DNA of 64,000 bases from Squalus acanthias. Taxonomy: Eukaryota. Shown here piece by piece: positions 1 to 64,000 of this stretch (the first letter of the stretch is position 1; each line of letters begins with the position of its first letter). Location: contig JASTWF010000034.1 of the NCBI GenBank assembly GCA_030390025.1, positions 806,001-870,000 of the forward strand. The letters run 5' to 3'. The notes beneath the pieces are model-generated. The model searched no databases, was not told the origin of the DNA, and saw nothing but the letters and a program-made list of their open reading frames with translations. Made by a program: the position numbers and the translations under genes.

Positions 1-68
1 AAAACAGGCACACCTGCACGATTTTCTGCTGCTGACGAAGCGACGAAATTTATGAATGCCGCAATATC

Positions 69-150
69 TGGCAGCGGTGGGATTCGAACCCACGCCCCCG
101 CAGAGACTGGAGCCTAAATCCAGCGCCTTAGACCGCTCGGCCACGCTACC
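69..150 (-). tRNA. tRNA-Leu-TAG: tRNA-Leu(UAG), copy 1
   Basis: Reverse complement GGTAGCGTGGCCGAGCGGTCTAAGGCGCTGGATTTAGGCTCCAGTCTCTGCGGGGGCGTGGGTTCGAATCCCACCGCTGCCA, 82 nt, anticodon TAG, long variable arm with UGCG (UNCG-type) loop, intact A and B boxes. Confidence 0.97.
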
Positions 151-480
151 ACATGACGCAGCTTGGCTTCTGAAACTAGAAACTGGTGATTGAAATGTGG
201 CTTGGTCTTGTAAAAACATTGGGGAAACAAAAGGAAATTGAATTCGAAAACGACAATCTCTTTTCTGATGCAACCCACTAGATCAGAAGAAGCTGCGTGT
301 TCACAGGGCAACACGAATAAATAGATGTTTGTTGGGCCACCGCCATTGTATATTTAATTCATAATTTATACCTGTTGTGTATTGCAAGCAGGACGTTGGT
401 GCAAGTAAACTGTGATAAAATTATGATGTGATTGTGGGTAGCAACACTGTTTTTATTGTTGTTGAAAATAACAATGCAAA

Positions 481-552
481 TAGCAGAGGTTGGTTTCGAT
501 CCATCGACCTCTGGGTTATGGGCCCAGCACACTTCCGCTGCGCCACTCAGCA
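481..552 (-). pseudogene. tRNA-iMet-CAT: tRNA-iMet(CAU) variant with 11-bp 5' deletion, C23U and U64A
   Basis: Matches vertebrate initiator tRNA, but 5' end reads TGCTGAG instead of AGCAGAG; D-stem GTGT; T-stem CCAAC. Confidence 0.85.
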
Positions 553-1029
553 ATTCGCTCGACGCAGGTTTTTAGGTTTCGATGTCCCACAGGGCTGTGT
601 GTTAGCGAAATAAATTTCAGCATCCAGGATGTTTTGAAAGCGATAGCATGGCCCTCAAATAGCCCAGAGACCCGGACACCGCAACACCCGTGTTGGGAGG
701 CTCAAATGGCTGCACAATGTCACAAGGACGCTCAGTATTACACCACCCACAATGGGACAGACACAGAATGAGACACAGAAAACCAGCAAGGGTATGTCAG
801 GCCACACAAAGGGAAGGACAGAGAAAGACACTGAGGAAACTAGAGAGAGCGACACAAACAGACTGAATAAAATGAGGGACAGACAGAGACTGAGGGAAAG
901 ACCGAGACGGCGAGAGAAACAGAGAGGGAGATCGACAAATAGGGAAACGGAGAGTGAGATGAAGACAGAGACCTGCATGAAGGTGCTTTCTGCTGTGTAA
1001 AGGTATTCCCTGTTGTGTAAAGGCCAACA

Positions 1030-1043
1030 GCACCATCTGGTGG
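1030..1043 (-). promoter_or_regulatory. CTCF-like motif, one per array unit (next copy 2856-2869)
   Basis: Minus strand CCACCAGATGGTGC versus consensus CCASYAGRKGGCRS (one mismatch). Confidence 0.5.
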
Positions 1044-1894
1044 TGGAGAAGCGGCGCTGCTGGAATGCGTTGAGAGTTGGGGAAGGCCCAGGCTGCAACA
1101 AGTTTGCAGCATTTGCAACTTATGTTGATGCGAACAAAGTGATTTTTAAGTTGTGTTGCAGCTTTTTGTGTTTATTGCAAGAAGGAAGTTGCTGGAAGTA
1201 AAGCCTAAAGTGTGATAAAAATACCTGCCGCATTGAGCCTGAAATTTACCACAATTATAAGTGGAGGGAACAATAGGGAATATTTGCCGTCCTAATCACA
1301 AGTTCTTCAGAATAATGGCATGAACAACACATCTGACTCTCATCCTGAACACAGAGTCCAGCTCACCAAATCTTTATACAGAATGGATCTTCTCTTCCCG
1401 TTGTCTTAATGTAACTTTCAACGTCTGGATAGGTTAGATTGCAAAAACATATTCGTGTTATATAAATCGGATTGTAGCAGAGGAGCAGATGGGAGGTGCT
1501 GTTCAAACGGTAAGTTTGTAAGGGCGAACGGGGAAACGACGGCGAGATGGTGTTTGCGAGAGTGACAGCAATGGTGAGTGCGTTTGACAGATTGCAAGAA
1601 ATGGAAGAAACAAATATGTGAAAGTGGTGTACATCTGAATACGTGAGACGCAGCAGGTGTGGAGACGAGTGAGTGAACGGTCTGAATCCAGTTGGTTGGG
1701 TGACAGTGTTTGCCGTGTTCGGTGCTGGGTTCAGGCCAATTATGGAACCGTGGAAATTCTGCAAATCGTATCTGCCTGTCAATAACAACTGAAGGACAAA
1801 GGTGAAGAAGTGACATAATACTGAACAAAACATGCCCACCTGCACGATTTTCTGCTGCTGACGAAGCGACGAAATTTATGAATGCCGCAATATC

Positions 1895-1976
1895 TGGCAG
1901 CGGTGGGATTCGAACCCACGCCCCCGCAGAGACTGGAGCCTAAATCCAGCGCCTTAGACCGCTCGGCCACGCTACC
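1895..1976 (-). tRNA. tRNA-Leu-TAG: tRNA-Leu(UAG), copy 2
   Basis: Same sequence as copy 1. Confidence 0.97.
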
Positions 1977-2306
1977 ACATGACGCAGCTTGGCTTCTGAA
2001 ACTAGAAACTGGTGATTGAAATGTGGCTTGGTCTTGTAAAAACATAGGGGAAACAAAAGGAAATTGAATTCGAAAACGCCAATCTCTTTTCTGATGCAAC
2101 CCACTAGATCAGAAGAAGCTGCGTGTTCACAGGGCAACACGAATAAATAGATGTTTGTTGGGCCACCGCCATTGTATATTTAATTCATAATTTATACCTG
2201 TTGTGTATTGCAAGCAGGACGTTGGTGCAAGTAAAGTGTGATAAAATTATGATGTGATTGTGGGTAGCAACACTGTTTTTATTGTTGTTGAAAATAACAA
2301 TGCAAA

Positions 2307-2378
2307 TAGCAGAGGATGGTTTCGATCCATCGACCTCTGGGTTATGGGCCCAGCACACTTCCGCTGCGCCACTCAGCA
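2307..2378 (-). pseudogene. tRNA-iMet-CAT: tRNA-iMet variant with 11-bp 5' deletion and C23U
   Basis: cgccactc|agcaatt junction; T-stem normal. Confidence 0.85.
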
Positions 2379-3720
2379 ATTCGCTCGACGCAGGTTTTTA
2401 GGTTTCGATGTCCCACAGGGCTGTGTGTTAGCGAAATAAATTTCAGCATCCAGGATGTTTTGAAAGCGATAGCATGGCCCTCAAATAGCCCAGAGACCCG
2501 GACACCGCAACACCCGTGTTGGGAGGCTCAAATGGCTGCACAATGTCACAAGGACGCTCAGTATTACACCACCCACAATGGGACAGACACAGAATGAGAC
2601 ACAGAAAACCAGCAAGGGTATGTCAGGCCACACAAAGGGAAGGACAGAGAAAGACACTGAGGAAACTAGAGAGAGCGACACAAACAGACTGAATAAAATG
2701 AGGGACAGACAGAGACTGAGGGAAAGACCGAGACGGCGAGAGAAACAGAGAGGGAGATAGACAAATAGGGAAACGGAGAGTGAGATGAAGACAGAGACCT
2801 GCATGAAGGTGCTTTCTGCTGTGTAAAGGTATTCCCTGTTGTGTAAAGGCCAACAGCACCATCTGGTGGTGGAGAAGCGGCGCTGCTGGAATGCGTTGAG
2901 AGTTGGGGAAGGCCCAGGCTGCAACAAGTTTGCAGCATTTGCAACGTATGTTGATGCGAACAAAGTGATTTTTAAGTTGTGTTGCAGCTTTTTGTGTTTA
3001 TTGCAAGAAGGAAGTTGCTGGAAGTAAAGCCTAAAGTGTGATAAAAATACCTGCCGCATTGAGCCTGAAATTTACCACAATTATAAGTGGAGGGAACAAT
3101 AGGGAATATTTGCCGTCCTAATCACAAGTTCTTCAGAATAATGGCATGAACAACACATCTGACTCTCATCCTGAACACAGAGTCCAGCTCACCAAATCTT
3201 TATACAGAATGGATCTTCTCTTCCCGTTGTCTTAATGTAACTTTCAACGTCTGGATAGGTTAGATTGCAAAAACATATTCGTGTTATATAAATCGGATTG
3301 TAGCAGAGGAGCAGATGGGAGGTGCTGTTCAAACGGTAAGTTTGTAAGGGCGAACGGGGAAACGACGGCGAGATGGTGTTTGCGAGAGTGACAGCAATGG
3401 TGAGTGCGTTTGACAGATTGCAAGAAATGGAAGAAACAAATATGTGAAAGTGGTGTACATCTGAATACGTGAGACGCAGCAGGTGTGGAGACGAGTGAGT
3501 GAACGGTCTGAATCCAGTTGGTTGGGTGACAGTGTTTGCCGTGTTCGGTGCTGGGTTCAGGCCAATTATGGAACCGTGGAAATTCTGCAAATCGTATCTG
3601 CCTGTCAATAACAACTGAAGGACAAAGGTGAAGAAGTGACATAATACTGAACAAAACATGCCCACCTGCACGATTTTCTGCTGCTGACGAAGCGACGAAA
3701 TTTATGAATGCCGCAATATC

Positions 3721-3802
3721 TGGCAGCGGTGGGATTCGAACCCACGCCCCCGCAGAGACTGGAGCCTAAATCCAGCGCCTTAGACCGCTCGGCCACGCTA
3801 CC
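3721..3802 (-). tRNA. tRNA-Leu-TAG: tRNA-Leu(UAG), copy 3
   Basis: Same sequence as copy 1. Confidence 0.97.
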
Positions 3803-4132
3803 ACATGAATCAGCTTGGCTTCTGAAACTCGAAACTGGTGATTGAAATGTGGCTTGGTCTTGTAAAAACATTGGGGAAACAAAAGGAAATTGAATTCGTG
3901 AACGCCAATCTCTTTTCTGATGCAACCCACTAGATCAGAAGAAGCTGCGTGTTCACAGGGCAACACGAATAAATAGATGTTTGTTGGGCCACCGCCATTG
4001 TATATTTAATTCATAATTTATACCTGTTGTGTATTGCAAGCAGGACGTTGGTGCAAGTAAAGTGTGATAAAATTATGATGTGATTGTGGGTAGCAACACT
4101 GTTTTTATTGTTGTTGAAAATAACAATGCAAA

Positions 4133-4204
4133 TAGCAGAGGTTGGTTTCGATCCATCGACCTCTGGGTTATGGGCCCAGCACACTTCCGCTGCGCCACTC
4201 AGCA
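4133..4204 (-). pseudogene. tRNA-iMet-CAT: tRNA-iMet variant with 11-bp deletion, C23U and U64A
   Basis: Deletion junction plus gttgg T-stem change. Confidence 0.85.
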
Positions 4205-5546
4205 ATTCGCTCGACGCAGGTTTTTAGGTTTCGATGTCCCACAGGGCTGTGTGTTAGCGAAATAAATTTCAGCATCCAGGATGTTTTGAAAGCGATAGCA
4301 TGGCCCTCAAATAGCCCAGAGACCCGGACACCGCAACACCCGTGTTGGGAGGCCCAAATGGCTGCACAATGTCACAAGGACGCTCAGTATTACACCACCC
4401 ACAATGGGACAGACACAGAATGAGACACAGAAAACCAGCAAGGGTATGTCAGGCCACACAAAGGGAAGGACAGAGAAAGACACTGAGGAAACTAGAGAGA
4501 GCGACACAAACAGACTGAATAAAATGAGGGACAGACAGAGACTGAGGGAAAGACCGAGACGGCGAGAGAAACAGAGAGGGAGATCGACAAATAGGGAAAC
4601 GGAGAGTGAGATGAAGACAGAGACCTGCATGAAGGTGCTTTCTGCTGTGTAAAGGTATTCCCTGTTGTGTAAAGGCCAACAGCACCATCTGGTGGTGGAG
4701 AAGCGGCGCTGCTGGAATGCGTTGAGAGTTGGGGAAGGCCCAGGCTGCAACAAGTTTGCAGCATTTGCAACGTATGTTGATGCGAACAAAGTGATTTTTA
4801 AGTTGTGTTGCAGCTTTTTGTGTTTATTGCAAGAAGGAAGTTGCTGGAAGTAAAGCCTAAAGTGTGATAAAAATACCTGCCGCATTGAGCCTGAAATTTA
4901 CCACAATTATAAGTGGAGGGAACAATAGGGAATATTTGCCGTCCTAATCACAAGTTCTTCAGAATAATGGCATGAACAACACATCTGACTCTCATCCTGA
5001 ACACAGAGTCCAGCTCACCAAATCTTTATACAGAATGGATCTTCTCTTCCCGTTGTCTTAATGTAACTTTCAACGTCTGGATAGGTTAGATTGCAAAAAC
5101 ATATTCGTGTTATATAAATCGGATTGTAGCAGAGGAGCAGATGGGAGGTGCTGTTCAAACGGTAAGTTTGTAAGGGCGAACGGGGAAACGACGGCGAGAT
5201 GGTGTTTGCGAGAGTGACAGCAATGGTGAGTGCGTTTGACAGATTGCAAGAAATGGAAGAAACAAATATGTGAAAGTGGTGTACATCTGAATACGTGAGA
5301 CGCAGCAGGTGTGGAGACGAGTGAGTGAACGGTCGGAATCCAGTTGGTTGGGTGACAGTGTTTGCCGTGTTCGGTGCTGGGTTCAGGCCAATTATGGAAC
5401 CGTGGAAATTCTGCAAATCGTGTCTGCCTGTCAATAACAACTGAAGGACAAAGGTGAAGAAGTGACATAATACTGAACAAAACAGGCACACCTGCACGAT
5501 TTTCTGCTGCTGACGAAGCGACGAAATTTATGAATGCCGCAATATC

Positions 5547-5628
5547 TGGCAGCGGTGGGATTCGAACCCACGCCCCCGCAGAGACTGGAGCCTAAATCCA
5601 GCGCCTTAGACCGCTCGGCCACGCTACC
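5547..5628 (-). tRNA. tRNA-Leu-TAG: tRNA-Leu(UAG), copy 4
   Basis: Same sequence as copy 1. Confidence 0.97.
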
Positions 5629-5958
5629 ACATGAATCAGCTTGGCTTCTGAAACTAGAAACTGGTGATTGAAATGTGGCTTGGTCTTGTAAAAACATTGG
5701 GGAAACAAAAGGAAATTGAATTCGAAAACGACAATCTCTTTTCTGATGCAACCCACTAGATCAGAAGAAGCTGCGTGTTCACAGGGCAACACGAATAAAT
5801 AGATGTTTGTTGGGCCACCGCCATTGTATATTTAATTCATAATTTATACCTGTTGTGTATTGCAAGCAGGACGTTGGTGCAAGTAAACTGTGATAAAATT
5901 ATGATGTGATTGTGGGTAGCAACACTGTTTTTATTGTTGTTGAAAATAACAATGCAAA

Positions 5959-6030
5959 TAGCAGAGGTTGGTTTCGATCCATCGACCTCTGGGTTATGGG
6001 CCCAGCACACTTCCGCTGCGCCACTCAGCA
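5959..6030 (-). pseudogene. tRNA-iMet-CAT: tRNA-iMet variant with 11-bp deletion, C23U and U64A
   Basis: Deletion junction plus gttgg T-stem change. Confidence 0.85.
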
Positions 6031-7372
6031 ATTCGCTCGACGCAGGTTTTTAGGTTTCGATGTCCCACAGGGCTGTGTGTTAGCGAAATAAATTTCAGCA
6101 TCCAGGATGTTTTGAAAGCGATAGCATGGCCCTCAAATAGCCCAGAGACCCGGACACCGCAACACCCGTGTTGGGAGGCCCAAATGGCTGCACAATTTCA
6201 CAAGGACGCTCAGTATTACACCACCCACAATGGGACAGACACAGAATGAGACACAGAAAACCAGCAAGGGTATGTCAGGCCACACAAAGGGAAGGACAGA
6301 GAAAGACACTGAGGAAACTAGAGAGAGCGACACAAACAGACTGAATAAAATGAGGGACAGACAGAGACTGAGGGAAAGACCGAGACGGCGAGAGAAACAG
6401 AGAGGGAGATCGACAAATAGGGAAACGGAGAGTGAGATGAAGACAGAGACCTGCATGAAGGTGCTTTCTGCTGTGTAAAGGTATTCCCTGTTGTGTAAAG
6501 GCCAACAGCACCATCTGGTGGTGGAGAAGCGGCGCTGCTGGAATGCGTTGAGAGTTGGGGAAGGCCCAGGCTGCAACAAGTTTGCAGCATTTGCAACTTA
6601 TGTTGATGCGAACAAAGTGATTTTTAAGTTGTGTTGCAGCTTTTTGTGTTTATTGCAAGAAGGAAGTTGCTGGAAGTAAAGCCTAAAGTGTGATAAAAAT
6701 ACCTGCCGCATTGAGCCTGAAATTTACCACAATTATAAGTGGAGGGAACAATAGGGAATATTTGCCGTCCTAATCACAAGTTCTTCAGAATAATGGCATG
6801 AACAACACATCTGACTCTCATCCTGAACACAGAGTCCAGCTCACCAAATCTTTATACAGAATGGATCTTCTCTTCCCGTTGTCTTAATGTAACTTTCAAC
6901 GTCTGGATAGGTTAGATTGCAAAAACATATTCGTGTTATATAAATCGGATTGTAGCAGAGGAGCAGATGGGAGGTGCTGTTCAAACGGTAAGTTTGTAAG
7001 GGCGAACGGGGAAACGACGGCGAGATGGTGTTTGCGAGAGTGACAGCAATGGTGAGTGCGTTTGACAGATTGCAAGAAATGGAAGAAACAAATATGTGAA
7101 AGTGGTGTACATCTGAATACGTGAGACGCAGCAGGTGTGGAGACGAGTGAGTGAACGGTCGGAATCCAGTTGGTTGGGTGACAGTGTTTGCCGTGTTCGG
7201 TGCTGGGTTCAGGCCAATTATGGAACCGTGGAAATTCTGCAAATCGTGTCTGCCTGTCAATAACAACTGAAGGACAAAGGTGAAGAAGTGACATAATACT
7301 GAACAAAACAGGCCCACCTGCACGATTTTCTGCTGCTGACGAAGCGACGAAATTTATGAATGCCGCAAAATC

Positions 7373-7454
7373 TGGCAGCGGTGGGATTCGAACCCACGCC
7401 CCCGCAGAGACTGGAGCCTAAATCCAGCGCCTTAGACCGCTCGGCCACGCTACC
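7373..7454 (-). tRNA. tRNA-Leu-TAG: tRNA-Leu(UAG), copy 5
   Basis: Same sequence as copy 1; TTTT begins 3 nt downstream. Confidence 0.97.
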
Positions 7455-7784
7455 ACATGAAGCAGCTTGGCTTCTGAAACTAGAAACTGGTGATTGAAAT
7501 GTGGCTTGGTCTTGTAAAAACATAGGGGAAACAAAAGGAAATTGAATTCGAAAACGACAATCTCTTTTCTGATGCAACCCACTAGATCAGAAGAAGCTGC
7601 GTGTTCACAGGGCAACACGAATAAATAGATGTTTGTTGGGCCACCGCCATTGTATATTTAATTCATAATTTATACCTGTTGTGTATTGCAAGCAGGACGT
7701 TGGTGCAAGTAAAGTGTGATAAAATTATGATGTGATTGTGGGTAGCAACACTGTTTTTATTGTTGTTGAAAATAACAATGCAAA

Positions 7785-7856
7785 TAGCAGAGGATGGTTT
7801 CGATCCATCGACCTCTGGGTTATGGGCCCAGCACACTTCCGCTGCGCCACTCAGCA
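7785..7856 (-). pseudogene. tRNA-iMet-CAT: tRNA-iMet variant with 11-bp deletion and C23U
   Basis: Deletion junction present. Confidence 0.85.
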
Positions 7857-9195
7857 ATTCGCTCGACGCAGGTTTTTAGGTTTCGATGTCCCACAGGGCT
7901 GTGTGTTAGCGAAATAAATTTCAGCATCCAGGATGTTTTGAAAGCGATAGCATGGCCCTCAAATAGCCCAGAGACCCGGACACCGCAACACCCGTGTTGG
8001 GAGGCTCAAATGGCTGCACAATGTCACAAGGACGCTCAGTATTACACCACCCACAATGGGACAGACACAGAATGAGACACAGAAAACCAGCAAGGGTATG
8101 TCAGGCCACACAAAGGGAAGGACAGAGAAAGACACTGAGGAAACTAGAGAGAGCGACACAAACAGACTGAATAAAATGAGGGACAGACAGAGACTGAGGG
8201 AAAGACCGAGACGGCGAGAGAAACAGAGAGGGAGATAGACAAATAGGGAAACGGAGAGTGAGATGAAGACAGAGACCTGCATGAAGGTGCTTTCTGCTGT
8301 GTAAAGGTATTCCCTGTTGTGTAAAGGCCAACAGCACCATCTGGTGGTGGAGAAGCGGCGCTGCTGGAATGCGTTGAGAGTTGGGGAAGGCCCAGGCTGC
8401 AACAAGTTTGCAGCATTTGCAACTTATGTTGATGCGAACAAAGTGATTTTTAAGTTGTGTTGCAGCTTTTTGTGTTTATTGCAAGAAGGAAGTTGCTGGA
8501 AGTAAAGCCTAAAGTGTGATAAAAATACCTGCCGCATTGAGCCTGAAATTTACCACAATTATAAGTGGAGGGAACAATAGGGAATATTTGCCGTCCTAAT
8601 CACAAGTTCTTCAGAATAATGGCATGAACAACACATCTGACTCTCATCCTGAACACAGAGTCCAGCTCACCAAATCTTTATACAGAATGGATCTTCTCTT
8701 CCCGTTGTCTTAATGTAACTTTCAACGTCTGGATAGGTTAGATTGCAAAAACATATTCGTGTTATATAAATCGGATTGTAGCAGAGGAGCAGATGGGAGG
8801 TGCTGTTCAAACGGTAAGTTTGTAAGGGCGAACGGGGAAACGACGGCGAGATGGTGTTTGCGAGAGTGACAGCAATGGTGAGTGCGTTTGACAGATTGCA
8901 AGAAATGGAAGAAACAAATATGTGAAAGTGGTGTACATCTGAATACGTGAGACGCAGCAGGTGTGGAGACGAGTGAGTGAACGGTCTGAATTCAGTTGGT
9001 TGGGTGACGGTGTTTGCCTGCCGTGTTCGGTTCAGGCCAATTATGGAACCGAGGAAATTCTGCAAATCGTATCTGCCTTTCAATAACAACTGAAGGACAA
9101 AGGTGAAGAAGTGACATAATACTGAACAAAACAGGCCCACCTTCACGATTTTCTGCTGCTGACGAAGCGACGAAATTTATGAATGCCGCAATATC

Positions 9196-9277
9196 TGGCA
9201 GCGGTGGGATTCGAACCCACGCCCCCGCAGAGACTGGAGCCTAAATCCAGCGCCTTAGACCGCTCGGCCACGCTACC
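9196..9277 (-). tRNA. tRNA-Leu-TAG: tRNA-Leu(UAG), copy 6
   Basis: Same sequence as copy 1. Confidence 0.97.
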
Positions 9278-9607
9278 ACATGAATCAGCTTGGCTTCTGA
9301 AACTAGAAACTGTTGATTGAAATGTGGCTTGGTCTTGTAAAAACATTGGGGAAACAAAAGGAAATTGAATTCGAGAACGCCAATCTCTTTTCTGATGCAA
9401 CCCACTAGATCAGAAGAAGCTGCGTGTTCACAGGGCAACACGAATAAATAGATGTTTGTTGGGCCACCGCCATTGTATATTTAATTCATAATTTATACCT
9501 GTTGTGTATTGCAAGCAGGACGTTGGTGCAAGTAAAGTGTGATAAAATTATGATGTGATTGTGGGTAGCAACACTGTTTTTATTGTTGTTGAAAATAACA
9601 ATGCAAA

Positions 9608-9679
9608 TAGCAGAGGATGGTTTCGATCCATCGACCTCTGGGTTATGGGCCCAGCACACTTCCGCTGCGCCACTCAGCA
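9608..9679 (-). pseudogene. tRNA-iMet-CAT: tRNA-iMet variant with 11-bp deletion and C23U
   Basis: Deletion junction present. Confidence 0.85.
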
Positions 9680-11002
9680 ATTCGCTCGACGCAGGTTTTT
9701 AGGTTTCGATGTCCCACAGGGCTGTGTGTTAGCGAAATAAATTTCAGCATCCAGGATGTTTTGAAAGCGATAGCATGGCCCTCAAATAGCCCAGAGACCC
9801 GGACACCGCAACACCCGTGTTGGGAGGCCCAAATGGCTGCACAATTTCACAAGGACGCTCAGTATTACACCACCCACAATGGGACAGACACAGAATGAGA
9901 CACAGAAAACCAGCAAGGGTATGTCAGGCCACACAAAGGGAAGGACAGAGAAAGACACTGAGGAAACTAGAGAGAGCGACACAAACAGACTGAATAAAAT
10001 GAGGGACAGACAGAGACTGAGGGAAAGACCGAGACGGCGAGAGAAACAGAGAGGGAGATCGACAAATAGGGAAACGGAGAGTGAGATGAAGACAGAGACC
10101 TGCATGAAGGTGCTTTCTGCTGTGTAAAGGTATTCCCTGTTGTGTAAAGGCCAACAGCACCATCTGGTGGTGGAGAAGCGGCGCTGCTGGAATGCGTTGA
10201 GAGTTGGGGAAGGCCCAGGCTGCAACAAGTTTGCAGCATTTGCAACTTATGTTGATGCGAACAAAGTGATTTTTAAGTTGTGTTGCAGCTTTTTGTGTTT
10301 ATTGCAAGAAGGAAGTTGCTGGAAGTAAAGCCTAAAGTGTGATAAAAATACCTGCCGCATTGAGCCTGAAATTTACCACAATTATAAGTGGAGGGAACAA
10401 TAGGGAATATTTGCCGTCCTAATCACAAGTTCTTCAGAATAATGGCATGAACAACACATCTGACTCTCATCCTGAACACAGAGTCCAGCTCACCAAATCT
10501 TTATACAGAATGGATCTTCTCTTCCCGTTGTCTTAATGTAACTTTCAACGTCTGGATAGGTTAGATTGCAAAAACATATTCGTGTTATATAAATCGGATT
10601 GTAGCAGAGGAGCAGATGGGAGGTGCTGTTCAAACGGTAAGTTTGTAAGGGCGAACGGGGAAACGACGGCGAGATGGTGTTTGCGAGAGTGACAGCAATG
10701 GTGAGTGCGTTTGACAGATTGCAAGAAATGGAAGAAACAAATATGTGAAAGTGGTGTACATCTGAATACGTGAGACGCAGCAGGTGTGGAGACGAGTGAG
10801 TGAACGGTCTGAATTCAGTTGGTTGGGTGACGGAGTTTGCCTGCCGTGTTCGGTTCCGAGGAAATTCTGCAAATCGTATCTGCCTTTCAATAACAACTGA
10901 AGGACAAAGGTGAAGAAGTGACATAATACTGAACAAAACAGGCCCACCTTCACGATTTTCTGCTGCTGACGAAGCGACGAAATTTATGAATGCCGCAATA
11001 TC

Positions 11003-11084
11003 TGGCAGCGGTGGGATTCGAACCCACGCCCCCGCAGAGACTGGAGCCTAAATCCAGCGCCTTAGACCGCTCGGCCACGCTACC
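11003..11084 (-). tRNA. tRNA-Leu-TAG: tRNA-Leu(UAG), copy 7
   Basis: Same sequence as copy 1. Confidence 0.97.
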
Positions 11085-11414
11085 ACATGAATCAGCTTGG
11101 CTTCTGAAACTAGAAACTGGTGATTGAAATGTGGCTTGGTCTTGTAAAAACATTGGGGAAACAAAAGGAAATTGAATTCGAAAACGACAATCTCTTTTCT
11201 GATGCAACCCACTAGATCAGAAGAAGCTGCGTGTTCACAGGGCAACACGAATAAATAGATGTTTGTTGGGCCACCGCCATTGTATATTTAATTCATAATT
11301 TATACCTGTTGTGTATTGCAAGCAGGACGTTGGTGCAAGTAAACTGTGATAAAATTATGATGTGATTGTGGGTAGCAACACTGTTTTTATTGTTGTTGAA
11401 AATAACAATGCAAA

Positions 11415-11486
11415 TAGCAGAGGATGGTTTCGATCCATCGACCTCTGGGTTATGGGCCCAGCACACTTCCGCTGCGCCACTCAGCA
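11415..11486 (-). pseudogene. tRNA-iMet-CAT: tRNA-iMet variant with 11-bp deletion and C23U
   Basis: Deletion junction present. Confidence 0.85.
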
Positions 11487-12828
11487 ATTCGCTCGACGCA
11501 GGTTTTTAGGTTTCGATGTCCCACAGGGCTGTGTGTTAGCGAAATAAATTTCAGCATCCAGGATGTTTTGAAAGCGATAGCATGGCCCTCAAATAGCCCA
11601 GAGACCCGGACACCGCAACACCCGTGTTGGGAGGCCCAAATGGCTGCACAATTTCACAAGGACGCTCAGTATTACACCACCCACAATGGGACAGACACAG
11701 AATGAGACACAGAAAACCAGCAAGGGTATGTCAGGCCACACAAAGGGAAGGACAGAGAAAGACACTGAGGAAACTAGAGAGAGCGACACAAACAGACTGA
11801 ATAAAATGAGGGACAGACAGAGACTGAGGGAAAGACCGAGACGGCGAGAGAAACAGAGAGGGAGATCGACAAATAGGGAAACGGAGAGTGAGATGAAGAC
11901 AGAGACCTGCATGAAGGTGCTTTCTGCTGTGTAAAGGTATTCCCTGTTGTGTAAAGGCCAACAGCACCATCTGGTGGTGGAGAAGCGGCGCTGCTGGAAT
12001 GCGTTGAGAGTTGGGGAAGGCCCAGGCTGCAACAAGTTTGCAGCATTTGCAACTTAGGTTGATGCGAACAAAGTGATTTTTAAGTTGTGTTGCAGCTTTT
12101 TGTGTTTATTGCAAGAAGGAAGTTGCTGGAAGTAAAGCCTAAAGTGTGATAAAAATACCTGCCGCATTGAGCCTGAAATTTACCACAATTATAAGTGGAG
12201 GGAACAATAGGGAATATTTGCCGTCCTAATCACAAGTTCTTCAGAATAATGGCATGAACAACACATCTGACTCTCATCCTGAACACAGAGTCCAGCTCAC
12301 CAAATCTTTATACAGAATGGATCTTCTCTTCCCGTTGTCTTAATGTAACTTTCAACGTCTGGATAGGTTAGATTGCAAAAACATATTCGTGTTATATAAA
12401 TCGGATTGTAGCAGAGGAGCAGATGTGAGGTGCTGTTCAAACGGTAAGTTTGTAAGGGCGAACGGGGAAACGACGGCGAGATGGTGTTTGCGAGAGTGAC
12501 AGCAATGGTGAGTGCGTTTGACAGATTGCAAGAAATGGAAGAAACAAATATGTGAAAGTGGTGTACATCTGAATACGTGAGACGCAGCAGGTGTGGAGAC
12601 GAGTGAGTGAACGGTCGGAATCCAGTTGGTTGGGTGACAGTGTTTGCCGTGTTCGGTGCTGGGTTCAGGCCAATTATGGAACCGTGGAAATTCTGCAAAT
12701 CGTGTCTGCCTGTCAATAACAACTGAAGGACAAAGGTGAAGAAGTGACATAATACTGAACAAAACAGGCCCACCTGCACGATTTTCTGCTGCTGACGAAG
12801 CGACGAAATTTATGAATGCCGCAATATC

Positions 12829-12910
12829 TGGCAGCGGTGGGATTCGAACCCACGCCCCCGCAGAGACTGGAGCCTAAATCCAGCGCCTTAGACCGCTCGG
12901 CCACGCTACC
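12829..12910 (-). tRNA. tRNA-Leu-TAG: tRNA-Leu(UAG), copy 8
   Basis: Same sequence as copy 1. Confidence 0.97.
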
Positions 12911-13239
12911 ACATGAAGCAGCTTGGCTTCTGAAACTAGAAACTGGTGATTGAAATGTGGCTTGGTCTTGTAAAAACATAGGGGAAACAAAAGGAAATTG
13001 AATTCGAAACGACAATCTCTTTTCTGATGCAACCCACTAGATCAGAAGAAGCTGCGTGTTCACAGGGCAACACGAATAAATAGATGTTTGTTGGGCCACC
13101 GCCATTGTATATTTAATTCATAATTTATACCTGTTGTGTATTGCAAGCAGGACGTTGGTGCAAGTAAACTGTGATAAAATTATGATGTGATTGTGGGTAG
13201 CAACACTGTTTTTATTGTTGTTGAAAATAACAATGCAAA

Positions 13240-13311
13240 TAGCAGAGGATGGTTTCGATCCATCGACCTCTGGGTTATGGGCCCAGCACACTTCCGCTGC
13301 GCCACTCAGCA
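13240..13311 (-). pseudogene. tRNA-iMet-CAT: tRNA-iMet variant with 11-bp deletion and C23U
   Basis: Deletion junction present. Confidence 0.85.
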
Positions 13312-14634
13312 ATTCGCTCGACGCAGGTTTTTAGGTTTCGATGTCCCACAGGGCTGTGTGTTAGCGAAATAAATTTCAGCATCCAGGATGTTTTGAAAGC
13401 GATAGCATGGCCCTCAAATAGCCCAGAGACCCGGACACCGCAACACCCGTGTTGGGAGGCCCAAATGGCTGCACAATGTCACAAGGACGCTCAGTATTAC
13501 ACCACCCACAATGGGACAGACACAGAATGAGACACAGAAAACCAGCAAGGGTATGTCAGGCCACACAAAGGGAAGGACAGAGAAAGACATTGAGGAAACT
13601 AGAGAGAGCGACACAAACAGACTGAATAAAATGAGGGACAGACAGAGACTGAGGGAAAGACCGAGACGGCGAGAGAAACAGAGAGGGAGATAGACAAATA
13701 GGGAAACGGAGAGTGAGATGAAGACAGAGACCTGCATGAAGGTGCTTTCTGCTGTGTAAAGGTATTCCCTGTTGTGTAAAGGCCAACAGCACCATCTGGT
13801 GGTGGAGAAGCGGCGCTGCTGGAATGCGTTGAGAGTTGGGGAAGGCCCAGGCTGCAACAAGTTTGCAGCATTTGCAACTTATGTTGATGCGAACAAAGTG
13901 ATTTTTAAGTTGTGTTGCAGCTTTTTGTGTTTATTGCAAGAAGGAAGTTGCTGGAAGTAAAGCCTAAAGTGTGATAAAAATACCTGCCGCATTGAGCCTG
14001 AAATTTACCACAATTATAAGTGGAGGGAACAATAGGGAATATTTGCCGTCCTAATCACAAGTTCTTCAGAATAATGGCATGAACAACACATCTGACTCTC
14101 ATCCTGAACACAGAGTCCAGCTCACCAAATCTTTATACAGAATGGATCTTCTCTTCCCGTTGTCTTAATGTAACTTTCACTGTCTGGATAGGTTAGATTG
14201 CAAAAACATATTCGTGTTATATAAATCGGATTGTAGCAGAGGAGCAGATGGGAGGTGCTGTTCAAACGGTAAGTTTGTAAGGGCGAACGGGGAAACGACG
14301 GCGAGATGGTGTTTGCGAGAGTGACAGCAATGGTGAGTGCGTTTGACAGATTGCAAGAAATGGAAGAAACAAATATGTGAAAGTGGTGTACATCTGAATA
14401 CGTGAGACGCAGCAGGTGTGGAGACGAGTGAGTGAACGGTCTGAATTCAGTTGGTTGGGTGACGGAGTTTGCCTGCCGTGTTCGGTTCCGAGGAAATTCT
14501 GCAAATCGTATCTGCCTTTCAATAACAACTGAAGGACAAAGGTGAAGAAGTGACATAATACTGAACAAAACAGGCCCACCTTCACGATTTTCTGCTGCTG
14601 ACGAAGCGACGAAATTTATGAATGCCGCAATATC

Positions 14635-14716
14635 TGGCAGCGGTGGGATTCGAACCCACGCCCCCGCAGAGACTGGAGCCTAAATCCAGCGCCTTAGACC
14701 GCTCGGCCACGCTACC
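14635..14716 (-). tRNA. tRNA-Leu-TAG: tRNA-Leu(UAG), copy 9
   Basis: Same sequence as copy 1. Confidence 0.97.
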
Positions 14717-15045
14717 ACATGAATCAGCTTGGCTTCTGAAACTAGAAACTGGTGATTGAAATGTGGCTTGGTCTTGTAAAAACATTGGGGAAACAAAAGG
14801 AAATTGAATTCGAAACGACAATCTCTTTTCTGATGCAACCCACTAGATCAGAAGAAGCTGCGTGTTCACAGGGCAACACGAATAAATAGATGTTTGTTGG
14901 GCCACCGCCATTGTATATTTAATTCATAATTTATACCTGTTGTGTATTGCAAGCAGGACGTTGGTGCAAGTAAAGTGTGATAAAATTATGATGTGATTGT
15001 GGGTAGCAACACTGTTTTTATTGTTGTTGAAAATAACAATGCAAA

Positions 15046-15117
15046 TAGCAGAGGATGGTTTCGATCCATCGACCTCTGGGTTATGGGCCCAGCACACTTC
15101 CGCTGCGCCACTCAGCA
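15046..15117 (-). pseudogene. tRNA-iMet-CAT: tRNA-iMet variant with 11-bp deletion and C23U
   Basis: Deletion junction present. Confidence 0.85.
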
Positions 15118-16459
15118 ATTCGCTCGACGCAGGTTTTTAGGTTTCGATGTCCCACAGGGCTGTGTGTTAGCGAAATAAATTTCAGCATCCAGGATGTTTT
15201 GAAAGCGATAGCATGGCCCTCAAATAGCCCAGAGACCCGGACACCGCAACACCCGTGTTGGGAGGCCCAAATGGCTGCACAATTTCACAAGGACGCTCAG
15301 TATTACACCACCCACAATGGGACAGACACAGAATGAGACACAGAAAACCAGCAAGGGTATGTCAGGCCACACAAAGGGAAGGACAGAGAAAGACACTGAG
15401 GAAACTAGAGAGAGCGACACAAACAGACTGAATAAAATGAGGGACAGACAGAGACTGAGGGAAAGACCGAGACGGCGAGAGAAACAGAGAGGGAGATCGA
15501 CAAATAGGGAAACGGAGAGTGAGATGAAGACAGAGACCTGCATGAAGGTGCTTTCTGCTGTGTAAAGGTATTCCCTGTTGTGTAAAGGCCAACAGCACCA
15601 TCTGGTGGTGGAGAAGCGGCGCTGCTGGAATGCGTTGAGAGTTGGGGAAGGCCCAGGCTGCAACAAGTTTGCAGCATTTGCAACTTATGTTGATGCGAAC
15701 AAAGTGATTTTTAAGTTGTGTTGCAGCTTTTTGTGTTTATTGCAAGAAGGAAGTTGCTGGAAGTAAAGCCTAAAGTGTGATAAAAATACCTGCCGCATTG
15801 AGCCTGAAATTTACCACAATTATAAGTGGAGGGAACAATAGGGAATATTTGCCGTCCTAATCACAAGTTCTTCAGAATAATGGCATGAACAACACATCTG
15901 ACTCTCATCCTGAACACAGAGTCCAGCTCACCAAATCTTTATACAGAATGGATCTTCTCTTCCCGTTGTCTTAATGTAACTTTCAACGTCTGGATAGGTT
16001 AGATTGCAAAAACATATTCGTGTTATATAAATCGGATTGTAGCAGAGGAGCAGATGGGAGGTGCTGTTCAAACGGTAAGTTTGTAAGGGCGAACGGGGAA
16101 ACGACGGCGAGATGGTGTTTGCGAGAGTGACAGCAATGGTGAGTGCGTTTGACAGATTGCAAGAAATGGAAGAAACAAATATGTGAAAGTGGTGTACATC
16201 TGAATACGTGAGACGCAGCAGGTGTGGAGACGAGTGAGTGAACGGTCTGAATCCAGTTGGTTGGGTGACAGTGTTTGCCGTGTTCGGTGCTGGGTTCAGG
16301 CCAATTATGGAACCGTGGAAATTCTGCAAATCGTGTCTGCCTGTCAATAACAGCTGAAGGACAAAGGTGAAGAAGTGACATAATACTGAACAAAACAGGC
16401 CCACCTGCACGATTTTCTGCTGCTGACGAAGCGACGAAATTTATGAATGCCGCAATATC

Positions 16460-16541
16460 TGGCAGCGGTGGGATTCGAACCCACGCCCCCGCAGAGACTG
16501 GAGCCTAAATCCAGCGCCTTAGACCGCTCGGCCACGCTACC
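16460..16541 (-). tRNA. tRNA-Leu-TAG: tRNA-Leu(UAG), copy 10
   Basis: Same sequence as copy 1. Confidence 0.97.
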
Positions 16542-16871
16542 ACATGAAGCAGCTTGGCTTCTGAAACTAGAAACTGGTGATTGAAATGTGGCTTGGTCTT
16601 GTAAAAACAGAGGGGAAACAAAAGGAAATTGAATTCGTGAACGACAATCTCTTTTCTGATGCAACCCACTAGATCAGAAGAAGCTGCGTGTTCACAGGGC
16701 AACACTAATAAATAAATGTTTGTTGGGCCACCGCCATTGTATATTTAATTCATAATTTATACCTGTTGTGTATTGCAAGCAGGACGTTGGTGCAAGTAAA
16801 GTGTGATAAAATTATGATGTGATTGTGGGTAGCAATACTGTTTTTATTGTTGTTGAAAATAACAATGCAAA

Positions 16872-16943
16872 TAGCAGAGGATGGTTTCGATCCATCGACC
16901 TCTGGGTTATGGGCCCAGCACGCTTCCGCTGCGCCACTCTGCT
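16872..16943 (-). tRNA. tRNA-iMet-CAT: Intact initiator tRNA-Met(CAU)
   Basis: Reverse complement AGCAGAGTGGCGCAGCGGAAGCGTGCTGGGCCCATAACCCAGAGGTCGATGGATCGAAACCATCCTCTGCTA: A1:U72, three G:C anticodon-stem pairs, AUCG T-loop; TTTT ~12 nt downstream; TAAAAA at -28 to -33. Confidence 0.97.
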
Positions 16944-18296
16944 GTCGGTTAGCAATTGGCTCGGCGCAGGTTTTTAGGTTTCGATGTCCCACAGGGCTGT
17001 GTGTTAGCGAAATAAATTTCAGCATCCAGGATGTTTTGAAAGCGATAGCATGGCCCTCAAATAGCCCAGAGACCCGGACACCGCAACACCCGTGTTGGGA
17101 GGCTCAAATGGCTGCACAATGTCACAAGGACGCTCAGTATTACACCACCCACAATGGGACAGACACAGAATGAGACACAGAAAACCAGCAAGGGTATGTC
17201 AGGCCACACAAAGGGAAGGACAGAGAAAGACATTGAGGAAACTAGAGAGAGCGACACAAACAGACTGAATAAAATGAGGGACAGACAGAGACTGAGGGAA
17301 AGACCGAGACGGCGAGAGAAACAGAGAGGGAGATAGACAAACAGGGAAACGGAGAGTGAAATGAAGAGAGAGACCTGCATGAAGGTGCTTTCTGCTGTGT
17401 AAAGTTATTCCCTGTTGTGTAAAGGCCAACAGCACCATCTGGTGGTGGAGAAGCGGCGCTGCTGGAATGCGTTGAGAGTTGGGGAAGGCCCAGGCTGCAA
17501 CAAGTTTGCAGCATTTGCAACTTATGTTGGTGCGAACAAAGTGATTTTTAAGTTGTGTTGCAGCTTTTTGTGTTTATTGCAAGAAGGAAGTTGCTGGAAG
17601 TAAAGCCTAAAGTGTGATAAAAATACCTGCCGCATTGAGCCTGAAATTTACCACAATTATAAGTGGAGGGAACAATAGGGAATATTTGCCGTCCTAATCA
17701 CAAGTTCTTCAGAATAATGGCATGAAAAACACATCTGACTCTCATCCTGAACACAGAGTCCAGCTCACCAAATGTTTATACAGAATGGATCTTCTCTTCC
17801 CGTTGTCTTAATGTAACTTTCACTGTCTGGATAGGTTAGATTGAAAAAACATATTCGTGTTATATAAATCGGATTGTAGCAGAGGAGCAGATGGGAGGTG
17901 CTGTTCAAACGGTAAGTTTGTAAGGGCGAACGGGGAAACGACGGCGAGATGGTGTTTGCGAGAGTGACAGCAATGGTGAGCGTGTTTGACAGATTGCAAG
18001 AAATGGAAGAAACAAATATGTGAAAGTGGTGTACATCTGAATACGTGAGACGCAGCAGGTGTGGAGACGAGTGAGTGAACGGTCTGAATTCAGTTGGTTG
18101 GGTGACGGTGTTTGCCGTGTTCGGTGCTGGGTTCAGGCCAATTATGGAACCGTGGAAATTCTGCAAATCGTATCTGCCTGTCAATAACAACTGAAGGACA
18201 AAGGTGAAGAAGTGACATAATACTGAACAAAACAGGCCCACCTGCACGATTTTCTGCTGCTGACGAAGCGACGAAATTTATGAATGCCGCAATATC

Positions 18297-18378
18297 TGGC
18301 AGCGGTGGGATTCGAACCCACGCCCCCGCAGAGACTGGAGCCTAAATCCAGCGCCTTAGACCGCTCGGCCACGCTACC
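18297..18378 (-). tRNA. tRNA-Leu-TAG: tRNA-Leu(UAG), copy 11
   Basis: Same sequence as copy 1. Confidence 0.97.
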
Positions 18379-18708
18379 ACATGAAGCAGCTTGGCTTCTG
18401 AAACTAGAAACTGGTGATTGAAATGTGGCTTGGTCTTGTAAAAACATTGGGGAAACAAAAGGAAATTGAATTCGTGAACGCCAATCTCTTTTCTGATGCA
18501 ACCCACTAGATCAGAAGAAGCTGCGTGTTCACAGGGCAACACTAATAAATAGATGTTTGTTGGGCCACCGCCATTGTATATTTAATTCATAATTTATACC
18601 TGTTGTGTATTGCAAGCAGGACGTTGGTGCAAGTAAAGTGTGATAAAATTATGATGTGATTGTGGGTAGCAACACTGTTTTTATTGTTGTTGAAAATAAC
18701 AATGCAAA

Positions 18709-18781
18709 TAGCAGAGGATGGTTTCGATCCATCGACCTCTGGGTTATGGGCCCAGCACAGCTTCCGCTGCGCCACTCTGTC
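18709..18781 (-). pseudogene. tRNA-iMet-CAT: tRNA-iMet, chimeric or aberrant copy (possible consensus artefact)
   Basis: Carries both alleles in tandem (cagcacAGcttcc) and a partial version of the 11-bp segment (ctc-tgtcg-agca). Confidence 0.6.
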
Positions 18782-20116
18782 GAGCAATTCGCTCGACGCA
18801 GGTTTTTAGGTTTCGATGTCCCACAGGGCTGTGTGTTAGCGAAATAAATTTCAGCATCAGGATGTTTTGAAAGCGATAGCATGGCCCTCAAATAGCCCAG
18901 AGACCCGGACACCGCAACACCCGTGTTGGGAGGCCTCAAATGGCTGCACAATGTCACAAGGACGCTCAGTATTACACCACCCACAATGGGACAGACACAG
19001 AATGAGACACAGAAAACCAGCAAGGGTATGTCAGGCCACACAAAGGGAAGGACAGAGAAAGACACTGAGGAAACTAGAGAGAGCGACACAAACAGACTGA
19101 ATAAAATGAGGGACAGACAGAGACTGAGGGAAAGACCGAGACGGCGAGAGAAACAGAGAGGGAGATAGACAAATAGGGAAACGGAGAGTGAGATGAAGAC
19201 AGAGACCTGCATGAAGGTGCTTTCTGCTGTGTAAAGGTATTCCCTGTTGTGTAAAGGCCAACAGCACCATCTGGTGGTGGAGAAGCGGCGCTGCTGGAAT
19301 GCGTTGAGAGTTGGGGAAGGCCCAGGCTGCAACAAGTTTGCAGCATTTGCAACTTATGTTGGTGCGAACAAAGTGATTTTTAAGTTGTGTTGCAGCTTTT
19401 TGTGTTTATTGCAAGAAGGAAGTTGCTGGAAGTAAAGCCTAAAGTGTGATAAAAATACCTGCCGCATTGAGCCTGAAATTTACCACAATTATAAGTGGAG
19501 GGAACAATAGGGAATATTTGCCGTCCTAATCACAAGTTCTTCAGAATAATGGCATGAAAAACACATCTGACTCTCATCCTGAACACAGAGTCCAGCTCAC
19601 CAAATGTTTATACAGAATGGATCTTCTCTTCCCGTTGTCTTAATGTAACTTTCACTGTCTGGATAGGTTAGATTGCAAAAACATATTCGTGTTATATAAA
19701 TCGGATTGTAGCAGAGGAGCAGATGGGAGGTGCTGTTCAAACGGTAAGTTTGTAAGGGCGAACGGGGAAACGACGGCGAGATGGTGTTTGCGAGAGTGAC
19801 AGCAATGGTGAGCGCGTTTGACAGATTGCAAGAAATGGAAGAAACAAATATGTGAAAGTGGTGTACATCTGAATACGTGAGACGCAGCAGGTGTGGAGAC
19901 GAGTGAGTGAACGGTCTGAATTCAGTTGGTTGGGTGACGGTGTTTGCCGGGTTCAGGCCAATTATGGAACCGAGGAAATTCTGCAAATCGTTTCTGCCTG
20001 TCAATAACAACTGAAGGACAAAGGTGAAGAAGTGACATAATACTGAACAAAACAGGCCCACCTTCACGATTTTCTGCTGCTGACGAAGCGACGAAATTTA
20101 TGAATGCCGCAATATC

Positions 20117-20198
20117 TGGCAGCGGTGGGATTCGAACCCACGCCCCCGCAGAGACTGGAGCCTAAATCCAGCGCCTTAGACCGCTCGGCCACGCTACC
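20117..20198 (-). tRNA. tRNA-Leu-TAG: tRNA-Leu(UAG), copy 12
   Basis: Same sequence as copy 1. Confidence 0.97.
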
Positions 20199-20527
20199 AC
20201 ATGAATCAGCTTGGCTTCTGAAACTAGAAACTGGTGATTGAAATGTGGCTTGGTCTTGTAAAAACATTGGGGAAACAAAAGGAAATTGAATTCGAAAACG
20301 ACAATCTCTTTTCTGATGCAACCCACTAGATCAGAAGAAGCTGCGTGTTCACAGGGCAACACGAATAAATAGATGTTTGTTGGCCACCGCCATTGTATAT
20401 TTAATTCATAATTTATACCTGTTGTGTATTGCAAGCAGGACGTTGGTGCAAGTAAAGTGTGATAAAATTATGATGTGATTGTGGGTAGCAACACTGTTTT
20501 TATTGTTGTTGAAAATAACAATGCAAA

Positions 20528-20599
20528 TAGCAGAGGATGGTTTCGATCCATCGACCTCTGGGTTATGGGCCCAGCACGCTTCCGCTGCGCCACTCTGCT
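20528..20599 (-). tRNA. tRNA-iMet-CAT: Intact initiator tRNA-Met(CAU)
   Basis: Full 72-nt canonical sequence. Confidence 0.97.
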
Positions 20600-21950
20600 G
20601 TCGGTTAGCAATTCGCTCGACGCAGGTTTTTAGGTTTCGATGTCCCACAGGGCTGTGTGTTAGCGAAATAAATTTCAGCATCCAGGATGTTTTGAAAGCG
20701 ATAGCATGGCCCTCAAATAGCCCAGAGACCCGGACACCGCAACACCCGTGTTGGGAGGCTCAAATGGCTGCACAATGTCACAAGGACGCTCAGTATTACA
20801 CCACCCACAATGGGACAGACACAGAATGAGACACAGAAAACCAGCAAGGGTATGTCAGGCCACACAAAGGGAAGGACAGAGAAAGACACTGAGGAAACTA
20901 GAGAGAGCGACACAAACAGACTGAATAAAATGAGGGACAGACAGAGACTGAGGGAAAGACCGAGACGGCGAGAGAAACAGAGAGGGAGATAGACAAACAG
21001 GGAAACGGAGAGTGAAATGAAGAGAGAGACCTGCATGAAGGTGCTTTCTGCTGTGTAAAGTTATTCCCTGTTGTGTAAAGGCCAACAGCACCATCTGGTG
21101 GTGGAGAAGCGGCGCTGCTGGAATGCGTTGAGAGTTGGGGAAGGCCCAGGCTGCAACAAGTTTGCAGCATTTGCAACTTATGTTGGTGCGAACAAAGTGA
21201 TTTTTAAGTTGTGTTGCAGCTTTTTGTGTTTATTGCAAGAAGGAAGTTGCTGGAAGTAAAGCCTAAAGTGTGATAAAAATACCTGCCGCATTGAGCCTGA
21301 AATTTACCACAATTATAAGTGGAGGGAACAATAGGGAATATTTGCCGTCCTAATCACAAGTTCTTCAGAATAATGGCATGAAAAACACATCTGACTCTCA
21401 TCCTGAACACAGAGTCCAGCTCACCAAATGTTTATACAGAATGGATCTTCTCTTCCCGTTGTCTTAATGTAACTTTCACTGTCTGGATAGGTTAGATTGA
21501 AAAAACATATTCGTGTTATATAAATCGGATTGTAGCAGAGGAGCAGATGGGAGGTGCTGTTCAAACGGTAAGTTTGTAAGGGCGAACGGGGAAACGACGG
21601 CGAGATGGTGTTTGCGAGAGTGACAGCAATGGTGAGCGCGTTTGACAGATTGCAAGAAATGGAAGAAACAAATATGTGAAAGTGGTGTACATCTGAATAC
21701 GTGAGACGCAGCAGGTGTGGAGACGAGTGAGTGAACGGTCTGAATCCAGTTGGTTGGGTGACAGTGTTTGCCGTGTTCGGTGCTGGGTTTAGGCCAATTA
21801 TGGAACCGTGGAAATTCTGCAAATTGTATCTGCCTGTCAATAAACTGAAGGACAAAGGTGAAGAAGTGACATAATACTGAACAAAACAGGCCCACCTGCA
21901 CGATTTTCTGCTGCTGACGAAGCGACGAAATTTATGAATGCCGCAATATC

Positions 21951-22031
21951 TGGCAGCGGTGGATTCGAACCCACGCCCCCGCAGAGACTGGAGCCTAAAT
22001 CCAGCGCCTTAGACCGCTCGGCCACGCTACC
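21951..22031 (-). tRNA. tRNA-Leu-TAG: tRNA-Leu(UAG), copy 13, 1-nt T-stem deletion
   Basis: ggtggattc instead of ggtgggattc; may be a homopolymer sequencing error. Confidence 0.8.
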
Positions 22032-22361
22032 ACATGAAGCAGCTTGGCTTCTGAAACTAGAAACTGGTGATTGAAATGTGGCTTGGTCTTGTAAAAACAG
22101 AGGGGAAACAAAAGGAAATTGAATTCGTGAACGACAATCTCTTTTCTGATGCAACCCACTAGATCAGAAGAAGCTGCGTGTTCACAGGGCAACACTAATA
22201 AATAGATGTTTGTTGGGCCACCGCCATTGTATATTTAATTCATAATTTATACCTGTTGTGTATTGCAAGCAGGACGTTGGTGCAAGTAAAGTGTGATAAA
22301 ATTATGATGTGATTGTGGGTAGCAATACTGTTTTTATTGTTGTTGAAAATAACAATGCAAA

Positions 22362-22433
22362 TAGCAGAGGATGGTTTCGATCCATCGACCTCTGGGTTAT
22401 GGGCCCAGCACGCTTCCGCTGCGCCACTCTGCT
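22362..22433 (-). tRNA. tRNA-iMet-CAT: Intact initiator tRNA-Met(CAU)
   Basis: Full 72-nt canonical sequence. Confidence 0.97.
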
Positions 22434-23785
22434 GTCGGTTAGCAATTCGCTCGACGCAGGTTTTAGGTTTCGATGTCCCACAGGGCTGTGTGTTAGCGAA
22501 ATAAATTTCAGCATCCAGGATGTTTTGAAAGCGATAGCATGGCCCTCAAATAGCCCAGAGACCCGGACACCGCAACACCCGTGTTGGGAGGCTCAAATGG
22601 CTGCACAATGTCACAAGGACGCTCAGTATTACACCACCCACAATGGGACAGACACAGAATGAGACACAGAAAACCAGCAAGGGTATGTCAGGCCACACAA
22701 AGGGAAGGACAGAGAAAGACATTGAGGAAACTAGAGAGAGCGACACAAACAGACTGAATAAAATGAGGGACAGACAGAGACTGAGGGAAAGACCGAGACG
22801 GCGAGAGAAACAGAGAGGGAGATAGACAAACAGGGAAACGGAGAGTGAAATGAAGAGAGAGACCTGCATGAAGGTGCTTTCTGCTGTGTAAAGTTATTCC
22901 CTGTTGTGTAAAGGCCAACAGCACCATCTGGTGGTGGAGAAGCGGCGCTGCTGGAATGCGTTGAGAGTTGGGGAAGGCCCAGGCTGCAACAAGTTTGCAG
23001 CATTTGCAACTTATGTTGGTGCGAACAAAGTGATTTTTAAGTTGTGTTGCAGCTTTTTGTGTTTATTGCAAGAAGGAAGTTGCTGGAAGTAAAGCCTAAA
23101 GTGTGATAAAAATACCTGCCGCATTGAGCCTGAAATTTACCACAATTATAAGTGGAGGGAACAATAGGGAATATTTGCCGTCCTAATCACAAGTTCTTCA
23201 GAATAATGGCATGAAAAACACATCTGACTCTCATCCTGAACACAGAGTCCAGCTCACCAAATGTTTATACAGAATGGATCTTCTCTTCCCGTTGTCTTAA
23301 TGTAACTTTCACTGTCTGGATAGGTTAGATTGAAAAAACATATTCGTGTTATATAAATCGGATTGTAGCAGAGGAGCAGATGGGAGGTGCTGTTCAAACG
23401 GTAAGTTTGTAAGGGCGAACGGGGAAACGACGGCGAGATGGTGTTTGCGAGAGTGACAGCAATGGTGAGCGCGTTTGACAGATTGCAAGAAATGGAAGAA
23501 ACAAATATGTGAAAGTGGTGTACATCTGAATACGTGAGACGCAGCAGGTGTGGAGACGAGTGAGTGAACGGTCTGAATTCAGTTGGTTGGGTGACGGTGT
23601 TTGCCGTGTTCGGTGCTGGGTTCAGGCCAATTATGGAACCGTGGAAATTCTGCAAATCGTATCTGCCTGTCAATAACAACTGAAGGACAAAGGTGAAGAA
23701 GTGACATAATACTGAACAAAACAGGCCCACCTGCACGATTTTCTGCTGCTGACGAAGCGACGAAATTTATGAATGCCGCAATATC

Positions 23786-23867
23786 TGGCAGCGGTGGGAT
23801 TCGAACCCACGCCCCCGCAGAGACTGGAGCCTAAATCCAGCGCCTTAGACCGCTCGGCCACGCTACC
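23786..23867 (-). tRNA. tRNA-Leu-TAG: tRNA-Leu(UAG), copy 14
   Basis: Same sequence as copy 1. Confidence 0.97.
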
Positions 23868-24197
23868 ACATGAAGCAGCTTGGCTTCTGAAACTAGAAAC
23901 TGGTGATTGAAATGTGGCTTGGTCTTGTAAAAACATAGGGGAAACAAAAGGAAATTGAATTCGTGAACGACAATCTCTTTTCTGATGCAACCCACTAGAT
24001 CAGAAGAAGCTGCGTGTTCACAGGGCAACACTAATAAATAGATGTTTGTTGGGCCACCGCCATTGTATATTTAATTCATAATTTATACCTGTTGTGTATT
24101 GCAAGCAGGACGTTGGTGCAAGTAAAGTGTGATAAAATTATGATGTGATTGTGGGTAGCAATACTGTTTTTATTGTTGTTGAAAATAACAATGCAAA

Positions 24198-24269
24198 TAG
24201 CAGAGGATGGTTTCGATCCATCGACCTCTGGGTTATGGGCCCAGCACGCTTCCGCTGCGCCACTCTGCT
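24198..24269 (-). tRNA. tRNA-iMet-CAT: Intact initiator tRNA-Met(CAU)
   Basis: Full 72-nt canonical sequence. Confidence 0.97.
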
Positions 24270-25622
24270 GTCGGTTAGCAATTCGCTCGACGCAGGTTTT
24301 TAGGTTTCGATGTCCCACAGGGCTGTGTGTTAGCGAAATAAATTTCAGCATCCAGGATGTTTTGAAAGCGATAGCATGGCCCTCAAATAGCCCAGAGACC
24401 CGGACACCGCAACACCCGTGTTGGGAGGCTCAAATGGCTGCACAATGTCACAAGGACGCTCAGTATTACACCACCCACAATGGGACAGACACAGAATGAG
24501 ACACAGAAAACCAGCAAGGGTATGTCAGGCCACACAAAGGGAAGGACAGAGAAAGACACTGAGGAAACTAGAGAGAGCGACACAAACAGACTGAATAAAA
24601 TGAGGGACAGACAGAGACTGAGGGAAAGACCGAGACGGCGAGAGAAACAGAGAGGGAGATAGACAAATAGGGAAACGGAGAGTGAGATGAAGACAGAGAC
24701 CTGCATGAAGGTGCTTTCTGCTGTGTAAAGTTATTCCCTGTTGTGTAAAGGCCAACAGCACCATCTGGTGGTGGAGAAGCGGCGCTGCTGGAATGCGTTG
24801 AGAGTTGGGGAAGGCCCAGGCTGCAACAAGTTTGCAGCATTTGCAACTTATGTTGGTGCGAACAAAGTGATTTTTAAGTTGTGTTGCAGCTTTTTGTGTT
24901 TATTGCAAGAAGGAAGTTGCTGGAAGTAAAGCCTAAAGTGTGATAAAAATACCTGCCGCATTGAGCCTGAAATTTACCACAATTATAAGTGGAGGGAACA
25001 ATAGGGAATATTTGCCGTCCTAATCACAAGTTCTTCAGAATAATGGCATGAAAAACACATCTGACTCTCATCCTGAACACAGAGTCCAGCTCACCAAATC
25101 TTTATACAGAATGGATCTTCTCTTCCCGTTGTCTTAATGTAACTTTCACTGTCTGGATAGGTTAGATTGAAAAAACATATTCGTGTTATATAAATCGGAT
25201 TGTAGCAGAGGAGCAGATGGGAGGTGCTGTTCAAACGGTAAGTTTGTAAGGGCGAACGGGGAAACGACGGCGAGATGGTGTTTGCGAGAGTGACAGCAAT
25301 GGTGAGCGCGTTTGACAGATTGCAAGAAATGGAAGAAACAAATATGTGAAAGTGGTGTACATCTGAATACGTGAGACGCAGCAGGTGTGGAGACGAGTGA
25401 GTGAACGGTCTGAATTCAGTTGGTTGGGTGACGGTGTTTGCCGTGTTCGGTGCTGGGTTCAGGCCAATTATGGAACCGAGGAAATTCTGCAAATCGTATC
25501 TGCCTGTCAATAACAACTGAAGGACAAAGGTGAAGAAGTGACATAATACTGAACAAAACAGGCCCACCTGCACGATTTTCTGCTGCTGACGAAGCGACGA
25601 AATTTATGAATGCCGCAATATC

Positions 25623-25703
25623 TGGCAGCGTGGGATTCGAACCCACGCCCCCGCAGAGACTGGAGCCTAAATCCAGCGCCTTAGACCGCTCGGCCACGCT
25701 ACC
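25623..25703 (-). tRNA. tRNA-Leu-TAG: tRNA-Leu(UAG), copy 15, 1-nt deletion
   Basis: gcagcgtggg instead of gcagcggtggg; may be a sequencing error. Confidence 0.8.
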
Positions 25704-26033
25704 ACATGAAGCAGCTTGGCTTCTGAAACTAGAAACTGGTGATTGAAATGTGGCTTGGTCTTGTAAAAACATAGGGGAAACAAAAGGAAATTGAATTCGT
25801 GAACGACAATCTCTTTTCTGATGCAACCCACTAGATCAGAAGAAGCTGCGTGTTCACAGGGCAACACTAATAAATAGATGTTTGTTGGGCCACCGCCATT
25901 GTATATTTAATTCATAATTTATACCTGTTGTGTATTGCAAGCAGGACGTTGGTGCAAGTAAAGTGTGATAAAATTATGATGTGATTGTGGGTAGCAATAC
26001 TGTTTTTATTGTTGTTGAAAATAACAATGCAAA

Positions 26034-26105
26034 TAGCAGAGGATGGTTTCGATCCATCGACCTCTGGGTTATGGGCCCAGCACGCTTCCGCTGCGCCACT
26101 CTGCT
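26034..26105 (-). tRNA. tRNA-iMet-CAT: Intact initiator tRNA-Met(CAU)
   Basis: Full 72-nt canonical sequence. Confidence 0.97.
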
Positions 26106-27457
26106 GTCGGTTAGCAATTCGCTCGACGCAGGTTTTTAGGTTTCGATGTCCCACAGGGCTGTGTGTTAGCGAAATAAATTTCAGCATCCAGGATGTTTTG
26201 AAAGCGATAGCATGGCCCTCAAATAGCCCAGAGACCCGGACACCGCAACACCCGTGTTGGGAGGCTCAAATGGCTGCACAATGTCACAAGGACGCTCAGT
26301 ATTACACCACCCACAATGGGACAGACACAGAATGAGACACAGAAAACCAGCAAGGGTATGTCAGGCCACACAAAGGGAAGGACAGAGAAAGACACTGAGG
26401 AAACTAGAGAGAGCGACACAAACAGACTGAATAAAATGAGGGACAGACAGAGACTGAGGGAAAGACCGAGACGGCGAGAGAAACAGAGAGGGAGATAGAC
26501 AAATAGGGAAACGGAGAGTGAGATGAAGACAGAGACCTGCATGAAGGTGCTTTCTGCTGTGTAAAGTTATTCCCTGTTGTGTAAAGGCCAACAGCACCAT
26601 CTGGTGGTGGAGAAGCGGCGCTGCTGGAATGCGTTGAGAGTTGGGGAAGGCCCAGGCTGCAACAAGTTTGCAGCATTTGCAACTTATGTTGGTGCGAACA
26701 AAGTGATTTTTAAGTTGTGTTGCAGCTTTTTGTGTTTATTGCAAGAAGGAAGTTGCTGGAAGTAAAGCCTAAAGTGTGATAAAAATACCTGCCGCATTGA
26801 GCCTGAAATTTACCACAATTATAAGTGGAGGGAACAATAGGGAATATTTGCCGTCCTAATCACAAGTTCTTCAGAATAATGGCATGAAAAACACATCTGA
26901 CTCTCATCCTGAACACAGAGTCCAGCTCACCAAATGTTTATACAGAATGGATCTTCTCTTCCCGTTGTCTTAATGTAACTTTCACTGTCTGGATAGGTTA
27001 GATTGAAAAAACATATTCGTGTTATATAAATCGGATTGTAGCAGAGGAGCAGATGGGAGGTGCTGTTCAAACGGTAAGTTTGTAAGGGCGAACGGGGAAA
27101 CGACGGCGAGATGGTGTTTGCGAGAGTGACAGCAATGGTGAGCGCGTTTGACAGATTGCAAGAAATGGAAGAAACAAATATGTGAAAGTGGTGTACATCT
27201 GAATACGTGAGACGCAGCAGGTGTGGAGACGAGTGAGTGAACGGTCTGATTCAGTTGGTTGGGTGACGGTGTTTGCCGTGTTCGGTGCTGGGTTCAGGCC
27301 AATTATGGAACCGAGGAAATTCTGCAAATCGTATCTGCCTGTCAATAACAACTGAAGGACAAAGGTGAAGAAGTGACATAATACTGAACAAAACAGGCCC
27401 ACCTGCACGATTTTCTGCTGCTGACGAAGCGACGAAATTTATGAATGCCGCAATATC

Positions 27458-27539
27458 TGGCAGCGGTGGGATTCGAACCCACGCCCCCGCAGAGACTGGA
27501 GCCTAAATCCAGCGCCTTAGACCGCTCGGCCACGCTACC
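27458..27539 (-). tRNA. tRNA-Leu-TAG: tRNA-Leu(UAG), copy 16
   Basis: Same sequence as copy 1. Confidence 0.97.
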
Positions 27540-27584
27540 ACATGAAGCAGCTTGGCTTCTGAAACTAGAAACTGGTGATTGAAA

Positions 27585-28084
27585 NNNNNNNNNNNNNNNN
27601 NNNNNNNNNNNNNNNNNNNNNNNNNNNNNNNNNNNNNNNNNNNNNNNNNNNNNNNNNNNNNNNNNNNNNNNNNNNNNNNNNNNNNNNNNNNNNNNNNNNN
27701 NNNNNNNNNNNNNNNNNNNNNNNNNNNNNNNNNNNNNNNNNNNNNNNNNNNNNNNNNNNNNNNNNNNNNNNNNNNNNNNNNNNNNNNNNNNNNNNNNNNN
27801 NNNNNNNNNNNNNNNNNNNNNNNNNNNNNNNNNNNNNNNNNNNNNNNNNNNNNNNNNNNNNNNNNNNNNNNNNNNNNNNNNNNNNNNNNNNNNNNNNNNN
27901 NNNNNNNNNNNNNNNNNNNNNNNNNNNNNNNNNNNNNNNNNNNNNNNNNNNNNNNNNNNNNNNNNNNNNNNNNNNNNNNNNNNNNNNNNNNNNNNNNNNN
28001 NNNNNNNNNNNNNNNNNNNNNNNNNNNNNNNNNNNNNNNNNNNNNNNNNNNNNNNNNNNNNNNNNNNNNNNNNNNNNNNNNNNN
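27585..28084. other. Assembly gap (500 N)
   Basis: Run of N; the round size suggests a scaffolding placeholder. Confidence 1.
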
Positions 28085-31000
28085 ATGGCGGCTCCGGGGC
28101 CCCGCAGAAAGATGGCGGATCCAGGGCTCTGCATAAAGATGGCGGCTCTGGGGACCCGCACAAAGACGGCGGCTCTGGGGCCCCGCACAAGGATTGCGGC
28201 TCTGGGGCCCCGCACAAAGATGGCGGCTCTGGGGCCCCGCACAAAGGTGGCGGCTCTGGGGCCCCGCACAAAGATGGCGGCTCTGGGGCCCCGCACAAAG
28301 ATGGCGGCTCTGGGGCCCCGCACGAAGATGGCGGCTCTGGGGCTCAGCACAAAGATGGCGGCTCCGGGGCCCCGCATAAAGATGGCCGCTCCGGGGCCCC
28401 GCATAAAGATGGCGGGTCTGGGGCCCCGCATAAAGACGGCGGCTCTGGGTCCCACACATAGATGGCGGCTCTGGGGCTCAGCACAAAGATGGCGGCTCCG
28501 GGGCCCCGCATAAAGATGGCGGCTCCGGGGCCCCGCACAAAGATGGCGGCTCCGGGGCCCCGCATAAAGATGGCGGCTCTGGGGACCCGCACAAAGATGG
28601 CGGCTCTGGGACTCAGCACACAGATGGCGGCTCTGGGGCCCTGCACCAATATGGGGGCTCCGGGGCCCCGCATAAACATGGCGGCTCTGGGTCCCACATA
28701 TAGATGGCGGCTCTGGGGACCCGCACAAAGATGGCGGCTCTGGGTCCCACACATAGATGGCGGCTCTGGGGACCCGCACAAAGATGGCGGCTCTGGGACT
28801 CAGCACAAAGATGGCGGCTCTGGGGCCCCGCACAAATATGGCGGCTCCGGGGCCCCGCACTAAACATGGCGGCTCTGGTTGCCGCACAAAAATGGCGGCT
28901 CTGGGGCACCGCACAAAGAGGGCGGCTCTGGTTCCCCGCAAAAAGATGGCGGCTCTGGGGCCCCGCACAAAGATGGCTGCTCTGGGGCCCAGCACAAAGA
29001 TGGCGACTCTGGGGCTCAGCACAAAGACGGCGGCTCTGGGGCGCAGCACAAAGACGGCGGCTCTGGGGCCCAGCACAAAGACGGCGGGTCTGGGGCCCAG
29101 CACAAAGACGGCGGCTCTGGGGCCCAGCACAAAAACGGCGGGTCTGGGGCTCAGCACAAAGACGGCGGCTCTGGGGCCCAGCACAAAGACGGCGGGTCTG
29201 GGGCCCAGCACAAAGACGGCGGCTCTGGGGCCCAGCACAGAGATGGCGGCTCTGGGGACCCGCACAAAGACGGCGGCTCTGGGGCCCCGCACAAAGACGG
29301 CGGCTCTGGGGCCCCGCACAAAGACGGCGGCTCTGCGGCCCAGCACAAAGACGGCGGCTCTGGGGTGGGCCCCGCACAAAGATGGCGGCTCCGGGTCCCC
29401 GCACAAAGACGGCGGCTCTGGGGCCCCGCACAAAGATGGCGGCTCCGGGGACCGGCACAAAGATGGCGGGTCCGGGGCCCCGCACAAAGACGGCGGCTCC
29501 GGGGCCCCGCACAAAGATGGAGGCTCTGGGGCTCCGCACAAAGACGGCAGCTCTGGGGCCCCGCATAAAGATGGCGGCTCTGGGGCCCCGCACAGAGATG
29601 GCGGCTCTGGGGCCACGCACAGAGATGGCGGCTCTGGGGCCCCGCACATGGATTGCGGCTCTGGGGCCCCGCACAAAGATGGCGGCTCTGGGGCCCCGCA
29701 CAAATATGGCGGCTCTGGGGCCCCGCACAAAGATGGCGGCTCTGGGGCTCAGCACAAAGATGGCGGCTCTGGGGCCCCGCACAAAGGTGGCGGCTCTGGG
29801 GCTCTGCACAAAGACGGCGGCTCTGGGGCTCAGCACAAAGGCGGCGGGTCTGGGGCTCAGCACAAAGATGGCGGCTCTGGGGCCCAGCACAAAGATGGCG
29901 ACTCTGGGGCTCAGCACAAAGACGGCGACTCTGGGGCCCAGCACAAAGACAGCGGGTCTGGGGCCCAGCACAAAGACGGCGACTCTGGTGCCCAGCACAA
30001 AGACGGCGGCTCTGGGGCCCAGCACAAAGACAGCGGGTCTGGGGCTCAGCACAAAGACGGCGGCTCTGGGGCCCAGCACAAAGACGGCGGCTCTGGGGCC
30101 CAGCACAAAGACGGCGGCTCTGGGGCCCAGCACAAAGACGGCGGCTCTGGGGCCCAGCACAAAGACGGCAGCTCTGGGGACCCGCACAAAGACGGCGGCT
30201 CTGCGGCCCAGCACAAAGACGGCGGCTCTGGGGTGGGCCCCGCACAATGATGGCGGCTCCGGGTCCCCGCACAAAGATGGAGGCTCCGGGGCCCCGCACA
30301 AAGACGGCGGCTCTGGGGCCCTGCACAAAGATGGCGGGTCCGGGGCCCCGCACAAAGACGGCGGCTCCGGGGCCCCGCACAAAGATGGAGGCTCCGGGGC
30401 TCCGCACAAAGACGGCAGCTCTGGGGCCCCGCATAAAGATGGCGGCTCTGGGGAGCCGCACAAAGATGGCGGCTCTGGGGAGCCGCACAAAGATGGCGGC
30501 TCTGGGGAGCCGCACAAAGATGGCGGCTTCGGGGCCCCGCACAAAGATGGCGGCTCTGGGGCCCCGCACAAAGACGGCGGCTCTGGGGCTCAGCACTTAG
30601 ATGGCGGCTCTGGGGCCCCGCATAAAGACGGCGGCACTGGCGCCCCGCATAAAGATGGCGGCTCTGGGGCCCCGCACAAAGACGGCGGCTCTGGCCGCAT
30701 AAAGATGGCGGCTCTGGGGCCCAGATAAAGGGTTGCGGCTCTGGTGCCCCGCACAAGGATTGCGGATATGGGGCCCCGCACAAAGGTGGCGGCTATTGGG
30801 CCCCTAATAAAGACGGCGGCTCTGGGGCCCCCGCACAGAGATGGCGGCTCTGGGGCCCCGCACAAGGATTGCGGCTCTGGGGCCCCGCACAAAGATGGCG
30901 GCTCTGGGGCTGCGCATAAAGATGGCGGGTCTGGGGCCCCTCACAAAGATGGCGGCTCTGGGGCCCCGCACAAAGATGCCGGCTCTGGGGCCCCGCACAA

Positions 31001-34000
31001 AGGTGGCGGCTCCGGGGCCCTGCATAAAAATGGCGGCTCCGGGGCCCCGCATAAAGATGGCGGGTCCGGGGCTCTGCATAAAGATGGCGGCTCTGGGGAC
31101 CCGCACAAAGACGGCGGCTCTGGGGACCCGCACAAAGACGGCGGCTCTGGGGCCCCGCACAAAGACGGCGGCTCTGGGGCCCTGCACAGAGATGGCGGCT
31201 CTGGGGCCCCGCACAAGGATTGCGGCTCTGGGGCTCCGCACAAAGATGGCGGCTCTGGGGCTGCGCATAAAGACGGCGGCTCTGGGGCCCCGCACAAAGA
31301 TGGCGGCTCTGGGGCCCCGCACAAAGATGGCGGCTCTGGGGCTCAGCACAAAGATGGCGGCTCCGGGGCCCCGCATAAAGATGGCCGCTCCGGGGCCCCG
31401 CATAAAGATGGCGGGACTGGGGCCCCGCATAAAGACGGCGGCTCTGGGTCCCACACATAGATGGCGGCTCTGGGGCTCAGCACAAAGATGGCGGCTCCGG
31501 GGCCCCGCATAAAGATGGCGGCTCCGGGGCCCCACACAAAGATGGCGGCTCTGGGGCCCTGCACCAATATGGGGGCTCCGGGGCCCCGCATAAACATGGC
31601 GGCTCTCGGTCCCACATATAGATGGCGGCTCTGGGGCCCCGCACAAATATGGCGGCTCCGGGGCCCCGCATAAACAAGGCGGCTCTGGTTGCCGCACAAA
31701 AATGGCGGCTCTGGGGCACCGCACAAAGAGGGCGGCTCTGGTTCCCCGCAAAAAGATGGCGGCTCTGGGGCCCCGCACAAAGATGGCGGCTCTGGGGCCC
31801 AGCACAAAGATGGCGACTCTGGGGCTCAGCACAAAGACGGCGGCTCTGGGGCCCCGCACAAAGACAGCGGGTCTGGGGCCCAGCACAAAGACGGCGGGTC
31901 TGGGGCTCAGCACAAAGACGGCGGCTCTGGGGCCCAGCACAAAGACGGCGGGTCTGGGGCCCAGCACAAAGACGGCGGCTCTGGGGCCCAGCACAAAGAT
32001 GGCGGCTCTGGGGACCCGCACAAAGACGGCGGCTCTGGGGCCCCGCACAAAGACGGCGGCTCTGGGGCCCCGCACAAAGACGGCGGCTCTGCGGCCCAGC
32101 ACAAAGACGGCGGCTCTGGGGTGGGCCCCGCACAAAGATGGCGGCTCCGTGTCCCCGCACAAAGACGGCGGCTCTGGGGCCCCGCACAAAGATGGCGGCT
32201 CCGGGGACCCGCACAAAGATGGCGGGTCCGGGGCCCCGCACAAAGACGGCGGCTCCGGGGCCCCGCACAAAGATGGAGGTTCCGGGGCTCCGCACAAAGA
32301 CGGCAGCTCTGGGGCCCCGCATAAAGATGGCGGCTCTGGGGCCCCGCACAGAGATGGCGGCTCTGGGGCCACGCACAGAGATGGCGGCTCTGGGGCCCCG
32401 CACATGGATTGCGGCTCTGGGGCCCCGCACAAAGATGGCGGCTCTGGGGCCCCGCACAAAGATGGCGGCTCTGGGGCTCAGCACAAAGATGGCGGCTCTG
32501 GGGCCCCGTACAAAGGTGGCGGCTGTGGGGCTCTGCAAAAAGACGGCGACTCTGGGGCTCAGCACAAAGAAGGCGGGTCTGGGGCTCAGCACAAAGATGG
32601 CGGCTCTGGGGCCCAGCACAAAGATGGCGACTCTGGGGCTCAGCACAAAGACGGCGACTCTGGGGCCCAGCACAAAGACGGCGGGTCTGGGGCCCAGCAC
32701 AAAGACGGCGACTCTGGTGCCCAGCACAAAGACGGCGGGTCTGGGGCCCAGCACAAAGACGGCGGCTCTGGGGCCCAGCACAAAGACAGCGGGTCTGGGG
32801 CTCAGCACAAAGACGGCGGCTCTGGGGCCCAGCACAAAGACGGCGGCTCTGGGGCCCAGCACAAAGACGGCGGCTCTGGGGCCCAGCACAAAGACGGCGG
32901 CTCTGGGGCCCAGCACAAAGACGGCAGCTCTGTGGACCCGCACAAAGACGGCGGCTCTGGGGCCCCGCACAAAGACGGCGGCTCTGGGGCCCCGCACAAA
33001 GACGGCGGCTCTGCGGCCCAGCACAAAGACGGCGGCTCTGGGGCCCCGCACAAAGATGGCGGATATGGGGCCCACACAAAGATGGCGGCTATGGGGCCCC
33101 TCATAAAGATGGCGGCTCCGGGGCCCCGCACAAAGACGGAGGCTCCGGGGCTCCGCACAAAGACGGCAGCTCTGGGGCCCCGCATAAAGATGGCGGCTCT
33201 GGGGAGCCGCACAAAGATGGCGGCTTCGGGGCCCCGCACAAAGATGGCGGCTCTGGGGCCCCGCACAAAGACGGCGGCCCTGGGGCCCCTCATAAAGACG
33301 GCGGCTCTGGGGCCCCCGCACAGAGATGGCAGCTCTGGGGCCCCGCACAAAGATGGCGGCCCTGGGGCCCCTCATAAAGACGGCGGCTCTGGGGCCCCCG
33401 CACAGAGATGGCAGCTCTGGGGCCCCGCATAAAGCCGGCGGCACTGGCGCCCCGCATAAAGATGGCGGCTCTGGGGCCCAGCACAAGGATTGCGGCTCTG
33501 GTGCCCCGCACAAGGATTGCGGATATGGGGCCCACACAAAGATGGCGGCTATGGGGCCCCTCATAAAGATGGCGGCTCCGGGGCCCCGCATAAAGATGGC
33601 GGCTCCGGGGCCCCGCATAAAGATGGCGGATCTGGGGCTCCGCATAAAGATGGCGGCTCTGGGGCCCCGCACAGAGATGGCGGCTCTGGGGCCACGCACA
33701 GAGATGGCGGCTCTGGGGCACGCACAAAGATGGCGGCTCTGGGGCCCCGCACATGGATTGCGGCTCTGGGGCCCCGCACAAAGATGGCGGCTCTGGGGCC
33801 CCGCACAAATATGGCGGCTCTGGGGCCCCGCACAAAGATGGCGGCTCTGGGGCTCAGCACAAAGATGGCGGCTCTGGGGCCCCGCACAAAGGTGGCGGCT
33901 CTGGGGCCCAGCACAAAGATGGCGGCTCTGGGGCTCAGCACAAAGACGGCGGCTCTGGGGCTCAGCACAAAGACGGCGGCTCTGGGGCCCAGCACAAAGA

Positions 34001-36306
34001 AGGCGGGTCTGGGGCTCAGCACAAAGATGGCGGGTCTGGGGCCCAGCACAAAGACGGCGACTCTGGGGCCCAGCACAAAGACGGCGGGTCTGGGGCCCAG
34101 CACAAAGACGGCGGCTCTGGGGCCCAGCACAAAGACGGCGGCTCTGGGGAGCCGCACAAAGATGGCGGCTTCGGGGCCCCGCACAAAGATGGCGGCTCTG
34201 GGGCCCCGCACAAAGACGGCGGCTCTGGGGCTCAGCACTTAGATGGCGGCTCTGGGGCCCCGCATAAAGACGGCGGCACTGGCGCCCCGCATAAAGATGG
34301 CGGCTCTGGGGCCCCGCATAAAGATGGCGGCTCTGGGGCCCAGATAAAGGATTGCGGCTCTGGTGCCCCGCACAAGGATTGCGGATATGGGGCCCCGCAC
34401 AAAGGTGGCGGCTATTGGGCCCCTAATAAAGACGGCGGCTCTGGGGCCCCCGCACAGAGATGGCGGCTCTGGGGCCCCTCACAAAGATGGCGGCTCTGGG
34501 GCCCCGCACAAAGATGCCGGCTCTGGGGCCCCGCACAAAGGTGGCGGCTCCGGGGCCCTGCATAAAAATGGCGGCTCCGGGGCCCCGCATAAAGATGGCG
34601 GGTCCGGGGCTCTGCATAAAGATGGCGGCTCTGGGGACCCGCACAAAGACGGCGGCTCTGGGGACCCGCACAAAGACGGCGGCTCTGGGGCCCCGCACAA
34701 AGATGGCGGCTCTGGGGCCCTGCACAGAGATGGCGGCTCTGGGGCCCCGCACAAGGATTGCGGCTCTGGGGCCCCGCACACGGATGGCGGCTCTGGGGCT
34801 GCGCATAAAGATGCCCGCTCCGGGGCCCCGCATAAAGATGGAGGGTCTGGGGCCCCGCATAAAGACGGCGGCTCTGGGTCCTACACATAGATGGCGGCTC
34901 TGGGGCTCAGCACAAAGATGGCGGCTCCGGGGCCCCGCATAAAATGGCGGCTCCGGGGCACCGCACAAAGATGGCGGCTCCGGGGCCCCGCATAAAGATG
35001 GCGGCTCTGGGGACCCGCACAAAGATGGCGGCTCTGGGACTCAGCACAAAGATGGCGGCTCTGGGGCCCCGCACCAATATGGGGGCTCCGGGGCTCCGCA
35101 TAAACATGGCGGCTCTGGGTCCCACACATAGATGGCGGCTCTGGGGACCCGCACAAAAATGGCGGCTCTGGGTCCCACACATAGATGGCGGCTCTGGGGA
35201 CCCGCACAACGATGGCGGCTCTGGGACTCAGCACAAAGATGGCAGCTCTGGGGCCCCGCACAAATATGGCGGCTCCGGGGCCCCGCATAAACATGGCGGC
35301 TCTGGGTCCCACACATAGATGGCGGCTCTGGGGACCCGCACAAAGATGGCGGCTCTGGTTCCCGCACAAAGATGGCGGCTCTGGGGCACCGCACAAAGAT
35401 GGCGGCTCTGGGGCACCGCACAAAGATGGCGGATCTGGGGCCCCGCACAAAGATGGCGGCTCTGGTTCCCGCACAAAAATGGCGGCTCTGGGGCACCGCA
35501 CAAAGATGGCAGCTCTAGTTCCCCGCACAAAGATGGCGGCTCTTGGGCCCCGCACAATGATGGTGGCTCTGGGGCACAGCACAAAGAAGGCAGCTCTCGG
35601 GCCCAGCACAAGGATGGCGGCTCTGGGGAGCAAGCACAATGATGGGGGCTCCGGGGCTCCGCATAAAGATGGCGGCTCTGGTTCGCGCCCAAAAATAGCG
35701 GCTCATGGGCTCCGCACAAAGATGGCGGCTCTGGGGAGCAAGCACAATGATGGCGGCTCCGGGGCTCCGCATAAAGATGGCGGCTCTGGTTCCCGCCCAA
35801 AAATGGCGGCTCATGGGCTCCGCACAAAGATGGCGCCTCTGGGGCACTGCAAAAAGATGGCGGCACTGGAACCCAGCACAAAGATGGCTGCTCTGTGTCC
35901 AGGCACAAAGATGGCGGCTCTGGGACCCAGCAGAAAGATGACGGCTCTGGGACACAGCAGAAAGATGGCGGCTCTGGGGCCCCGCACACAAATGGCAGCT
36001 CTGGGTCCAAGCACAAAGGTGGGGGCACCCGCGCCCCGCAGAAAGATGGCGGCACTGATGCCCCGCGCAATGATGGCGGCTCTCCCCCATCCCCGCGCCC
36101 AGCACAAAGATGGCGGCTCTAGGGCCCAGCACAAAAATGGTGGCTCCTGCGCCTGACTGAAAGATGGCGGCTATTGGGCCCCGCACAAAGATGGCGGATC
36201 TGGGGCCCTGCACAACGATTGCGGCTCTGGGGCCCCGCACAAGGATTGCGGCTCTAGGGCTCCGCACAAAGATGGCGGCTCTGGGGCCCCGTACAAAGAT
36301 TGCGGC
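28085..36306. repeat. GC-rich 27-bp satellite (GCACAAAGATGGCGGCTCTGGGGCCCC)n, ~300 units
   Basis: 27-bp period (9-aa periodic ORFs in several frames); degenerates over the last ~800 bp. Confidence 0.98.
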
Positions 36307-36338
36307 CGTCACTCGGGGTCTTTCCCTGGCGGCGGGAG
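36272..36338 (+). other. Candidate first coding exon ending at donor GAG|GTGAGT
   Basis: ATG in AAGATGGCG context, unique CpG-rich continuation (…AAVTRGLSLAAG), perfect 5' splice site at 36339-36344. Confidence 0.35.
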
Positions 36339-36611
36339 GTGAGTGTCCGGATGGCGGGAGCAGTTGGAATCCCGGTTACTGTGAGAGCGGGCGGCGAGGC
36401 GGAGCAGCCTGGCCCGGCACGGCCCACAGGACACCGAGCACCCCAGCCCTGGGAGGAGATGGCCTGGCACCAGGACTTTTTTAGTCATTATAAACCTTTA
36501 AAATCATTACACCACTTTACAGATCTTTTATAACCCTTTATAAATCATTATGACCATTATGATGCGTTTTCAATCATTGACACTTAAAAAATCATTTGAA
36601 TAACTAATTGT

Positions 36612-36990
36612 TGGGATGTGGGCACGACTGACAAGGCCAGCATTTACTGCACATCCCTAATTGCCCTTGAGAATGGGGTGGTAAGCCGCCTGAGACAAGC
36701 GAGTGTCTTGATGGCCCATTACAGAGACCAGTTAAGAGTCAACCACATTGCAGTGGGTCTGAAGTCACATTTCAGCCAGAACAGGTGAGGAAGGCAAATT
36801 TCCTTCCCAAAAGGCCATTAGTGAACCAATTGGGTTTTATTCCAGATTTACACAAGCTTTTCATTCCAGATTTGTTTAATTAATGGCATTTAAATTCCCC
36901 CAGCTTTTGGGATTTGAACACATGTCTCTGGATCATTTGTCGAGTCATCTGGTATTAACGAGTCCAGCAACATAACCACTATGCTACCGT
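36612..36990 (-). mobile_element. Degenerate tRNA-derived SINE with LINE-like 3' tail
   Basis: Minus-strand head GGTAGCATAGTGGTTATG (A box) and GTTCAAATCCC (B box); tail is the reverse complement of the LINE tail at ~54060-54130. Confidence 0.7.
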
Positions 36991-36997
36991 ACCCTTC

Positions 36998-37205
36998 AAA
37001 TATATCGCCGTTCTTTCATCGTCACTGGGTCAAAAGCTTGAAAATCCTTCAGTAACAGTATTGTGGGAGTACCTTCACCACACGGACTGCAGCGGATCAA
37101 GATGAAGGCCCACCATTTTCTCATGGGTAACTAGGGATGGACAAGTGATACCAACCTTGACAGCGTCACCCCTAGTCTGAGAACAAATACATCGAAATAA
37201 TAAAA
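36998..37205 (+). mobile_element. LINE 3'-end fragment
   Basis: Homologous to 53952-54155 (tgtgggagtacc…cacacggactgcagcgg). Confidence 0.65.
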
Positions 37206-37439
37206 TAGGATTAAAATCAATGATTTTATAATTCATTGATTGAAACCAGATGAGGCCTGTGATCAGAGCGGGGCGTCAAGTACGCTAAACAAATTGTCAA
37301 CCCCACTTGGATCTCCAATTCTATCGTTGTATGATTGATACAACTCACACTTTCCCAATTTCCCAAACATTACAAAAGGTGCTTGATAAAGGATCACATA
37401 TTACCAACATTGAAGCCCATGGGATTAAAGTGGCAGTGA

Positions 37440-40400
37440 CAACAGTGAGTGGTGTGGGGTGTATCAGTATGTAAGAGAGAATTACATTGAGGGGTGTATC
37501 AGAGTGTTACAATGAGGTGTGTGGGTTTTATCAGAGTTACAGTGTGGGGTGTGGTGTATATCAGTGTTAGTGAGTGGTGTGGGGTATATCAGAGTGTAAC
37601 AGTGTGGGGTGTGGGGTATATCAGTGTTACAGTGAGGGGTGTGGTGTTTATCAGAGTGTTAGTGAGGGGTGTGGGGTATATCAGTGTGTTACATTGAGTG
37701 GTGTGGTGTTTATCAGAGTGTAACAGTGTGGGGTGTGGGGTTTATCAGAGTATTACAGTGAGGGGTGAGGGGTATATCAGTATGTAAGAGAGAATTACAT
37801 TGAGGGGTGTATCAGAGTGTTACAATGAGTGGTGTGGGGTTTATCAGAGAGTTACAGTGAGGTGTGTGTGGTGTATCAGAGTGTTACAATGAGGGGTGTG
37901 GGGTGTATCAGAGTGTTACAATGAGGGGTGTGGGGTGTATCAGAGTGTTACAATGAGGGTTGTGGGTTGTATCAGAGTGTTACAATGAGGGGTGTGGGGT
38001 GTATTAGAGTGTTACAATGAATGGTGTGGGGTTTATCAGCGTGTTACAGTGAGTGGTGGGAGGTGTATCAGTATGTAAGAGAGAATTACATTGAGGGGTG
38101 TATCAGAGTGTTACAGTGAGGGGTGTGGGGTTTATCAGTGTGTTACAGTGAGGGGCGTGGGGTTTATCAGAGAGTTACAGTGAGGGGTGTGGGGTATATC
38201 AGTGTTACAGTGAGGGGCGTGGGGTTTATCAGAGAGTTACAGTAAGGGGTGTGGGGTATATCAGTATGTAAGAGAGAATTACATTGAGGGGTTTATCAGC
38301 GTGTTACAGTGAGGGGTGTGGGGTTTCTCAGCGTATTGTAGTGAGGTGTGTGGTGTATATCCGAGTGTTACAGTGAGGGGCGTGGGGTTTATCAGAGAGT
38401 TACAGTGAGGGGTGTGGGGTATATCAGTGTTACAGTGAGGGGCGTGGGGTTTATCAGAGAGTTACAGTAAGGGGTGTGGGGTATATCAGTATGTAAGAGA
38501 GAATTACATTGAGGGGTTTATCAGCGTGTTACAGTGAGGGGTGTGGGGTTTATCAGCGTATTGTAGTGAGGTGTGTGGTGTATATCCGAGTGTTACATTG
38601 AGGGGTGTGGAGTACATCAGAGAGTTACAGTGAGGTGTCTGGGGTATATCAGAGAGTTACAGTGAGTCGTGTGTCGTATGTCCGAGTGTCACAGTGAGGG
38701 GTGTGGGGTACATCAGCGTATTACATTGAGGGGTGTGTGGTATATCATACTGTTATAGTCAGGGGCGTGGGTTTATATCAGAGTGTTACAGTGAGGGGTG
38801 TTGTGTATATCGATATTTACAGTGAGGGTGTGTGGGGTATATCAGAGTGTTGTAGTCAGGGCAGTGCGTTTACATCAAAGATCTACAGTGAGGGGTGTGG
38901 GGTACATCAGAGTAATACAATGAGCGGTGTTGGGTTAATTAACACAGTGTTACAGTGAGGGGTATGGAGTAAGGAGTATATCAGAGAGTGTTACAGTGAG
39001 GGGTATGGCGTATATCAGAGAGTGTTACAGTGAGGGGTATGGAGTATATCAGAGAGTGTTACAGCGAGGGGTGTGGGTTTATATGAGTGTTTTACATTGA
39101 GGGGTGTGGGTTTATATGAGTGTTTTACAGTGAGGGGTATGGAGTATATCAGAATGTTACAGTGAGGGGTGTGGAGTATATCAGAGTGTTACAGTGAGGG
39201 GTATGGAGTATATCAGAGAGTGTTACAGTGAGGGGTGTGGAGTATATCAGAGAGTGTTGCAGTGAAGGGTATGGAGTATATCAGAGTGTTACAGTGAGGG
39301 GTGTTGGGTATATCAGAGTGTTACAGTGAGGGGTGTGGAGTATATCAGAGAGTGTTACAGTGAGGGGTGTTGGGTATATCAGAGTGTTACAGTGAGGGGT
39401 GTGGAGTATATCAGAGAGTGTTGCAGTGAGGGGTATGGAGTATATCAGAGTGTTACAGTGAGGGGTGTTGGGTATATCAGAGAGTGTTACAGTGAGGGGT
39501 ATGGAGTATATCAGAGTGTTACAGTGAGGGGTGTGGAGTATATCAGAGAGTGTTGCAGTGAAGGGTATGGAGTATATCAGAGTGTTTCAGTGAGGGGTAT
39601 GGAGTATATCAGAGTGTTACAGTGAGGGGTGTTGGGTATATCAGAGTGGTACAGTGAGGGGTATGGAGTATATCAGTGAGTGTTACAGTGAAGGGTGTCG
39701 GGTATATCAGAGTTACAGTGAGGGGTATGGAGTATATCAGAGAGTGTTACAGTGAGGGGTGTGGAGTATATCAGAGAGTGTTGCAGTGAAGGGTATGGAG
39801 TATATCAGAGTGTTACAGTGAGGGGTGTTGGGTATATCAGAGTGTTACAGTGAGGGGTATGGAGTATATCAGAGAGTGTTACAGTGAGGGGTATGGAGTA
39901 TATCAGAGTGTTACAGTGAGGGGTGTCAGGTATATCAGAGTGTTACACTGAGGGGTATGGAGTATATCAGTGAGTGTTACAGTGAAGATTGTCGGGTATA
40001 TCAGAGAGTGTTACAGTGAGGGGTATGGAGTATATCAGAGTGTTATAGCGAGGGATATGGAGTATATCAGAGAGTGTTACAGTGAGGGGTATGGAGTATA
40101 TCAGAGTGTTACAGTGAGGGGTATGGAGTATATCAGAGTGTTACAGTGAGGGGTGTTGGGTATATCAGAGTGGTACAGTGAGGGGTATGGAGTATATCAG
40201 TGAGTGTTACAGTGAAGGGTGTCGGGTATATCAGAGAGTGTTACAGTGAGGGGTATGGAGTATATCAGAGTGTTATATCGAGGGGTATGGAGTATATCAG
40301 AGAGTGTTACAGTGAGGGGTATGGAGTATATCAGAGTGTTACAGTGAGGGGTGTTGGGTATATCAGAGAGTGTTACAGTGAGAGGTATGGAGTATATCAG

Positions 40401-41935
40401 AGAGTGTTACAGTGAGGGGTATGGAGTATATCAGAGAGTGTTACAGTGAGGGGCCTGGGGTAAAACGGTGTGTTACAGTGAGAGGTTTAAGAACATAAGA
40501 ATGTAAGAAATAGGAGCAGGAGTAGGCCATTCGGCCCCTTGAGCCTGCTTCGCCATTCAATGAGATCATGGCTGATTTTCTGCCTCAATTCCATTCACCG
40601 GCCTTATCTCGATATCCCTTGATGCCCTTACTAGTCAGAAATCTATCGACTTCTGTTTTGAATATATTCAATGACTGAGCCTCCACAGCCCTCTGGGGTA
40701 GAGAATTCCAAACATTCACCACCCTCTGTGTGAAGAAATGTCTTTATTAGAGTTACATATATTTCTTAAGGCTAAGGGGATCAGGGGATATGGGGAGAAA
40801 GCAGGGACCGGGTACTGAATTTGGATGATCAGCCATGATCGCATTAAATGGCGAAGCAGGCTCGAGGGGCCGAATGGCCGAGTCATGCTCCTATCTTCTA
40901 TGTTTCTATGCATCTCATCTCAGTCCTGAATGGCCTACCCTTTATCATGATGCTGTGGCCCCTGGTTCTAGACTCCCCAGCCAAGGGAAACATTCTCCTA
41001 GCATCCAACCTATCAAGCCCAGTAATAATTTTTAATGCTTCAATGAGATCCCCACTCATTCCTCTGAATTGAAGACAATACAGGCCTAGTTTACTCAATC
41101 TCATCTCATACAACAGTCCCGCCTTCCCAGGAATCAATCTCGTGAACCTTCATTGCACTCCCTCTATGGCAAGTATATCTTTAATAAGGTAAGGAGACCA
41201 AAATTGTACACAGTACTCCAGGTGTGGTCTCACCAAGGTCCTAAATAAATGGAGTAAGACTTCTTTACTCCTGTACTCAAACCTCTTGTAATGAAGGCCA
41301 GCATACCATTTCCCTTCCTGGGGGTATGTAAGAGAGTGTTATAATCAGGAGTGTGGGGTATATCAGAGTGTTACAGTGAGGGGTGTGGTTTATATCAGAG
41401 TGTTATAGTGAGGGGTGTTGGGTATATCAGATTATAGTGATGGGTGTGGGGTACAATTGACTATTGCAGTGAAGGGTGTGGGGTACATCAAATTGTTACA
41501 GCGAGGGGTGTGGTGTATATCAGAGTGTTAAAGTGAGGTGAGTGGGGTATATCGGTCTCTTACAGTGAGAGGTTTGAAATATGTAAGAGAGGATTAAATT
41601 AAGGGGTATATCAGGGTGTTACCGTAAGGGGTGTGGGGTATATCGGTGTGTTACACGAAGGCATGTGTGAGGTATATCAGAGTGCTGTAGTCAGGGGAGT
41701 GGGTTTGCATCAGAGTGCTACAGTTACGGGTGTGGGGTACATCAGAGTAATGCAATGACCGGTGTTGGGCATATCAGACTGTTACAGTGAGGGGTGTGGT
41801 GTATAACAGAGAGTTACAGTCAGGGGTCTGGGTTTATATCAGTGTGTTACATTGAGGGGTGTCGGGTATATAAGAGTGTTACAGCGAGGGAAATGGAGTA
41901 TATCACAAAGTGTTACAGTGAGGGGCTTGGGGTAT
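37440..41935. repeat. ~30-32 bp G/T-rich minisatellite (GTGTTACAGTGAGGGGTGTGGGGTATATCAGA)n, interrupted by CR1
   Basis: Visible periodicity; a GGAGTATATC subtype dominates 38950-40450. Confidence 0.95.
40489..41320 (-). mobile_element. 5'-truncated CR1-type LINE with a nested opposite-strand CR1 tail (~40756-40910)
   Basis: Minus ORF IPGKAGLLYEMRLSKLGLY…GDLIEALKII…SRTRGH is typical CR1 ORF2 C-terminus; 8-mer repeat tail. Confidence 0.9.
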
Positions 41936-42560
41936 TTGCAGAGGGATAGAATTGCAAAGCAGGGAGGTTATGTTAAACTTGTACTGACCCTGGGTTAGAT
42001 CATACTTGGAGTACTGTGAAAAGCTCTGGTCTCCATATTATTACGAGGGGCCCAATGGCCTACTCCTGCTCTTATTTCTTATGTTCTTAATATAGAGGCA
42101 CTGGAGAAGGAGATTTGTAAGGATGATCCTCAAACTGAGAGGATATACTTATCAGGAAAGGCTGAACAGGCTGGGTCTCTTTTCTCTTGAAGAAAGAGAA
42201 TGCTGATGGATGACCGGATAGAGGTCTTTAAGATTATGAGAAGATTATAAAGGGTGGTCGTGGAGAAAATGTGTCCACTTGTGGGAGTCCAAAACTGGAG
42301 ATCATCAATATAAGATAGTCACTAATAAATCCAATGGAGAATTCAGGAGAAATTCTTCACCCAAAGAGAGGTGAGAATGTGGAACTCGCTACCACAGGGA
42401 GTAGTGGAGGCGGATAGTACAGATGCATTTAAGGAGAAGCTAGATAAACACATGAGGGAGAAAGGAATATAAGGTTATGCTAATAGAATTAGATGAAGAG
42501 GGGTGAGAGGAGGCTTGTGTGGGGAATAAACACCGGCACAAACCAATTGGGCAGAATAGG
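41935..42560 (+). mobile_element. Degenerate CR1-type LINE 3' fragment
   Basis: Homology to other CR1 copies (gtgagaatgtggaactcgctaccacaggg). Confidence 0.85.
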
Positions 42561-45500
42561 TCAGAGGCAGAGTAAATCTACCCCAACACTGCCCCATCAA
42601 ACTCTCCCAGGACAGGCACAACACGACTTAGACACAGTGTAAATCTCCCTCTACACTGTCCCATCAAACACTCCCAGGGCAGTTTCAGCAAAGGTTAGAT
42701 ACAGAGTAAAGGTCCCTCGACACTGTCCCAACAAACTCTCACAGGGCAGGTACAGCACAGGTTAGATACAGAGTAAAGGTCCCTCTGCACTGTCCCATCA
42801 AACACTCCCAGGGCAGTTTCAGCAAAGGTTAGATACAGAGTAAAGCTCCCTCTACACTGGCCCAACAAACTCTCACAGGGCAGGTACAGCACGAGTTAGA
42901 TACAGAGTAAAGCTCATCTCTGCACGGTCCCATCAAACACTCCCATGGTTAGTTCAGACCATGTTTGATACAGGGTAGAGCTCCCCCTGCACTGTCCCTT
43001 CAAACCCGTCCAGGACAGGCAGACTACGAGTTAGACACAGAATAAAGCTGCATCAACACTGTCCCATCAAACACTCCCAGGGCAGGTACAGCACTGGTTA
43101 GATACAGAGTAAAGCGCTCTCTGCACTGTCCCATCAAACACTCCCAGGGCAAGTACAGCAAGGATTAGAAACAGAATAAGGCTCCCTCTACACTGCCCCA
43201 TCAAACTCTCCCAGGACAGGCACAACACGACTTAGACACAGTGTAAATCTCCCTCTACACTGTCCCATCAAACACTCCCAGGGCAGTTTCAGCAAAGGTT
43301 AGATACAGAGTAAAGGTCCCTCGACACTGTCCCAACAAACTCTCACAGGGCAGGTACAGCACAGGTTAGATACAGAGTAAAGGTCCCTCTGCACTGTCCC
43401 ATCAAACACTCCCAGGGCAGTTTCAGCAAAGGTTAGATACAGAGTAAAGCTCCCTCTACACTGGCCTAACAAACTCTCACAGGGCAGGTACAGCACGAGT
43501 TAGATACAGAGTAAAGCTCATCTCTGCACGGTCCCATCAAACACTCCCATGGTTAGTTCAGACCATGTTTGATACAGGGTAGAGCTCCCCCTGCACTGTC
43601 CCTTCAAACCCGTCCAGGACAGGCAGACTACGAGTTAGACACAGAATAAAGCTGCATCAACACTGTCCCATCAAACACTCCCAGGGCAGGTACAGCACTG
43701 GTTAGATACAGAGTAAAGCGCTCTCTGCACTGTCCCATCAAACACTCCCAGGGCAAGTACAGCAAGGATTAGAAACAGAATAAGGCTCCCTCTACACTGT
43801 CCCATCAAACACTCCCAGGGCAGGTACAGCATGGGTAAGATACAGAGTAAAGCTCCCTCTACACTATCCCATCAAACACTCGCAGGGCAAGTACAGCAAG
43901 GATAAGATACAGAGCATAGCTCCCTCTACCATGTCCCATCAAACACACCCAGGGCAGTTTCAGCACAGGTTAGATACAAAGTAATTCTCACTCTGCACTG
44001 TCCCATCAAACACTCCCAGGGCATGTTCAGAACATGTTTGACAGAGTAAAGTTCCCTCTAAACTGTCCCGCCATACACTCCCAGGGCAGGTGCAGCACGG
44101 GTTAGATACAGAGTAAAGATCCCTCTACACTGTCCCATAAAAGGACCTCAGGGCAGGTTCAGTCCATGTTTGAAACATAGAAAAATAGGAGCAGGAGTCG
44201 GCCATTCGGCCTTTCGAGCCTGCTCCGCCATTCAACATGATCATGGCTGCTCCTCTATCTCAGTACCAAATTCCCCGTCTCTCCCCATACCCCTTGATGC
44301 CTTTTGTGTCTAGAAATCTATCTATCTCCTTCTTAAATATATTCAGTGATTTGGACACCACAGCCTCTGTGGCAGAGAATTCCACAGGTTCACCACCCTC
44401 TGAGTGAAGATATTTCTCCTCATCTCAGTCCTAAATGTCCTACCCCGTATCCTGAGACTGTGACCCCTCCTTCTAGACACCCCAGCCAGGGGAAACATCC
44501 TCCCTGCATCCAGTCTGTCTAGCACAGTCAGAATTTTATACCATTCAATCAGATGCCCATTCCTTCTCTAATATCTAGTGAATACAGGCCTAGTCGACCC
44601 ACCCTATCCTGAAACGACAGTCCTGTCATCCCAAGGAATCAGTCTGGTGAACCTTCGCTGCACTCCATCTATGGCAAGTATATCCTTTCTTAGGTAGGGA
44701 GACAAAACAGCACACAGTACACCAGGTGTGGTCTCACCAAGGCCCTGTATAACTGTAGTAAGACATTCTTGCTCCTGTACTAAAATCCTCTTGCAATGAA
44801 CGCCAACATACCGTTTGATACAGAGTAAAGCTTCCTCTACACTGTTCCATCAAACCTGTCCAGGACAGGCACAACACGGGTTAGATACAGAGCAAAGATC
44901 CCTCTACACTGTCAAATCAAACACTGCCAGGGCAGGTACAGCACTGTTTAGATACAGAGTAAAGCTCCCTCTACACTATTCCATCAAATCGCTCCCAGGA
45001 CACGTATAACACGGTTTAGATGCAGAGTAAAGTTCCCTCTTCACTGTCCCATGAAACACTCCCAGGACAGGTTGAGACCATGTTTGATACTGGTAAAGCT
45101 GACTCTAGACTTTCCCCTCAAACTCTCCCAGGACAGGCACAACACGATTTAGCTACAGAGTTAAGCGCCCTCTTCAATGTCCCATCAAACCCACCTAGGG
45201 CATTTTCACACAGGTTAGAAACAGAGTAAATCTCACTCTACACTGCCTCATCAAACACTCCCACAGGAGGTTCAGAATATGTTTGACACAGAGTAAAGTT
45301 CCCTCTACACTGTCCCATTAAACTCTCACAGGGCAGGTACAGCACAGGTCAGATACAGAGTAAAGTTCATCTCTGCATTGTCCCATCAAACACTCCCCTG
45401 GCAGGTTCAGACCACGTTTGATATAGTTTAGAGCTCCCTCTACACTGTCCCATCAAACCCGGCCAGGGCAGGTACAGCACTGGTTGGATACAGCACTGGT

Positions 45501-46255
45501 TAGATACAGAGTAAATTTCCCTGTACATTGTCCCATCCAACACTCCCAGGGCAGGTTCAAACAATGATTGGTAAAGAGTAAAACTCTCACTACACTGTCC
45601 CATCAAACACTCCCTGGACAGGTACAGCGTAGGTTAGATACAGAGTAAAGCTCCCTCTGCACTGTCCCATCAAACACTCCCAGGGCAGGTACAGCATGTG
45701 TTAGATACAGAGTAAAGCTCCCTCTAAACTGTCTCATCAAACTATCCCAGGGCAGGAACAGCATGGGTTAGATACAGAGTAAAGCTACCTCTGCAATGTC
45801 CCATCCAACATTTAAAGGTCATGCACAGCAGTGGTTAGCAACAGAGTAAAGCTCCCTCGACACTATCCCATCAAACTCTCCCAGAGCAGGTACAGCATGT
45901 GTTAGATACAGACTAAAGCTGCCTCTACAGTGTCCCATCAGACCCTTCCAAGACAGGCACAACACGAGTTAGACACAAAGTAAAGTTGCAACAACAATGG
46001 CCCATCAAACACTCCCAAAGCAGGTGCAGCATGTATTCAATACAGATTAAAGCTCCGTTTACACTGTCCCATCAAACTCACCCAGGGCAGGTAAAGCACA
46101 GGGTAGATACAGAGTGAACCTCCCTCTACAATGTAACATCAAACACTCTCAGGACAGGTACAGCAGGGGTTAGATACAGAGAAAAACTCTCTACACTGTC
46201 CCATCAAAAAATCCCAGGGCAGGTTCAGACAATGTTTGGTCCAGAGCAAAGCTCT
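42560..46255. repeat. ~67-bp satellite (GTTAGATACAGAGTAAAGCTCCCTCTACACTGTCCCATCAAACACTCCCAGGGCAGGTACAGCACGG)n
   Basis: 67-bp period, with a 604-bp near-identical duplication. Confidence 0.95.
44174..44812 (-). mobile_element. 5'-truncated CR1-type LINE inserted in satellite
   Basis: ORF LDRLDAGRMFPL…RRNIFTQRVVNLWNSLP; flanked by GTTTGA direct repeats (44168-44173, 44813-44818). Confidence 0.9.
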
Positions 46256-47905
46256 GAAATGAATATTTTGCATCTGTGTTCACTGTGGAGAAGGACGATG
46301 GAGGCATAGAAATCAGGCAGGGGGATTGTGATATACTTGAACAAATTCGTATTGAGAGCGAAGAGGTACTAGCGGTTTTAGCGGGCTTAAAAGATGATAA
46401 ATCCCCAGGCCCTGACGGGATGTATCCCAGGCTGCTGTGTGAGGCAAGGGAGGAGACTGCAGGGGCTCGGACACAAATTTTCAGAACCTCTCTGACCACA
46501 GGGGAGGTGTCAGAGGACTGGAGAACAGCATACGTAGTACCATTGTTCAAGAAGGGTAGTAGGGATAAACCAGGGAATTACAGGCCAGTGAGCCTAACAT
46601 CAGTGATAGGGAAATTATTGGAAAAAATTCTGAGGGACAAAATTAGTCTCCACTTGGAGAGGCAAGAATTAATCAGTGATAGTCAGCATGGCTTTGTCAG
46701 GGGGAGATCATATCGAACCAATTTGATTGAATTTTTTGAGGGGGTGACTAGGTGTGTGGATGACGATAGTGCAGTTGATGTCGTCTACATGGTCTTCAGT
46801 AAGGCTTTTGATAAAGTCCCACATGGGAGTCTGATCAAGACGGTAAGAGGCCATGGGCTCCAGAGCAATTTGGCACATTGGATTCAAAATTGGCTTAGTG
46901 GCAGGAGGCAGAGGGTGATGGTCGAAGGTAGTTTTTGTGACTGGAAGCCTGTGTCCAGTGGTGTACCGCAGGGATCGGTGCTGGGTCCTTTGCTGTTTAT
47001 AGTGTACATTAATGATTTAGATATGAATGTAAGTTCGCAGATGACACGAAAATTGGTGGAGTGGTAAATAGCGAGAAGGGAAGCCTCAGACTACAGGACG
47101 ATATAGACGGGTTGGTCAGATGGGCAGAACAGTGGCAAATGGAATTTAACCCTGAAAAGTGTGAGGTGATGCATTTTGGGAGGACAAACAAGGCAAGGGA
47201 ATACACAATGCATGGTAGGACCCTAGGAAGGACAGAGGATCAGAGGGCCCTTGGCGTGCATGTATACAGATCCCTGAAGGCAGCAGGACAGGTAGATTAG
47301 GTGGTTAAAAAGGCATATTGGATACTTGCCTTCATTAGCCGAGGCATAGAATATAAGAGCAGGGAGGTTATGATGGAGCTGTACAAAACGCTGGTTAGGC
47401 CACAGCTGGAATACTGTGTGCAGTTCTGGTCACCACACTATAGGAGGGATGTGATTGCATTGGAGAGGGTGCAGAGGAGATTCACCAGGATGTTACCTGG
47501 GCTGGAGCGTTTCAGCAGTGAAGAGAGACTGGACAGGCTGGGGTTGTTTTCCTTAGAGCAGAGAAGGCTGAGGGGGGACCTGATTGAGGTGTACAAAATT
47601 ATAAGGGGCATAGCTAGGGTGGATAAAAAGGAAATTCTTCCCTTCGTAGAGGGGTCAATAACCAGCGGGCATAGTTTCAAGGTAAGGGGCAGGAGGTTTA
47701 GAGGGGATTTGAGGCAAAACTTTTTCACCCAGAGGGTGGTTGAAATCTGGAGCTCACTCCCTTAAAGGGTGGTAGAGGCAGGAACCCTCACAACATTCAA
47801 GAAGCATTTAGATGAGCACTTGAAACGCAATAGAAAACAAGGCTACGAACCAAGTGCTGGAAAATGGGTTTGGAATAGACAGGGCTTGATGGCCGGTGCA
47901 GACAC
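46256..47905 (+). mobile_element. CR1-type LINE, degenerate ORF2 (reverse transcriptase)
   Basis: KSPGPDG, NYRPVSLTS, QHGF, KAFDKVPH, GVPQGSVLGP motifs; frameshift near the FADD motif and an in-frame stop. Confidence 0.95.
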
Positions 47906-48076
47906 GTAAGGAGCGCACGTCAACCCAAGCACCCCACACACCCGTCACTTCAAACACCGTCTGCCCCACCTGTGACAGAGACTGTCGGTCCCGCATTGGA
48001 CTCATCAGTCACCTGAGAACTCATTTTTAGTGTGGAAGCAAGTCATCCTCGTTTCCGAGGGACTGCCGAAGAAGAC
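47906..48076 (+). mobile_element. RTE-clade LINE 3' end
   Basis: Translates VCPTCDRDCRSRIGLISHLRTH, resembling the terminal C2H2 motif of RTE ORFs, then a short UTR ending gaagaaga. Confidence 0.65.
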
Positions 48077-48149
48077 TCTGTGACTCCATCTGTGGAGTCC
48101 CTAAGTATAGACCCAAAACTGCACACAATACTCAAGATGTGGTCTCTCC

Positions 48150-49138
48150 AAGCTATTCACAATATATATTAAATGATCTAGACGAGGGACCTAGTTGTAA
48201 TATCTCCAAGTTTGCAGATGACACAAAGCTGGGTGGGCGTGTGTGCTGTGAGCAGGAAGCCGAGAAACTCCAGGATGATTTGGACAGGTTGGGTGATTGG
48301 GCAGAAGCATGGCAGATGCAATATAACGTGGATAAATGCGAGGTTATCCACGTTGGTGTCAAAAAACAGGAAGGCAGATTATTATCTGAATGGCAACAGA
48401 TTGAGAGAAGGGGATGTGCAACGAGACCTGGGTGTCCTTGTGCACCAGTCGCTGAAGGTAAGCATGCAGGTGCAGCAGGCGGTTAAGGCGGCAAATGAAT
48501 GTTGGCCTTCGGAGCGAGAGGGTTTGAGTGCAGGAACAAGGATGTCTTGCTGCAGTTGTACAGGGCCTTGGTGAGACCACATCTTGAGTATTGTGTACAG
48601 TTTTGATCGCCTTATCTGAGGAAGGAGGTTCTTGCCATGGAAGGAGTTCAGCGAAGATTCACCAGGCTGATACCTGGGATGGCAGGAATGACGTATGAGG
48701 AGAGATTGGTTCGATTGGGATTATACTCGCTGGAGTTTATAAGAATGAGAGGGGATCTCATTGAAACTTATAAAATTCTGACAGGACTGGACAGACTAGG
48801 ACCAGGAAGGATGTTGCCGATGGCGGGGGAATCCAGAACCAGGGGTCCCAGTCTAAGGATAAGGGGTAAGACATTTAGGACAGAATTGAGGAGGAATTTC
48901 TTCACCCAGAGAGTGGTGAACCTGTGGAATTCTCTACCACAGAAGGCAGTAGAGGCCAATTCATTAAATATATTCAAGAAGGAGTTGGATATATTTCTTA
49001 AGGCTAAAGGGATCAAGGGATATGGGGAGAAAGCAGGGACAGGGTTCTGAATTTAGATGATCAGCCGTGATCGCATTGAATGGCGGTGCAGGCTCGAGGG
49101 GCCGAATGGCCATCTCCTGCTCCTATCTTCTATGTTTC
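48150..49138 (+). mobile_element. CR1-type LINE 3' part, degenerate
   Basis: SKFADDTKLGG…RRNFFTQRVVNLWNSLP, frameshifts, tail ttctatgtttc. Confidence 0.95.
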
Positions 49139-49144
49139 ACCCAC

Positions 49145-50535
49145 TCTGCAATACAGAACTCCCTCTACATTACTCCAAAAGTGTACCCCCACTTTATACC
49201 CAGTGTCAGCATCGAGTGCTCCCAAGGCAGATACAATGCAGTGCTCCCTCGACATTACTCCGAAAGTGTACCCCCACTTTATACCCAGTGTCAGCATCGA
49301 GTGCTCCCAAGGCAGATACAATACAGAGCTCCCTCTACATTACTCCAAAAGTGTACCCCCACTTTATACCCAGTGTCAGCATCGAGTGCTCCCAAGGCAG
49401 ATACAATGCAGTGCTCCCTCGACATTACTCCGAAAGTGTACCCCCAATTTATACCCAGTGTCAGCATCGTGCACACCCTGGGCAGGTACAATACAGAGCT
49501 CCCTCGACATTACCCTGAGAGTGTACCCCCACTTTATACCCAGTGTCAGCATCGAGTGCTCCCAGGGCAGATACAATGCAGAGCTCCCTCTACATTACTC
49601 GAAAAGAGTACCCCGACTTTATACCCAGTGTCAGCATCGAGTGCTCCCAGGGCAGATACAATACAGAACTCCCTCTACATTACCCTGAGAGTGTACCCCC
49701 ACTTCATACCCAGTGTCAGCATCGTGCACACCCTGGGCAGGTACAGTACAGAGCTCCCTCTACATTACCATGAGAGTGTAGCCCACTTTATACCCAGTGT
49801 CAGCATCGTCCGCTCCCATTGCAGATACAATACAGAGCTCCCTCTACATTACCGTGAGAGTGTACCCCCACTTTATACCCAGTGTCAGCATCGTCCGCTC
49901 CCATTGCAGATACAATACAGAGCTCCCTCTACATTACCCTGAGAGTGTACCCCCACTTTATACCCAGTGTCAGCATCGTCCGCTCCCATGGCAGATACAA
50001 TACAGAGCTCCCTCTACATTACCCTGACAGTGTCCCCCGACTTTATACCCAGTGTCAGCATCGAGTGCTCCCAGGGCAGATACAATACAGAGCTCCCTCT
50101 ACATTACCCTGAGAGTGTCCCCCCACTTTATACCCAGTGTCAGCGTCGTGCACTCCCAGGGCAGGTACAATACAGAGCTCCCTGAACATTACTCCGCAAG
50201 TGTACCCCCACTTTATACCCAGTGTCAGCATCCAGCATTCCCAGGGCAGGTACAATACAGAGCTCCCTCTACATTACCCTGACAGTGTACCCCCACTTTA
50301 TACCCAGTGTCAGCATCCAGCATTCCCAGGGCAGGTACAATACAGAGCTCCCTCTACATTACCCTGAGAGTGTACCCCCACTTTATACCCAGTGTCAGCA
50401 TCGTGCAATCCCAGGGCTGGTACAGTACAGAGCTCCCTCTACATTACCCTGACAGTGTCCCCCCACTTTATAACCAGTGTCAGCCACGTGCACTCCCAGG
50501 GCAGGTACAATACAGAGCTCCCTCTACATTACTCT
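49145..50535. repeat. 85-bp minisatellite (~16 units)
   Basis: cagtgtcagc recurs every 85-86 bp. Confidence 0.95.
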
Positions 50536-50759
50536 GACATTACCACTGTTACTCCCTCACACTCCATTCCATTTCTGTTCCTCACTCTGCTCCAGCTCGG
50601 GTTCCCCAGCCACAGTTCCTCTGCCGTTTGTTCCAGGTATTCCAGGGTCCACTTTGCTGGACAAGTCACAGCGGGGCTAAGGGTAGAGGGAGGTTCAGAG
50701 GTCAAACACCATTTAAAGTGAAACAGTCAGAGCGGCCGTAATCACCCTCAGGACCTTAA

Positions 50760-51910
50760 CCACAATGCCCAGGGCCAGTGACCCTTTACCCACAATGCCC
50801 AGTGTCAGTGGCCCTGTACCCACAATGCCCAGTGTCAGTGGCCCTGTACCCACAATGCCCAGTGTCAGTGACCCTGTACCCACAATGCCCAGTGTCAGTG
50901 ACCCTGTGTCCATAATGCCCGGGGTCAATAACCCTGTACCCACAATGCCCAGGGTCAGTGACCCTGTACTCACAATGCCCAGTGTCAGTGGCCCAGTGCC
51001 CACAATGTCCAGTGTCGGTGGCCCTGTACCCACAATGCCCAGTGTCAGTGGCCCTGTACCCACAATGCCCAGTGTCAGTGTCCCTGTACCCACAATGCCC
51101 GAGGTCAGTGGCCCTGTGTCCATAATGCCCAGTGTCAGTGACGGTGCACCCACAATTCCTGGGGTCAGTGACTGTACCCACAATGCCCAGGGTCTGTGAC
51201 TCTGTACCCACAATGCCAAGTGTCAGTGGCACTGTACCCACAATGCCCAGTGTCAGTGGCCCTGTACCCACAAAGCCCAGTGTCAGTGACGCTGTACCCA
51301 CAATTCCCGGGGTCAGTGACGCTGTACCCACAATGCCCAGTGTCAATGATCCTGTGCCCACAATGCCCAGTGACATTGACTCTGTACCCACAATGCCCAG
51401 TGTCAGTGATTCTGTACCCACAATGCCCGGGGTCAATGACCCTGTACCCACAATGCCCAGTGTCAGTGACCCTGTACCCACAATGCTCAGTGTCAGTGAC
51501 TCTATACCCACAATGCCCAGTGTCAGTGACTCTGTACCCACAATGCCCAGTGTCAGTGGCACTGTACCCACAATGCCCATTGTCAGTGACTCTGTACCCA
51601 CAATGCCCATTGTCAGTGACTCTGTACCCACAATGCCCAGTGTCAGTGACTCTGTACCCACAATGCCCGGGGTCAGTGGCCCTGTACCCACAATGCCCGG
51701 TGTCACTGATCCTGTACCCACAATGCCCGGGGTCAGTGGCCCTGTACCCACAATGCCCGGGGTCAGTGACTCTGTACCCACAATGCCCAGTGTCAGTGAC
51801 TCTGTACCCACAATGCCCGGGGTCAGTGGCCCTGTACCCACAATGCCCGGTGTCACTGATCCTGTGCCCACAATGCCCAGGCTCAGTGATGCAGTACCCA
51901 CAATGCTGAG
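50760..51910. repeat. 30-bp minisatellite (CACAATGCCCAGTGTCAGTGGCCCTGTACC)n in PEX5 intron
   Basis: Clear 30-bp period, ~38 units. Confidence 0.97.
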
Positions 51911-52379
51911 TGGCCCGTCCACATACCGGTCACCTGGGCGATGAACTCCATTGACCAATCGGCTTCACTGTCGGCCTGCGATGTGTCTGCCGTCTGCTCG
52001 GTGGCCAGAAACTCCTCGACCCAGGTCCCCGACATCGCCAGGTCTGACACAACAGGGGCTTGGGGTGTGAAAACAGGGCCCGAATCTGGGCAGGAAACAC
52101 CCAGGCTCCATCACCGGCCTGTGTTGATTTGCCCCTCTGCTCCCAGGGGTGATCTTACCTCGCTGCTAAGCATGTCAAAGCCTTCAGTTCTCAACCTCCT
52201 GCATCTCCGCCAGCAGGTCGTCCATCTTGAACGTGTGGGGTGCGCGGGGCAGCAGCCGGCCATTCTGATCAGTCACGAACTCCGAGACTAACTGCAAGAG
52301 AGAGAGGCGGCAATTAGACCCACACAATGATGGGTGCCCACCCCTGAAATGTCCCCTCCCGGAGTGGGTACTGAGATCC

Positions 52380-53305
52380 CCCCACACACAGAGCAGGAAA
52401 GGCCCAGGCTCCATCCCCGGCCTGTGCTGAGTTAGCCTGATCTCACCCGGTGAGGGACTGTGACCCCCACACACAGAGCAGGAAAGGCCCAGGCTCCATC
52501 CCCGGCCTGTGCTGAGTTAGCCTGATCTCCCCCTGTGAGGGACTGTGACGCCCACACACAGAGCATGAAAGGCCCAGGCTCGATCCCTGGCCTGTGCTGA
52601 GTTAGCCTGATCTCCCCCTGTGAGGGACTGTGACCCCCACACACAGAGCAGGAAAGGCCCAGGCTCCATCCCCGGCCTGTGCTGAGTTAGCCAGATTATC
52701 GCGCGGTGAGGGACTGTGACCCACACACACAGCAGGAAAGGCCCAGGCTCCATCCCCGGCCTGTGCTGAGTTAGCCTGATCTCCCCCGGTGAGAGACTGT
52801 GACGCCCACACACAGAGCAGGAAAGGCCCAGGCTCCATCCCCGGCCTGTGCTGAGTTAGCCTGATCTCCTCCGGTGAGGGACTGTGACCCCCACACACAG
52901 AGCAGGAAAGGCCCAGGCTCCATCCCCGGCCTGTGCTGAGTTAGCCTGATTCTCGCCCGGTGAGGGACTGTGACCCACACACACAGAGCAGGAAAGGCCC
53001 AGGCTCCATCCCCGGCCTGTGCTGAGTTAGCCTGATTCTCGCCCGGTGAGGGTCTGTGACCCCCACACACAGAGCAGGAAAGGCCCAGGCTCCATCCCCG
53101 GCCTGTGCTGAGTTAGCCTGATTCTCGCCCGGTGAGGGACTGTGACCCACACACACAGAGCAGGAAAGGCCCAGGCTCCATCCCCGGCCTGTGCTGAGTT
53201 AGCCTGATTCTCGCCCGGTGAGGGTCTGTGACCCCCACACACAGAGCAGGAAAGGCCCAAGCTCCATCCCCGGCCTGTGCTGAGTTAGCCTGATCTCCCC
53301 CGGTG
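52380..53305. repeat. 85-86 bp minisatellite (~11 units) in PEX5 intron
   Basis: gagcaggaaaggcccaggctccatccccggcctgtgctgagttagcctgat recurs every 84-86 bp. Confidence 0.97.
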
Positions 53306-53554
53306 AATGAAGCCTGGATTACAGGCTGACACAATAACCATCTTTGTCCTCTCAGGCAGATCCCAGTGGCTTGGAGACCTGGAATATGGCATGGACTGGT
53401 TGGGCCGAATGGCCTGTTATCGTCAAAGAGACATTTTATAATTCTGAGGGAGAGGGATTGAGAGAGAGAGGCATAGGAGGCCTAAATATTATAGTTATAG
53501 TCATAGATTTGCCTTACTGATTGATATTATTTATTATCTATTTCTAATAGCTCT

Positions 53555-54595
53555 TTAATGGGCATATAATTGGCAAATGAAATTTAACACAGATAAATCT
53601 GAGGTGTTACATTTTGGTAAGAAATGTAGAGAGGTCACATATTACTTGGAAAATAAGAATCTAAATGGGGTAGAGCAGCAAAGGAATCTCGGAGTACAAA
53701 TACGCAAATCACTGAAAGTAGCGACAGAGGTTAATAAGGCCATAAAAAGCAAACCAATCAGTCGGGTTTATATCTGGAAAGGTAGAATTGAAAAGTAGTG
53801 AATTTATGCTAAACTTGTATCGAACCTTGTTTAGACCACACTTGGAAAACTGTGTACAGTTCTGGTCGCTGTATTCTAAAAAGGATAGAGGCACTGGAGA
53901 GGGTGCAGAGAAGATTTACATGGATAATACCAGAAAAGCTAGGGTGACTTAGAAGTATATCGCCGATCCTTCATCATCGCTGGGTTAAAATCCTGGAACT
54001 CCCTACCTAACAGCACTGTGGGAGTACCATCACCACACGGACTGCAGCGGTTCAAGAAGGCGGCTCACCACCACCTTCTCAAGGGCAACTCGGAATGGGC
54101 AATAAATGCTGGCCTTGCCAGCGGCGCCCAGATCCCTTAAACGAATAAAACAAAATACATATCAGGAACGGATGAAAACGTTGGGTCTCCTTTCTCTTGA
54201 AGGCTGAGGGTTGACCTGATAAAGCTCTTTAAAATGAGGAAAGGTTTTGATGGGGTGGATACAGAGAGAATGTTTCCACTTGTGGGGAACAGCAAAATTA
54301 GAGGCCATCAATATAAGGTAGTCACCAAGAAATCAAATAGGGAATTCAGAAGAAACCTCTTTACCCAGAGAGTGGTGAGAATGTGGAACTCGCTACCACA
54401 GGGAGTGGTTGAAGCGAGTAGTATCGATGCATTTAAGGGGCAGTTAGATAAGCATATGTGGGAGAAGGGAATAGAGGGTTACGCTGATAGAATTAGATGA
54501 GGTAAGACGGGAGGAGGCTCGAGTGGAGCACAAACGCTGGCATGGACTGGTTGGGTCGAATGGCCTGGTTCTGTGCTGTGTACCCCATGTAATCC
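53555..54595 (+). mobile_element. Degenerate CR1-type LINE 3' part with nested LINE tail (~53952-54155)
   Basis: MKFNTDKSEVLHFG… and …FRRNLFTQRVVRMWNSLP; inserted segment ends aataaaacaaaa. Confidence 0.9.
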
Positions 54596-54599
54596 CCTG

Positions 54600-57500
54600 T
54601 TACAGAGTAAAGCTCTCATCAAATACCTCCAGGGCAGGTACAGTGGGTTAGATACAAAGTTCAGCTCCCTCTGCGCTGCCCCACGAAACACTCCCAGGGC
54701 AGGTACTGCACGGGTTAGATACAGAGTAAAGCTCCCTCTACACTGCCCCACCAAACACTCCCAGGGCAGTACAGCACGGGTTAGTTACAAAGTAAAGCGC
54801 CCTCTGCACTGCCCCACCAAACACTCCCAGGGCATGTACAGCACTGGTTAGATACAGGGTAAAGCTCCCTCTACACTGCCCCACCAAACAGTCCCAGGGC
54901 AGGGACAGTGGGTTAGATAAAGAGTAAATCTCCCTCTACACTGACCCATCAAACAGTCCCAGGGCAGGTACAGCACGGGTTAGATACAGAGTAAAGCTCC
55001 CTCTACACTATCCCATCAAACACTCCCAGGGCAGGTACAGCACGGGTTAGATACAGAGTAAAGCTCCCTCTACACTATCCCATCAAACATTCCCAGGACA
55101 GGTACAGTGGGTTAGATACAAAGTAAAGCTCCCTCTACACTGTCCCATCAAATACTCCCAGGACAGGTACAGTGGGTTAGATACAGAGTAAAGCTCCCTC
55201 TACACTGCCCCATCAAACACTCCCAGGACAGGTATAGTGGGTTAGATACAAAAGAAAGCTCCCTCTACACTATCCCATCAAACATTCCCAGGACAGGTAC
55301 AGTGGGTTAGATACAAAAGAAAGCTCCCTCTACACTGTCCACCAAACACTCCCAGGGCAGGTACAGCACGGGTTAGATACAAAGTAAAGCTCCCTCTACA
55401 CTATCCCATCAAACATTCCCAGGACAGGTACAGTGGGTTAGATACAAAAGAAAGCTCCCTCTACACTGTCCCATCAAACACTCCCAGGGCAGGTAGTGCA
55501 CGGGTTAGATACAGAGTAAAGCTCCCTCTACACTGCCCACCAAACACTCCCAGGGCAGGTACAGCACGGGTTAGATACAGCGTAAAGCTCCCTCTACACT
55601 GTCCCATCAAACACACCCAGGGCAGGTGCAGCATGGGTTAGATACAAAGTAAAGCTCCCTCTGCACTGCCCACCAAACACTACCAGAGCAGGTACAGCAC
55701 GGGTTAGATACAAAGTAAAGCTCCCTCTACACTGCCCACCAAACACTCCCAGGGCAGGTACAGCACACGTTAGATACAAAGTAAAGCTCCCTCTACACTG
55801 CCCACCAAACAGTCCCAGGGCAGGTACACCACGGGTTAGATACAAAGTAAAGCTCCCTCGACACTGTCTCACCAAACAATCCCAAGGCAGGTACAGCACG
55901 GGTTAGATACAAAGTAAACTCCGTCTACACTGCCCCACCAAACATTCCCTGGGCAGTTACAGCACGGGTTAGATACAGAGTAAAGCTCACTCTGCACTGC
56001 CCCACCAGACATTCCCAGGGCAGGTACAGCACGGGTTAGATACAGAGTAAAGCTCCCTCTAAACTGTCCCATCAAACACTCCCAGGGCAGGTGCAGCACG
56101 GGTTAGATACAGAGTAAAGCTCCCTCTACACTGTCCCATCAAAGACTCCCAGGGCAGGTACAGCACGGGTTAGTTACAAAGTAAAGCTCCCTCTACACTG
56201 CCCCACCATACATTCCCAGGGCAGGTACAGCACGGGTTAGTTACAAAGTAAAGCTCCCTCTACACTGTCCCATCAAACATTCCCGGGGCAGGTAGTGCAC
56301 GGGTTAGATACAGAGTAAAGCTCCCTCTACACTGCCCACCAAACACTCCCAGGGCAGGTACACCACGGGTGAGATACAGCGTAAAGCTCCCTCTACACTA
56401 TCCCATCAAACACACCCAGGGCAGGTACAGCACGGGTTAGATACAAAGTAAAGCTCCCTCTACACTGCCCACCAAACACTACCAGAGCAGGTACAGCACG
56501 GGTTAGATACAAAGGCCCAGAAATTGATCTCGCTCTGTTCCCGCGGGGGTAAGCCTTCCCCGCGTACTCTCACTCCGCTTGTGCTTTTTCAGTTCCAGCT
56601 CGCACGAACTTCATGTTCCAGACATCAGCCGGGCAGTGCTTGCGTATCCCATCGGCGTAGTGAATTCGTGCGAGCTGTGGGATCACGTGACTCAGTTAGA
56701 GCCAATGGCAGCACACCATCTTCCATTCATAAGTTTCACTTAGGTGCTGTGAAATCTATGAATCTTACACCCCCCCAAAATAACAGCTAAACCTCAATTA
56801 AATTTAAAAAAAAACCATCACATTAATAAAATAAGTATAGTTAAATAAATTATCCATTTTAAATAAAAAATTAAATTTTTGAAAATATTTAAAATCTTTT
56901 AAAAAGTTATAAAAATAAACTTACCTGTCTCTAAAGTCTCTAAAAAAGATATACCTGTTAAAAAAAATACTTAATTCACTACTTACCTTGTTAAAAGTGG
57001 GTCTTACTCCTACTTTTTCCATTTCTAAAATCTTCAGTACTTACCTGCGCGTCCAAAGCATGAAGTGCACAGCGTGCGCGCAGCCTGTAGCGCGCACGCG
57101 ATGCACCGAGGAACCGCCCCCTTTTCAAAAGAGCAATTGCCGGTTTTCAGCGCATGCGCAGGGCATGCAGCAAACCGGCAATTGCAGAGGGAATACGCGA
57201 GAGTACGCAGTGCGTACTCTCGCGCACCGGGATGAATTTTTGGCCCAAAGTAAAGCTCCCTCTACACTGCCCACCAAACACTCCCAGGGCAGGTACAGCA
57301 CGGGTTAGATACAAAGTAAAGCTCCCTCTACACTGCCCACCAAACACTCCCAGGGCAGGTACACCACGGGTTAGATACAAAGTAAAGCTCCCTCTACACT
57401 GTCCCATCAAACAGTCCCAGGGCAGGTACACCACGGGTTAGATACAAAGTAAAGCTCCCTCTACACTGTCTCACCAAACAATCCCAAGGCAGGTACAGCA

Positions 57501-57990
57501 CGGGTTAGATACAAAATAAACTCCGTCTACACTGCCCCACCAAACATTCCCAGGGCAGTTACAGCACGGGTTAGATACAGAGTAAAGCTCACTCTGCACT
57601 GCCCCACCAGACATTCCCAGGGCAGGTACAGCACGGGTTAGATACAGAGTAAAGCTCCCTCTAAACTGTCCCATCAAACACTCCCAGGGCAGGTGCAGCA
57701 CGGGTTAAATACAGAGTAAAGCTCCCTCTACACTGTCCCATCAAAGACACCCAGGGCAGGTACAGCACGGGTTAGAGACAGAGTAAAGTTACCTCCAATT
57801 TGGTTCATCAACACAACCAACTCTGATACATCATGTGTTCAATGCAGCTTACAGCTCCCTTGACACTACCCAATGAAGCACAACCAGCTCGGGTACAGCA
57901 TGGGGTCAATACAGAATAAAGATCTCACTACATGTAAGTGTCAAACACTCCCGGGTGAGGTACGGGCAAGGTTTATCTGCGAGTAAAGCT
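54600..57990. repeat. Second array of the ~67-bp satellite
   Basis: Same unit as 42560-46255; degenerates after ~57790. Confidence 0.95.
56514..57246. mobile_element. Non-autonomous DNA transposon (MITE), PIF/Harbinger-like, 733 bp
   Basis: Imperfect TIRs GGCCCAGAAATTGATC / GATGAATTTTTGGCCC (13/16); 3-bp duplication AAA splits a satellite unit; AT-rich centre. Confidence 0.75.
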
Positions 57991-58532
57991 CCGCTCAACT
58001 TGCCACATCAAAGGCCGAGCCTGATGGCAGATGTTGAACAGCTCCCAGTATCTGGTTAGACTCTCACCTCAGCAAAATCCTGGACTGATGGGATTCTCAG
58101 TAAAGTTCCTCACCTTTCCAATCATTGTTGAAGCTTCCCGTTTTATCCCGTCTCCGACACTGGGGGTCTCGATCCCACCAGATCTGCTCTGTGAAACCAG
58201 CGACATTTCTCCAGTCCCAGTGAGTGTGGCGATGATTCGACTTCTCTCTCTCCACCTTCCTGAGATATTGCTCACTCCCAGAGACTGTCAACAGTAAAAT
58301 GATTCATTTTAATCCCAGCTCCAGTACCTGGAATACAGTGGGGCTGTTTTTGTGACTGGGATTGTATCTAATTTCATCATATTTGTAATTAATATGTATT
58401 TGAATTACTTACTTTAATATTAAATTGTTCTATTCTGTCCTTTGCCCTGTTTATTGGGACTAAACTCACTGCCAGTGTCAGCTGTCACTCCAGCTCCTCC
58501 CACACTGACATCCCACTGATGGGCCGTAACCA

Positions 58533-58585
58533 GGGGCGGGGCCCTGTTTCCAAGTGACATCACACAGGAGCAGGGAGCCAATCAG
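58533..58585. promoter_or_regulatory. Promoter-like motif cluster (GC box, TGACATCA, CCAAT)
   Basis: GGGGCGGGG 58533-58541, TGACATCA 58555-58562, CCAAT 58578-58582. Confidence 0.35.
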
Positions 58586-58648
58586 TCAAAGAGCAGCCTG
58601 GAAAAATGTTAAAGCGGCCAAGCCCCTCCCAATCCCCCCGGGGCAGGT

Positions 58649-59964
58649 ACATAACGAACATACGGATTAGGAGCAGGAGTCGGCCATTCGGCCCCTCAAG
58701 TCTGTTCCGCCATTCAATAAGATCATGGCTGATCTGATTACTCCACATTCCCGTCCAACCCCCGATAACCTTTCACCCCCTTGCTTATCAAGAATCTATC
58801 AACGTCCGCCTTAAAATTTCAAAGACTCTGCTTCCACCGCCCTCTGAGGAAGAGAGTTCCAAAGACTCACGACCCTCTGAGAAAAAACATTCTCCTCATC
58901 TCTGTCTAAAATGGGCGCTCCATTATTTTTAAACAGTGACCCCTAGTTCGTGATTCTCTCACAAGAGGAAACATCCTCTCCGCATCCACCCTGTCAAGAC
59001 CCCTCAGGATCTTTTTGGTTTCAATCAAGTCACCTCTGACTCTTCTAAACTCCACTGGATACAAGCCTAGCCTGCCCAACCTTTCCTCATAAGACAACCC
59101 GCCCATTCCAGGTATTAGTCTAGTAAACCTTCTCTGAACTGCTTCCAACGCATTTACATCCTTCCTTAAATAAGGAGACCAATACTGTACTCAGTACTCC
59201 AGATGTGGTCTCACCAATGCCCTCTATAACTGAAGCATAAACTCCCTACTTTTATATTCAATTCCCCTCGCAATAAACGTTAACATTCGATTAGCTGTCC
59301 TAATTACTTGCTGTACCTGCATACTAACCTTTTGCAATTCATGCACTAGGACACCCAGAACCCTCTGCATCTCAAACCATTTAGATAATATGCTTATTTA
59401 TTATTTTTCCTGCCACAATTGCACATTTTCACACATTATACTCTGTTTGCCAGATCTTTGCCCACTCACTTAATCTATTTATGTACCTTTGTAGCCTCCA
59501 TATGTCCTCTTCACAATTTACTTTCCTACCTATCTTTGTGTCATCAGCAAATTTAGCAACCATACCTTCGGTCCCTTCATCCAAGTCATTTATATAAATT
59601 GTAAAAAGTTGAGGCCCCAGCATTATCCCTGTGGCACACTACACATTACATTTGCTAAGCAGAAAATGACCTATTTATGCCTACACTCTGTTTCCGGTTA
59701 GCTAGCCAATCTTCTATCCATGCCAATATGTTACCCCCTACACCATGAGCTTTTATTTTTCGAAATAACCTCTGATGTGGCACCTTATCAAATGCCTTCT
59801 GGAAATCTAAGTACAGTACATCCATCGGTTCCCCTTTATCCACAGCACATGTTACTTCCTCAAAGAACTCCAATAAATTGGTTAAACATGATTTCCCTTT
59901 CACAAAACCATGCTGACTCTGCCTGATTACCTTGAACTTTTACAAGTGCCCTGCTATAATGTCT
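58649..59964 (-). mobile_element. CR1-type LINE ORF2 3' part, interrupted by the ERV
   Basis: KSCLTNLLEFFEEV…DFQKAFDKVPH, LGPQLFTIYINDL…KFADDTKIG; stops and frameshifts. Confidence 0.95.
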
Positions 59965-60474
59965 TGTTGTAGGGGCTAATCGGAGCCTTAAGCGGACTAA
60001 CCGTGAAGGAGAGTCGACGCGCTACCCGACTTAGCCCGACTGAGCAATAAAACTCAAACACCAATTTACACGGTTAAATGCGGGAGTACACTTTATTCAG
60101 AGCGCTCTGGGAGAGAATTGATGCACCCACGTGCAGTCACCGACCTCTCAAATAAGTCACTCTGGGGCACAGTATTTTATACATCCATCATTGATTACAT
60201 CGTGCTCACATGAGCATGTGATAGTCATTAGAATCCAATCAATTTTATGTATACAATTGTTAAGCATAGTAAATCAATTAACGTCAGGATACAGTTGATG
60301 TGATCAGCCTCGTCTATGTGACAGTGTTATCTCGAGCCCTGTATGTTGCAACGTTGTCTGACAAGGCAGACTGCCAATCCATTGCAGAAAAGTCCTGTGT
60401 CAGCGAATTTAAAGTTCATTAACTGGATGAGTTTTTCTTCTCCGACATTTCTTTAATAATTTTCTCCTCCAACA
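59965..60474 (-). repeat. 3' LTR (510 bp)
   Basis: TGTTG…CAACA termini with 11-bp imperfect inverted repeat; TATAAAA 60175-60181 and AATAAA 60092-60097 on minus strand; preceded by purine tract AGAAGGGAG (60475-60483). Confidence 0.85.
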
Positions 60475-60552
60475 CTCCCTTCTGTTGGTCCGGGGGCACG
60501 ACCTTCTTGCCCCCAGGAAACCACTGCTCCGTGCCTCTTCACGGGGTCGACG

Positions 60553-61962
60553 CTACAGCCACTGGCTCATCTCTTGAGGGCTGGCTACCCCGGCGACGGT
60601 GTCATGCGTTTCCTCCATGGGCTGGAGATCGGTGTATCCTTCCTTTTCTTCGTCTTTGAGCAACGGCTCCTCTTCCCGTACGGCGCTGACTGACATTAGC
60701 TGGGTTGTGGCAATCTTACAACATGTCTTTAACAAGGTTATCAAGCAACATACAGCGACACATATCATCACTATCACAACCATTACGTGCATAATCCAGG
60801 GGCCCCATTCTGTTAGCCCCAACCATTCTAGCCATGACTGTGTCGGTTCCCGGTGTAATTTCTTAATCTCTTCCTTCATGTGATTTACCAAGTTGGTGAT
60901 GTTTTCCGAACTATCAGGGATGTAAGTACAACACTCTTGCCCGATCACCGCGCAAGTGCCTCCTTCCTTTGCAAGCAGGTAGTCCAGTGCCATCCTGTTT
61001 TGCATGGCCACTGTCCTGAGGGCTACCATTTCTGCGCTTATTTCTGCAAGGGCTTCTGTGGTGTCGTTGGCTACCTTCTCGAGAATTTGGGCATTGTTAA
61101 TGATTTCCCGTGCTAATTTACCCACCCCCCAGTGGGGGAAGGCGACGGCGAAGAATCGCTCAGTCTCCGTAATTCCTCGCCTGGTTCGATAACAATGGTG
61201 CTCCGTGAGGGATTTGAGATGGTATACATAAGGCATAACGTATCCCAGGTAACATGACCCGGTCCAATCTCTGGGCAGCCATGGGTACGCCTTGTGCCCG
61301 CATATAAAATATGTTCCATTGTAGGCCGTCATATCCATGTTTGCCCGAAAGATAGTGAAACCCATCTGACTATCTGTGGCCCGTCGGGTCCCATTCCACG
61401 GTTGGTTACTCGTTAAGTTTAGCAGACCAGTGGTATTAAACCACCAGCTTTCAAATGCCGTGTTCCCCTCCTCATATGTCACAAAGGTTTGGGTGCAATT
61501 ACTATTTCCTGCCTCTAGGTTCACCTTCACCCCTCTACTTACACTCCTTGTCCAACATATTTCCCCGACGGGTCTTCCGACCCCGGTTGTGTTTGTTAGG
61601 GCGAAGAAGGGTGGATCTTTACTAGAGTTGTACTTGGGTTTGTAACATCCCTTAAATTGTTCCAATGGGTACCCTCCACCTCGGAACTCCTCCCTCGTGA
61701 TGTCATGATAGCTGTTCTGGTCATTAAGCGCAAATTCTGCTAGTTCCGTGAGATTCAGGGGTATGGGCCGCAGTGGTATCCCACCCTTACTGTGGATCGG
61801 AATATGACTACACACCCAACAGCTACTTTGCCCTGTCTCCTTTACGTATTCATACGACATATATACAAAGGTATTCACCTGGAGCTCTCTTCGCTTACGG
61901 GAGCCCCTTTCCATTCCCGAAACAATGCATGTTAACGCTATTAAACACAGTGGTATCCCCAT
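60553..61962 (-). CDS. env: Retroviral envelope glycoprotein, gamma-type, 469 aa, uninterrupted
   Basis: ATG in AAAATGG context; signal peptide; CWVC; furin site RTRR; fusion peptide; QNRMALDYLLAKEGG immunosuppressive domain; CX6CC; TM helix; YTDL tail motif. Confidence 0.95.
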   Translation of the reverse strand: MGIPLCLIALTCIVSGMERGSRKRRELQVNTFVYMSYEYVKETGQSSCWVCSHIPIHSKGGIPLRPIPLNLTELAEFALNDQNSYHDITREEFRGGGYPLEQFKGCYKPKYNSSKDPPFFALTNTTGVGRPVGEICWTRSVSRGVKVNLEAGNSNCTQTFVTYEEGNTAFESWWFNTTGLLNLTSNQPWNGTRRATDSQMGFTIFRANMDMTAYNGTYFICGHKAYPWLPRDWTGSCYLGYVMPYVYHLKSLTEHHCYRTRRGITETERFFAVAFPHWGVGKLAREIINNAQILEKVANDTTEALAEISAEMVALRTVAMQNRMALDYLLAKEGGTCAVIGQECCTYIPDSSENITNLVNHMKEEIKKLHREPTQSWLEWLGLTEWGPWIMHVMVVIVMICVAVCCLITLLKTCCKIATTQLMSVSAVREEEPLLKDEEKEGYTDLQPMEETHDTVAGVASPQEMSQWL

Positions 61963-61988
61963 TTTTACTTGGAAGCAGGCACTGTCTA

Positions 61989-62129
61989 TCACCGCGTCGT
62001 TGCCGCTTCTGGTAGCACTCTTGTATTAACATACAAACATAAAAACACAGTAGTTAGTACACCAAATGCAATAAGCCAAAGCACGAATGCAAACAGGTAA
62101 GGTAATTGGACATTTACGGGTCGCTTGAT
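61989..62129 (-). other. Small open frame encoding one TM helix, downstream of a strong splice acceptor
   Basis: CTAAT branch site (62161-62165), pyrimidine tract, CTACAG acceptor; reads IKRPVNVQLPYLFAFVLWLIAFGVLTTVFLCLYVNTRVLPEAATTR*. Confidence 0.45.
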
Positions 62130-62161
62130 CTGTAGGTAAAAGAAACACAAAGAAGCGCCCA

Positions 62162-64000
62162 TTAGTTCATCTTTTCTCCATATATTTTTAATTGTGTCCA
62201 ATGTTTCCAGACTCCCTTCCCCCTTATGTCCAGACAGGCACAGGTATCACCACTAATTATAATTTCGTAGGGTCCGCTCCATTTTGGGGCGAAGCCTGGC
62301 TTGTCAGGCAGGACCTTCAGCATCACTTTGCTGCCCGCTGACGGCACGGAGGGTGTCATGACCCCCTCCTGTGCCTGATCCTGGAGTTCCTGATTGTCTC
62401 GTACGGCTTGGCGCATCCCCTTCAGTTGGGTGCTAAGCTCTAAGACATAACGCCGTAGTCTGTCCTTTAAGGGGCCCACATCAGCCCCACCTGTTATGAT
62501 GCCTTCTGGTAATTGCATCGCCCTTCCTGTCATTAGTTCATAAGGGGTCAGGCCTGTCGTACGATTCGTGGTGGCTCGTAACTTCATTAGGATAAGGGGT
62601 AAAACCTCAACCCATGTTTTCCCAGATTCCTGTATTGCCTTTGCTAAAGCGTTTTTGAGTGTTCGATTCATTCTTTCAACCATTCCCGAGCTCTGGGGGT
62701 GGTAAGGGATATGGAACTTCTGTTTGATCCCCATCAGCTGACAAATATTCTTTACTACACTCCCTGTAAAGTGCGTTCCTTGGTCAGAGTCGATTTGCAA
62801 GGGCACTCCCCACCGCGGGATTACTTCCTCGGCCAGGATTCTGGCTACCGTTAAGGCCGTGCAATTCCGCGTTGGGAAAGCTTCTACCCACCTTGTGAAC
62901 TGGTCAATTATCACAAGGCAGTATATTTTTCCGTGGGACTGGGGAAGTGGTCCCGTAAAATCAATTTGTATGTGCTCCCAAGGACCTCGGGGTCTTGGCT
63001 GGTGGCCCATTCTAATTTTAATAGGCCGGCCAGGATTATGCTGAGCACAAGTGATACATCGCTGACAGTGCCTCGCGATGTCTCTTCCCATCCCCTTCCA
63101 CCACCAATCCTTACTTAATAAGGAGCTCATTGCCTCTCTCCCTGTATGTGAAATACCGTGATGTATCTCTAGCAGAGTCTGTTGTATGCACTCCGGTGCT
63201 ACTACTTTACCTTCTTTTCGCCAGACTCGATCGGATCCTACTCCAGCTCCATTTCTTACCCATGTTTCCTTTTCCGTGTCTGATGCTTCGTCTTGGACTT
63301 CCCAGATCTTTATTTCGTTCTCCGGGCTGTCTACGCTGCCCACCAGTACTTCGTTTATCTCCTCCTGTTCTAGAGCTGCCTGTGCTGCCCAATCAGCCGC
63401 CTGGTTCCCCTGGTGGCTGTCCCAGTCTGGGCTTGTCTTGTCTGGTTCTTTCTGATGGGCCTTAATTTTGATAACTGCCACCTGTTTAGGTCTTTTGCTT
63501 GCTTCTAGCAAGGCCTCTATTCGTCCCTGATGTTTGATGGGGTTACCTCCTGTGGTTATATACCCTCTACGTCCCCATGCTGTCATGTAGTCATGCACTA
63601 CCCCGAAGGCATACCGGCTATCTGTGTATATATTGACTACCTGGTTCTTTGCTTCATTCAATGCTTGAGTCAACGCGACCAACTCTGCTACTTGGGCTGA
63701 TAAGCTACCGTCTAACCGTCCAGATTTAACTACTTCCATCTTACTATTAACTACTGCCCACCCGGTTCGGGGTTGTCCATTAATATATTTACGGGATCCA
63801 TCTACATAGAATGTTTCCTCCACTTCCTCTAGAGGGGTGTCTTTGATAATCTCTTCTCCAATGTCCTCGTCTATTTTTTTACAACTGTGTGGGGCTCCTG
63901 TTCCCAGGATCCCCTCAGCTGGGTTCTCCCCTATGTCTCTGACTATGATGATAGACTCGTTAGGGGGTAATAGAACTGCTTCCCACTTAGCTCTTCTCAT
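62162..64000 (-). CDS. pol: Retroviral Pol (partial): RNase H and integrase, uninterrupted
   Basis: YVDGS, AELVAL, YTDSRY, GNQAAD (RNase H); HH-CC zinc motif; IDFTG, DSDQG, VERMN (DDE). Confidence 0.97.
   Translation of the reverse strand: MRRAKWEAVLLPPNESIIIVRDIGENPAEGILGTGAPHSCKKIDEDIGEEIIKDTPLEEVEETFYVDGSRKYINGQPRTGWAVVNSKMEVVKSGRLDGSLSAQVAELVALTQALNEAKNQVVNIYTDSRYAFGVVHDYMTAWGRRGYITTGGNPIKHQGRIEALLEASKRPKQVAVIKIKAHQKEPDKTSPDWDSHQGNQAADWAAQAALEQEEINEVLVGSVDSPENEIKIWEVQDEASDTEKETWVRNGAGVGSDRVWRKEGKVVAPECIQQTLLEIHHGISHTGREAMSSLLSKDWWWKGMGRDIARHCQRCITCAQHNPGRPIKIRMGHQPRPRGPWEHIQIDFTGPLPQSHGKIYCLVIIDQFTRWVEAFPTRNCTALTVARILAEEVIPRWGVPLQIDSDQGTHFTGSVVKNICQLMGIKQKFHIPYHPQSSGMVERMNRTLKNALAKAIQESGKTWVEVLPLILMKLRATTNRTTGLTPYELMTGRAMQLPEGIITGGADVGPLKDRLRRYVLELSTQLKGMRQAVRDNQELQDQAQEGVMTPSVPSAGSKVMLKVLPDKPGFAPKWSGPYEIIISGDTCACLDIRGKGVWKHWTQLKIYGEKMN

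Follow-up and report, generated by a model that had tools for sequence, protein, structure and literature searches.

Nine consecutive initiator tRNA genes (tRNA-iMet) in a tandem tRNA array of Squalus acanthias lack the same 11 bp. We consider it quite likely that they represent a defective allele of tRNA-iMet that arose by structure-assisted deletion and was spread by unequal exchange, with any transcript probably being misprocessed or degraded.

Structure of the array and of the deleted initiator tRNA genes

The window, i.e., the whole 64-kb stretch of contig JASTWF010000034.1 that was analysed, harbors at positions 1..27584 (minus strand) a tandem array of tRNA-Leu(UAG) and tRNA-iMet genes. 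The units have a length of about 1.83 kb, and tRNA-Leu(UAG) is located about 330 nt downstream of tRNA-iMet in each of them. Fifteen whole units (68-27456) and a 16th tRNA-Leu are present. ARAGORN predicted 16 Leu(TAG) and 15 Met(CAT) genes, every one on the minus strand, and the Rfam search returned the same 31 tRNA genes. The array is open at base 1 and stops on the intact side at a gap of 500 N (27585-28084). The remaining part of the window (28085-64000) was searched and contained no tRNA and no match to the spacer, and a cmscan of the spacer for hidden RNAs or relic tRNAs gave only sub-threshold noise. The features of the array are as follows:

69..150, minus strand: first of the 16 tRNA-Leu(UAG) genes (alignment, Rfam)
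465..468, minus strand: T4 terminator-like run behind copy 1 (sequence)
481..552, minus strand: variant iMet copy 1 with U1, U4, U23 and A64 (alignment, Rfam 36.7 bits)
2307..2378, minus strand: variant iMet copy 2 with U1, U4 and U23 (alignment, Rfam 43.3 bits)
4133..4204, minus strand: variant iMet copy 3, with A64 (alignment, Rfam)
5959..6030, minus strand: variant iMet copy 4, with A64 (alignment, Rfam)
7785..7856, minus strand: variant iMet copy 5 (alignment, Rfam)
9608..9679, minus strand: variant iMet copy 6 (alignment, Rfam)
11415..11486, minus strand: variant iMet copy 7 (alignment, Rfam)
13240..13311, minus strand: variant iMet copy 8 (alignment, Rfam)
15046..15117, minus strand: variant iMet copy 9, the final one in the deletion block (alignment, Rfam)
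16872..16943, minus strand: intact iMet of unit 10 (alignment, Rfam 58.0 bits)
20528-20599, 22362-22433, 24198-24269 and 26034-26105, minus strand: other intact iMet genes (alignment)

One 11-bp deletion, comprising positions -7 to -1 of the flank plus nt 1-4 of the tRNA, is common to units 1-9. The placement of the gap in the alignment is unique and neither end can slide. The exact junction is present nine times in the window (in copy 1 it falls between 548 and 549), which together with the alignment confirmed the nine consecutive deleted units of the preliminary description. The array is cut off at base 1 of the window, so the nine copies reported before, though correctly counted, have to be taken as a minimum.

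The flank refills the variant gene to 72 nt. Compared to the intact copy, A1U, A4U and C23U were found in all nine variants and U64A in copies 1, 3 and 4. The alignment thereby agreed with the earlier assignment of the changes at positions 23 and 64, and the two acceptor mismatches postulated earlier, U1.U72 (in 9/9) and U4.U69, were marked as non-pairs by cmscan. Five of the seven pairs of a full acceptor stem are formed. G2:C71, C3:G70, pairs 5-7, the anticodon arm and the discriminator A73 are retained, and all nine variants keep the three anticodon-stem G:C pairs (29-31/39-41) as well as A54 and A60. The A and B boxes (both in 9/9) and the CAU anticodon are unchanged, and a T4 run resembling a Pol III terminator is located at +13 behind 15/15 Met genes; inspection of the sequence thus bore out that these elements are intact.

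The pairs A50:U64 and U51:A63 are vertebrate initiator features and elongation antideterminants, a role at 50:64 and 51:63 in vertebrates for which our literature search found no paper. Both pairs are retained in six of the nine variants, and the other three have an A50.A64 mismatch. As described in one report, A1:U72 helps eIF2 binding and must be present for wild-type function in yeast, and C3:G70 is a feature of initiator tRNAs (PMC3950347). The variants have the C3:G70 pair expected of a functional initiator tRNA, and A1:U72, expected of a functional vertebrate initiator tRNA gene, is missing in 9/9 copies.

The variants scored 36.7 or 43.3 bits in Rfam versus 58.0 for the intact gene; these scores lie above the Rfam cut-off and are not comparable with the tRNAscan-SE thresholds for pseudogenes or high-confidence genes (PMC8450103). 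The loss of 15-21 bits and of 7.6-12.3 kcal/mol shows a structure-breaking lesion, as expected for a pseudogene. The 72-nt cloverleaf proposed previously can be drawn with these scores, but is not the predicted fold. A literature search, which was weak on subscription and old papers, revealed no description of this iMet variant.

Origin and spread of the deletion

The deletion loses the right arm of a 13-bp quasi-palindrome, an observation that is new compared to the preliminary description:

24262..24297, minus strand: 13-bp quasi-palindrome spanning the 5' end (-28..+8) of the intact iMet of unit 14 (sequence, folding)

What is missing from units 1-9 is the equivalent of 24266-24276, which makes up most of this arm. 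The TGCT…AGCA mini inverted repeat noted earlier is a real 4-bp repeat, but minor beside the quasi-palindrome over the same bases. The hairpin has an energy of -8.6 kcal/mol, and -1.4 kcal/mol after the deletion. Of 1545 other spacer windows 20 reached this energy, as did 25 of 1000 shuffles; the folded segment was picked once the deletion had been seen. The 5' flanks of tRNAs are described as mutation hot spots (PMC6130373). The deletion may have arisen where the coding strand unwound at the Pol III start and folded into the quasi-palindrome; a whole-gene hairpin with an 11-nt bulge would be an alternative fold. Unequal crossing-over would have spread the deleted allele through the array. Direct-repeat slippage was rejected as origin because there is no microhomology at the junction. 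A two-step route (GC-pair slip, then A4U) is possible, but the intermediate was present in 0/15 units.

After a single deletion in one ancestral unit, this unit gave rise to nine or more adjacent copies that have since diverged. The nine deleted units form a single lineage on a 100/98 branch and differ from the five intact units by C23U and five fixed spacer differences. The variants descend from the intact gene of the same array, as is expected for a pseudogene. The four-gamete test was failed by 191 of 595 pairs of informative columns, a sign of exchange. The deleted copies still exchange sequence with the intact units, and each is accompanied by an unchanged tRNA-Leu. Among 14 compared units no substitution was found in tRNA-Leu; units 13 and 15 have single-base gaps in this gene.

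We also considered whether the block is an artefact of assembly or polishing. The array adjoins the 500-N gap, units 11, 12, 13 and 15 have 2-3 private gap columns each, and unit 11 resembles a blend of types. However, private gap columns are absent from units 1-10, the deleted units differ among themselves by 4-20 differences, and units 5, 6 and 8 show a nested indel series. The nine identical junctions are linked to six fixed substitutions spread across about 1.06 kb. Moreover, 21 alleles of the deleted lineage are absent from units 10-15, and therefore the assembler did not create the block by duplicating a single unit. An artefact is thus most improbable, while the order and number of copies may be wrong in the assembly. 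In a search of sequencing runs with unit 2, 20 of the 24 matches listed contained part of the unit and 13 contained at least half of its words (top 0.64); no RNA run was among those listed as containing it, and matches with small shares were disregarded.

A tenth abnormal iMet copy, absent from the preliminary description, is located in unit 11:

18709..18781, minus strand: abnormal iMet of unit 11 (alignment)

Its 5' end lacks 3 bases at each of two places, and position 23 reads as both C and T. It is probably a consensus of mixed reads and was for this reason not accepted as an evolutionary intermediate. A tRNA-derived SINE, which would have dispersed, tailed copies in unrelated flanks, was rejected as well, since every copy lies in homologous tandem units and none in 28085-64000 of the window. 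The single metagenome hit to 20 flank bases, a 22-base match in a stretch of 65% GC without a tRNA on a 138-kb contig, was attributed to chance.

Constraint on the variant genes and predicted fate of their RNA

In 14 units the Met body had 2 variable sites out of 68, with 1.9 expected from 46/1630 spacer sites, and both arose in the deleted lineage. The Leu body had 0/82 variable sites (2.3 expected, P 0.096 alone) and the intact Met 0/72 (0.84 expected, P 0.43 alone). Jointly the intact bodies gave P 0.041, a value from few sites that was pooled post hoc. These counts exclude unit 11 and 46 misaligned columns, and they also omit the single-base gaps in tRNA-Leu. In the 20 nt upstream, where mutations may serve as a proxy for transcription, we found no variable site for the deleted Met (0.36 expected), one for the intact Met, and two and one for Leu, counts that do not inform on transcription. 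C23U and U64A would represent later decay. C23U as a mark of methylation or silencing was rejected: C-to-T is also a signature of transcription, and CpG-type sites number just 6 among the 48 with two alleles.

The copies could matter as DNA, by keeping TFIIIC/Pol III bound in a barrier or organising role, or by tuning the iMet:Leu ratio. The boxes are unchanged in 9/9, the deletion corresponds in length to about one helical turn, and a boundary role via a CTCF site was proposed for the human 1q23.3 tRNA repeat (PMC4041453). At 2.8% variable sites, however, the 27 bases of boxes, anticodon and terminator are expected to show no change in about 46% of cases (calculated by hand), so the intact boxes are uninformative. 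Each unit already has a Leu promoter. We regard such a role as quite unlikely.

The preliminary description favored a pseudogene riding with tRNA-Leu. This is the best-supported reading, in agreement with the single lineage, the exchange and the body changing at spacer rate, though from small numbers. A working Leu gene together with intact iMet copies would shield the defective allele from selection. With the internal promoter intact, the copies may still be transcribed, but a product without A1:U72 and with two U.U acceptor mismatches would add little or nothing to the Met-tRNA pool. By analogy to decay figures from yeast, the transcript is probably misprocessed or cleared by tRNA quality control. 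It counts against a mere passenger that the variant is the majority here (9/15), with boxes, anticodon and terminator kept.

The mature acceptor stem was predicted to be open at 37 °C, with closure probabilities of 0.08 and 0.01 in the variants versus 1.0, and the variant cloverleaf loses 7.6 or 12.3 kcal/mol; folding of unmodified RNA misses the D and anticodon arms even of the intact tRNA. At 20 °C the mature U64 variant reached a closure of 0.39, another observation that counts against a passenger.

Elongator tRNA-Met lacks the initiator T-loop A54/A60 and has a paired, elongator-type 1:72. The preliminary description had also offered a de-initiatorised tRNA, i.e., a variant that matures, is charged with Met via CAU and acts in elongation or as a weak initiator. 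The length of 72 nt, the retained G2:C71, C3:G70, pairs 5-7, anticodon arm and A73, the legal G12.U23 wobble and the score above the Rfam cut-off speak for this option. We nevertheless consider it very unlikely, because the changes break pairs (U.U, U.U and A.A, the latter from A64) and install no elongator-type pair, 1.72 is unpaired, A54/A60 and the three G:C pairs are still those of an initiator, and the cloverleaf is destabilised with a predicted open acceptor stem. CCACCA marking of the variant is not predicted, since it needs G1G2.

The rewriting of the acceptor stem through the mini inverted repeat, as claimed before, is not special: 14 of the 41 possible deletions that remove nt 1-4 restore at least two Watson-Crick acceptor pairs. 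It is likewise new compared to the preliminary description that the observed deletion is the only one of the 41 registers with a 6-bp pairing of leader and trailer; a comparable stack was found at 10 of 1644 spacer positions.

553..558, minus strand: positions -1..-6 of the new flank in copy 1; can pair with nt 73 and trailer bases 1-5 (476-481)

Given a precursor whose leader has at least 6 nt, this flank would add a 6-bp stack to the damaged acceptor stem. The unique register could reflect selection on the RNA or the mutational route, and counts as a further point against a passenger. The complementarity needs no selection because it is already present in the intact flank.

The deletion might instead have made a stable non-coding RNA, in which a 13-bp extended acceptor helix would hide the RNase P and RNase Z sites. 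The product would be an unprocessed tRNA-like RNA of about 95 nt ending in U4. It would accumulate from the many copies and either act as a decoy that captures La or enzymes of tRNA modification, or give rise to fragments; a decoy and a fragment source had both been raised in the preliminary description. Besides the stack found in only one register and the intact boxes and terminator, the predicted folds are consistent with this: with leaders of 6, 8 and 11 nt the U64 variant has pairs 2-3 closed at 0.95-0.97 and pairs 5-7 at 0.87-0.89, and pyrimidine-purine starts are present at the new -8 and -11. Leader pairing that lengthens the acceptor stem inhibits RNase P, as described for the bacterial enzyme (PMC9433436). 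However, with leaders of 2-4 nt the stem is open at 37 °C (0.01-0.07), and human leaders are described as having roughly 2-5 nt (PMC6130373). A64 undoes the extended fold in three of the nine copies (pairs 5-7 at 0.08-0.10), the evidence on RNase P is bacterial, and the variant body changes at spacer rate. We therefore judge a stable RNA to be unlikely. It is similarly doubtful that a self-locking precursor, made abundantly from the amplified block, would capture La, the m1A58 methyltransferase or RNase P as a decoy and thereby damp iMet supply, or would found a newborn SINE family.

If the defective allele is the true explanation, the array would clearly capture a Pol III gene that was broken at a hairpin and has since spread over tandem units, and its importance would be small. 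Such a fate would be ordinary. On the same reading, amplified copies of a defective initiator may be included in tRNA counts of shark-type genomes. The private marks U23, A64 and the new 5' end make variant transcripts distinguishable in tRNA-seq. Should the self-locking precursor be real, it would exemplify a new way in which an essential tRNA can become a regulatory RNA that acts on translation initiation.

Comparison with known repeated genes

Like the tandem tRNA unit of the rat, as far as described, the array has damaged tRNA copies in a repeated unit beside intact genes. Unlike there, it is the initiator that is damaged here, with a 5'-terminal lesion and a length of 72 nt restored by the flank. 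The 3.18-kb repeat of Xenopus laevis reportedly holds initiator-Met, Leu and a poorly transcribed second Met gene. This tandem repeat carries 8 tRNA genes (Muller, Clarkson and Galas 1987) and resembles our array in its head-to-tail arrangement, whereas the 1.83-kb units have two genes each and the variant is confined to a block of units instead of taking one set position in all of them.

The tRNA VNTR at human 1q23.3 also consists of multi-kb units of about 98% identity with several tRNA genes each, and its copy number is unstable (9-43). In contrast to the array of S. acanthias, it is described as GC-rich, CTCF-bound and without an initiator gene, and the word "pseudogene" is absent from the main text of that report (PMC4041453). 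Human tRNA-iMet(CAT) isodecoders, unlike those studied here, are apparently not tandemly amplified, according to a preprint (bioRxiv 10.64898/2026.08.28.747798). The 5S genes of a cartilaginous fish are similar in that unequal crossing-over has grouped variants of a Pol III gene into clusters, which are homogenised one block at a time. Those variant classes are under purifying selection, while the block in S. acanthias carries a tRNA allele with a structural lesion.

The tRNA array and its surroundings

The window harbored the following features:

1-27584, minus strand: tRNA array in head-to-tail arrangement
28085-36306: GC-rich 27-bp satellite, about 300 copies
37491-57921: dense run of other minisatellites with periods of 32/64, 67, 85 and 30 bp and strong strand skew

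ARAGORN predicted 16 tRNA-Leu(TAG) and 15 tRNA-Met(CAT) genes in the array, and an Rfam search returned the identical set of 31 genes. The 15 whole units, each with an initiator tRNA (iMet) followed by a tRNA-Leu gene, were 1806-1837 bp long; the array continues past base 1 of the window and, at its other side, stops at a stretch of 500 N. At least half of the sequence words of unit 2 were present in 13 of the 24 sequencing runs listed (five organism codes, seven studies), one of which may be the source sample, and these matches bear on the unit, not on the deletion described below. Of the 15 tRNA-Leu copies checked (genes within 69-27539), 14 had their nearest downstream T4 run at +65; most Leu precursors would have a long trailer. 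Only the copy at 7373 had T4 at +3.

The satellites followed past the 500-N gap, and since this gap separates them from the tRNA genes, their adjacency to the array is unproven. Rfam gave no match in the satellite part of the window, including the minisatellite run 37491-57921, and the array spacer had no match beyond the gap within the window. The 67-bp satellite is similar to repeats of sharks, consistent with a cartilaginous fish as the host. The sequence AAGATGGCGG, which we take to be a match to the YY1 binding motif, occurred in 106 exact copies within 28109-36278 of the 27-bp satellite.

Sequence and predicted folding of the deleted iMet copies

Sequence comparison confirmed all sequence observations of the preliminary description. 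Units 1-9 share a single loss of 11 bases (flank -7 to -1 and nt 1-4), which leaves U1.U72 and U4.U69 mismatches; C23U was present in all nine copies and U64A in copies 1, 3 and 4. As claimed, the boxes and the anticodon were unchanged and the terminator was kept (T4 at +13). The anticodon arm and A54/A60 were also unaltered. Five units (10, 12-15) had an intact iMet. In unit 10, whose iMet borders the deletion block, the 5' flank (16944-16965) carried two substitutions (-15, -21) weakening an upstream quasi-palindrome. Nine bases at 24303-24311 (about -42 to -34 of an intact iMet; other units alike) were exactly those of the iMet T-loop/B-box, possibly by chance; Rfam detected no relic tRNA at this position.

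The view that the deletion rewrites the acceptor stem proved weak. Among the 41 registers (possible deletions removing nt 1-4 and 0-40 flank bases), at least two Watson-Crick pairs were restored in 14, including one with three, so the two pairs restored by the observed deletion are ordinary. The predicted cloverleaf energy was -26.1 kcal/mol for the intact tRNA, -18.5 kcal/mol for the variant with U64 and -13.8 kcal/mol for the variant with A64. At 37 C, acceptor pairs 2-3 of the mature RNA had predicted probabilities of 1.0, 0.08 and 0.01, respectively; the corresponding values at 20 C were 1.0, 0.39 and 0.01. These folds refer to unmodified RNA and fail to recover the D and anticodon arms of the intact tRNA itself; therefore, only the contrast between intact and variant counts. 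Pairs 50:64 and 51:63 have a role in vertebrate initiator tRNA, and U64A resulted in a mismatch, not in an elongator-type pair.

Leaders of 2-4 nt were predicted to leave the acceptor stem open at 37 C (probability 0.01-0.07). Leaders of 6, 8 or 11 nt let the U64 variant close into a long helix (pairs 2-3 at 0.95-0.97), whereas pairs 5-7 of the A64 variant stayed open (0.08-0.10; all predicted). Bacterial RNase P is inhibited when leader pairing lengthens the stem (PMC9433436), and by extrapolation the nuclear enzyme may be inhibited likewise. From these models, a normal charged tRNA would be an unlikely product with either a short or a long leader, and we consider it very unlikely that the deleted copies are working variant tRNAs. 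The long-leader fold is the sole basis for the idea that they yield a self-locking decoy RNA; the length of human leaders, about 2-5 nt (PMC6130373), argues against it, and we regard such a decoy as unlikely.

Origin and history of the deletion

In DNA folding, the coding strand of the intact gene formed a 13-bp hairpin with three bulges (-28 to +8), the energy of which changed from -8.6 to -1.4 kcal/mol with the deletion. The deletion starts at the exact end of the apical 3-bp stem and takes away the larger part of the right arm. The 11-base loss was also unique among the 41 registers in allowing the flank to form a six-pair stack with nt 73 and the trailer; the counterpart of this stack in the intact gene is a whole-gene hairpin with an 11-nt bulge. 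These two structures were picked out after the fact. An energy of -8.6 kcal/mol was matched by 20 of 1545 other windows of the spacer and by 25 of 1000 shuffles. The six-pair stack would be possible at 10 of 1644 spacer positions, the real one included. By these models the deletion may have arisen via either hairpin, with neither preferred, and both outweigh the 4-bp TGCT...AGCA repeat pointed out in the preliminary description.

In human tRNA genes, mutation associated with transcription is concentrated in the 5' flanks, and TBP binds about 25 nt upstream (PMC6130373). The deletion begins with the purine of a pyrimidine-purine step at -7, which is a plausible start site. The deletion shifts an A-tract from -33..-28 to -22..-17, and initiation may be lower or shifted in the deleted copies.

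In a tree of columns 100-1540 the nine deleted units formed one side of a 100/98 branch (bootstrap not fully settled). C23U and five fixed spacer differences distinguished all nine from the five intact units. The deleted units differed pairwise at 4-20 sites (mean 11.6, compared to 8.6 within intact units and 23.4 between the types), 21 alleles segregated among them but not in units 10-15, and units 1-10 had no private gap columns. As judged from within the assembly, a polishing error would not produce this pattern, and an artefact is the least probable explanation of the block.

Unit 11 (18296-20115) was a mix of both unit types with several further unique indels. Its iMet lacked three bases at each of two places and showed C as well as T at position 23, two of the five fixed spacer sites carried the deleted-type base, and the 5' flank formed a perfect 7-bp hairpin. 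We read unit 11 as a probable, though unproven, consensus of mixed reads; a true palindrome correction is less likely.

Mean divergence among the deleted units was about 0.65%. Compared with the rate found for one shark (7e-10 mutations per base per generation; PMC10587355) this is large, which makes a very recent lineage improbable. Dating is impossible owing to sequence exchange among the units (191 of 595 column pairs were incompatible), elevated mutation of tRNA loci and errors in the consensus. In units 5, 6 and 8, the distal spacer showed a nested indel series some 100-230 bases ahead of the next Leu gene: unit 5 had a 4-base duplication and a 7-base loss, and units 6 and 8 added a 16-base loss. 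Intact-type bases were present nearby in these units, a sign of exchange between the deleted and intact blocks.

Constraint and known systems

Across 14 units, with unit 11 and a further 46 misaligned columns set aside, 46 of 1630 spacer sites were variable. The Met body had 2 variable sites of 68 (1.9 expected), and each of them arose within the deleted lineage. None of 82 Leu sites (2.3 expected, P 0.096) and none of 72 sites in the five intact Met genes (0.84 expected, P 0.43) varied. The joint P for the latter two was 0.041, excluding single-base gaps in the Leu genes of units 13 and 15, which, if real, would weaken the contrast. Relaxed constraint is compatible with this pattern, but the test has little power. 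Retention of the boxes does not indicate selection, because at the present divergence 27 box, anticodon and terminator bases would escape any hit by chance in about 46% of cases (hand arithmetic). A role of the deletion block at the DNA level or in dosage appears quite improbable. We consider it likely that the deleted iMet is a defective allele of the initiator tRNA that was amplified as a passenger.

A published description of this allele was not found in a search of mainly recent, open-access literature. A survey reports abundant, clustered tRNA loci in sharks and rays, and its supplements could list such loci (bioRxiv 10.1101/2025.06.08.657570). Damaged tRNA genes inside reiterated clusters are an already known kind, for which the rat tRNA cluster is a comparison case. 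The Xenopus 3.18-kb repeat and the human 1q23.3 repeat (PMC4041453) are comparable as reiterated tRNA clusters, and the stingray 5S arrays and a low-expressed human iMet isodecoder (bioRxiv 10.64898/2026.08.28.747798) are further cases for comparison.
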